Origin: Perna viridis
Lineage: Eukaryota
Direction of reading: 5' to 3'
DNA length: 64,000 nt
Assembly: GCA_037379345.1 (NCBI GenBank)
Contig: CM074511.1
Coordinates: 16,492,001-16,556,000 of the forward strand
The notes under the pieces are model-generated. The model saw only the letters and a list, made by a program, of their open reading frames with translations, was not told the DNA's origin and did not search any database. The translations under genes were made by a program, and so were the position numbers. This document shows, one piece after another, positions 1 to 64,000 of this stretch. The first letter of the stretch is position 1. The number at the start of each line of letters is the position of its first letter.

Positions 1-2499
1 TTTCTTTCGTACGTTTGTAGAACACTTGTTGTTTACAAGGGATTGAGTCTATACTACTTACTGGCAACTCACGTTATAGACGGTTTGTCGGGATCATTCT
101 ACACATTTGACCTGGCCAACCATGCAATTATAACCGACATTACAGCTGTAGATAACTCACGCTCTTTCCTAATGGTTGTATTTAATTCAATTCTTGGAGT
201 TTCAGTGATGACTGCTAGTTTGTTGACTGGTTACACTATTAAATGGAAGGGATATACACTACCTTTTTTTATCACAACTTGTATTCTTCTATTTTATGTT
301 TTACTTTTAAAGATCACACTGAAAGAACCGAAAATCAAGTCTCAGTACTCCACTGACAAGCAATCAACGTCTACACAGTTACTCCAGATAATTTCGTTGT
401 GTAGAAAGGATAGCGTAAATATTCATAAACTCGGCCATTTGATGATATTCATTGTTATATATTTTCTGTATTATTTTCCCTTTAACTCTTTTGACGTTTT
501 ACGCACACTTTATCAACTAGGCCCACCTTTTTGTTGGTCGTCAGTCCATATTGGTTGGTATGGTTCGGCTGAAGATATGGAGATCTTCGTTTTAGCAACT
601 GTTATAATGAAAGTTCTTCAATGTTTTTTTAAAGATGAGATAATAACCGTATTAGGTTTGATATCCTCCGCTGGATGTCTTTCTATTTTCGGGATAGCTT
701 CTAAGGACTGGATGATTTATGCAGGTAACTTTATTTTTTTATTACGTTTTATACATGTTTTAATGTTTTTTCATTTTTGTGTTGCCTTTTCAGCTCACCT
801 GACCTTAGGCCACGTGATTTACTGCCATTACTCGGGATACGTTGTCGTCCGCCGTCTGTCGCCGTTAACCTTCTTAAAAGATCTTCTCTTCTGAAACCAC
901 TCAGTGAATCATTATCAAATTTGGTCATCACTATGCATCCTTAGTGTATCTACTTTGAAAATTATGTCGACTATTTAGATCAACCGTTAACGTGGCCACC
1001 GTTGCTATTTTTAGGCCGTAACGGTCAAGTCACGAATTTCTACATATATCTAAAAAAAAACTTCAATCGACGAAACTATCCTTATAATTAGGAATACAAA
1101 AGTTTTTATTGAGTCAAAGTTGTAGGACGACTCCTTTTTACAGTTATTGTCATTGAAAGGCGAAAAAAAGACTTTTCGCAGTTTTCTGCCAATACCTTGA
1201 AAACTTCAAATGTTTTTATTTTATCGTTTTCTTTCAGCAACATCTGTTGGTATTTTAAGGATACTATGCATACCAATGATGAAGTCCTTAATGTCTTCAA
1301 TGGTAAAATCAGAAAAGCAAGGTAATGACTAAAATAATTTTTCCGAAGAAATTATTTTCAAATTATAATATCATTCATGCGTAATTCGCTTAAAAGTATG
1401 GTTTCTCTCACCAAAATGATATGTATCAGGCTAATTGTTAATCATATATATTATAGAAAAGTAAAACATAATATAAGAAAATGTACAGATAGTCTTGAAA
1501 GGGAAAAAGTATGTCAAATGTAAAGAGTTGAACAAAAACTATAAAGAAAAATGCGTAAGATTTATAACTAAAATGCCTGTAATATAAGTACTGTTTCGTC
1601 AACGAAAATTTTAGTAAGCTAAAACAGATGACGCTAAAGGTAGAAGTATACGGATGTATTCCATCGGTTAAGATAAAGCTGGTTTTAATTGAATGGATGT
1701 TTATAGTTGTTGTAAAAATACTTGTATGTTCGGTCTCCGTTGTGTCAGTGTTTGAGGCATTTTATTTTAAATGTAATTCGTGAAAATGATTTCACTTAAT
1801 GAACAACAAACCTGCAAGTAATCTAATGGACCAATTCAGAAATCCAACTTCCGTCCTCGTAAACAAACTTTTTGCCGTCGCAAAGTAGTCGAAAATATGT
1901 CTAGTCCAATTAGAAACTTTATGAACAATGACAACCCCCAAATGCAGATCCTGAATCGCTCCTTTACTTACTTTTGTTAATATATTTCCGTTTCAGGTGT
2001 GCTGTTTTCTAACATATCTTTGATTGAGGTAGTTTGTGCAGTAGTAGGATCAACTGTTTTTAACAATATCTACCATGAAACAAGATCTTTTTACAAGGGT
2101 TTTGTATTCTATGTAATGGCTGCGTTTCATGTAGTGGCAATAATTACAATTTTGTAAGTTTTATTTTATTTTTGTTCAGAAAATAATAATATAAACAACC
2201 AATATTTTAAACAAACACAGCTGACGAATCTAGAGGTACGACTCATAAAGTCATGGTTAAAACACTATTCAATTCTTGCGTCAAAATACCGACACAAATA
2301 ACTAAACAACACGTTTATTGATACATTAAAAGCAAACGAGCTTTAATAATGCATACCTGTCTAAATATGGATTATAAAGCAAACGTTTTTGTGACACAGT
2401 ATGTGTTTTTGTTTCTTCAGATATGCTAGATGGACTAAATCAACGACAAAGCAAGAAATAAATTCTAAATGTAAATCAACCAAAGGAATTGCAAAATAA
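1..2499 (+). CDS. SLC46/PCFT-like MFS transporter, paralog 1 (5'-partial). Exons <1-724, 1238-1321, 1997-2153, 2421-2499
   Basis: Frame open from base 1. Hydrophobic helices and the LGPPFCW..HIGWY motif. GT-AG introns bound an 84-bp exon (ATSVGILRILCIPMMKSLMSSMVKSEKQG) and a 157-bp exon (GVLFSNISLIE...), the same sizes and phases as in the other paralogs. Stop TAA at 2497-2499. Confidence 0.85.
787..1010 (+). mobile_element. Non-autonomous Helentron-associated (HINE-like) repeat fragment in intron 1 of paralog 1
   Basis: Begins TTTTCAGCTCACCTGA, then a (CGTC)-like microsatellite and TTCTCTTCTGAAACCACT...ATCAAATTTGG. This layout is recalled from bivalve HINE/Helitron-N repeats. The 3' end is approximate. 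Confidence 0.55.
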
Positions 2500-3378
2500 C
2501 TAATTGTTGAATCGTCTGATTGGTTTAGTTTATCGATATAAAAACAAACATACCAACCATATAGGTATTGCAAACCTCAGTATGCTGTACACGTGTTTCA
2601 AGAAATAACCTTTTACGTTTTTGTATCAGCAGCATTCGAACCAAATACTAAAAAAGTTCAAAAGCCAAAAAAATAAATCGTATACAAGAAGCAATCAAAA
2701 CCGAAACCTATCGAAATAGGAAGCAAAACCCAGCACCAATAAGTTCTACCAAAGTATGTCAAAAGAGCTTCATTCGGGGTCTCTGTGTTCAGGGATTTCA
2801 ACTTTAGTGCTACTCAAAATTTTGGTAAATAATGAATTACATATGTATATAGTTCGATCAAGAAAGTCTTACTACTGGCCTGGTGAATACCTTCGGGAAC
2901 CTATAATCCACAAATATTGGCATCGACCCCCAGTCTTTAAATGGAAAATACCAATCATATACATGTTTAAAATTTCGGTATTCTGTACATGTGTTTTATG
3001 GATAACACCTTATCAGCTTATAAACATATTTTTCCTACGATCAAGGAAATATTTAAAATATCGATATCTGAATCAATCTGTTGTTATCTATTAGTCATAT
3101 GGCTACCTGGTGTATTTGCAGACAACGCTTGCGGAGCAAAATTAGAAACATTGTTTGAAAAAAGGAATATTTATCATTGGGCAACATAGTAACTCCTAAT
3201 TTTACACAGTCAAGAAAAGTACGACTATTTTTTGAGTTTTAAGAATCCGCATTATTCCATAATTGTAGAATTTGAAATAACATTTGAAACGGGCACAAAC
3301 CATCCTAGCTTAGATATTTTTATGTAATACATCGAAACACATGTTGTTATGTTAGAATCAACTCCTACTTAAATGTTG

Positions 3379-6300
3379 TTAGACAGAGGTAACTCCTTTA
3401 TCAACTGTCTGTGAATCTGATTTCTGTATTTTTAATTCATGACGTACTGAATTTGTGCTGTTAACTGTCATTGTTCTGGAAAAAAAAGATGCAAACAAAA
3501 TAATGCATTAGAGTTAACAATTAAAAAAAAAAACGCATAATTACAGAAAAAAATTCTTGAATTTTACAAATTCATATTTCATATGAGTTAATTCTTAATT
3601 TTTTTTCGCTTCAAGTAATATGTTAAAATGTTTTTGACTCCATGATGACACTTATGTGTATATCATTTAAAATTAAAAGAACTTACACTAGGAGCATAAA
3701 AGATACTAAGGCAAATGCAGCCATCACAAAGAACACTAATCCATGGTAAAATGAGAGTGTTTGGTCATATATATTGGTGAATATTGTAACAGCTCCCAGG
3801 TTACAGATGGCTTCGATAAGGTAAACGTTAGAAAACAACACTCCTGAAATGTAAGTCATGATTAAAAATGTGTGTATAAGACAAAAGATGAGATAATTCA
3901 TAAACATAATTCTAAGAGTTTTTTCCATATTTTAACTGATGACAATAACTGTCAAATCCAAACAGAAATATTTTACAGTAATCCTATCTACGCCACCATT
4001 TGTCCTTACTGTGTTAAAAGGTGGCGTCTTTTTCTCTTGACTCTAAATGTTTGGATATAACTTCAGTTATACATTTCCACATTACCGTCATCTTACAGAA
4101 AACAACCAAATATACTATTAACAAAGTGTAGTAAGGGCATACTCACAGTCGAATCATTCCATATAATTATATAAACTAGGTCCAAATACAAACTCTAAGA
4201 ATAAAAAAAGCTTTGAACAACTGGACATTTGCAATCCAAACTGTATGACAAACGTGATTATTGTTACTTTCCAATTGTAAACTTCCTATTTCTTAGTGAC
4301 AATATATACCAACACCAACAACTTATAGAATATAAATTTCACAGTTGTTATGTTATAATCGTGGCTGTGATTTGTAAACGGATACTGTAAATAAGCTTCA
4401 CAGTTAGGGGTATGTTCAAATACTATACTCAAATACATAGGAAGATCGAAACAAAACAAAACAAAAATATGCATACTAGGAGTACTCAGATCCTAAAGTG
4501 TCGAAATAGGAAGCCAAATCCACCACCAAGAGGTTCTACGATGTGTAATACAAGGAATGAAGGCTCAGTGTTTTAGGGGTTTTGAAAGTTCTTACACTTC
4601 AAATCTTAATAGACAGACAATATATTATATGATTCGGGGTCAGACAAGCTTGCTTACTGGGTAGCTGAATGTTTCTATCTCACAGATATGAAACGAATTC
4701 ACGTCTTACCAACTGACACCCCATCGAAATTTATACTAACCAGATTTTACTCACTTGCATCGTGACAGATGCTGCTGCCGAAGCAGGACATGCTTATGCG
4801 TGTTGAACAACTGATGTCACTTCCGTTTTCTGTGGGATTTCATATTGCAAGTGTTTTTTATTGTTTTTTTTTGTTTTGGTATGCTTTATGTTCTCTTTGC
4901 CATCAGTCTTTACATGTAATTTAATATTACTTTGCTATCTACATTGTGTATAATGATCGGTTTTGTTTCCTATTTTCACATTTTTGCCATGTACTTGGAT
5001 TTTTATGTCTCTGAATTGTCTTCCTATCTTGACACTTCGATATTTTTGTCGAAATTAAAGAATCACCAGCAGCAAATTTAATAAATACATAATTGTAGAT
5101 ATATAAGTAAATAATAACGCAGTAATTTAAAATACCAATATGTCATAACAAGTAACGACCAAATTTATGAAATCAACCATAGTTTAAAAGTTTTCTACCA
5201 TTATCTTACTTACTAAATACAAATAATTGATCAGAGAATACCTTTCTTATCTTTTCCAACCAACCGAGACAAAATAGCCTTTATCAATGAAATAGGTAGC
5301 ATTCGTAATAAACCCGTAGCGGTAGCTGTAATAGATAGGAAGAAGAATATATTAAGGAATGTTTTTTAATATTTGAAAAGGTTCTACAAAATAACTAAGT
5401 TTTCTCAAAGAGAATCGACCAATCAGAAATCCTGTTACATATTAGATTAAATCATAATCATATAAAATTTGTTATTTGTATAGTGAAACTTTCTTTAAGC
5501 TTTATCTATGATTGTTCTGTTATCATTTGACGAGAATCGGGTTATAAGGGGTCCAGATCTCTGGTCGTTCTTCCCTCTGTCTGTCTGTTGATATATTTTG
5601 AATTCTGGATAATATCAAAGAGTTTTACCAATAAATCTGGTACCGTGAGGGTCCGGGTGTCACAAGAGCTTAGCTTGTAAAAGGCGACTTAATAGTGCTG
5701 AGAACCCTGGTCGGGGCTAGGGCGCTCTGTCAACAGAGCAACTGGGTTGCGTATCCCATAATACGGACGAACTGACTACAAACCATAGTGTTGCAACGTG
5801 TTGGGAAAGATGCCACTTCCTTGCACGTTAAAGAATCCTGATGTGGTATTCGATAATAGGAGTAGGAACCTTTGAGCTCCGTCGCGGGGGGAGGGGGGGC
5901 TAAATTGCCCGACCCTACCCCCTCTCCCTATTCCAAAATTTGTCAATTCTATTATCCTTGTGTCAATCAATCAATCAATCAATCTGTTCAAGTTTTTGTA
6001 CATTCTTTGTAAATTAAATAAAACATTAGCCACATGGTATATCATATTTGATGTTAATATTGTCACGTTCTGTTTTCTCTTTAAATTAAGAAACTATTTT
6101 CAGTTTTTTTCAAGTTTCAAGACGATAATTAAGGTATTTCTGATATATTTCTTATTTACTTGTTCATGAATTTTTCGATTTCTGGACCTGAACAAAATAA
6201 GGGAGATCATACCTATTACATGGATCATTTTTTTTGTAATCTTGCAAAATTATACAGAAGTACGTATTTTAAATGAATAAATTAATAGTGTTTAAAAAGA

Positions 6301-8543
6301 TTTTCTTATAAAAAGAAATAGTCAAAGTTAAAAAAAAATATGAATTTTTGGCATAAAATTATATGTGGTAAAATTACCGAATTATTGAAGAAAAAACTAA
6401 AACATTTCAAGGTGGAGATAATTGGCGGAAAAATGTTCTGCAATGGGAATATTAGTTTTTTTTTAGTTAGTTTACAATTACAAGAAAAAAAGTTCGGTGA
6501 CACCAAATTTTCTCTTTGAAATATGAAAGAATGTCAGATAAGTTGTCTTCATACAAAATTTTATGAAATGTTATCCTACAAGTTTTCCAAAAGTTTGCAA
6601 AATAGTGAAAATTCTCTACAGTATGTATATAAAATGTTGTAAAAAATCTCCTGTTTTAGACTCAATTATCTCAAAATTAAGTTTTATGATCTATGTTTTT
6701 TAAATTAAATTTTTTGAAGGTCATATTCTAGAAACATGAGGAAAATCTATATACTAAAAAAATTAGTTTTGATCTATGATCTTAAAACTAGTGAGAACGT
6801 TGTGTACATTATTAGATTATTTAATATTTTTTCAACGAGAGGGAGTTTCTCATGCTTATCTCGTCGAGCGGCTTTGCCGCGAGACAAGATGAACATGAGA
6901 AACTCTCGCGAGTTGAAAAAAAAATAATAATCTGTTCATCGATCTTTTGCTGAATTGTAAGATATTAGTTTTTTTTTTTTATTTTCAGTTACCCGACCTA
7001 AATATGTCAGTTTTATTAGCTCTGCACATTTCCTTTCGGGACTATTTTTTCGGCGACGTGCTACGTGACGTCACGTATGTTATGCAGCAGTGATACGCAT
7101 CATTTGAAAAAATCGATTAACTATGACGGTTGCGTTTAAAATATGTGGAATAATTTTGGGATTAATTAATTTTATCGAGTAAGTCACTGTATTAAATCAT
7201 TTTCCATTGTAAACTAGAAAATATATATTGCTACAAATTAGCCATTATTTCATATGCAGTAAACAAACAGACGGTTATTCGGGTCGTCAAATATTCCTAC
7301 GTTGTTAATTGTATGTCACGAGAGGACATAGAAACCTGCGATAATTTCCATTCTCACTCGACTGGCGTGAGATTAAAAATTATCGTATAGCAAGATCAAA
7401 GGAATTTTAAACAAAATAGCAATAAATACCTATATATAGCATCATATCTGTGCCAGACAAGCCAAACAAAATATAACAAGATAATGATGAGATTTGTCCA
7501 AACAATACAATTAATTCATCCCTAATTGAAGCATGTCTCTTTTGAAGTAGTCTCACTAATACTCCACCAACGATGTACATCGATAGATCCACAGCAGCAT
7601 TATACCATCCAATATGTTCAGGGGACCAACAGAAAGGCTGTCCGAGAACGTAAATTGACCGAATAACGAAAAACCCAATTATTGAAATGTAAATAAAAAT
7701 GTACACGGACAAGTTACTAAAAAGAGATTTTACATTTCGTTTTCCGGTAGATCTTGCTTGCCATATTGAACACAACTGCAAAGGGACATCTTTACATTTC
7801 AATGTTGTAGTATTTTCACGTGGTTTCCAGGGATCTTCTAATTGTACAAGAATAAGAATTAATAGAGCAAACATCATGCAGGAGGATATAAGGTAGGGAT
7901 AAGTAAACCCTACAATTTCAATAAGATATCCTGCTACTATCTGTGAGCATATAGTACCCAAACCAAGCAGCGAATCGTATATTACTACCAAAAAAGTCCT
8001 TTCGTTCCCTTCACCCGTTGTATCAGCTAGTATTGCTAAATTTGCTAAGTGAAATGCATAAAACGTTCCAGATAAACCTAAAATTCCTGAAGCCATTACA
8101 TAATAGTATAAACTTAAGTTTTTGTACACGATAAAGGTTCGCAAAATTATTGCTATGCACGCTACAGTTATATTCCATAGTATCAACGGCTTCCGTCCGA
8201 TTTTATCAGCAATTGGGCCTGCAAAAATTAAAACTGGAATTGCAGAAGCTGCTTGCGCTAAAGATATATACCACGTCCAGTTAGAAGTTTCGCCTTGAAT
8301 CTTTTCGTCCGATGCAGATGTTTTTGCACTCGAATTACATTCTTTCGAAAACTTTTGATGTGATATTGATTGTAAATTAGTATCATTTGAAATCCTTTGA
8401 AGATAAGCATAAATGTATTGCGGTTGTGCTGTTCCACAAATCTCCATTGAACATCCATAAATCATTACACACACACTGACAAGAACATGCGTTTTTAAGT
8501 GACTTGTTCTCTTGTGTCCCAATAATGGCGTGTTGTCATCCAT
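3379..8543 (-). CDS. SLC46/PCFT-like MFS transporter, paralog 2. Exons 8543-7430, 5325-5242, 3843-3687, 3475-3379
   Basis: 378-aa ORF with ADKIGRK (MFS motif A region) and LGQPFCW..HIGWY. The 84-bp and 157-bp exons have canonical splice sites. The last exon ends ...GVTSV-stop. Confidence 0.9.
5643..5984 (+). mobile_element. Internally deleted copy of the SINE-like family, with (CAAT)n tail
   Basis: Colinear similarity to 10987-11507 (AAAAGGCGAC, GGGGCTAGGGCGCTCTG, GCACGTTAAAGAA, GAGTAGGAACC). Ends in a short (CAAT)n run. Confidence 0.8.
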
Positions 8544-10899
8544 GTCTTAACACAAATTTGCTCTGTGCTCTAGGCTAAGTTATAAGAAGCAAAAGTTCTT
8601 TGTTGCAAACCGTAACATTATCTGCACTTATAATCCCACGTGCTGGCTTGTCATAAGAGCATGTCAACACACCGTGTTTGTGTTATCTTTCAATTAAACC
8701 TTATATATCATAGTGATATTGCGTGTAATTATTTTGCTCAAACTACAAATCTACAAATAAGATAAACCATTGTATCTATCTTAATTTGACCCAAAGAGAA
8801 CTTTCCGAAGGTACAAACTAAAGCTATTGAAATGTCTTACTGACCGTTAGCACATATTTTTTCAAAAGTTTAATATTGTTTTTTTTCACTCGCAAGCTTT
8901 GTGAAAGGAAAGATGTCAAGTTTTGTATACATCTATCGTACTTGGAGGGTTTTAGGCAGAATAGAATACAATCGAGTAGGTTTATCGTTTATCTAGATTC
9001 TTCGCTTCCGCCCGCGGCGACGTCACAGAAAATACGACGTCGTAGTGGAAAATATACAAATATGCGGAGGTTACTTGACCTGAACACAGTTAGTACAATT
9101 AAAGCCCATAAAATTTGAACGGGGATAATTCTAAAGTCCGTGATCACTTTCAATATACGGAAAGTCCATTTCACTTTACACACAACACTAATCATCTTCT
9201 TTCAGTGCACTGTTGGATATTGACATGAGCGTTCACTTTGGCTTGGCGATTCGATTTTCTCTGCCTGTTGAATGGTTTTTGTACTATCATCGTTTACATG
9301 CGGAATGTTAGTGTTCATTAGGATAAAATTTGACGATCGGTCTTGTTGTTTCTTCGGTATTTGTCTTAACATGTGCGGATCGAATAAGTCCATCCATGCC
9401 TCGTACTACATAGGTCACAATTCCGATTTTCCAGTTGACTCTGGGTGATTCGTGGTGAATTTGAACGATATCACCGACTTGAATTGTGTGATTATTATTT
9501 CCAGTAGTTCGATGAAACTCGCGTAACGACGTAAAATAGTCCATTTTCCAACGTTTCCAAAAGTAATGTTGTTGTGCGTCTGCCGTACAGTAGATGAGCT
9601 GGGATCAGTGCTTCACAGTTCCTAATATCGGACGAAAAATAGGTTTATAGCGGCCTATCATTTAGAGCAGATTCAATGTTAGTAGACTCGGATATTATTG
9701 TCACTAAAGTTTCCATATCCACCTGCGAACGACCAAGAATTTTCTTTAAACTAGTTTTGATCAGTCCAATAAGTCATTCCCAAAATCCACCATACCAAGG
9801 CGCACATTCAATCCATGTGATCGTAAGAGTCTTAAATTACTTCCGAATTGCAAAGTCTCTTTATTTCCTCTGAACCAGCAATAAATGTTGTAGAATTGTC
9901 CGAAATAAGTGTTTTTGGCAGTGATTTATGGCTGATAAAACGACTTAACGCTTGAATAAGCGAATATCGCTGAGATTGGGAACAACTTCAAGGTGTACTA
10001 GGCGAGTCGAGGCACACGTGAAAAGACACACATGTTTTCTTGTAGGTATAGTCTGCTTCTCGGATGATCTACGCTCCAGTGTTGGTAAACGGGGGTGCAT
10101 CTTGCACTATTATTTTTGATAACTAAGACATGGTGGGTGCTCGGTAGGGTTTTCCGATTACACGTTTGCATGACACATTTTTGGGTTATCTTTCTGACGC
10201 ACTGTCTAATCGTAGGTATCTAATAGTTCTGACGTAGGTACGAAGTGGTTGCATTGAGTCCTGAATATAGCAATTGTTCATGTGCGTCGGATATGACTAG
10301 TTTGGTAAAAGTGTGATCTGATGGTAAGGTATACGGAAATTTTGTTTGTTCTGGGGTGGGTGCGTTGTTGATTCTTCCATTGCATCTGATTAATCCTTGT
10401 TTGTCCATGAATAACCCAAGTTGTCGAATTCTCGGAGCCTTGTTTAGTGATGTTCTTCCAGTGCTTTTCAATATCGATAATTCGGTTGCATACGATGACT
10501 CTTGGCAATGTTTTTTCCAAGCACGGACGGCAAAGTCAAGTTCTGTAGGTTGCAATGTTCCAATTTGTTAATGGTTCTTAAACTTTCCACAGTTCGATAT
10601 AAATCTCATAACAACTGCGGTCACACGGATCAGTTTTCTATGAATGCTGAATCTTGTAATATCAATGCATTAAGTTCGTTCTCATTAGTGATCTCGATGT
10701 AAGACTCCTCTGCAATTTTTGAAATCACGGTTTCTCTCGTTATAATTCGTTGATTTGACCACTGATTTCTGTATATTACCCATTTCGGTCCTTTTCTCCA
10801 AAGCTCTGTAGGTTGCAATGTTCCAATTGGTTAATGGTTCTTTAATTTCGACAGTTCGATATGAATCTGATGACAAATGCGGTCACACGGACATATGTG

Positions 10900-12305
10900 T
10901 CCAGTGTGGTGGACGTTTTTTTTTTTAACAAACGGTCGGCATTCCAATGGGAACAAATTATACTCCTTAACCTATTCCTTCACTCTAATGGCCCCGTGTA
11001 GGTCCGGGTGTCAAAAGAATAGGCCTGCAGCAGCGCTAAGCTTGTCGTAAAAGGCGACCAGATAGTGCTCAGAACCCTAGCCAGGGGCTAGGGCGCTCTG
11101 CCCACAAAGCAACTGGGTTGTGTGCCCCAGGTGGTGAAATGGGTACCCCTGGTGTGTTACATGCTGGGATTGCCAGGCTATAATACGGAAAACCTGACCG
11201 CAAACCATAGTGGTGCACCGTGTTAGGAAAGATGCCACGTACCTCGCACGTTAAAGAACCCTACTGTGGTATTCTCCCGGAGTAGGAACCATAGGGCTTC
11301 GCCACAGGAGACTAAATTGTCCAACCCTACCCACCTCTCCCTATTTTCAGTGGCAATCAAAATTTGTCGACACCATTATCCTTGTGTCCCATCACATTTT
11401 TCATTTCATCATCGTTTCATGTTCATTTTATCATCCACTTCATGTTCATCGCCTGAACATAGCTGAAATATTGCTGCTCGAGCGTTAAACCCCAACAATC
11501 AATCAATCTTCACTCTTATGAGGCTGACTTTATAGCTGATCTGATCCGAAAGAAAGAATATACGTTTGGCTAGATCCTTTAATCTCAGTTTCCGCTATAT
11601 AGATGACATCCTAATTTCGGGGAATTGGTACATCGCATCTGCCCCCAAAGTCTTTGAAATAAAGGATACTACACACACACAGTGAAGTCAGCCTCATATC
11701 TTGACCTACACTTAGAAATCGATGGTAAAGGAAAACTATTGACCAAACTTTACGACAAATTTGATGACCTTTCATTCAGAATTGTCAACTTTCATCTGTG
11801 GCAACATCCCTTCAGCACCTGCGTATGGAGTGTTCATATCACAACTCACACGTTATGTCAGACCTTGCCGAAACTACGCAGACGTTTTGTATCGCACTCT
11901 AACAAATAGGCTTCTGGAACAGGGTTATGTTGCTACAAGATTGAAATCATCACTGCTGAAGTTTTATGGTCGTCATCATGAACTCGTGGATCTATTAGTG
12001 TATCCATCTGCACCACGAAAACTGATTTATTCAACGGGTCATAGATTTCATTTCCTCGTTTGTCTACCCCGGACTTGACTTTTTATGAGCAACTCGGCGG
12101 GTGTTTCTACAAAAGCAGAGGACGCTTACCCTACTGGTGCACCTGGTCCGCGCTCCGAGTTGCTCATTTGCTTTTGTTGCTTTGTATGTATGATTTTAGT
12201 TACTTTATGTTCTGTGTTGTGTATGTCTGTTTTCCATGTCTGGTCTTTGTCCCTGGATTACATTCTTTTGATTACCGCTATGACCTTGGTTCCCTTGATT
12301 ACTCT
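10900..12305 (+). mobile_element. 5'-truncated Penelope-like element (RT C-terminus plus 3' UTR) inserted in the BEL element
   Basis: QTVGIPMGTN (about 10928-10957), HSYEADFI...FRYIDD (11511-11607), SASYLDL..KLYDK, NIPSAPAYGVFISQL.RY, RLKSSL.KFYGRHHELVD. Frameshifted. Confidence 0.85.
10987..11507 (+). mobile_element. SINE-like non-autonomous retroelement, apparently complete, with 9-bp TSD CTTCACTCT
   Basis: CTTCACTCT at 10978-10986 and 11508-11516. The 3' end is CTGAAATATTGCTG..CGTTAAAC plus (CAAT)n. Two more copies occur in the window. Confidence 0.85.
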
Positions 12306-15300
12306 TACAGTAAATTCCGCTGCTGTTATTTCTCTTGATTTTGCCATCTTTAGTCTTTAATTGGATCCACATACACATATACGCAGCCGTCCCATCAGAT
12401 AACGAAATCCTTCGTTGAAAATAAGATCTAGGGATTGCAATTGTGGCAGCTTTCTGAATATCGCTAGCTATTTGGAGCCATGTATCTCTCAAACTGTCTG
12501 ATATCGGTTCATCCCAATTGAGTCCACATTTCCATAATTCTTAGATAAATGTTTTAGATCTGATTATATGGGTAACAAGTCCTAGCGGATCATATATCTG
12601 GGTGCTGTGTCTCAAGATTTCTCGTTTCGTAACTTTGTCGTTACTTTCTAATTTGAATGTCCGTGGTGGATACGTGATGTTGTCAGTTGTACTGTTCCAA
12701 AGTATTCAAAATACTTTTGTGGGTTGATCTTTGTCTAATACATCCTGACCTTTTGCTAATTACCTATTTTCTTGATCTTAGATTGAATTCAGCTATTGCC
12801 ATCATTTTTCTCGCTTCGATGAAATTCTATGTATCATCGGTTTCGTCTCGCACGCTTGAAATGATATTTTCCACATACATATCTCTCTCCACGATTTCTG
12901 CCGTTTCGGTCTTGCTCAACTGTAAATGTACGGTTGCACTCAGAATAAATGGTGAGCACGTTGCTCCGGATAACACGGATTTAAACCTGTACGTCTGGAG
13001 TGGGCTGTTCGAATTGGACAGATTACTGAGTCATAGGAATCGTGTGGCGTCTCTGTCTGCTTTGTTCAATCCAACATGTAGGACAGCTTTCTCGATATTG
13101 TTTGTGATAGCAACTGGGTTCGCTCGAAATCGCAGCAATATTTTGGTCAAATCGTTCAACTCGGGTGGGGTGTCCATCAAACAATCACTTAGACTCGGGT
13201 GGTTTGGTGACTGACGACTACAGTCGTACACTATTCTGATCGGGGTAGTAGCTGAACCTTTATATATTGGGTGGTGGGGTATATAATGTATATAATGAAC
13301 TTTGGGTGCGTTCGACTTTATGTCACTCATTTTTGGCTTCCTTGTTGTTTATGCCAATTGACTCAAGATTCCAAAATTTCTTATGTTTTGCTCATCGATC
13401 TTGTGCGATATTATTACGTTGAGCATGCTAGTTGTCGCTGATCTGCATTTTTGATTACGAGTTACTTTCACTGGTCCTGATAACAAGTAGCCAATCTTTG
13501 ATTTCACGGCTGTTGGGCCATTACCTCTGACAATGCAACTTTCCACGATGTCTCTATAATAGTCGACGCCTATTAATAGCTCGATTTCAAATGATTCTTG
13601 ATTCTCATGGTAATGGGATGTGCTAGCTTCAATCCACGCAATTATTCATGGTTATTTTCAATTTTGCGTGTGTAGTATTGTAATGGCATAGCTATCTTTG
13701 GTATTATCAATACTTTGATTGGTAAGTTTTGTCAAATATCGTTTACAAGTACACTGTTGTGGTATCTAAATTCCTAGTATTTTGTCTCCGCCGCCGAAAG
13801 AAGCTTAGCTTCTTTTCAATGGTACTCTGTTACGAATGATCGCTGTGCTCCCTCGTCGAACAAAATGTTAGTATCTATATAAATCTGGTAGAATCATACT
13901 GGCAATACCGCTGTATTAAGAATTATGCTGTCTCGAAACTTGGAGGTCAGAGAGTACGATACACTTGTGTCGCAACTTTCAGCTTTACGGGAGCGTTTTT
14001 GTGTTGTGGTCCTTGGTCTCTGTGGGTCATTTGTATTTGTTATATTGTTTCTGTGTGTTATCTGCACCCTTGTATGTACAAATGCTTATGTGGTGTTTCT
14101 TCTTGCAGTTTCTACACGTTAACTTCGATTTGCATTCATTCACTCCATGGTTGCAGAGACAGTTAAAGAATAGTTATTCTCTCTTTACAGTAGTATAGGT
14201 GCTGATACATGTTTAACTTTGGTGCAGTGGATCGAGTGCGTTTCATGACAGAAAATACATGGGCGATTCTCTACTTTTTGTGGTCGTGGAATGTACCTAT
14301 TCTGATTTTGGCGTGGCTTTGAACTTGCTCCAGCTACTAAAGATGACATGATTGGTATATTTTGGCGTTCATCGGGTCTTGTCCTGGTCCATAATTTTAA
14401 TCTCCAACATTAAACTACGTCTAAGGTCGCTGAGTACCCGTGTACTAGTTCCGTGTACTCTGCGTAGAAGGATTTCATACTTCGAATTTCATTTCTGGGT
14501 TGTGGTATTTTAGAGATTCTAGATACGTGCTGACAACTTTTTCATTGTTTCCGAATTCGTCTTTTAATACGCTTATAGCCTCTTCGTAATTAACATTCGT
14601 GAGCGCAAAACCTGAGATTGATTGAAGGGCTTTATTTTTGAGTTGAGCTTTGCGGTAGTTGAACTTCTGTACATTTGTGAGTGATATGTTGAGATGGACG
14701 GCTGATTCGAACGAATCCCACAAAGCTTGCCACTCGAGAATTTCGGAAGTGTTAGCTATGGAAGGCGATGACTATCGTTACTACTACGACTAAAATTTGA
14801 CCACACTCGGGTGTGGATCATTGATTTGTAGGTGTCACGGGAAGGTCCATTTAGCTTTCCGTATTTTTGGTTTTATTTAATTAAAACATGATATACATTT
14901 TATCCAAGTTATTTCATTCATTAATCATTCATTAAATCATCAGTTCATATTAACTGACGGACCAAATTTAAAAGTCAAACGCACCTTAATTTGAATGCAC
15001 TCGTGCATGAAAAATATCACCTGTTTACTGACTGCCTCTCACACCTGTAGTCATTACATTGTATGCGCATACGTGGAACAGAGTGGACAGTTCCCTGTAT
15101 TTTCAGGTTAGTCAATTATAAATATAAAAAATGTTCGGAATTATTTAATAGTTCAATACGAGAAATGTTAAGCTCGCTATTGTAATATTATATTACAAAG
15201 TTGATTAATTGTATGTTCAGAATAAAAAAAAATATACAAGACGACATTTTTCTTAATGCCACAAAATACCCGACGACATAGGTGCTGATTCTGATACTAA

Positions 15301-16670
15301 TGTGAGTAGGAAGAAGGGACGAATGGGAGTGTCTCTGCTATGAGTGTGTGAATGCGAGAGCTCATGAGGGCGTGGTGTAGTAGTAGGCTGGAGGTTTTCA
15401 ATGAACTTATGCATGCTTTATATTGGTTTGCTGCTCGTATGGACTTAATTTTTTCTAACTCCATGGTTTGTAGTTAGGGGGCGTTTTAGGCTGGATAGAA
15501 TACAATAGTGTAGGTTTATCGTTTATCGAGATCCTTTACTTCCGCCCACGGCGACGAAAATATTTACATATGCGGACCTTACCTTCCCACAATAATCTCG
15601 ACATCTTTCCAATACAATTTGCCACTTTTATTTATTTTATTTTATTTTTTATTGACCCGAAGCCCTGAGCAAAACTCAACAAAACAACAGAAACCATTTC
15701 AGTAGACCCATAATTACTAGTTATTGCAATATTTTTACATTGGTACTGTTAAAAGAATTAGGATGAATTGTTTGTCCGATAAAAATTATATTCTTTAGGG
15801 GACCATTAATTTTTGTTTTGGTAAAGAAGTGTCAGTATTCAGGAGTTGCGTCAATTGAAGTTTAAATTTATTAAGTTATTTTATTATTATTAAGGACTAA
15901 GATGACTGGACACAAGTTTTTCAACGCAGTGCTAGGTGTCTTATAATAATACTTTATATGTGATGAATTGTTAATGAGCCAAATTGTCTTTTTGTGTCCT
16001 TTTGGAGTACAAGCATTTAGTTCAAGAATTTACTTTTGTTAAATATAAAATTATTGTTTTCTCATTGTCAACAAATTCACGAACGCTTTTTACGCATGGA
16101 AGACTATGGGAGAAAGACCCGGAAAATATTTTAATACACTATATAATGACAGTAACTCCCCAGTGTTACTATTGTAATAAGATGAACTCTTTCAACAGCT
16201 GTTTCAACAGCTAAGTTGCCCAAATCACGTTTAGGGACATTGGATTGCATATGTGCATTCGCATTTATTTGTTTTCCTTTCACTCGGAAATCGTATCATC
16301 GCTTGTTTATATTTTAAAATGTGTATTCACTATAGTGTACCGATTTTTGTGTAAATTTAAATGTATGCATATAAACATTCGATCAGCAACTGACATGATG
16401 AATATACATATGATATATGTGTGGTAAAGGAATGAGTAACAAAATTGCCTAAAAATAGGTCAAATGAAGACAATTCAAGTGGTGGTATATGTTTTTACAA
16501 TACAGCTGGGAATTTTATGTTTGGTTATTGCTACACTTTGACAACACAATACGAGAGGAAGTATTCTTTTTTTTCTTGTTTTTATTTTCCTTATTTTATT
16601 TTGAAACGTGGCTATTTTTTACGCGAAGTATTCGTTTTCTATGTTCGTTTGATAGATTTATCTCTGAACA

Positions 16671-19600
16671 ATGGAAAGCGAAAATGTACCGCTTATTGCG
16701 GAGATACCATCTTCCAAAGAATGTGTAAGAACAAGAATAAAAGTGTTAATGTACGCACTGATGTACAGCTGTGCATTAGCAGTGACAAGAACAATTGAAC
16801 CACAGTATCAATATTTTTATATAAAACACAATTTGTCAAACAATGGAACCGAAAATCACACTCTTCACAATACTTCATCGAATGTCGCGTCTTGTTTAAC
16901 TAATTCTACTTCCTCTGACGATTCAATCGAACAACTTGCTTCAGATAGGTCATGGTACTCTCAAATGGCAGAGGCAGGAATTTCACTTCCTGTTGTGGTA
17001 TTTTCAGGATCTTTAGCCGACCGTATTGGTAGAAAGCCAGTTCTGATGTGGAACTTGATAATTTCAACAATATCGTTCATCATGAAAACTATAATAGTAT
17101 ACAAAAGTTACAACTTATATTTCTACACTCTAGCTTGTGGAGTTCTTGGACTTGCAGGTTCATTCTATACGTATCAAATCACAAACTTTGCCATATTAGC
17201 TGATGTGACGGAGGAAGGCAAAGATAGGTCTTTCTTGATGTCTGCTTTCGATGCCCTTTCGGCTGTAGGGTCAGTAAGTTTTCAAATAGGGACAGGATAC
17301 CTTGTGCAATATCTCGGATTTACTGATCCATACATTATAGCAGCGGGGATGTTTTTAGCTATAACTATTTTTGTTCAGGTTTCATTGACCGATACATGGA
17401 AACCACCTAAAACTAAAACTAAGGTCAAATACTTGAAAATTCCTATAGAATTGTTCTCCTTTTGTCTAGAAAAAGAAAACATGAATCCGAATTCTAGAAA
17501 TCGTCATTTCGTGATGTATATGGTAGCATATTGTCTTTTTTATTTTCCTTTTTGTACTGCAACCGGTATAAGAACATTATTACAGTTAGGACCACCGTTT
17601 TGTTGGACAGCAGAGTACATTGGATGGTACGGTGCTGCCTCAGATTTTATCATGTTCGTAGGTGGAACATTAATACTGAAGATCATTCATACATGTTGCG
17701 TTAATATAAAAGATAGCACCATTTCTTTTTTGGGAAATGTTTCGTGTTTGTCAACATATTTGATGTATGGGTTTTCCACAAATAAATGGATACTGTTTGG
17801 AGGTAGGTTGTTATAGACTTGCGATACGTTATACACTTAATTAGTAAATTTACATAAAATTAGTAAATTTAAATAAAAATGCAGTAAATGTTTGAGATGC
17901 TTATGAGCTAGTAGTTTCTATATGTGTTTGTATTATGTTAAGATCGTAGTTTCTATGTGGATGAATTCAGTCTTTTTTGTGTCAATGTTTGTTTCTGTCT
18001 ATATTTCTATAATAATGATTTTGTTTTGGAAATCAAGTTTTAAACAGTCTTTTACTGTTGGGTTCATTGGATTCTACTTTTAATCATTAACAATAACGAT
18101 CAAAATTTGATTACTTTTAATACAATATTGATGTAGAACTAAAGTTTCAAAGATTTTTTGGGGGGGTATGTATCAGTAGTCAAATTATCCAGCAGCATAT
18201 AAATAATACAAATTTAAAATTCTACAAAACCACTTCGTAGCAAAACTTATATTATTTGAACGACATATCACACGTTTCAACAATAATTAGATTAAAAAAA
18301 GAAACATTGTGACATCATTTGCATGTGTAACAGTTAACAATTTTGCAGTGTTATCAATTAACAGCTGTCGGTACTGGGATGGTTCGTGCCCTTCCATTAT
18401 CATTGGTTAGAGCCTTGATGTCTGAAATGGTCCATCGCGGGAAACAAGGTATGTATCGAACGAAAGTATTTACAGCGTAATGTCTATTTTCAAAACGTTA
18501 TATAGCGGAATTATGGATTTGAAGATAAATAAAAGTGAGTTCAGTATCGACAAATTCAATTAAAATTGCCTTTGATTATTCGGCTATTTCTTATATTAAG
18601 AAAATAGAAAAAAAGGAAAAGAGCGCCTTTGATCGCATGATTTTTGACAAAAAGAAGTTGAAAGCTTGTACCGTGTCAACATATATTACTTTTAAATTAA
18701 TAAAATTGAGCTGAACTGCATCCTTCTTCAGAAATGCGTTTGTGTTCAAACTTTTATAAACAGAATGTAGCTATACTATTTATTCAGTTATTCTGGATAT
18801 GATATAGCTGCATTCTCAAAAACTATTTTAAAAATATTTGCTTCCTATAGATTAACCTAGTTTGAAAAAAAACTATAAGGTCTTCATCATGATCAAATTT
18901 ACCTACATGGATTGTCTGTTTGTAAAATATCTGTAATTGTGTGATGTTCCTCTTTTACCAGACACGCCTTTTCATGATCAAAACGACGAATGTCTTGAAA
19001 GAAGCTGAAACTTTTCATCTTTCCGGAGGACTGCGCTTACCCTGCAGTTCTTAATTGCGTGCGTGTTACTCTTTTCTGTGTGTACTTTGTGGTTCCTATA
19101 TGGATTTTATAACATGTACGTCTGTCGTCTTTTGGTTTTCGTGGCATTGTTTCTTTTTTAACAGATGTCCTAACGTTTGACACCTCGGGATTCATCAATA
19201 TTAAGAACAATGTACAAGATTTGATATTTCCTTTGTCATTATTCTCTATTACAGGGGTTTTGTATTCAACTATTCACGTGATGGAGACAATACTGCGGAT
19301 AGGATCTGTCACTCTCTTTAACAACATTTATCACCATACACTGTCTTTCTACAAGGGGTTTACATTCTTCATAATGGCTGGATTCGTCATGTTGTCTCTG
19401 ATCTTGTTATTGTAAGTATTTCACTTAAACGTTGAGTGGGTTCAAAAATATAAAAAGCACCAATCATTTATATTGCAATTTTCAATAAGCGTTACACGTG
19501 TTTCAAGGAGTTTAACTTCTCATTAGCAGCATTAAAATGAAGTATACGAAGATCTTTATCCACAACATAATTGTTTTCAAGAAGTTCTCAAATCCATTTG

Positions 19601-20150
19601 ACGCATTCAACGATACCAGCATATACATAAAAAAGAGCTTTCCTCATTAACATTAAACAATATTTATTGCACATTTTCATTAGATTTATCTCAAGACATG
19701 TTATAGTCGCTTGATAAGCTGACAACAAAACAATTACAAAAAGATATTGTAAAAATAATTTGCTCCTCTACTTCGGGGCTGTTTAATTTCCATAATGAGT
19801 AAGATTAAAAAAAATCGGTATTACATTTAATAGGTTTAAAAAAATCTGTACGGCTCCGTTTTGCTAGTTACTCATCCTATTTATTTGTAAAGGTACCATT
19901 TTATATTTCCAGTTCTGCAGAAATTTGCACTTACATGTTACATCAGTCATTTAGTACTGCGCTATTAAAATTGCCCCTGTGTTAATTGAAAAATGTGTGT
20001 AGATATTAAATGTAACTTTTTTTCAGATTCCCAATTTGTTCTGTCTCAAATAGAAGCGATAATGGACTGATCATTGAACAAACCGATATACAGAACACCG
20101 ATGGTAGAGACATCAACACAGTCAACTCTTCAGAGGAGGTTACTAATTAG
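16671..20150 (+). CDS. SLC46/PCFT-like MFS transporter, paralog 3. Exons 16671-17802, 18365-18448, 19255-19411, 20027-20150
   Basis: ADRIGRK and LGPPFCW..YIGWY. The 84-bp and 157-bp exons have GT-AG boundaries. The last exon ends EEVTN-stop. Confidence 0.9.
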
Positions 20151-20406
20151 AGAGCATATACCGATATATAGAAGCAACATCAGCACGATCAACCTATCAA
20201 AGAAGGTTCATCTTTATAGAACGCACACCTATAGAAGTAATATCGGCAATATCAACCATTCAAAGAAAGTTCATATTTAAAGACCGCACACCTATAGAAG
20301 TAACATCGGCAATATCAACAATTCAAAGAAAGTTCATATTTATAGACCGCACACCTATGGAAGTAACATCGGCAATATCAACCCTTCAGTTGAGGTTACT
20401 AATTAA
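20104..20406 (+). repeat. 63-bp tandem repeat (about 5 units) spanning the stop codon and 3' UTR of paralog 3
   Basis: TAT(A/G)GAAG(T/C)AA recurs at 20167, 20230, 20293 and 20356. The first and last units both end GAGGTTACTAATTA(G/A). Confidence 0.85.
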
Positions 20407-20941
20407 GGATAAAGATAACAGTGTTTCATACTTATCTATGTATCAATATGTGACATAAATAATTGAGTAACGAATTTATTTCTTCAATTAATTTTCTTGT
20501 TTGAATTATTGTGAATATCTGTGTTATAAAGACTCTATAGAAGTTGAACTGAAGCATGTGTATCTATGGTTCTTTATATCCAACAGTAAAAAGGCGTTTG
20601 CTTTTCAAATTGAAAATCCTTCAAATATCATGTAAAGTTTCACCTTTTACCTGTTTCATTCATACTTCTTTAAATACTTTGATTCGTCTTAATGACCAAA
20701 TAAGATATAAAAACAATATAAAAATACCTCATAGCTTATTATGCATTATTCAAACATTGTATAAGTAGGTCTCGTGAGTGACCCATTTCTAACCCGATTC
20801 GTGTATTGACTTAAGGTAGATATAAATACATGAATCATGATCAATATTGTTCGTTAGACAATTTATATTTACGGTCATGGTATCGTTACCATCATGTGTT
20901 TACTATCTGGAGTGTGAACTTTTCTAGAACGGTGTTCTAAA

Positions 20942-22531
20942 ATGAAGGAACAAGAGCGCCTTATTCAAAAGGAGAAACAGGGTGACAGAGAGAAAACAAC
21001 GAACGAAGTACCAAATTCCTGTTGGAACACACGGGTTAAAGTGTTATTCTATGTCATGATCAATAGCATCGCACTTATGATATCCGGCTCAGCACAAACG
21101 CAGTATATATATGAATATGTGAAAAGGAATGATTTTCCCAATGCGTCGATGCTAACAAATAAAAGTCTTTTCTATTCAGAAGGAAATTCATGCCCAAACA
21201 CGAAGTCTGAAGATGAAAAGCAAATTCAAGCCAAGTCATCAGACTGGTCGTGGTATATAACTTTGATTGAATATGGACTTGCAACTCCGGTCATATTCTT
21301 GGTTGGGCCTATGTCTGACAAGGTAGGACGTAAACCTGTTATTTTGTGGAATCTTGTGCTGATGGTTGTTTCCTTTGCTGTAAAAACAGTTGCTGTTTAT
21401 TTCCAAATGAGTTTATTTATTTTTATGGCTGGGTCTGCCATTGAGGGATTATCGGGTGCTTTCCAAACATTTCACTTGGCAAATCTGTCAATCTTAGCAG
21501 ATCAAACTTCCACAGGAAAGGATAGAACAATCATGATGGCGCTATATGATGCTCTTTTAGGAGTCGGCTCCTTTCTTTCATATGCTGGAGCGGGATATGC
21601 AATACAGCTAGGAGGTTATTGGTTTCCGTTTGCAATGTCCACGGGACTATTTCTTTTCATATTGCTTCTCGTAGGATTCACACTTAATGATTCCCGTAAG
21701 CCAAGTAAAGCATCAGATTTTACTTTAGCGACAATTTCAACATTATTTTTCTCTGTATATTCTAAAAAGAATATCAAATGTAGCAGATATTATATTATAA
21801 TGTATCTGTTAATTTTTCTCGTAAGTCTGCTACCGCTGACCTCTATCACCAATATTACAACACTTTACTCGCTCGGGTTTCCATATTGCTGGAATGCAGT
21901 ACACATCGGATGGTACAACGCCGGAAGCAGTCTAGTTGTTATGGTGATAGGAACAGCCATATTGAAACTTGTCCATATTTGTTATAGTGGTTCTAGTGAT
22001 ACAATATTGCTCATTCTAGGATATTTGTCTACCATTGCTTCATTTGTAGTGCTTGGTTTTGCTAAGAAAGACGATATGATATACGCAGGTACTTAATATA
22101 CGTGTACTTAGTACATTCTATTGAATCACACTTTATTTCCTGTGTACAATTTCAGAGTAAACTGATATTTCGAATATTTGGCAGGTGTAGCAAAGATAAA
22201 AGGAAACCATGGTTACCGACCATGATAAAATAATAAAGCACAACAAAATGTCGATTTCATGATTCTATGGACATCCAGTGTATAATATCGGTTAAGATTA
22301 TTGCGGATTATGCATTAGATATCCCAATTGCTATGAAGTACAATTTCCTTTACATATAACTACATAGGCCATGGTGTGAATGCTTTTCAGAATATCTAAC
22401 TGTTCGTATCCAAGCCCAAACCAAAAAACAAGTATATGTCCACATCGCGTAGGATGTAAAACTACTGTAATAAAATATGCGTATGCAAGTCATCGATAAA
22501 AAACAAAATCGATAAAACCTCAATCATTTCT

Positions 22532-22595
<64 letters not shown>

Positions 22596-23853
22596 TTTTT
22601 TTTACGTTCAAGGCATGGCAGCTGGCGTTTTGAGAATCCTTCCAATCCCGTTGATCAAAGCAATTCTGTCAAGAGCTGTTTTATCAACTAAACAAGGTAA
22701 GCTTCCAGTAACGTAGAGTAAATATAATGTAGGGATCTAATCGAGTATAATGCGTGGATAAGACGTTTTAAAACGACACAAAAGCTGGAAATATTGTAAT
22801 TAATTTAATATTGCGGGAGGTCTTGGAAGACTTTTTCATATCAAAATAGTTATTTACATTATGAAAAGAGTTAATACATGTATATATTTTTTACATTCAT
22901 CAATTCGAGTAATTCAATTTTCATATAGGAAAGGATCAAGATTTTGTCTCCCATCTACAAGATCAAAATATTTATTTTCAAAAAGGTTTGAGACATAATG
23001 ATTATTTTCAAAATGCATGAAAGCCTCCCTTTCAAAATCAATTGGTTGTACCCTTACCTTATTACATACACGGATAACAATAAAAGAAATAAAAATAAAA
23101 CATCGTCTTTGTCTTTGATGTAAATTCCTTCTTCTTTAAGGTGCTTTATTTTCCAATATATACCTAATGGAGGCCGTTTGTCTACTGTTTGGCTCTACCA
23201 TATTTAACAACATTTACCATCAGACGGTGTCCATATACAGTGGGTTGACTTTCTTTGTTATGGCGGGATTTCCACTACTTTCCATCATCCTTCTCTTGTA
23301 AGTATTGCAGTTACAGAAAAATACAACGAAAGTTTCTATCTTACATGTTGTTACTTGTAAGGCTTGTATCGCGTTGGACTATGTTGAGAACATTTTGCGT
23401 TATTTTTTCTAGAGGAAACGAACTCTTTTTTTCAAATAATCAAGCTACGATAAGGTCTATGTTTTGTTATGTGATAAATGTTCCCGTTAGTTATAACATA
23501 TACCTACTCATAAATAATTCAACAGAGGTGTTTACATACAGTAGCTTTCCCAACGTTTTTGTGATTCAGTAATTTTCTGTACAGAAAAGACTTCAGAAAA
23601 CACTTCATACTACTGCATATTTTGTTGTCAATTATAATAATTTAGCATGAACCTTAGATAGACTTCTGCACCACATAAATATCAAAACATTCCTATCAGT
23701 GATATCTATATTTGTAGGTTAGTGATCCAGTTGATGGACAAACCAAATACAGAACAAGAAATTAAAGTAGAACAACCCCCTACAGATACCCATATAATAG
23801 TAGAGAGTGCACACATACAAGATGATTACCACGACGGTTATCAAAAATTCTAA
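20942..23853 (+). CDS. SLC46/PCFT-like MFS transporter, paralog 4. Exons 20942-22088, 22613-22696, 23141-23297, 23718-23853
   Basis: SDKVGRK and LGFPYCW..HIGWY. 84-bp and 157-bp exons. The last exon ends ...HDGYQKF-stop. Confidence 0.9.
22537..22593. repeat. (TA)n microsatellite just upstream of the paralog 4 exon 2 acceptor
   Basis: About 28 perfect TA units. Confidence 0.98.
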
Positions 23854-24802
23854 TGCGAACCAAGAATTATTTTTAAGAATACTCATCTTCTGTAAATATT
23901 TAAAACATTTTAGACATAAATAACTAAAATAACGTAAAAAATGAAATAATCTGATTTTTAAGATTGTTCATATTTGCACACTATTTGAGTTTTATCATTA
24001 CAAAAGACCTTTTGATATGTTTTATTTCAAAATATGTGATGTCCAGCATTTATTTTCTGTTGTAAGCATGCTTATATCTTGTTTTTTTTTTCCTCTGCCG
24101 AAATTTTCCAAATTATTTTTTGTCAACCAATGTTTTTTGAGTGATGGATTCAGTTATCTTCAACTCGAGAAGAACATGCTTGTTTACAAACTCAATGTTA
24201 ACGATCCACAGTTTCCTGTTTTTGATCATTTTTGCACTGCATTGTCAAATTGTTCTTTATCTTGAACCTAATTAATTATCGGTATTGGAAATACATGTAC
24301 TTATAAATGCTAACGGTCAATACATATGACATGGTTATAGTCTACAGGCATTTTGGTCGAACTTGAGAAAGCTCAAATTAGTTTAATTTCTTTATTGGTC
24401 AAAGATGTGTCATATGTTAAAGGTTTTTCTTGGGTACAAAATACAAATTTACGTTTTTGTCAATATAAATATCAAAGCCCATTTACAATAATTTGAGCTT
24501 GTTACTGTTCATACCTGATTGAACATGTACCTTAAACATCCGTAGGCACGTATTTGTTATACATGATTTTTTCTTTTTTTCAAAATTTCTAATCTTGACA
24601 GTATTGTCATAAATGTTCACCATCCAGAAGTCCCATATTTTATCGATAAAGTTTACATATTTTATCATAAAGAACAAAATATGCATCATGTGATAAAAAG
24701 ATATAAATTAAGCACATAAAGATTAGATAATACTCGATTAAAAACAATAACAAGTGTTTTATATGGTACAAACAGTGACTTAGATGAAAGTAAAATTATG
24801 TA

Positions 24803-27800
24803 ATGGAGGAAAAAACGACTCTCATAAAAAAGCAGCAAAGTCATAATACTAGATCTAAATCGTGCGTAAACACGCGTATAAAGGTTTTATTATTTGTTTT
24901 CTTTCATTGCATTGCGGCGGTCATATCAAGTCCAGCTTCTACACAGTACGTATACGACAATATAAATCGGCATGATATTAGTTATCTAAATTCCACAGTA
25001 TCAACAAACAAAAGTCTGGATTATGCAAATAACCATTCTAAGAACTGTAGGGATGGTGTTGAAAATAATGATATCCAAGCTAAGACTTCCATGTGGTTAT
25101 GGTACGCTAAGCTTATAGATGACGCAATCGTGTTGCCATTTATTCTTTTTGTTGCACCAGTCACGGACAAGATCGGACGAAAACCGATTCTTATGTGGAA
25201 TCTTACAGTGATGACTTTATCTTATGCTGTAAAAACAGTTGTTATTTACTTTGAACTTCCATTAAACTTCTTTTTACTAGGGGTAGGCATATCTGGTTTA
25301 TCGGGTGGATCTTACGCGTTCTACGCATCTAATGTGGCAATTTTGGCAGATCTGACATCGACAGGAAATGATAGGACAATGATCATGGCAACTTATGATG
25401 CAATCATAGGCATTGGAGCTTTTATGTCATACGTTGGTAGCGGATATCTCATTCAGTTGAAAGGATTTGCATACCCTTTTGCAGCCTCGACTGTTCTGTA
25501 TATTCTTCTAACTCTCTTTGTGCTTGCAGTGTTGGATGAATCTTATGATACTCTGCAGACAAGATCACCAGTGCAAGTGACAAAAATTCCTATAATGTTT
25601 TTGTCAATTTATTCTAAGAAAAATATGAAATGCAGAAAGGGATATATTTTGATTTACTTACTTATTTTTATACTGGCTTTAATACCGAACTCAGCAAATT
25701 TAACCCTATACACACTTGGGCCACCATTTTGTTGGACTGCAGAACATATTGGGTGGTATGACGCTATTAACAGTTTGATAAAAAATGTTGTTGGTACTTT
25801 GGTGTTGAAAGTTATTTATATTTGTTTCACTAAAGTCAGTGATAATATTATTGTTATCGTCGGTTTATTTTCCACTACTTGCTCGCTAATTCTGTATGGA
25901 GTGGCATCAGAAGACATAACTATCTATGAAGGTACGAACATATTATTGCTACAGAACAACTACTGATTATCCATAATACTTATAATATTTAGTAAGATAT
26001 TTGATACATATATTATTTGCATGTACAGCATGTGTCTTATCGGGCACAACTTCCTGATGTACTACATATGACAGTTATAAACAAAAATAATTACCAAAAT
26101 AGCAAACGGGTGAAAATTGATCATAAGTCGAACCAGGACCCCCCTCCCCCCCCCAAAAAAAAGACGCTTCCGCCATGCTGACTTTTTAAGGTCATGTCGT
26201 GTGAAAAAGAGAGGACATTTGTCATAATAATTATGATTACTGTTCGCATAACTGTTTTAACCTGATTGTTATTTTCCAGACTTGAATACGATTCGTTTTT
26301 GGTCAATGGTTCGTACTTAACGCCTTACGTTATAATCTTTTATAACCAGGAGGAGCGGCATCAGTTATGAAGATACTTTCTACCCCTTTGATAAAAGCGA
26401 TTTTGTCGAGAGTAGTTGTTTCAACAAAACAAGGTAAGAAGTTTTTAACCATGTGCACCTATGGCACGTCGATCTCGTCAAAAGTATGAGAATGAAATGG
26501 AATGTAAAGTTACACACTCAAAATGTTTATTCCGCACTCAAAAGAATATTCGCATTCTTTTGACGAGTACGGTGTGTCGTAGACTATTTAAATTTTCGTA
26601 ATTATGTCTTTTGTTTATTGTTATAGTCCGATTATAAAAAAATGTGGATATTTTCGATAAAACTCATTTATCTATAATTTGAAGATGTTATTATTCTTTC
26701 ATAGCTTACTTGAAGGTGTGTTAAGTATTATTGAAGATATTTTGCTGGTCTTTGTAAGTATTTACTATATTTATAAAGGTTATACGATGGTGCATTTGTT
26801 GCGTTTCATCATATCTGTTACTTTTTCTATCATTGTTCTTTTGCGTTTAAAATATGACTAAAGCCACACAAAAGGCTTTTAGTTAAACCATTCATTTGTT
26901 AAAATGAGACACAAAGTATCGTGCTTTTGCAACATTCATGAAATTCTCACGAAATTACAGTCTTGCATGCGATTTTTCGAATTTGACATATGAGCCATAT
27001 GCTTCATCAATCGAGATATTTTGTGAAAAGTTATCTTATCTTTTATGGTTGGGCTTTTTAAATTGTTGAAGCATGTGGCAAAAATGTCCTTTAAAAAATG
27101 TAATGATATCAAATGTTTTTTGTTCAAATCTGACAGAACTAAACATTTTTGCTACAATTTGTCTTACGGTTTCCATGTTATGCGTGGTTTTGTTGTCAAA
27201 GTAAGCACCCATTTTACCTGATGTATGAAATATCCATACTGAGTTAACTTAGTTTGTTCATAGGGCCCAGTTAAACATAAACCGAACATGCTTCATGAGA
27301 CTGTACAGGGTAATCATGAATTTTTAATCATTTTTAATCCTTCTGTTTCATTTTGTGTATGCTGTGTACTTTGGTGGTGATGTATGAACCTTACAAAACC
27401 TTACCTTTCCATAGCTGATCGCTTGATCTGTATTTATTTTCAGGTGCATTATTTGCCAATATCTATTTCATCGAAGCTTTGTGCTCTCTGTCAGGGTCAA
27501 CTGTATTTAACAACATATATTATAGCACAGTGTCTATATATAAAGGTCTTGTAATGTTTGTGATGTCAGCTTTTCCTGTGTTAGCTATTCTACTTACAAT
27601 GTTAGTGTCAGGTATTTGTTAAAAAACACTAAATTACAGCAAATATTTAAGTTCACTTCTGGGAAGAATTGATCTTGTCTCTTTTTGTTTGAATGACTAT
27701 CACCTAATGAAATGTCAAAGGTAGTTAACTCGACAATTAAGAAGGAGACTTAAACTTTCTGTGAATTTATAAGTATAATTCAAAATTGAAAATTTGATAG

Positions 27801-30485
27801 AAAGTTTACATATTATGGTCAATTCTCAAGTTAAAAATCAAGAATATCAAGCGAATGTCATTTAATGAAGGGAAGACCAAGTCTATTCCCTAACTAACTA
27901 CAGTACTATTTGCAATCTACTTGAATATAATCATTGGATGATAAAGCAATGAGACAATTATTACTTCATAACTTAAATAAATAAACATGAACAGATAAGA
28001 TTTCCTGAAAATTTATATGTATGTAAGAAAGCAGTTAATTTCACATGCTAGACAATATCAGTGTTCAGACTTGACATAGAACTGATATTCGGATGAGGCT
28101 TAGAACCGCGGGAATTTGTGAGGCTGTGCCGATCATTTTCACCGGTTCGAGCCAATTTCGTGTATAAGTTCTATGTCAAGTCTGTGCACAGATATACTGT
28201 CTATCTACTTCTCTAACAAGGCTAGCAAATATAGTGTTAATTCTTTTTAGAGAAGGAGATAGACGAAAAACTGGGAAAAGTATAAACAGCATTAAATAGC
28301 AAACGGCTGAGAAAACACATCCAAAGTCCCTGTGATACTGTTACAAAATTTAAAACAAAAATTGATGTTTTAGCAAGGAAAACAAGGTTTTTTTTTATCC
28401 GAAACGACATCCTGGCTACTTCAAAATGACGTCACAACAGAAAGTTATAATGAATCATTGACCATTTACCATTTGTAAATATACTGTTAATGCATTTTGA
28501 CATGTTCAAATAGAAAGGCTGCAATATAAGAGTGGTTACATAATTTTCCTTGAACATGTACAATAGTTCATAAAAAAAAGTAAAAACATTTACTTAGTGA
28601 TTACAGTTAGTCTCGTTCTACAATGTTTTGCAGTGAAGAAAGGCCCTTTCCATAATCTGTGAATGCAGTTAAGAAATAAATCACGGAATCCAGTTTATCA
28701 TTGTCTTAAATTTACCACAGGCTGATCATTTATGCCAATTTATTTTACTCCTAGCGCTAGCGAATGTCGGCACAAATGGTCAGCCCGTGATAAACCAATG
28801 ATAAAATGGAGTTTGCGTGATTTATGTCGATTCTAATAGGACAATTACGGTACTTTTTTAACATTGACCTATTATGAGAACCTTAGACACGTCATATTTG
28901 TCCATATTTGGCTGTACACTTTACGCCTTGTCAGTTGAAGTAGTCGGTAATGAAACTTAGTGCTTTGTATTATTATTATTTATAATGAAAGACCGGCCGA
29001 ATTAAGTAGAATGATGTTAGATATGGCACAGTTGTTTGCATTATAAGGTCACACATGGACAGGTACAACGCATGGACTGTTAGTTTGTCTGACTTATTTG
29101 GTACAAAGTTCACTGCAACCATTGCATTTGCCATCGCTGTCACTTTTTTAATGAACCTAAACTGACAGACATTGTCTTATAAGGCATCAATAAGATCTAC
29201 TCAATCTTACATGTGAGCTAAGAGCAATGCAAGCTGATTTTTAGCAACAATTGATAACATTTCTTGGAAATTATCCCAATTAGATAAATAATTAAAAAAT
29301 ATATATAATGACACAAACTGAAGTCTACCGATCATGACAAGTAGATTAATAACTTGTAATTAATAATAAACGTTTATATATTTGATGAATATTTTAATAA
29401 AATTATATTGCCTAAATAAATTTTAAATTATTTTATTTTAAAGATGAATTCAAATAATTACCTTATTTTTTTTAAATACTTATTGCTTTAATATGCTATT
29501 TTTTTTGCAAAAACCGAGAAAAAAATAATAAATGAAAAAGATATTACATTATTATTATATTATTGTGTCTCTGGTCAATGAAATCATTTAAAAATATTCA
29601 ACATTTTATATTGGAAAAGGTAAGAAAACGTAAAATTAAACTATCGAAACGTTTTGAGGACCTATTAATTCCTTACCTTAATTGATGTGGTTTTAGTCTA
29701 ATAATTGAATGTTGGAGAAACGTGAACACACCGTTTCATTCATAACAATTGTTATTGTTTACTTTTAACATGATGGCGCACATGGCAAGTGCTACCGTGT
29801 ACGTATGTAAGTGATTTTTACGGAATATAATATAACTTTTCTAAAGCATAACGTTTATTATTTTTTTTATTAAATATGAATTTGATGTTCATTCACGCTA
29901 TTGAAATGAATGAAAACAGCTGATACACATCGGAATGTAACTTGTGTTTGAGTACATGATTTAAGGTGGGCAGTACTTTACATAAACAAAAGCAACGTCC
30001 GGTAAGTCGCGTGCTGCTCATATAGCAATCCAAAATCAACCACAGTTGTGATCTCAAAGCTTTTTAAGGATGCCACATTAGAATTCCTAATATAATCGGG
30101 CTTAACGTGTATAGCATTATGTAAAATTTTGAATGTAATTACGTTGTTTTTATTATTCAGAAACAACACGTGACCACATATCACCATATACTCTCTATTC
30201 GTCGACAGTTGAGTGGTTAAAAAACAACACACACCGGCTTTGTTACATTTTGAAAAGTTTTTAGAGTTAAAAATTGTTTTACTTTATAAATAAATACAAC
30301 ATTAATTTGAATTAGGAAACACATGTCAGCAAAGAACATTCTTACATTAGAAAACTATTTACATCTTTATCTATTTACAGATTCTATATCATTGTAGGTT
30401 AGCTGCATGTTTCAATGTCGCTCCTAATATAGAATCGAGGATAACTGTTGATAAATCTGGTATACAAAAGTCCACCGATGTCTGA
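24803..30485 (+). CDS. SLC46/PCFT-like MFS transporter, paralog 5. Exons 24803-25931, 26350-26433, 27444-27600, 30398-30485 (last exon less certain)
   Basis: TDKIGRK and LGPPFCW..HIGWY. 84-bp and 157-bp exons. The terminal exon was chosen because its acceptor context TTGTAG|GTTAG matches paralog 4. Confidence 0.85.
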
Positions 30486-32301
30486 AATTGGGACGGTTGA
30501 CACAGTAATCAGTATTCTACTGAGTTTATTCTATATTCTTGCCGCGATTGTAGAAAAATCTACACCGTCTAAAATATGTTGCATATATAGATATGGAAAG
30601 TTAGTAAGCGGGAAATTTAATGCATTTACATTAACATAGTAGAAATAAAACATTTTTTGTAAAGAGAAGAGTATATCAGCTGATAGTATTCCATGGTTTT
30701 CTGGTTAAAACTTTACTCCTCATTGTTAAAATTATGTAATGGACATCTATTTTAATAATCTAAAAAAAGACCATCTTAGGTTTATCGTTATGATATATTA
30801 CGCATATTTATGGCAAGTGATGTGTTACAAAATTCACCACTTTTTAATTTATTTAATATTTTCTTATTAATATGCAAGATTTTTCCATATCCTTTTGCTT
30901 AAATTCTTTCTTTTTAACTGTAATGAACAAGGAGTCGCTTTTAAACGTTTAGTTTATGTTATTTTTGTGTATTGTTTCATCAATAAAATTAAATAATTAC
31001 ACATTAGACGTTCATTTTGTTTTTATTCTAAGATTGGCAAATTTTTCTTTGTATTCATTGTGAAAGAAATTTCTTTTAGCTTTTCGCATAGTATTTTACA
31101 CAAAGCAGATTTTATATAGTGTGACCTGAACAGTAAAAGATAGGGACATTCCTTATAAGTACTTTTTAACAGAATTGAGCTTGATCGATTTTCATATATA
31201 CAGACAATTTTGTGAAGTCCTTTCGGTTTAACGGATCAATTAATTCATGGTAAATGAAATATTGTTTCGACGAATCATAAATATACCTCATAATATACTT
31301 CGCCCAGAGTACACATGAAAACTTACAACATAAGTAAATATATGCGCTTGTCCCTGTAAAAATCACATAGAAAAAATGCTTTCTAAAATTAAATGAAAAA
31401 ACCTTTTTAAGGATATCAAATTCACGTTTGTAAAGGCAAAGTTTTTTTTACAAAGTTAAACACGTTCGTTCTTTCATCCACAGTTAATGGGTAAACGTAA
31501 AGCCTCCACTTCCACTCTTTCCTCTGTTCTTAGACTAGTTACACACTATTAAATCACAATATATTTCTGGTAATACTCTGTAACATAACGTGTTCGAAAT
31601 AAGGAGATGTATTACCAATTTCATATGAACCTAAACTACTTGTATATACTTTGCATGATTCGGAGCACTCAAAATATTACTCTCGGTTACCTCTGCTCTA
31701 ACTCTTAGAGCACATAAAACATGTTGAAATTCCTGTTATGGGGAAATTACAGATATCTGTCAAATACACAACTACCAGTCAAGTTTATTGCAAATTTCGA
31801 TGTGCTGTACACGTGTTTTCAAGGAGAAGCTTCTCTTCAGCTGCATAAGAATCAAATTTATAGGAAGATAAAAAAAGGTGTAAAGAAATACTTAAAACTA
31901 TTGAATTTCTATTATGTGCAATACAAATAATGAAGCTAAATTATAGCCTTAGTATTTAAAATATTTTATAATTTGGGGTCAGACCAATCTGACTACTGGG
32001 TTGGTGAATACCCTCGAGGACCTTTGGTCCTTCAGCAGTGGCATTAACTCAGTGGTTATTAAATACAGATACATTATTTTCTTACAAAAACAAACATCAG
32101 CAACAAATATTGATAGAATACTTGTATAATTTGACTATGATGTATCTTCGAATAGAGAATCAAAGTTTGAAATGAACTTCGAACGTTTGTAATCAATATG
32201 TCAGACATATAACTCATGGTCAAGGGCAGATAACGGCTGGACTGGTCATTGATCTTTTACCAACATTTAAAATATTATAATTATATTGAGTGAAAATAAT
32301 T

Positions 32302-35300
32302 ATGGACGACTGTACGCCATTGTTACAAAAACTTGATGTTAATAAAAAGCAGGAAAGTAATTACAATACTAGAGTAAAAGTTATGTGCTATGTCATGATC
32401 AACAGCATTGGGATATTAATTTCCAGTTCTGGCCAAACCAAGTATATCTACAGTTATATCAAGTCTCATGATAAACTAAACAATTCAAGCAACAGTACAG
32501 AACATGCACGATTTAAGCACCAGAAACATTTATGTGGAGACAATTTATTCGACGATAGCCACACTCAAGCGAAGACATCTTTTTGGACATGGAGTATTTC
32601 GGCTATACAGTATGGCTTTGCTCTTCCCATTATGGTCTGTGTCGGACCAATGATTGACAGCATTGGTAGGAAACCATTACTTTTATGGAATGTTACTGTC
32701 ACGTGTCTTGCATTTATACTTAAGACAATAATTGCTTACTATAAGTTTCGCCTGGAATACTTCATAATGTGCTCATGTTTACTAGGTCTGTCTGGGACCT
32801 ATTTCACATTTCATTTGGTTTGTCTATCGATTTTGGCAGACACTACATCCAAGGGGAACCAAAGAACTATGGCAATGGCAATTTATCGTGCAGTAATGGC
32901 TATTGGGGGGTTCTTTGCTTACGTTGGAATGGGTTATTTGTCTGAAATCGATGGATTTCCCTATCCCTTTGCTGTTTCTTCTGTTATATTTTTCTTTTTT
33001 GTTATTGTCGTAACTATAACATTCAAAGATACATGGCAACCGAAAACGAACCTAATTGAAAGTCGAAAATTTACCTCATCCGTCGAAATTTTTGTACTTT
33101 GTAAAGAAAGAGTTCACGTTAGAAGAAATATTCATTACTTAATTTCCTATTATGCAATATTTTTCCTCTACATGTTACCATTTGCTGCAAAAGACTCTGT
33201 GAAGACAATCTATTTACTAGGACCACCGTTTTGCTGGCATCCGCAACATTTTGGTTGGTACAGTGCAATATCTGGAATTATTATATTCATGAGTGGACCA
33301 ATAATTCTCAAAGTTCTACATATTCTGATAAAAACAATTAAAGATGAAGTGATCCTAATTGCAGGGCTCATATCTGCGACTGCTACCTATCTTTTACTTG
33401 GTTTTGCTAGCAATGACGGCACTGTATACGACGGTAAGATGTTAGAAACTGATCTTGTAAAAATGCTGGAAATAATATGTGATTCCGCCATATATACATA
33501 AAAAAATGTTGATTTTTTTTAAGCACATAAAATGCGATAATAACATGAAATGAAAGTATAAACAATAAAAAGTATGAGTTCAGTGAGTTATTGGACAGAC
33601 TAATTATGGGTTAATATTTATGCTCATTTATACTCTGAATTGTTGCTTCTTTGTATCACGGAATCGATGTACTTTCTGATGACGTCATATTTCCTATGTT
33701 TTATTGTAGCTACAGCAGCTGGACTGTTCAAAGGGCTTCCTGTAACGCTCGTTAAAGCAATCCTTTCTAGATCTGTTGACTCTGAAAAACAAGGTAATTA
33801 TCATAAAATTGCTTTCTTCATATTCTTATCACAAATTCATTTAAAACAAAATGGTATTGTATTTAATTAGCCAATTCAAACTAATTTATTTATCTTAATA
33901 ATATGAATGACTTTTAGAAGCATTGGGTCCTGTCACGAATATGTATATAACTGAACGATGTCAGAATATCTCATATTTCATAAGTACACGTAAGTTTAAA
34001 AAAAAAAAAAGCAAAGGAGGGGGGAATAAAATGATTAAAGAAAAAAAAGATTAAAATAAACTCAGTTTTATGGTGGTATCCATCTGCACCACGTTCAACG
34101 TGTCATAGTTTTCCTTTCCTCTTTCGTCTACTCTAGACTTTGATTTTTTATGAGCAACTCGGCGTGTGTTTCTTGAAAAGCAAAGGACGCTTACTCTACC
34201 GGTGCGCCTGGTCCATGCTCCCAGTTTTAGTGGAGTCCGATTTGCTTATTTACTTTTTTTTGCTTTGTACACATTCCTTTGGTATTTTTATGTTCTTTGT
34301 TGTGTGTCTATTTTTGCAGTCTAGTCTTTGTCCCGAGTCTTATTCTTTTGAGTTCTGCTAGAATTTTTGTTCCCTTGATAACTTGAAATCAAAGAAAATG
34401 TTTAAAAGAACAACTAATGCTGGTAAAATTGATATCTTGTTTTGTTTTGGGCCTTGAAAAAGTTTGTGACAAATCTAATGTAATCGATTTCTAATACCTA
34501 GTTTCAATTTAAAAAATAGGCTTTAAAATCATATAACTTTTAAGCTTCTGCATAATTTTATTGCAAAGAGTTTACAACCCATGACTTGTAGTAGGCTGAA
34601 ACTGTATTTTTGTTCACAATAAAATTTTGCACTGCGAGTAGATAAGTCTTCATTTGAACTCAATCTCTCAGTACATGGTAATCTCTAAAATTCACCTTAA
34701 AGTGCTGAATGATTTTGTTGTGAATTTGGAGAATTGAATTCACCACAAATGAGAAAGCGTAAGAACTTCTGATGATTCCTTCATTGCAAGGACAGAAAAA
34801 ATGATTGAACTTTATAAATACTTCGACATTCTGTCAAAGTTTGTACTTTTTGGTCATTTTTTGGCACACCAAGAAACAACTCCATATTTAGTGCATAAAT
34901 TCATTATTACATAGTTTATTATATTTGAAAAAATAAAGTTATTTCTTGGATGTGCAAAATAGTTTTCTGGGTGTAAATATGTCCCAAAAAAAAATACAAT
35001 TCTCATCAGTTTTCGCTAAATGGCGTAAAATTGTAGCATCATTATGACATCATTACAATGAACCAAATGCCAAAAACTATTATTTTTCCTTACATTCATA
35101 TAGTTTAATATGTTATGAACAGATTTTGCACCTGGTTCATGCTCCAATTTTTAGTGGAGTGCGAGTTGCTCATTTGCCTTTTGTAACTTTGTATGTATGA
35201 TTTTAGTTACTTTATGTTCTTTGTTGTGTATGTCTGTTTTCCATGTCTTGTCTTTGTATCTGGATTACATTCTTCTGATAACCTTGATTCCCTTGATTAT

Positions 35301-36236
35301 TTTCTTACAACAAAGTTGATATTTTATGCAATATTCATAGTTTAACGTCTCTTCATTTGTAAAATAATTGTTCATTCCATTTATAAGTTTGATAAAGGTA
35401 ACTTTTATTCGGATAAAAATATCTGACCATTTTCCGAAAGAAAATTAGGTTTTACAAAGATAGGGATTTAATACTAAAAAGTATTAAAATCAGCGTTTAG
35501 TTTGTCAATGAGATAAATAAATTAAAATTGTGTTTTCTATTTATTTGAAAGGTGCTTTATTTTCCAACATCTATCTAATTGAAGCTTCTTGTGCTTTAAT
35601 TGGTTCCACCTTATTTGACAACATCTATCACCAAACAGTTACGACTTATAGAGGAATAGTTTTCTTCGTAATGACAGGATTCCCCGTTCTTGCTCTTGGA
35701 TTGGTAATGTAAGTATCTTAGATACGCCTCTTTGTGAACTGAACATATTTTATTGCATAAAGAGCAGAGGACTTGAACAAAAATTAGTTCAATTTATAAA
35801 CGTCCTCTCCCATATTACAGGCATTAGTAACTACATAAATGTTTTGCATGAAACAACAATAATAACTGCACATTGTAAACTTATTACATCAACCAGAATG
35901 TATATATGCAACTTTAGATGTCCAATGTTTTTCCTGCTTTTATTTAAAGTAATTGTATTAAGATACAATTTTATTCATGTACATCAACAGTATCCAAAAT
36001 TATTTTCTTTATAAAATTTCGAACAGTCTTTCTATTTGTGCATCTTTCAAAAAATATAATTAAAAAAAAATAATAATATAATATAAAAAATATAATATAA
36101 AAATATAATATAAAACCAAGAATTATATGATATTTTTCCGTGCTATGATATGTATATTATGTATATTATATTTTTCAGGGTTATGATATGTATACATAAA
36201 TCGCCAGAAGTACGACAACAAATTATCATTGAGTAG
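32302..36236 (+). CDS. SLC46/PCFT-like MFS transporter, paralog 6. Exons 32302-33433, 33710-33793, 35552-35708, 36179-36236
   Basis: ATG at 32302 (MDDCTPLL). IDSIGRK and LGPPFCW..HFGWY. 84-bp and 157-bp exons. Short last exon ...QQIIIE-stop. Confidence 0.88.
34068..34382 (+). mobile_element. 3'-end fragment of the Penelope-like family
   Basis: Matches 11998-12300 and 47915-48230 (TATCCATCTGCACCA, ATGAGCAACTCGG...GGACGCTTAC...CCTGGTCCATGCTCC). Confidence 0.8.
35127..35302 (+). mobile_element. Short 3'-end fragment of the Penelope-like family
   Basis: TGCACCTGGTTCATGCTCC...GAGTTGCTCATTTG...CCCTTGATTA, nearly identical to 48047-48230. Confidence 0.8.
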
Positions 36237-38342
36237 CAAGCAGGAGATAATTACATGTCTACAAATATAAGAAGAGTGTCGATAAAAATGTGCAAACCAT
36301 TAAGGCAATGGATCAGTGTGACATAACATAAACAAAGAAGTATTATCAAGAGAACACAGACATACTTCTACAATTACTTATGTCAATGAATGTATTTTTT
36401 CAAGATAAAGTCATCATGTCACAAGTTTATCGATAACTAGTACTATCTTTAAAAAAGATAACCGACGCAGAAAATTTTACTTCTAAGTTTCTACATTTCT
36501 TTCAAGAAAATAACACGTGGCACGCAATTTCAAATTTTTGATACAGTTTTTTTCAAACGCAATTTAATTTTTTTTAACGCCACTAAGTTATAAGTATTTG
36601 ACCTATCGGAAAACAGATTTGCTATCAGGTAACATGCGTTTCCATAGAAGAGCGTCCTTAAGTCAAAGGGTAAATAGCGATACTATACGGACTGCGTAGG
36701 AAAAATATGCATGAAACTAATCATCTTGAAAAGGTAAATGAAGAAAAAGAAAAAAATCAAAATTCTGAATTGTAAGGGTGAATTGTTCAAATAAAAAAAT
36801 CAAATATGTCTTAGTACGATCGAAGATCTCATGTTTGCCCTCATGGAAAAAGGAGTATAGTGTGCATATCCATACAGTAGTCTTCAAATTTATGTTGATT
36901 ACCCATCTCCTCCCAATACTACCTCCTATTGGCTCTTATAGAAGTGTACAATTTGTTGGCCGCTTTTTTATGTCATACTTAATTTGCTGTAAGGAATTTT
37001 GTATACTTTTGAGGAAGTGTCAACTGTTTTATCAATTTCATATTATTTGCATCATCTCTGACAGTGACAGTGAGTTTTCGTCTTTTTAATAAATGACATT
37101 TATCATTTGTTTTATTTATGTCCTAACAAAAAAAAAAAAAAAACTTAGTGGAATAGCTTACACACCATTGTCCTCTTTTTGTCTAAAAGAATAACTTGGG
37201 AATTGGTGCAATTTATGTCTGATTTATACAGAGTAAAGTGTGCATCTGTACAGATTCTTAACAAAAAAAACCTATTTTTTTTCAATTCTACATTTTTTTC
37301 TCCGACATACATATATTTCATAGCACTTTTACTAGTTTTATGAGAAAATAGTCCGATTTTACACATACATAAATTCTGAAAAAACAATGTATATAATCCT
37401 TATAATTCCAAATTATCTAAATTGACACCAAAAAATGACATAGCATATAGCGGCATTTAACCAACGTTGTGACATGGCTGTTAATTTCATATTCGAAGTA
37501 AAAAGTTTTACTGATAACCATATTCTTTCCAAATTGTTAATACAATATCGAACATGAATGAAATTAAGTAGATAATGTAATTGGCTCTAAATTGCCAAAG
37601 CGATGGTAGCCATGTTTGTAAACAATATGTACGTGGAATTTTAAAAACTGTCATCGCTGAGACCGTAGCAGGTAAAAACCCAATAACATTTAGTACGAAA
37701 AGACATATATTAACTAGATTGGAATTATTTTACAATATCACACAATTTGTTTTAAAAATATCACCAGACTATCTATGGAAAATGGCGGGAATTTTTTTCC
37801 ATACTATTTTCTTATAAAAGCAGTCAAAAAAATATCAACGTCACAGTGGCTTCAGGATAAATTTAAACATCTTCTCAGTTGCTTTCTAGATGTACAGAAC
37901 GCATTTTTTTGTATATTAAAATGACTAAATTGGGAAAATGATGTGCCACACATTGCCTGATCTTGCCAATAAAGGTACGTAAAATCGTATGGTCAAATTT
38001 TTAATGCTTGATTTCGGGGAAATTCGGAACTCGAACTTTGTTAATGACAGACGAAATATAATGCATCATAATACAACTGAAGAAAACCCGTTTTAAACTA
38101 AAAATAAATGAGTAGGTTTTATCGGTATTACTGGTATTAGTTTAGCAGTTGCTGATAAGGGTTAGAAATCTGTATCTATTGATATAATAGAGATTACTGA
38201 AGCATTGCAACAATAAGAAACTTCAAGCACCGACCATTTTTTATGCTAAAAGAGGGGGGCCTGGAGTTTATGTCGGATAAGAATTCATGACTTTACACTA
38301 GCCCTTCCCTACTTGGATTTTCGTCTTGTACGTGTTTCTATT

Positions 38343-38349
38343 TATAAAA
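38343..38349 (+). promoter_or_regulatory. Candidate TATA box of Cys-rich peptide gene A
   Basis: TATAAAA about 120 bp upstream of the ATG. The paralog has TATAAAG at a similar distance. Confidence 0.4.
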
Positions 38350-38466
38350 GAACACTCTACGGCCTTCAACGGGGTTCTCTGGTGATGTCATATGTGTAAG
38401 GTCGAAACAGCTAAGTAGTAGAGCTGTGATAGGACTTTTGACTCTTATCTTGAAATCTTTACAACA

Positions 38467-39869
38467 ATGAAACTTGTGTGCGCTTTTCTTGTCCTCTGCG
38501 TGGTCACAGTAGGTTAATTATCTTTTTAGTTATCCAGAATGATCTATGAAAACCTCATTTTTAGTTTGTTTATAAATTTGTACTTAGATACGTGTAGAGA
38601 TTGATATTCTCATTAGGTTTAACTAAAGTCTTCAAGGAACACCAAAATATCTATAAATCAGCTGTGACATACAAACCCAAATTCGAGCCAAGTTTAATAT
38701 GTTCGATAATATATCTTGAAAAAAAGCCTGCTATTTCCACCTAGACGTGCTACATAATAAAGCTTACGTTAAATTGTCCTTTAATATTTAATCTGTTGAA
38801 AAGTCATTAGAAATGGAAGGCTGATAACAACATCAAGTTGTTGAAAAGATAGATTGTTAACAATGTTTAACCATTCAAAGAAAATCTTAAAATTAACAGG
38901 GAGTCAAGAACATATCTTTTTATGTTAGGTATGTTTAAAATTGTTATCAATATGTATACACCGTAGGTTTGTTTCTTTTTCGTAGGTTCAAAGATACTGA
39001 TATTTTTATATTTGTAAAAACTTCCGTATAAGTTCATAATAGTTAAATGGCATAAAAAGTCTACATGTCCATACTAGCAACTCACATGGACGCGATCATT
39101 AGATAAAACAAACAAGTAAAATTTAACACGAAGCCGTGGGCAAGTGAACCAACCGAAAAATCCTTCACAAGATACTTTGGATTTGAGTATTTTTGTACGA
39201 TTTATTTTTATTTTTTATTTATAAAATTCCTTAGTATTTGGTTTTAATGTCGGTGGTGAACATGTTTACAAGATATTGAGATTCGCAATGTTTATATGAT
39301 AAGTATCACAGATAATTTCAATCTAAATACCTGTCCATAGTCGATATAGAGAGAACATTTTCATATAACCAATTATATATCAGAATCGACAATTTTTTAT
39401 TGTGCTAGAATAATTTTTTTATCATATTTGTCGTCGTACAATTATTTCGCTTCTGACTCTTCCATTATCGTCTGTAAAGTCGATAAAATGCAGAACTTGT
39501 TCTGCATCTTTTATCGTAGCCTCATTAAAATCAAGATGTTGTTTCCTGAAAGTAATACATTGTAATTTCATTCTGTTGTAGAACGTAACTGGCCAAACCC
39601 GAGAATGCACAAAATCTTCGGAATGCTACTCGAATGAGTGCTGTATAGAAAATAGATACCGAAAGCGATTGATCCTCGGAGACCAAAAAGGAATTTGTCG
39701 CCCACTTCGTAAAAGTTTGGAAAGATGTGATCCAATCGATGCAACATCTAGAAGCAATCCAAATTTGCGTGCAATTGAGTGTCCTTGTGAGCCAGGGCTT
39801 ATCTGTCACAGTACTGGTTTCTTTACCGCAGCTCATCGTTCTTTCTGCATTCATGATAATACTAAATAA
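38467..39869 (+). CDS. Secreted prokineticin/astakine (colipase-fold) 10-Cys protein A, 109 aa. Exons 38467-38508, 39582-39869
   Basis: Signal-peptide exon MKLVCAFLVLCVVT|gtaggt and a phase-0 intron. Exon 2 reads NVTGQTRECTKSSECYSNECCIENRYRKRLILGDQKGIC...CDP...ECPCEPGLIC...FC, with spacing C-x5-C-x4-CC...C-x9-C...CPC-x5-C...C. Confidence 0.88.
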
Positions 39870-40444
39870 ATTGTATTTACATGTATATATTCTCTACATT
39901 TCGAAGTTAAGTGAAAATTCAAATTAATGTTAATCGTTACTCCATTACAGAGAACTGTGATGATATCAGTCGGGTTTCATAAAAATTACATGTAAATAAG
40001 GCACTCTAAAATTGTTGTTACTACTGCAAAAATAAGATAGCCTGAATGTTTTGATCGAAGAATTTACTTGTAAAATTAATTATATACCCCTCCAAGTTGT
40101 GATTATTTATGTTAATCGAACAAGGAAACAAACGACACAACCGATTGATTTCTTCTACATTCGTCAGAAAAAAATTACACTTTCATCACCTGTGTTGTAA
40201 TTATGATCTTAGCCAATTATCAACGTCAAAAAACGCTAAGTAGGAAGAAAAATATGTAAGAACACTATTGCTTGATAAAGTTGATTGCATGATTGCATAC
40301 TGAAAAAATCCAGATTTATCAACTAAAATACTCGGTTTTAGCCGTATCGGTGTTGTCTTAATTTCTGCGTTCACGATTTTTTTCTCCATATGTTGTAATT
40401 CTGGTGATCCTGGTGTTGTTTTGTTAAAGGAAGAAAGCATACAT

Positions 40445-40655
40445 GGTAGAAAAAAAATCAGAACCTATTTCAAAATTCAAACGTGAACTAAAACAAAATG
40501 GATCATTAAATAATATTCATGTCCTATTACACTTCTCGTGTGGGTCTAGAAGATTAAACATTTTGCTAACGCAGCTGTGATGATCGGCTTCATTCCTGAA
40601 TTGCGACCTTTTTCTCGTCAACATCATTAACAATTGTGGTTGTCAATGTGGACAG
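40445..40655 (+). mobile_element. CR1-like LINE 3' fragment
   Basis: Translates GSRRLNILLTQL..SASFLNCDLFLVNIINNCGCQCG, typical of a CR1-group ORF2 C-terminus. Contains stops. Confidence 0.55.
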
Positions 40656-41473
40656 TTATCTACAAGGTATGTTATACTTTAGTAGATGCAAAATGTGCCG
40701 AGTTTGTTATATATTGAGTTAAAAGCCGTGGAGGTTCGATATTTGGTCTTAGAAATCTTGTATTTAATGTTCTTACTCGTTATTGTATTAATTGGGTAGT
40801 CAAATTTAAACGATATAATGCCACTGTAAAGAAAACAACATTTGTACGTGTAATATTAATATAAAAATAAAACATGTCAATAAAAATGAATAAACAATAT
40901 TAAAATAGTAAACTCTTATTATAATTAACCTGAGCAATAGCAAAGTCTTTAAATTGAATCAAATATATTAGCCATGACTAAATCTATAAAAAAAATTCAT
41001 CATTAAACATTTCCAACCATTCTAGCTATCTGGTTGGTCAGTAATATGATTGAAGACGTTTCTTATTAGGTAGGTTATTACTCATGGCAAGGAGATTTCG
41101 TCATTGGAATTAAAATGCAGGTAAATTCTTATAGGATACCATTTATACATAAGCTGAAGAATAAGGGCGCCCACAATATCAGTATTGCATTTCATTGTCA
41201 TCACACTGTGTAACGAATTAAAAAAACTAATCTTAACAAATAAAATTTTCATTGAGTAACAATTCATTCGCTAACTGTTCTCTCTATGTTCCATATCAGA
41301 GCAAGGGAATGATTAATTCTAAAGGTATATACACCCAAAAGGTACGTCAACGCTTTTCATGTTGAAAAAAAGTAAACAATTTTTTATCCAAGTTTATATT
41401 TAAAATGTTATGTTTATTATCAAACGTTGATTTTCAACGTGCACTTGTTCAAATTAACCTACATGTTTTATAT

Positions 41474-41480
41474 TATAAAG
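41474..41480 (+). promoter_or_regulatory. Candidate TATA box of Cys-rich peptide gene B
   Basis: TATAAAG about 114 bp upstream of ATG 41588. CTTATCTTG (GATA-like) precedes the ATG in both paralogs. Confidence 0.35.
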
Positions 41481-41587
41481 GTCACATGTGATTTTGTTGA
41501 TCTTATGAAAAGGTTTGTAACTAGACCAATACTTTGACGTAATAAACACTCGCCTTATCTTGTCTTGATATATCGGTACATGAAACC

Positions 41588-44500
41588 ATGAAGCTACTTG
41601 TATCTGGTTTGATCGCTTTTTGTTTTATTACAGTAAGTCAGTTAAATATGGTGTTAAATTACACATATATATATATAGGTTACAGTTCTTAACAATTCTG
41701 CTTTGAGCATGTATTTTATTGATCGATATTGTTAGTCAACAAAAGAGGTCTGGCTGAAGGCTGTTATTATTCATCTTGGTACATACCCGATCAATGCGGG
41801 ATGTGGGTTCTACGGAGCCCCAAATGTACTGGGGTGCGATACTGTAAAAGTCAATTTTGGTCATAGTAGATATCGTAATATAAAAAAATCGTCTAAACAA
41901 TTTGTCATTTTAACTAAAATGCCTTACATCTGTACTGTAAGCCTAAATAAATGTTCATTCCGACCTCATATATGTGATGTACCATAATTTGACCATTTAT
42001 TGAACATACTACGCCATTCAAAGAAAAAACCCCGATTTTTTCAAGAGTTTACCATAAAAAGTGGAATACTAAACAACTAAGTCAATGAAAAGTTTAAAAT
42101 CTTTCAGATTTATCATTAATTATTTTCCCATTGAAACATAAATAGCAACAATTCCAAATATAAATTGAAAAACACGAAACAGTCTTTAGATCCGGTGTTG
42201 TCATATTTATCATATTTAAACATTCGAGCATTAGCGTATAGCTGTGGGTGTAACGCGAGAGTTAACATATGGTTATGTGCCAGTTGAGATGTGTTTTCAT
42301 ACAATTAATCGTTTTTCACAAATTACGAAATTCAAAAGTTTAAAAATATTTTATTTTAGTAAAGAGGGTACAGTTTTCTTTTAAATGTCTAAAACATTGT
42401 AATATTGTGTAATACATTCTAACCTATGGTCATTTAAATGCAAAGATACAAATATGATGTTGGGTATTTCCTTCACCAATCGGCCCGGTCGGTGGGGGGA
42501 CATAAAATTTCACATCTTTTAACAACCATTTCTTGAGGTCTTGTTCATATTTATGTCTCTGATGACACAACATTGCACGATCGTCGAGCACTCTGACACA
42601 GCATAGTACGATCGTCTTGCATTCTGAGCAAATTTCGGAAAGTTCGACGAAAGTGTTTCATTCCTAGTGTTTGCAAATAGCATCTATCATCAATTTAAAC
42701 GCTGAATTGGGAAAAGGCGACGTTCTGTTAATCTACTAAATTTTCTACGACCGCAACGCTCAAACCTGTCCTGTTTTTTTTCTCTTGTATTGTTTTAAGT
42801 TTCCTTTATTCATTTTGTTGAATTTTCTTGTTTTTTTCTTGTATCATTACACAATAAAAACCATCATAACATCAAAACCTAAGAATTTCCAAAAATTAAA
42901 TAAAAAGTTAATTAATACCACTTGGGTGGTATCTACTACAAATAGTTAATGTTACGTAAAACGTATGTTAACTTTGCCATTGTTCCAGATAAACTATCGC
43001 AGTAGAGTAAACTTTACCTAACTCAACCATGATTGCAGTTACACTATTCAACGTTAACACAGCTCACATCAAATATAGTGCATTGGAAAATGAAAATACC
43101 TTTAAAATTTATTATATCTTTTTGAAAACTGATTTTATTTTCTTTTTTTGCTTTTTGATAACATCGAATGGAACAAGGCACAACTGTATTAATAACATTT
43201 TTTTAAATACTCGTTTGAAGGAAATACAATGAATATTGAATTATTATTTTCTTTCAATTTCATATGATAGTTCTAACGCGTCATGAATACTCATTGTGAT
43301 GTCTTTATGTTTATTTTGTTGAATAATATTAAGTTAAGTTTTAAAAGAACGTTTTCTGTTACCTTAACATTTTCTGGATGTATAGTACAAAAAGATGTTG
43401 TACGCTCAAAACAATTATATTGCGCACAAAGATTAGACATTGCGCACTCAAAATAATTGTGTGCTCAATATAAAATATCGAATACACACACTGATTCAGC
43501 ATCTATTGCTTAGAAAACGTTTTATATCTTCTTTATAAAATCAATTTCTAAAACACACCTTCCATAAATCAAATACATAAAACTAACATCGAGTTGATAC
43601 CACGGTGGTTCCCCAGAGATCTTGAAAATGGTTAGTTTAAACATATCTATTAAGTAATTTGTATATTTTAAAACCATTGGCAAGCCAAAACAGTGGAATG
43701 AAACGGTCAATAGAAAATTAATTACAAGATTCAGAAACAACAGAAACAATTACAGAATTAAGAAACAACTTAATTACAGGATTCAGAAACAACAAAGTCA
43801 GAAACAGAAATATCATTGATATGTAGCATAGCTCAAGGAAGTAGTACTCTAGTGCTCATAACCTGCATTTGGTGAGTTTGGTGCAAAGTGAAGAGGTTGA
43901 CATTTAATGCTTTATGCATTTACTCACGTCATAAGGATTTTTCAAAATTATTCAAAAGAAGTAACTGTGTAATTTAGGTTGTCAATTTGATGCGTTTGTT
44001 CTGTATCAAAAAGTTTTGAACCTTGGTAAACATTTCAACGCTATACTCACCAGACATGTCATCTGATCCAAATATGAGAAGATTTGAAGTCAGTTGATCA
44101 GGAAGTTGAAGTGCTCAGCACTGCTGAGATATGTGTCTCCTAAGCAATTGGTATAATGGACAAAAGAGTAGGAAGTGACTAGCAGATTCCATTTCGCCAC
44201 ATTGGCATAATGGGGATGGGATTTTTATTTAGCTCGCTACACTGAAGACGAAATTCGACATGTAGGATTTGACCTCTGCGTGATCCGCAATAGTTATATA
44301 TTGGTTTTTTGACTACCTCATTTTCGAGATGAGTTTTGAAGATTTTTACAAATGGCGAGGTCTTAATATCATTTGGTAATGTCTTACATATAATCGAGTA
44401 GAGGAAGGTAGAAAATAATTAGAATATTGGTATGTTCTACAATAAATTAATTGGATTAGGTCAGAATTACTAGTTGGGTAGTTATGGAATTGGTTTACTC

Positions 44501-47064
44501 TATTAGGAATCAGATTTTGAAGATAAGGCGGTGTCATAATGTTCAAAATCTTGTACATAAGTGTTAATTTGTGAATTTCTTACCGAACACATAATTTCTG
44601 CCATCCAGTTTCTATATTTTGAGTTTTAGAATAGCAGTGTTTGTATCCCATATTACATCGGCATATTCAAGAATCGGTCTAATAAAAGTTATGTAAAGTT
44701 TTTCAAGGGTTTGTCTATCCAAAATTACTTTAAATTTTCGTAATATATTTAAACGATTGTATGCTTTGGTTGTAACCATATCAATATGACTATTCCATCC
44801 AACATCATCAGATGTTGTAAGTATAATGTCATCTTGTTTCGACCTTTGTAGTGAAACAAACATTTAGTATAATATAAGCTGAGACATTGGTTGTAGGATA
44901 ATTCCGTCTCAGTATGATTCGAATCTGCTTAACGACTTTTGTTGTATTCTAAGTAAAAGTATTAGCATATACAAATGCCAGTACCGAAGATGAAATAAAG
45001 AACTTAAAAAAATAACCTACGTTTTATTGAGCTATTAATTAAAGGTGAGATTTCAAACTGATATGGGTAGAATAACTATAGGTATTTAGTTTTGTATAAC
45101 TCTTTAAAAGTTTCAGCTTTCCAACAATAAAAACTTGCACACCAATTAATATCATTTCTATTTTTTGTAGTGCAGGATTTTTTCAGTATGACTGTATGTT
45201 TGTATTGTAGGTCCTATTAGCGTTTGACCATTAAATTGATTAAAATCATATGCATGCATTAAAAAATTGAAGGATTTGAGAATATACACAACTTATACTA
45301 GATGGTTCATGAAACCCAGTTTGCAATATATTTGGCTTTCAAAATTTAATTACTCGTGCAGGTCCGGGTGTTAAAAGAATAGGCCTGCAGCAGCGCTAAG
45401 CTTGTCGTAAAAGGCGACTAAATAGTGCTCAGAACTCTAGGCAGGGGCTAGGGCGCTCTGCCCACAGAGCAACTGGGATGTGTGCCCCAGGTGGTGGAAT
45501 GGGGTACCCCTGGCGTGTTACATTCTGGGGTTGTCAGGCTATAATACGGAAAACCTGACCGCAAACCATAGCGGTGCACCGTGTTGGGAAAGATGGCACG
45601 TTCCTCGCACGTTAAAGAACCCTACTTTGGTATTCTCCCGGAGTAGGAACCATAGGGCTCCGCCATAGGAGGCTAAATTGCCCGACCCTACCCACCTCTC
45701 CCTATTTCCAGTGGCAATCAAAATTTGTCGACCCCATTGTCATTGTGTCCCATCCCTTTTTCATTTCATCATCATTTCGTGTTCATTTTATCATCAATTT
45801 CATGTTCAAATTCTTTATTACATAACGCAATGGTGCGCCTTCGTTTTGTGTTTCCATCTTGCATCAAAGGGTAAACAACTAAAATATTCCCGAGTGAATT
45901 CATTAAGAAACACAAAGTCTATTACCAATACCTCTTTATGATGAATGTGCCAGTGATAATATATAATCAATACTGCTTAGCTTCAATTTGAAACTAAGTA
46001 AAATTTCACCTGATTCAATTGATTAATTAGAGTATTTGGTAATAAAATAGATGAAAAATAAGCATTTGACACAAAAGTCACATTACAAAACAAAATGACA
46101 TTCAGATTCACTTCTCACACACATTATAAGAAAAAAAAATCAAGTTGTCGATTTAGTAGGGTCCGTAAATTTCAGTTTTTAACTAAAAAAATAGTTTTAT
46201 ACTCAGTGACAGTGAAACAATTGGTCTTTATTGAACTAAGTTCCTTGAATAAAACTTCAAATGTTATAAATTGTCGGTTTTAAGCCTTAAGTAATAGCCA
46301 CAGCATGGTTGATTGACAAGTACATCGCATTAGTCCTGAAAAACTTGTATTTTATTTACGTATAACAACTAAAGGAGAAACCATCCAATATAAAAAGGAT
46401 AGGACTATTTTCAGATTTTGTTAAAGCAAGGCAAAGGCGAACAAAATCTATAAAAAAAATGCTTTTAGTTGAAAAAAATACGTTAAATCCTTGAGTTTGA
46501 AAGACAGATAACTTGACACCCCCAATCGAACGATTGCTTCCTTCCTGAATAACAAAAAAAAACATTGCGTACGTCGACGGCTAGTGGCTGTTAAGTATAC
46601 GCATTGCCTAATTCACGAAACCATGCTATATATAGAATATCTCTAGCGATACTTGCTTGTATATCTGACTGTTACTTACAGTTTGTCTAGATGTGTCTGC
46701 TTAAAGTCCCTGTCAATAGCACATTTAGAATGGTCGAAGAAACTGCATGAATCTTTAAAAAATACTCATTTTGTTGCAGATTTCGTGCCAAACGAGAGAG
46801 TGTACGAAGACTTCCGAATGCAGCCCAAATGAATGCTGCATGGAAAATTCAAATAGAAAGCGACTGATTTTCGGAGACGTAAAGGGACAATGTCGTGCTC
46901 TCCGAAAAGACGGTGAAAAATGTGATCCATTCGGAGCAACATCCCGAAGCAATCCCAACTTGCGTGTGATAGAGTGTCCTTGCGAGGAAGGTTTTACCTG
47001 TCACAGTGCCGGTGCTATCACAACCGCTCACAATTCATTTTGTGTCAATGGCACTAGTAAATAA
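41588..47064 (+). CDS. Secreted prokineticin/astakine (colipase-fold) 10-Cys protein B, 109 aa. Exons 41588-41632, 46780-47064
   Basis: Signal exon MKLLVSGLIAFCFIT|gtaagt, homologous in length and phase to gene A. Acceptor ttgcag|ATT. Exon 2 reads ISCQTRECTKTSECSPNECCMENSNRKRLIFGDVKGQC...CPC...FC and is clearly paralogous to A. Confidence 0.85.
43890..44863 (-). mobile_element. CR1-like LINE, decayed ORF2 3' part, in the intron of gene B
   Basis: WNSHID...KAYNRLNILRKFK..LDRQTLEKLYITFIRPILEYADVIWD, YKILN.MTPPYLQNL and CQCGEMESASHFLLFCPLY. Confidence 0.8.
45353..45810 (+). mobile_element. 3'-truncated copy of the SINE-like family
   Basis: High similarity to 10993-11447. Tail absent. Confidence 0.85.
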
Positions 47065-47288
47065 AGTGGTATTAATTTAATTATAGTATATATTACAATT
47101 TGCACATTCAAGCACAGTTTGCAAAGCTATTGTTGCAGATCGGATCTCGAACGTTGTGTTAATAGTGTAGAATATTTCATTAAAAATTTCTATCGATGTG
47201 TATTGATATCGATTGATCTCTAACTAATGCAAAAATGAAAAAAAACTTCGTCCTTTTATATTCATTATCAACAATATAGCACTTTTGC

Positions 47289-48803
47289 TATGGCAAGCCA
47301 AAGTGTACAAAATTCAATATTTTGTAATATTAGAAAATAGGTTTTTAATATTATAAAATATTTTTTAATATTAGAAATTCATTTTGTAGTATTACAAATT
47401 CAGTTTCTAATATTATAAACGCCCGATTTAGTAATATTACAAAATATCACACATTTAGTAATATTACAAATTGAATTTGTAATATTAGAAAACGAATTTG
47501 CGATATTAGAAAATGAATTTGTAATATTAAAAAATCGTAATTGAATACGACAAATCCATTTTCTAATAATAACATTTTTTTTATATTAAAAAACATACCT
47601 TTGTACTATATACACTGTGAAGTCAGCCTCATATCTTGACCTACACTTAGAAATCGATGGTTTAGGAAAACTATTGACCACACTTTACGACAAACGTGAT
47701 GACTTTTCATTCAAAATTATCAACTTTCCTTTCATCTGTGGCAACATCCCTTCGGCTCCTGCGTATGGAGTGTTCATATCACAACTCATACGTTATGCCA
47801 GAGCTTGCCGAAACTACGCAGACTTTTTGTATCGCGCTAGAATTCTAACAAATATGCTTCTGGAGCAGGGTTATGTTGCTACAAGATTGAAGTCATCATG
47901 AACTCGTGGATCGTGTGTCCATCTGCGCCATGAAAACTAATTTGTTCAACGTGTCATAGTTTTCCTTTCCTCTTTCTTCTACCCCGGACTTGACTTTTTA
48001 TGAGCAACTCCGTTTCTAGAAAAACAGAGGACGCTTATCCTACCGGTGCACCTGGTTCATGCTCCCAGTTTTTAGTGGAGTCCGATTTGCTCATTTGCTT
48101 TTGTTACTTCGTATGTATGATTTTAGTTACTTTAAGTTCTTTGTTGTGTATGTCTGTTTTCCATGTCTGGTCTTTGTAACTGGATTACATTCTTTTGATT
48201 ACCGCTATAACCTTGGTTCTCTTGATTACTATTTGTGGTACTACAAAATATTTTTTTTAGTATCAGAAAGTATTTTTTAATATTAGAAATTCATTTTGTA
48301 ATATTAAAAATTCATTTTATAATATTACAAATTCATTTTATAATACTACAAATTTATTTTCTAATATTACAAATTCCTGATTTTGTAATATTACAAAATA
48401 TCACACATTTAATAATATTACAAATTGCTTTGACTATTGGGAAATGAATTTGTTATATTATAAAATGAATTTGTAATATTAGAAAATGAATTCGTAATGT
48501 TTGAAAATTAATTTCTAATATTAAAAAATCACTTTGCAATATTGCAAAGTCAGTCACATTTTTTGATATTACAAATAAAATTTTCTGATATTCAAAAATG
48601 TTAATTGAATACAACTTATCCATTTTCTAATATTAGAAATTCAATAATTTTTTTAATACAAAAAAAAAAGATTTTTAATATTAAAAAAGGGTTTTGTAAC
48701 ATTATAAATCAAATTTGTTATATTACAAAATGAATTCGTAATATTAAAAAATCCTTTTTTAATATTAGAAAACACCCATTTCTGGCCACTTCGGCTTGCC
48801 ATA
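47289..48803. mobile_element. Non-autonomous TIR (foldback-like) element with internal AT-rich arrays of about 21-bp units and a 7-bp TSD
   Basis: TIR TATGGCAAGCC(A/G)AAGTG (16/17). CTTTTGC at 47282-47288 and 48804-48810. Repeated TAATATTA(C/G)AAA cores in both orientations. Confidence 0.85.
47616..48232 (+). mobile_element. 5'-truncated Penelope-like element nested in the TIR element
   Basis: 94-aa ORF KSASYLDL...LYDKRDDF.F.I.NFPF.CGNIPSAPAYGVFISQLIRYARAC, followed by the family 3' UTR. Confidence 0.88.
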
Positions 48804-49414
48804 CTTTTGCAGTACAGTCAGATCACAATTGGTGTGTCAAGCGTTGCTAATAGAGTAGCTAGTATCCTGCTAGACTGTCCACTTTACTGCTTGATTACCT
48901 ATTAATATGACTTTAGGCTATGCCTTTGATAGACAGGGCTCATTCTTTGTTTACGGTGCACCGCCATATTGCTAAGGGCGAGACTCATTCGGTGAGGAGA
49001 ATTTGTGAGAACTTCTTCTTTGAAAGTTTAAAACATTTCTACACAGCCAAAAATTTTCAAATTTTTATTAGGTAAAATAAATAGATGTAAAATCGGATCC
49101 ATCGACGTCATGATTAAAAGACAAAACAGCGCCTCCGCACTTGCGCAATCGTCTACTTCTGTGTCGACATATTTTGTCACTTCCGTCAGACTGTTTTTAG
49201 CCATTCATAGTTTTGGTCTTACATAATACATATAAAGGACGGAGCGTCATTTTGTTGTGTCGTTTGTTGTTATCATATAATAAGTAATAGATTTTCCGAA
49301 AAGCTAGCCGTCTTTTAGCTTTAATCGTAGTTTAAGATACTTTAAAATATATTGACTTTTACGATATTGAGACAAGATTTCTGTTGGTTACATACTTTCT
49401 ATGTAATTGAAGAT

Positions 49415-50384
49415 TGTAAAGAAGTAAGTTCTTTGGATTGTCAAGTGGCCAATGTCATATAAAACAAAAAAAATGTAAAACATAAATTTAATAAACAAAA
49501 CAAACTAAAGTAAATTCAAGATAAATGACATCATGAAATGAATAAACATAAACGTAACTAAATATACACGCACAAGACAGAACTAAATATAATGGAATGA
49601 AATAAACACATAAACTAAATGATTCGCAGTCTCAACACACCACCATTTTTTCTGCACACCTCCCGGTAAGGTCGAACGTTGCATGTACTGTAAAATTAAC
49701 GAATGAAATGGGTTGTTTCCCTTGGACTTTTGTTATAATTATAACTGGACGAAATATAGACTAATTTCACACATTTTTTGTAGATTTCTATATTGACGAA
49801 GAGAACACCAGATGATATATATTTCACTATAATGCTGTATTCAGTAAGCCATGACTGGTTAAACGAACATATCTAGCACGGACTTCTCGGTTACTTTACA
49901 AATTAATATAACGGACTTCGTGCTCCAAAAATAATAAATTCCTAGCTTTCCAACGGTTTTTTTTTTTTTTAATCACCGACATTACTTCACCGACTCTAGG
50001 CGTTATTACACCATCTCGGGAACATCAGGTTGATAACCATTTTATCACCGACAGGTCGACGCTTTTAGCTATGTGCAAGACGCACACCAAAACCGGGTCT
50101 AAAAACCCCTGAGTATTGTAAACATTAGCCTAGGGATATCCATGTCCTGAATTGACAATTATAATTCCCCACTGCTACTTTACCAAACTCAATGCTTCAC
50201 TCAATGACCATGTGCCGACTGATATAAAACTCACCTGTTAAATTTCTATACGTGTACAATATCGTGATTTCACAAAAGGTCTACTTGATTCGATTTACCG
50301 GTGTTAGTGGTATTTAAAGCTAGGATAGTTTAAATAGTCCTGTATGGAAAAAATGTAAACGACAATTAACTGAAGTTTGTTACA
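49415..50384 (-). repeat. 3' LTR (970 bp)
   Basis: Direct repeat of 55010-55975. Preceded on the minus strand by the PPT AGGAAAGGGA (about 50389-50398). Confidence 0.97.
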
Positions 50385-50529
50385 AATGTCCCTTTCCTAA
50401 AGACTAAAGAACGTTTAGTCCAACCAAAACACAAACTTCAGAAAAATTCTGTAAGAAATATATATAAAATCACAATACAAAATGTACATGAATATCATAA
50501 TAAAAAATTCTGTAACACTCAGGGGTTGT

Positions 50530-53520
50530 CTAAACGTCATCACATCTTGATAACACATCTGCAACAATATTCGTCTTGCCTGCAATGTAACAAATATTAT
50601 ATTTAAATTCCTGAAGTATCAAACTCCAACGTAGTAACCGTTGGTTGGTAGTTTTCATTCTCTGTAACCACTGTAAAGGAGCGTGATCTGTATTAATAGT
50701 AAACTCTTTACCCTCAAGGAAATTTCTCAATGTTTTTACCGCCCAAATGATAGCAAAGCACTCTTTCTCCACCACTGCATAGTTGCATTCAGATCCGGAA
50801 AGTTTCTTGCTGATAAACATGATTGGATGTCTCCCATCGTCAAACTCTTGTTCAAGCACAGCACCTAGACCCTTTCCTGATGCATCAGTCTGCAAAATAA
50901 ACTTTTTAGAAAAATCTGGACTCCGTAATACAGAGTCACTACAAATACAATCTTTCAGTTTGTCAAAAGCTTTTTGTGTTGTGTCTGACCATTTAACTTT
51001 GTTTGGTGCGTTTTTCTTTGTGAGGTCAGTTAACGGTACAGATATGTCTGAAAACTGTGGTATGAATTTCCTGTAAAAGCCGATGAGACCGAGGAATGAT
51101 CTGACCTGTTTCTTAGTTACAGGTGCCGGAAACTGCCGTATAGCGGAAACTTTGTCCTGTACAGGTTTAAGCTTACCACTTCCTGCAATGTGACCTAAAA
51201 ATTCCAGCTCACCATAACCAAATAAACATTTACTTGGTTTTGCAACGAGCTTTGCCTGTCTAAGCGAATCAAATACTGCTCGTAAATGCTCAATATGATA
51301 CTCCCACGTGTCGCTAAATATGCCAATATCGTCGATGAATGAATCAGCGAACTCGTCGTACCCTGCCAAAACTTTGTCCATCATACGAACAAAAGTAGCA
51401 CCTGAATTCATCATTCCAAACGGAGCAACAGTAAACTGATAATGTCCGAACGGTGTAATAAATGCGCTCTTCTGTCGACTAGCTGAATCAAGGGGGACTT
51501 GTCAATAGCCCTTCGTTAAATCTAATTTACTTATGTATCGTGCTCTGCTGACTTTATTTAGTACTTCATCCATTCTAGGCATCAAAACCGGATCAAAGAT
51601 TGTCTGTTTGTTTAAGTCCCGATAATCGACACAAAAACGAATTGTATTGTCTTTTTTCTTAACTAATACTATAGGAGCCGCATACGGACTATCGGAAGGC
51701 TCAACAATACCTGCAGCTAACATATCATCAATCTCTTTCTTAACTTTGTCTCTAAGTGCGTATGGTACTGGATACGGACGCTTGTATATTGGTTCATCTG
51801 TTTTTGTAATTACTTTATGTTCTATAATATTGGTTACCTTAGGTACATCACTAAAGATGTCTTCATACTCAGACAGTAGTTCTTGTAGCTGTTTGTTCTC
51901 TTCAACTGTCAGCTCTTGAGAAATGTTAACATCTTCAACACTTTCTTTTCTACGTAAGACGGGAGTAATTGCTGTATTCATCTCACTGTCATCTGTACCT
52001 TCACCTGTGTTAAGACCTGAAATTACCTTTACGCACGCAGCAACATCTGCTGTAACAGTATTACCCTTATCATTATCTACCCTTTCATGCCATAATTTGA
52101 GCATATTAACATGAAATACTTTTTCTTTTCCTCCTCTTACTCTGATTTTATAGTCAACTGGACTAACTTTGTCAGTAACTTCAAACGGTCCTTTCCAACT
52201 AGCTAATAACTTTGATGTATGTGTAGGCAATAACACCAGTACTTTTTGGCCAACCTCTAACTTCCTATCTCTTGCTTTTCTATCATAGTATAGTTTTTGT
52301 CTCTGTTTTGCCTGTTTCTCGTTTCCAGTGGCATACTCAGCCATTGTTCTCATTTTTTCTCTTGTATCTAATAAATAGCTCAATACAGAATGTTGACATG
52401 TACTCGGCTCTTCCCACTCCTCTTTCAGCACCGCAAGAGGACCTCTTATATGTCTGCCATATAACAGTTCAAATGGCGAAAACCCAGTGCTCTCATTTGG
52501 CACCTCTCTATATGCAAATAATAAGTAGGGGATATATTCATCCCATGTCTTTGGCTTTGCTCTTGCATATGCTTTCAACATTTTCTTTAGTACACCATTG
52601 AACTTTTCGCAGAGTCCATTACACATTGCATGATAAGGACTAGTGTGTAATTTACTTATTTGTAGTAATCTACATACCTCAAGCATCAATTCTGACATAA
52701 AGTTACTGCCTTGGTCTGTCAACAGCTCTCTAGCTATGCCAACCCTAGAAAATAGACTTATAAGAGCATTAGCAACGGTACTAGCCTCCTGATCTTTCAA
52801 AGGAATCGCTTCAGGGTATTTAGTTGCATAATCAACGCATACTAAAATGTAACGGTTTTTGCTATCAGTCATAGGCAAAGGGCCAACAAAATCAAGAGCA
52901 ATTCGCTGGAATGGCTCATCAATAGGGGGTATGCTAATCAGAGGGGCTCGTGGTACTCTCCCCTTTGCTGTACCCATTTGACAATCGGGGCACGATCTAC
53001 AGTATTCTGCTACTTCATTAAATATACCTGGCCAGAAGAAATGCTGCATAATTCGGTCTCTTGTCTTCTTATTCCCAAGATGTCCCGCTAACGGTATATC
53101 ATGTCCTAAAGAAAGAACTGTCTCTCTCAGCTGTCGTGGTAATACAATCTGATGTATAACTTCACCACTAGGCTTCGTATACACTCTATAAAGTAAATCT
53201 GAATTGTACATGAAATACGATTGTTGATCTTGATGATCGTCACAAACATATGATCTTACCTTATCTAAAGTCTCATCACTCTTCTGTAACTTAATCAGCT
53301 GTTTCCTGTCACAAACCTTAAAATCATTAGAAATATCTGAAAATTCTATAGGTTGTGATATGGGTGTATCACCACTAAGCCTAACTGTAGTCTCACCTAT
53401 CTTCCTATCTTCTTCAACCTGCTTCTTTCTTTGAGACCGAGTCTCAACTGCATGACATGGAATCTTATGAATCCTCTGAAACAAAAACATTTTCACCTCT
53501 GGTCTCTGGTACTTCTTCAA
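50530..53520 (-). pseudogene. pol: pol (integrase-RT-RNase H) with one in-frame nonsense codon at 51502-51504
   Basis: HDIPLAGHLG..CRSCPDC, IALDFVGP, TDQGSNF, NGLCEKFN and WKGPF, then IRFCVDYRDLN, LDLTKGY*QVP (W to TGA), FIDD, QTDASG, EKEC and ADVLSR. The two ORFs are in frame (87 nt apart). Confidence 0.93.
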
Positions 53521-54847
53521 TACTAAGTGGCACTGAGATATTCACCAAGTTACCAACTATCAAATCTGCGAACGGTGTATCTAAAATCAATGTGTTAACA
53601 TCGCCTGAAATATAAGGGGTTGAAACGTTAATGCACACCTCTGGACACTGCTTCACTGTACCGTCTGCTAAACATATGTCTCTATTATGACCTGTATAAT
53701 GATCTGAGCTAGTAAATTTACTATGAACAAATACAGTAGAACACCCAGTATCTCTTAAAACAGAGATTTTATCACTGTTAATCTTACCCTCAACTATATC
53801 GAGACCATGTACCTGCACTTTGTCTCCATTACATGAAACACCCGGTAACTTAACGGTTATACCACTGATATAGTCATCAACTGTATGACCCTGCTGTGTT
53901 TGTATGCATAAACCAAACTTACTTTGCTTATTCGTGCTCTCTTTGGACTTGTTTGCTCTTGAAGAACAATTTGGTGCTATATGACCTACCTTCTTACAAA
54001 TAAAGCAAGTTCTAGTCTCTTGTCGTCTTCCTTTCTGTTGAAAATTCTTACCTTGATGCTTTGCCTGATCTGTATTTATTCTCATATATGATTGTGGTTT
54101 AGAACTAACATGTTCGATTTTATGGGCTTGCTGAAATACCTCTGCTTTTTCTATCAACTCGTCAACAGTTTTCGGTTTCTGCTCCTTAATCCAAAGTTTG
54201 AGCTCTTGACTACAACTTACCATCAACTGTTCTCTTGTTACTAAATCAATAAATTTACTAAAGTCAGTACCTATCTCTTCACGTTCCAGCCAGTGCCTAA
54301 GAAAACCTACTAATCTGACGGCATACTCCTTGAATGATTCATCAGAAGATTGCCGGGCACTTCTGAACTTCTCCCTGTATGTCTCAGCAGTGAGCTCATA
54401 TCTAGATAAAATAGCAGTCTTAATTTGACCATAATCTCTACTGTCCTCTTCTGACAATCTAGAAAACGCTTCTAAAGCTTTCCCACAAAGTAAAGGGACT
54501 AATCTAAGGGCCCATTCTGGCTTGGGTATTTTGTGTAGGGTTACTAACTTCTCAAATGACTTCAAAAATATATCTGGGTCTTGATTTTCCTGAAACTTTG
54601 GAAGTTTTGATTTCAAATGTGAACTTGTCTGAGGTTGTGCTACACCCTGAGATAATTCTTTCTCTCTAAGTTCTAGCTCTTTTAACTTTACCTCCCTCTC
54701 CATCTCAGCCCTTCTCATCTCTCTTTCGGCTGCCCTCTCTTCCCTTTCTGTCGCCTGCATGTTTCTCAACAATTCTAGGCATACCTCTACTTTTTCACCC
54801 TTCTCTAACAACTCTGTAACCCATGTTGGCAGACCACCGGTTGCCAT
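53465..54847 (-). CDS. gag: gag-protease of the Gmr1-like element (SCAN-like capsid region, CCHC knuckle, aspartic protease)
   Basis: ETYREKFRS..ESFKEYAVRL...REQL...LKLWIKEQKPKT, CFICKKVGHIAPNC and LRDTGCS. Likely start MATGG at 54847. Confidence 0.9.
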   Translation of the reverse strand: MATGGLPTWVTELLEKGEKVEVCLELLRNMQATEREERAAEREMRRAEMEREVKLKELELREKELSQGVAQPQTSSHLKSKLPKFQENQDPDIFLKSFEKLVTLHKIPKPEWALRLVPLLCGKALEAFSRLSEEDSRDYGQIKTAILSRYELTAETYREKFRSARQSSDESFKEYAVRLVGFLRHWLEREEIGTDFSKFIDLVTREQLMVSCSQELKLWIKEQKPKTVDELIEKAEVFQQAHKIEHVSSKPQSYMRINTDQAKHQGKNFQQKGRRQETRTCFICKKVGHIAPNCSSRANKSKESTNKQSKFGLCIQTQQGHTVDDYISGITVKLPGVSCNGDKVQVHGLDIVEGKINSDKISVLRDTGCSTVFVHSKFTSSDHYTGHNRDICLADGTVKQCPEVCINVSTPYISGDVNTLILDTPFADLIVGNLVNISVPLSIEEVPETRGENVFVSEDS

Positions 54848-54989
54848 ACTATATAATACAAAATACAAAAATCAAAAATCAAATAAAAAAAAAAAATCCA
54901 ACAAACATAAAATAACACAAATATGTGTCAGAATAACACTCTCTGTCTATCTCTGACAGTCAATCTAATATGACAATTGACACAGTGAC

Positions 54990-55008
54990 AATCCCACCGC
55001 TGCCACCA
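54990..55008 (-). other. Primer binding site complementary to the tRNA-Leu 3' end
   Basis: The plus strand reads AATCCCACCGCTGCCACCA, matching the 3' end plus CCA of tRNA-Leu (AAG/TAG type), 1 nt from the LTR. Confidence 0.88.
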
Positions 55009-55009
55009 T

Positions 55010-55975
55010 TGTAAAGAAGTAAGTTCTTTGGATTGTCAAGTGGCCAATGTCATATAAAACAAAAAAAATGTAAAACATAAATTTAATAAACAAAACAAAC
55101 TAAAGTAAATTCAAGATAAATGACATCATGAAATGAATAAACATAAACGTAACTAAATATACACGCACAAGACAGAACTAAATATAATGGAATGAAATAA
55201 ACACATAAACTAAATGATTCGCAGTCTCAACACACCACCATTTTTTCTGCACACCTCCCGGTAAGGTCGAACGTTGCATGTACTGTAAAATTAACGAATG
55301 AAATGGGTTGTTTCCCTTGGACTTTTGTTATAATTATAACTGGACGAAATATAGACTAATTTCACACATTTTTTGTAGATTTCTATATTGACGAAGAGAA
55401 CACCAGATGATATATATTTCACTATAATGCTGTATTCAGTAAGCCATGACTGGTTAAACGAACATATCTAGCACGGACTTCTCGGTTACTTTACAAATTA
55501 ATATAACGGACTTTGTGCTCCAAAAATAATAAATTCCTAGCTTTCCAACGGTTTTTTTTTTAATCACCGACATTACTTCACCGACTCTAGGCGTTATTAC
55601 ACCATCTCGGGAACATCAGGTTGATAACCATTTTATCACCGACAGGTCGACGCTTCTAGCTATGTGCAAGACGCACACCAAAACCGGGTCTAAAAACCCC
55701 TGAGTATTGTAAACATTAGCCTAGGGATATCCATGTCCTGAATTGACAATTATAATTCCCCACTGCTACTTTACCAAACTCAATGCTTCACTCAATGACC
55801 ATGTGCCGACTGATATAAAACTCACCTGTTAAATTTCTATACGTGTACAATCTCGTGATTTCACAAAAGGTCTACTTGATTCGATTTACCGATGTTAGTG
55901 GTATTTAAAGCTAGGATAGTTTAAATAGTCCTGTATGGAAAAAATGTAAACGACAATTAACTGAAGTTTGTTACA
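55010..55975 (-). repeat. 5' LTR (966 bp)
   Basis: Differs from the 3' LTR by a poly-T length (10 vs 14) and about 4 substitutions seen by eye. Confidence 0.97.
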
Positions 55976-56205
55976 AAGATGAAAATGTTATTATAGTTGT
56001 CAAAAACCAAAATTGAATTGATCGAGTGAATAAATGAATGAATTAATGGAGCAGTAACAAAAGATAGCTTTTTTTGATATGGTAGATACTTGGATAAATG
56101 TAGGAGTCACAACTATAACTGTTCAATGAGAATTGGTAATCTCCTGAACGAAATTCCTCCTAGTGAAAGTAGTAATGTAAACATTCAACTTTACAGGTTA
56201 CTTAC

Positions 56206-56841
56206 TATACTCGGCGTCACATAAATAACATACTGTTAAAATTTGAATAAAAATATTTTCTACGACTTTATTGACACCTACCTTCGTTTAAATTGTCTTA
56301 AATGACTTGCTCATTCGTTTAGCCAAACGGCTTCTCCCTAAACATTGAATCGTTAAATTCCGGTCAGATTTTAATTCTAGGTGCCAATATTTACATTGTA
56401 AAAAGTCGGCCATGTTTACAGTAATCGGGTTGCTAGGAGATGTTGTTTACGTTTAAATGGTTTATCCAAAAACCGAAGAACCCAGAATGCATTTCGGCGT
56501 TATTTCGGATATCTCGGATTTATTTTACGCGAACAACGTACAATACCGAGAAGTTAATCAAGCAGACGATTGTCACCGGAGTTCGACGGGAACTTACGAA
56601 CTTCGTTTGTAAACAAATCGTCCCGTAGAAACCAACATGGCGGATATTAGTATGGGATTTTCCCGTAAGGATTTGTTACGCATGATTTAAGCTAAAAGCG
56701 ACTTGTTCAGGGAGAAGCCGTTTGGCTAAACGAATGAGCAAGTCATTTAAGACAATTTAAACGAGGTAGGTCTCAATAAAGTCGTAGAAAATATTTTTAT
56801 TCAAATTTTAACAGTATGTTATTTATGTGACGCCGAATATA
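56206..56841. mobile_element. MITE with terminal inverted repeats of about 138 bp and probable TA target duplication
   Basis: 56206-56344 is the near-perfect reverse complement of 56704-56841 (TATACTCGGCGTCACATAAATAAC... / ...GTTATTTATGTGACGCCGAATATA). Confidence 0.9.
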
Positions 56842-57946
56842 GACTGATTTATTGGATTGTTTGTGTTAGTGTGGAGATACAAATGTTTACCTCGGCAAAT
56901 ATGATGATTGGAAATCTAAATTATTATTTTTGTTCAAGAATTATATCTAGTTTAAAGTGTCCATCATTATTCGATTGTACAACGACGTTTGGTTGGGATT
57001 ATGTCAGAGAATTTTGAAAGACCTGTCTGCAGCGGTTAGTAAGGGAGGAAACGAACATCCACTGCTGTGTGGAGCTTTTGAGAGACGTTAATTGTAGAGT
57101 GATCACAAATATATTATGGACGGGCGGTTGCGTTACAATATCCCATCGCAATTTTGTTGGCGAGGGGATTATAAGACAGTTAATATATTCCTTTTAACAC
57201 ATCTGTAAATGATGTCTTTTGCTTCGTGTAAAGTTTCATTCAAATCCATTAAGTTGTTTACGAGATATGCTTACGATAAATGTGGAACAAAACTGCTAAA
57301 TTCTAATGATATATTTTGTGTTGGAATCATATTTTTTTATTTTTGAAGTTTCATTGGCATGTAAAGGCGTCGAACAATCGAACGGTCGCACATTTTTTAC
57401 ATGAACGCTTTATTAAAAATATGCTATGATTATGCAACGCTTTTATAAAACGGCGGAAGAAAATTCGGGTACAAATCTAAAATTGTCTTTCATAAAGTTT
57501 TTCATTCACTATATTGAAAAATATAAACATGATGAATAGTTGATAAATCTTCCTAGCTTTGAATCTGAAGCGGGAAGCATTATGTGTAAGATGCATGATT
57601 AATGAGAAATTCCGAAGTAAAAATATCAAGGAGATGACCGTAACGAAGAAAGTGAGATGACCGAAACTGCACTAGAGACCAACGAACGGGTTTTTTTAAA
57701 TGGGGATGTTTTAGACGAAATACTTAATAATGTGCTTACTTCGTATTATTTTAAATCTATTCTATATTCTACAATTTTATGTTTTTTGAAGAAAAAATAC
57801 CAATTGAAAAAATATGTGGTTGGACGACAAAGTGCTAGTAAATTAGCTTACTCTACAAACACATTTGCGCTCATGCTGAGAAGAATAAACTACAATTATA
57901 AAATCATATGTGCAACCACTTAATTGGTAAATAAGGCGCCTTCTTT

Positions 57947-60900
57947 TAGATAGATAGATAGATAGATATATATCTTTATTCTCATAAACTGAACATAGTT
58001 ATAGAGAAGATCACAAAATAATATAATATATGCAGTAACTGCTGCATGTGTGGAAATACATACAATACATACATTATAATATGTTAACCAGAAGGTGCTA
58101 GCTTCGAAGAAATACGTTTGATTAATTTACATAATTTTTCAAGCTCAAAAATGTTTTCTGTTGACATGATACGACAAAAATTTAAAATATTAATACGAGT
58201 AAGATAATCTGTAGACAAATATTTACGACGCTCATTTTTAAAAGCATCACATGACACAATGAAGTTGAACTCATCGCCTATATCAGTGGAGCCACACAGG
58301 TGAGAGGATCTCTCTTCACGTGGAATATTCTGCCATCTGCCCACCTCCACAGGTAGTTGATGATTTCCACACCGAAATTTACTTAATATGAATAGGAAAT
58401 TAAATGGTAATATATTAAGATAATTTTCAAACTTAAATTCAGTCTTGTAAATTCTGTAACATAATGACTTTGATGAGTTATTAATATCTGATAACCACTC
58501 TTGTAAAAATTGATCCTTTAATTTTTGCTTAAGTGACTCAATTATCCATTCTCTTGCATACAGTTGTGTATTTTGCCAGATATTGCTCATTCCGCAATTA
58601 TCAAAAATACTTTTAATATAACAAGCCCAATTGTTTTCATACCCGTAATTCATATAATATATGTAGAGTAATCTACAAAGAATAGACGATATCTTATTCT
58701 CACTTTTATTTAACCGAATCCAAAAATCTACCATTCTCAACTTGATCTTAATAGAAAGTGGATATTGACCAAGCTCTCCGTATACCATATAATTAGGAGT
58801 TGACTGTTTTAGTCTTAAAATGTGTTTGCAAATGTGCAACTGTATTTTTTTCAATTATATTTATATTTTCAAAGCCCCATATTTCACTTCCATACAATAA
58901 TATAAAGAAATTGCCTTGTCAAACATATCAAGTTGACATCTTATTGATAAATTATTAGATCTGCATTTCTAATCACGGAGTACAACGCTTTCATAGCTTG
59001 TTCTCTGAGGTATTTTCTTGTTGCAAGAAATGAACCATTACTAGGAAAAATGATACCAAGATATTTATTTTATTTAACTATTTCCAATTCTCTTCCATTT
59101 GTATAAAACTTTAATTTTTTTGAAACTTTACCTTTGGAAAATACCATTACTTTAGTTTTATCAAAGTTAATTTTCAGCCTCCACTGATTACAATATTCTG
59201 AAGTGTCCAAAAGTAGCTGCAGATCAGTGCTTGACTCTGCAAGCAATACAGTGTCATCTGCATATAAAAGTAGAAATAATTTAAAATATAAATTCAACTC
59301 TATATCAACTTCTGTGCTAATGGACTTTAGACCATCCAGATTCGAGTTTCCCAAATACTGTTCTAATCATTAAGGTATAGTGAAAAGAGGAGAGGAGACA
59401 GGTTTTCTCCTTGTCTTACGCCAATTTCACTAGAAAAAATATCTGAGGTCTGGTTATTATATCTTACATGGGATTTTACATCATTGTATATGTTTTTTAT
59501 AACCCTAAAAAAATTACCATCAATATTATTTAAAATAAGTTTATGTAGTAAAGAATTTGTATGCACGAAATCTCGAAATCTACAAAAGTAACAAACAATC
59601 TCTTTCCTCTAAGACGAAGTAGCTCAAACAATGCATATAATGAGAAAATATGGTCAGTAGTTGAATATCCTTGCCGGAAGCCTGCCTGATTTTCATTTAA
59701 AATACTTAATTCTTCTGTAAAATTACTCAATCTTTGATTAAGAATCGACGTAAAAATCTTACCTAGACAAGACAATAAAGTAATAGGCCTATAATTTTTA
59801 GCCTCTAAAGTACTTCCTTTGTTCTTGTAAATAGGTATTATATTCCCTATCAACCAGGCCTCCGGCAGAATACCTGTGTCGAAAATTATATTGGAGAATT
59901 TTTCATAAACTTCTATCATAATGTCCAAGGACGAAGCTATATATCCATTAATAATTTTGTCTTCTTCAGGCGATTTGTTATTTTTCGCCTTTTTTTACTG
60001 CAGATAAAATCTCATCTCTAGTAATGATGCTACTAAGAGTCTCATTAATGGACTCTAAATTTAATCTACTATCAATGTCATAATCATCGGTGTGATTATT
60101 CTTATTCAAATCTTTGAAAAAGTCAAACAAAACTTCAATACTTATATCGCTTTTTCCTGCATATTCCCTTTTATTAAAAATTTTCCAAAACTATTTTGGA
60201 TTTTTACTTTTCATACATTTCATTTTCTGTCTTAGGTCTTCATTCTTTTTATTTATACTCTTATTCATAATATCTTTATAAAATTCCTCACTTTGTCTTA
60301 ATCTTTCGTTAAATAAGTTTGATCCATAATGTTTAAAAAGTCGATTAGCTTTTCTAAATTCTTTTCTAGCTTTATGACAATCTGAGTTAAACCATAATTT
60401 GTCATGTTTAATTTTTTTCTTTGAGTTATGTTCAAAATTACTCACCCCACACGTATTTCTTGCACAATCGAGTAAAATATTCGTAATTTCATTTGAGAAA
60501 CGTTCTACTTCATGCTTTAGTACATCATCTAAATTACCACTTGGTAACAATGTAAGAAGAGAATTAATTTTTTGCTGATTTAAATTACTCTTAAAACTAT
60601 TAACATTTTCAGGATTCCATTTCTTAATTCTCACTCCGGAACTTTAATTGTCCTGTATAGTATGATTAAACTTTGACTGAGCAATATTTATTTCTACACA
60701 TAAAGGAGAATGAACATCTGAAAATAAACTTGAAAAATCTAAAACTTCGAAATCATTGATACATTCTAACATACTTGATGTACACACAATATAATCTATT
60801 ACGCTGTCATGTTTTGTTGTGACTCGACCGACTATGTCCTGACCTATTCTACCATTCATTATAAAAATCTTATTGTTTTTTACAAAAATCAGTAAATTTT

Positions 60901-63020
60901 CTACCGTATGTATTTACAACTAAATCGGGATTATTTCTAATCCTTGATAAATTTAGCAAATCTAATTTTGAAACATCAGTACAATCAATATCTATTTCCG
61001 TATTGTTATCAATATAAAAATTTCCAATATCACCATAAAAATCTTTTAAACTTGCCGTTCTACTATTAAAATCTCCAAGAAGGAAAATATGATCTGTTTT
61101 TTTTTTTGGTGAAAACGTTAAATTTCAACTTCTATTTCATCAAACGCATCATCCGATGCATATTTCGTATTAATGGGTGGTATATATACAATACCAAAAA
61201 TTATATTTTCTTCTATACCATAAACAGTTTTATCTACTTGAAACCATAAGACAAAATCTGATTCAGATTCTAAAACTTTAATATATTTTTCAAAGTATTT
61301 TTTATAACCCAAGGCTAAACCGCCTGATCTAAGTAGTGAAATTTTATGCCTATTTTTAAATTTAAATATAAAGTCATCGCATTCGATCAAGTCACAATCA
61401 TCAAGTCGTGTTTCGGTAAAACACAATATATCAAATTCGTTTAACAATGACCTAAATTCAGGATATTTCAATCTACTTTTAAGTCCACATACATTCAATG
61501 ACAAAATGTTAACACTGTTATGACTGTTTTTATTTACAAAATTAGGGTCTATTGTTGAGGTACTAGACTGTTCAATATTGATCGTCTGATCTTCGGTTAA
61601 GGTTGATCGCTCTCCATGGTTGTCCTAATATGACTGGTGAAGGGGGTCTCGACGGGGTCGTCCAGAGTCTCTAGTTTTCGGTCGTGCTCCTTGGCCTTCA
61701 TATCGTTGTCGCAGGTTGTCACCATTAATGTCATTTGTTTCCATTCGCATTCTATTGTGTTTAACAGAGGGGAAAACTTCCGTGCCATCAACATATAATC
61801 GATCTCGTTTAAAATGAGCCTTCTTATTTTGACGTCTAGCTTCTTGAAATTGTGGCCATAATTCTTTCCGTTTATCGTTTACTTCTTTCGGAAATTGTTC
61901 CGTAGACGGTTCCCTTAAGCTCTTTTGCGGATTTTCGGACACGCTCTCGCTCCTTAAAGTTTCGAAATCGGCAAACAATTGATTTTGTCGTATACTTAAC
62001 ATTTCCGCTTCGATCTTTAATCTCGTATTCTTTTCCGAATCTGTGCGCTCTATGATAAGCCCCTATTTCATCCATTTTCAATTGTCTAAACATGAAATCG
62101 TCAAGTACTTTTTCGGTGTCATCAGAAGATTCATATTTGTTCGGCATGGAAATTCCGGTAAAAATGAGATTTTCCCGCATTTATCGTGTTTGAAGGTCAA
62201 TGTGTCTATTGTGAAGTTCCTGTAAATCAGTTTTCATTTGACCCATGTTTTTGCACATTTCAAAATTATCTGCTTTAATTTCTGTTAGTAAAGATTTTAC
62301 TTCTCGGACTTCGGATTTACTATATTCAAAAGTTTCGTTGATGAAATTCACACCCTTCTCTATATCGTCTACTCTTTTGGTAACATTTTCAACAGTTGTC
62401 GTCAGATTTTTAACTGTCTTGTCAAACGAGGTAAGTTTTTCTGTGAGTGAATCAATGGCCGACAGTTTATCACAAATTTCGTTGAGTTTCATAGATAAAT
62501 TGTCTAGTTTTGTGTCTGTATCTCTTGCATCGGTCTGAAAGTGATTTTGTTGCATAGGCGGTATCAAACTGTGTGGTTTACTAGTATAGAAACCGACACA
62601 CGGAGAGGTGGGCCACTGATGATAATTTGGAGGAGGTATTCGAGGCGGGACAGGCAGCTGTTGGAATTGCTGGAATTGTGGTATATACTGCTGTTGTGGG
62701 ATTGTAGAATCAAGCATTGCTGGGTTGGGGCTAGACATTTCGTTAGTTTGTGTATTGATCTTTTCGGGTTTATTTACATGTGGTTTAGTTGAGTGGGTTT
62801 GGTGAGACTATTCGATTTCTTATTTGGTTTTTCATCGCTGACATTACCCTCTGTTTTTTAACTTTTACGAATTTTCTTGGCTTCATTTGGCTTAAACTTT
62901 GGTCCCATTAAGATCCACAGATATCAGAAATGATAGAAAACACTAAAAAGTTCATTATAAACAGCTTTCACAATATTTCTTTTCCTTTCTTTATCGGAGA
63001 GAAAAAAAAGTCCGTCATTT
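57947..63020 (-). mobile_element. Near full-length decayed non-LTR retrotransposon (ORF1 plus APE-RT ORF2; probably RTE-X-like) with (TCTA)n tail
   Basis: ORF1: coiled coil, RENLIFTGI, HRAHRFG, EQFPKEV (61625-62908). ORF2: SLNVCGL/FTET/GDFN/SDVH endonuclease, YRPITLLS, QAGFR, GVRQGENLSP, YADD, and C-terminal KFRCGNH.LPVEVGRW..GDEF. AATAAA and a tetranucleotide tail at 57947-57980. Multiple frameshifts. The 5' end is approximate. Confidence 0.9.
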
Positions 63021-64000
63021 TTTTCCACATATGCGCATGATACAATTCTCGCCGAGGGACAGCTGTCTGAAGGTCAATAGTACAAGTTTTGCTTAACGAA
63101 TAGAAGTGGTCTAACAAACCTTTCTACTTGGAATTCTTTTATTGGGAAAGATTCGCGTATCTACATCGGCAAGTAGGATTTAATCATTTTGTGTAAATGA
63201 AATGTACGACACTGACGGATCCAGATTTTTTATTAAAAAAGGATGCGACGGATCCAGTCCAGAAATTTGTCAAAAAACAAGGGTGATACAGGCTATCATT
63301 CGCTTATTTGTTTCCTTTTTGCACAAAATTTTCCTATTAAAATGGAAATTGAACTCCTGGACCCTCCACCTTAATCCACCACGGCAAGAAACCAAATCAG
63401 TTACGTACAATATATACATCTTAGTTACATGTAAATATTTTGTGGATTTAAGGCAGTTTTTGGCCTATATACACGTTCATATACCATGGATATCCTCCCA
63501 GAGTATTTTGACGTTTTAGTGGTAAAAATTGATAAAGTAAAGAAAACTCGTAAGTATATACATATATAGAGACTCTTTATATGTATATGCTAATGATATC
63601 TTTACGATTTTTCTTTATTATCTTTTTTCACCTTTTCACCACTAAAACGTCAAAGTAGTGAGATTCTTCTTGCTGCATGTTCATATTCCAAACTTATTGA
63701 CGTTTTTTAACTTGACCTATACTCTTTACGCCCATATTGCAATCTACGTAAAAGTACCAGACAATAAGAAACCGTTCACTCAAAGGATGTAGAAAATGTT
63801 TCTAAGTAAACAACAATACCTATATGCATATGTAAGTCTTTTCAGACACGAAAATGATGCCTATAGATTTAAAGGAACTATCAAAATGTGAAATTGTTAT
63901 TACAGCTATCGTCTCTGCAAAGACACAAGGCTTCAGAATCTTTGATGATAATAGTTTCTTACGTAGAGGGTATTATCGATAAACTTTCATCACGATATAT

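Follow-up and report, generated by a model that had tools for sequence, protein, structure and literature searches.

Prokineticin-like peptides have been catalogued in spiralians (De Oliveira et al. 2019, PMC6425005; Cragi-prokineticins 1-5, PMC8398477; Thiel et al. 2021, PMC8557429). As described in these sources, they possess a signal peptide and the 10-Cys spacing and are devoid of AVITGA. The two proteins studied here have the same spacing, also lack AVITGA and carry a predicted signal peptide. In the passages of the three papers that deal with them, the catalogued peptides figure as single 10-Cys molecules, and an internal site is left undiscussed. The present proteins are encoded in a 64-kb window, which is the whole stretch of Perna viridis DNA that was analysed, and each contains a candidate processing site inside the domain.

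Vertebrate prokineticins 1 and 2, Bv8 (PDB 2KRA) and MIT1 (1IMT) are alike to the pair in cysteine spacing and predicted fold. In contrast to these AVIT proteins, the pair is without the N-terminal AVITG, which is presented in PMC8877203 as a feature of vertebrate prokineticins, and without the first-loop Trp, and its loop is 6 residues longer. The basic motifs also differ in position, being located between Cys6 and Cys7 in the vertebrate prokineticins and between Cys4 and Cys5 in the pair. Dickkopf proteins have two cysteine-rich domains (PMC6425005), whereas the window proteins consist of a single domain within 109 aa. Octocoral colipase-fold venom precursors are cut between domains (PMC11896702), whereas the site described here lies inside the domain. 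An AVIT-less prokineticin domain, as in the pair, is also ascribed to the astakines of arthropods (astakine 1/2a of Pacifastacus, and shrimp and insect forms) and to oyster CgAstakine. However, the loop after CC in the arthropod records has 10-12 residues with mostly a single R-Y/F-S and KR/RR in 0/17, compared with 17 residues and RKR in the pair.

Dibasic cleavage inside a disulfide-closed precursor is characteristic of insulin/relaxin-type hormones, in which two chains are joined by two inter-chain bonds and one further bond lies within the short chain. A cut in the window proteins would leave a similar arrangement. The fold of the window pair is unrelated to that of these hormones, its single site would release no C-peptide and its cleavage is putative. 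The best explanation of the data, to which a probability of about 0.42 is assigned, is that the two genes are spliced paralogs whose products, predicted to be secreted, are likely cut to a disulfide-linked two-chain form with a freed hydrophobic N-terminus that would be the active end.

Gene structures and family assignment

Both genes are real, lie on the forward strand and have two exons each with intact frames. In gene 1 the coding part of exon 1 (38467..38508) comprises 14 codons, all belonging to a predicted signal peptide, and ends at the donor GTAGGT. A phase 0 GT..AG intron of 1073 bases (38509..39581) separates it from the coding part of exon 2 (39582..39869), which encodes the end of the signal peptide, the mature 10-Cys domain from Gln at 39594, and the stop. 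A TATA-like box, TATAAAA (38343..38349), presumably functional, is found 28 bases 5' of the 5'-most contig base (38377), and an AATAAA (39865..39870) overlaps the stop codon; one RNA-like run shows a poly(A) end at 39885. Gene 2 is organized similarly, with 15 predicted signal peptide codons in exon 1 (41588..41632, donor GTAAGT), a phase 0 GT..AG intron of 5147 bases (41633..46779) that contains an interspersed repeat (45355-45810), and the coding part of exon 2 (46780..47064) with the mature 10-Cys domain from Gln at 46789, the stop and an overlapping AATAAA (47060..47065). The splice joint 38508>39582 of gene 1 was present in 4/4 runs and the joint 41632>46780 of gene 2 in 3/4; these runs were taken as RNA-like by guess ('RNA?'), none being on record as RNA. 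Runs X21-X24 contained no matching words, which gives no indication as to tissue.

Each gene encodes 109 aa. The N-termini are hydrophobic (mean Kyte-Doolittle over residues 3-15 of 2.58 for gene 1 and 2.51 for gene 2), and in both proteins this stretch has 18 residues, with small residues ahead of Gln. Both proteins are predicted to be secreted, and signal cleavage would take place before Gln to give a mature start QTREC, probably as pyroglutamate, with no AVIT. The predicted mature part of 91 aa contains 10 Cys in both proteins, which confirms the colipase-fold spacing noticed in the initial annotation. Also as announced there, the motifs YRKR-LILGD (39657-39683, gene 1) and NRKR-LIFGD (46852-46878, gene 2) were located in a long loop after CC, of 17 residues. 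The RKR itself corresponds to 39660..39668 and 46855..46863, and the residues that follow, LILGD (39669..39683) and LIFGD (46864..46878), would form the N-terminus of a second chain if cleavage took place. RKRLI is unchanged between the two genes despite three silent changes. The overall dN/dS was approximately 0.10, a rough value because pS is 0.70, near saturation.

The segment ATSRSNPNLR, in the Cys6-Cys7 loop (39741..39770 in gene 1, 46936..46965 in gene 2), shows silent differences in 4/10 codons. It had been called invariant, but the identity is limited to genes 1 and 2, since the nearest relatives have ATSRDNPNLY (P0003, P0059) or AVSRDNPNLR (third paralog). As it varies in close relatives, it was rejected as a family motif. 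What all 5 rows of the close-relative alignment A3 have in common is S-R-x-N-P-N-L.

Profile searches supported the prokineticin assignment. PF06607 matched the gene 1 protein with E 0.0039 (17.9 bits), under the gathering score of 21.6, and gave no match with the gene 2 protein; it matched 8/15 rows of the family alignment A2 at E<=0.01. A search of this genome with PF06607 gave no match anywhere, controls included, and is therefore uninformative. The profile built from alignment A2 matched Bv8 (E 7.6e-8), MIT1 (2.6e-6) and colipase (0.09), and phmmer returned E 5e-30 to P0003 and 1.6e-9 to the oyster 'Prokineticin domain-containing protein' P0006. A word-index search with gene 1 alone gave no candidate, and the relatives came from the full scan and the profile searches. 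P0003 and P0025 share 61-69% identity with the window proteins, and the deep-sea mussel record bathymodiolusPlatifrons.49966-0.17 (PMC6425005 supplement) is by eye near-identical to these two, with KR-FIFGE at the site.

The predicted structure of the gene 1 protein (pLDDT 74.5) matched 2N8K, the spider U33-theraphotoxin-Cg1c (Z 7.3), colipase (6.7), Dkk1, that is Dickkopf CRD2 (6.7), and Bv8 (5.6) in VIA, in line with the proposed colipase fold; these Z values of 5.6-7.3 are modest, yet well above rank 5. The N-terminal core of 2N8K has been described as different. In Foldseek the best rows for the predicted model were MIT1 (E 1.3e-3, prob 1.0), and the top Atlas lead was 'Astakine-like' (score 0.89). 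There is no Trp in the exon-2 translation of either gene. By their profile matches, phmmer relatives and close published relative, genes 1 and 2 are paralogs of the already catalogued spiralian prokineticin-like family, AVIT-less and with a predicted colipase/prokineticin fold. A role in venom was rejected: the fold matches to toxins come from a scaffold that they have in common, and names like 'toxin CSTX-20-like' are given automatically to abalone and oyster proteins.

Another reading is a colipase-like cofactor that acts in the gut. The digestive gland would secrete it, a convertase or a gut protease of the trypsin type would nick it at the basic site, and the freed hydrophobic triplet would then attach it to lipid droplets or membranes. 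This is very improbable: Bv8 and MIT1 score much better than colipase with the A2 profile (E 7.6e-8 for Bv8 against 0.09), and lipase is not stimulated by vertebrate prokineticins.

The dibasic site among relatives

Within the 64-kb window alone, the KR/RR site is weak evidence. In 20,000 shuffles with the cysteines fixed, KR/RR arose in the first loop by chance in 26% and 17% of cases for the two proteins. The family pattern places the site beyond chance, since KR/RR was found in the first loop of 34/37 complete domains and in neither of the other two long segments between cysteines (0/37 each). It was present in 41/45 dereplicated domains (absent in 4/45) and in 11/11 paralog exons found in this genome; for the three paralogs beyond the window the exon models are based on sequence. 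The site is thus no peculiarity of the window pair. P0011, a low-complexity false match, and P0004 and P0058, without the first four-cysteine pattern, gave no rows in the domain counts. These counts are biased, the query containing the site and the rows being related, so that P values calculated from them are overstated, whereas those from PMC6425005 (supplement 3, parts 56-57) are independent of the window query. There, KR/RR was seen by eye in the first loop of 34/48 spiralian records (14/48 being without it), 0/17 arthropod and 0/11 chordate records.

Conservation concerns the dibasic pair rather than the whole RKR|LI(L/F)GD first proposed: KR/RR is maintained, but the extra Arg, the Leu and the Gly-Asp vary, with NKR, HKR, LKR and SKR in the closest relatives. 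Compared with the catalogued peptides, Leu replaces Phe after the site in the window proteins, and one additional Arg stands in front of it; P0049 has RK instead of RR ahead of F. An RGD-like integrin motif was rejected, because the sequence is L/F-G-D and its Asp varies in relatives. The loops that carry the site have 15-27 residues with variable flanks, and that of the pair exceeds the loops of Bv8, MIT1 and Dkk1 by 6-9 residues. Basic runs of three or more residues occur in 19/41 sites, reaching four or five in some relatives, and the furin consensus in 20/41.

Gly directly precedes the basic run in 29/41 sites and Gln follows it in 10/41, both being present in 9/41. Gly before and Gln after a dibasic pair are signatures of peptide processing, the former of amidation and the latter of pyroglutamate. 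Because the site is family-wide and accompanied by these signatures, processing is better supported than could be seen initially. In the window pair Gly is absent before the site.

The residue at P1' over the 41 sites was F (14), Q (10), S (5), A (5), L (3) or other (4). Three hydrophobic residues follow the site in 15/41 and three hydrophobic residues plus Gly in 6/41 only, so the hydrophobic-Gly start proposed as a conserved new terminus is not supported, and the putative terminus is not conserved family-wide. The hydrophobic triplet, usually F-I/L-F, instead characterises the subfamily of the window pair. In a tree built without the loop, the pair falls in a 16-row clade (96/94) in which most rows are hydrophobic after the site.

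These data bear on the possibility that cleavage occurs but frees no activating terminus. The cut would then loosen or inactivate the ligand, or activity would reside in the end of the A chain, which would be amidated in paralogs with Gly, and whatever follows the site would be incidental. Such a reading would account for the difference in P1' between two tree clades, F-type and Q/S/A-type, and for Gly being the commonest flank before the site yet missing from the pair. It would not account for the hydrophobic triplet being kept in bivalves, abalone and limpets of the pair's clade (15/41 sites) and in chiton records, and it is considered quite improbable.

Putative cleavage and its possible consequences

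In the preferred reading, with cleavage and a freed active terminus, the protease would be a convertase. The furin rule is R-X-K/R-R (PMC3061863), which neither Y-R-K-R (gene 1) nor N-R-K-R (gene 2) follows, as there is no Arg at P4. Because P4 is Tyr or Asn, a dibasic-type prohormone convertase of the PC1/3 or PC2 kind, not furin, would be expected to cut after RKR, and a carboxypeptidase would then trim the basic residues. The site lies in the lowest-confidence coil of the gene 1 model (residues 27-30) and inside a low-confidence coil of the gene 2 model (25-32). It is predicted on a flexible hairpin tip between two strands, though low confidence is no proof of exposure. In both proteins 4 cysteines stand before the site and 6 after it, in agreement with the two-chain outcome proposed if the loop is cut. 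The products would be a 22-aa A chain containing 4 Cys (about 2.6 kDa for gene 1 and 2.5 kDa for gene 2) and a 66-aa B chain containing 6 Cys (about 7.3 kDa and 7.0 kDa, respectively). In colipase and MIT1, Cys2 is bonded to Cys5 and Cys3 to Cys7, the latter bond being cited also for 2N8K. Provided that this connectivity applies, the same two bonds would hold the A and B chains together. Convertase cleavage of these two proteins is considered slightly more likely than not.

The alternative in which the loop remains uncut, its basic and hydrophobic residues forming a first-finger tip that binds a receptor, membrane or glycan directly, was judged unlikely. Aliphatic residues at P1' are less favoured by convertases, and the pair has Leu there (found in 3/41 sites) and lacks Arg at P4. 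Arthropod astakines retain a single R-Y/F-S at the corresponding place. In vertebrate prokineticins the same finger binds directly, through Trp24 of the loop that follows CC, a residue described as crucial for receptor binding (PMC8877203). Moreover, Bv8 has D-G-K-R-L, and vertebrate PK1/PK2 have RKR, GKR or GRR, in the Cys6-Cys7 loop. Gly-Lys-Arg in a loop of this fold need not be cut, because the isolated Bv8 protein was of 8 kDa, PK2 is described as an 81-aa chain, and PK1 is likewise presented as whole. This control is not airtight, since a nicked, disulfide-held form of Bv8 would weigh nearly the same. On the other hand, KR/RR persists while flanks and loop length (15-27 residues) vary, basic runs extend up to four or five residues, and Gly before and Gln after the site co-occur. 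A binding tip would be expected to conserve its side chains and not the dibasic pair alone. A precedent for activation by proteolysis is PK2L, a long form that is inactive until cut (PMC10595023).

The literature search gave no peptide evidence of cleavage in these proteins and no text on their internal site, although it may be among the likely convertase sites that are coloured in Figure 2 of PMC8398477. In Thiel et al. (2021, PMC8557429) mass spectrometry was applied to a nemertean only, and no prokineticin is among the confirmed precursors. The main text of the scallop and abalone ganglion peptidome papers does not mention the prokineticin-like family.

If the loop is cut, the freed L-I-L/F terminus (F-I/L-F in the subfamily), nine residues ahead of Cys5, might dock into a cell-surface target and act as the working end of a local signal. 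Docking is the weakest step, and cleavage together with an activating role in these two proteins is put forward tentatively, at somewhat less than even odds. The target would not be a vertebrate-type prokineticin receptor: the suggestion that the freed terminus replaces AVITGA at such a receptor found no support, as none is known in protostomes according to the sections on receptors in PMC8398477 and PMC8557429.

Extended to the family, a more doubtful reading is that most spiralian prokineticin-like proteins are pro-forms matured in an insulin-like manner, cut inside the colipase fold. They would fall, with the same degree of doubt, into two classes, one with a freed F-I/L-F terminus, to which the window pair would belong, and one with an amidated A chain and a pyroglutamyl or small-residue B chain. 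If the site is uncut, the two proteins are no more than ordinary additions to a family already catalogued. According to PMC8557429 and PMC8398477, no receptor is known for the protostome peptides related to prokineticins and astakines, which are without the terminus that vertebrate prokineticins need. If the loop site is cut, the mature ligand would be a two-chain molecule that bacterial recombinant protein does not reproduce; deorphanisation may then require a different form of the ligand, and receptor searches would need the nicked form. Insulin-like maturation, if true, would supply the active terminus that was lost with AVITGA.

The gene pair and its surroundings

Gene 1 (coding exons 38467-38508 and 39582-39869) and gene 2 (41588-41632 and 46780-47064) lie on the forward strand of the AT-rich window, which spans 16492001-16556000 of contig C1 in a 723-Mb genome. 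Their splice joints were found in RNA-like contigs from four public runs of four studies, the RNA nature being guessed by software: the GT..AG intron was skipped exactly in contigs of all four runs for gene 1 and of three of the four for gene 2. In both genes an AATAAA overlaps the stop codon (39865-39870 and 47060-47065). One contig ends in a poly(A) terminus at 39885, 16 bases past the stop, which gives gene 1 a very short 3' UTR. Each translation comprises 109 aa, with a hydrophobic N-terminus followed by QTREC and ten cysteines. The exon-2 translations are 66-68% identical, with dN/dS of approximately 0.10 (87 codons; pS 0.70, near saturation). Since similarity between the loci is restricted to exon 2, the duplication was not recent.

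The gene 2 intron contains an interspersed repeat of approximately 455 bases (45355-45810); a second copy (92.5%) lies at 10995-11448 and an incomplete one at 5665-5964. Its depth in RNA-like contigs is very high and its behaviour suggests a SINE-like element; a tRNA search of the repeat called none. Elsewhere, five MFS_1 transporter genes with large exons stand in tandem at 7407-33501, four on the plus and one on the minus strand; they resemble SLC46/folate-transporter-like genes. By reading the translation, interrupted gag-pol-like frames of a Ty3/gypsy-type retroelement (50530-54871, minus strand) and fragmented LINE-like frames with endonuclease and reverse transcriptase pieces (58084-62807, minus strand) were recognized. 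Two degenerate frames at 47590-47901 and 11743-12078 resemble each other and a Penelope/GIY-YIG-type retroelement fragment; the former had no Pfam match.

Family membership and paralogs

The initial assignment to a prokineticin-type family was borne out. Gene 1 matched Pfam Prokineticin weakly (17.9 bits, below the 21.6 cut-off), and the sole Pfam match of gene 2 was Colipase_C (E 0.031). In a full protein scan, 22 proteins reached E<=0.001; for ten of them the source was looked up and, where named, is oyster, zebra mussel, unionids, abalone, limpet, sea slug or Lingula. A 15-row profile matched Bv8 (E 7.6e-8), MIT1 and Dkk1, and colipase weakly. The predicted gene 1 model (pLDDT 74.5) scored Z 7.3-5.6 against 2N8K, colipase, Dkk1 and Bv8; with Foldseek, MIT1 ranked first but E 0.001 was not reached. 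Prokineticin-like records in the De Oliveira et al. 2019 supplement (PMC6425005) include a deep-sea mussel protein, by eye near-identical to the closest scan match; this relative points to a mytilid mussel as the likely source of the window. The two genes are therefore new but ordinary members of this catalogued spiralian family of prokineticin-like proteins.

Three further paralogs lie on the same contig, 18-29 kb beyond the right end of the window (G000:C1:16573968-16584696; loci L003, L004, L006 and L007), and form a five-gene cluster with the pair. Each has KR/RR-F in the first loop: SKR-FLDE and TRR-FLFE in the two plus-strand genes, and GRKR-FLFH in a three-exon gene on the minus strand. 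A second exon set was found on contig C9 at 28.63 Mb, 31.64-31.65 Mb and 32.33 Mb (L011-L013, L015, L016, L018, L021-L024). KR or RR occurs in the loop after CC in 11/11 paralog exons found in the genome, the pair included; these counts are lower bounds, and genes outside the window were modelled from sequence.

A dibasic site in the loop after CC

The pair carries YRKR-LILGD and NRKR-LIFGD between Cys4 and Cys5. KR/RR falls in that loop in 26% (gene 1) and 17% (gene 2) of shuffled proteins; for the pair alone, the site is no more than chance. Of 37 complete domains, 34 had KR/RR in this loop and 4 in the next short segment; the other two long segments, similar in length, had it in none. In an enlarged set of 45 domains (51 rows including the C9 exons and P0059, minus six near-duplicates), 41 had the dibasic pair, whereas the full RKR triplet, claimed in the initial annotation, was not conserved; the relative P0049 has RK before its Phe. 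Nominal P values overstate these counts because the rows are related and were retrieved with a site-bearing query. Independently of that query, prokineticin-like records were counted by eye in supplement 3 of PMC6425005 (parts 56-57 of 400), after removal of four unrelated opening records and a header lacking sequence. One or more domains carried the site in 34/48 spiralian records (rotifer, bryozoan, entoproct, phoronid, brachiopod, chiton, monoplacophoran, gastropod, bivalve), in 0/17 arthropod and in 0/11 chordate records. For the family, the site is thus more than a chance occurrence.

Basic runs of three to five residues occur at 19 of the 41 sites, and 20 fit the furin consensus. Gly directly precedes the run at 29 and Gln follows at 10, with both at 9. 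Gln after a dibasic cut is the usual pyroglutamate start. Gly before such a site is the amidation signal (PMC3061863). The main argument that the site is processed is that these flanking residues recur while loop length and flanks vary. Gly precedes the basic run in all six C9 first-half exons, four of them with furin-type runs, and these would be the best candidates for amidation and pyroglutamate formation.

The residues after the site are less constant than had been proposed. Leu is rare (3 of 41), three hydrophobic residues occur at 15 of 41 and Gly as the fourth in just 6; P0003 and P0059, among the closest relatives, read F-I-F-G-E and F-L-F-G-E. The supposedly invariant ATSRSNPNLR varies among the nearest relatives. 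A loop-removed tree of 34 domains (without P0004, P0011, P0013, P0020, P0021, P0055, P0057, P0058, P0059, gene 5 and the C9 exons) placed the pair in a 16-row clade (96/94) in which the residues that follow the site are mostly hydrophobic; the remaining 18-row clade is of the Gly-basic-Q/S/A type. As the tree was rooted only at its midpoint, a change from Phe to Leu is a reading by parsimony.

Proposed cleavage of the loop and its alternatives

The site lies within low-confidence coil between two strands in both models (residues 27-30 in gene 1; 25-32 in gene 2, whose model is weaker at pLDDT 61.9), and the loop exceeds its counterparts in Bv8, MIT1 and Dkk1 by 6-9 residues. Cleavage after RKR, followed by trimming, would give an A chain of 22 aa with four Cys and a B chain of 66 aa with six; given colipase-type connectivity, two bonds would join them. 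Because P4 is Tyr (gene 1) or Asn (gene 2), a dibasic prohormone convertase would fit better than furin. The freed hydrophobic triplet would likely be the working end of the ligand, since it is kept in the clade from chitons and limpets to bivalves. It cannot simply replace AVITGA at the prokineticin receptor, because, according to PMC8398477, PMC8557429 and bioRxiv 10.1101/265579, no such receptor is known in protostomes. Vertebrate PK2L, described in PMC10595023 as inactive until cut, is a precedent for activation by cutting, although its cut lies in another loop.

Leu at P1', as in the pair, is less favoured for convertase cutting. Without cleavage, the basic and hydrophobic residues would be explained as a binding tip of the first finger, the role that this finger has in prokineticins (Trp24; PMC8877203). 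Bv8, PK1 and PK2 bear GKR, RKR or GRR between Cys6 and Cys7 and are described as whole chains (PMC8877203 and PMC10595023), so basic motifs can persist uncut. No mass-spectrometry evidence of cleavage was found in the literature consulted; a term search of PMC5996578 and PMC6523705 gave no match. A colipase-like gut role is also possible, because oyster members are expressed mainly in the digestive gland (PMC8398477); for the apple-snail protein, a review doubts a clear haematopoietic role (PMC9178244). On sequence grounds, the conserved dibasic site within the colipase fold is probably processed.

In the literature covered, which besides the works already named took in PMC11896702, 10.1101/485722 and PMC9756803, no text describing an internal processing site in this family was found. 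Published work may nevertheless mark the site and pass over it in the text: in Figure 2 of PMC8398477, whose precursors include the oyster prokineticins, probable convertase sites are coloured, and Thiel 2021 (PMC8557429) states that its supplement marks predicted cleavage sites. The astakines and chordate proteins that were examined lack the spiralian loop site, and the point of interest is family-wide, not local to the pair. If confirmed, processing would define a two-chain variant of the prokineticin fold.
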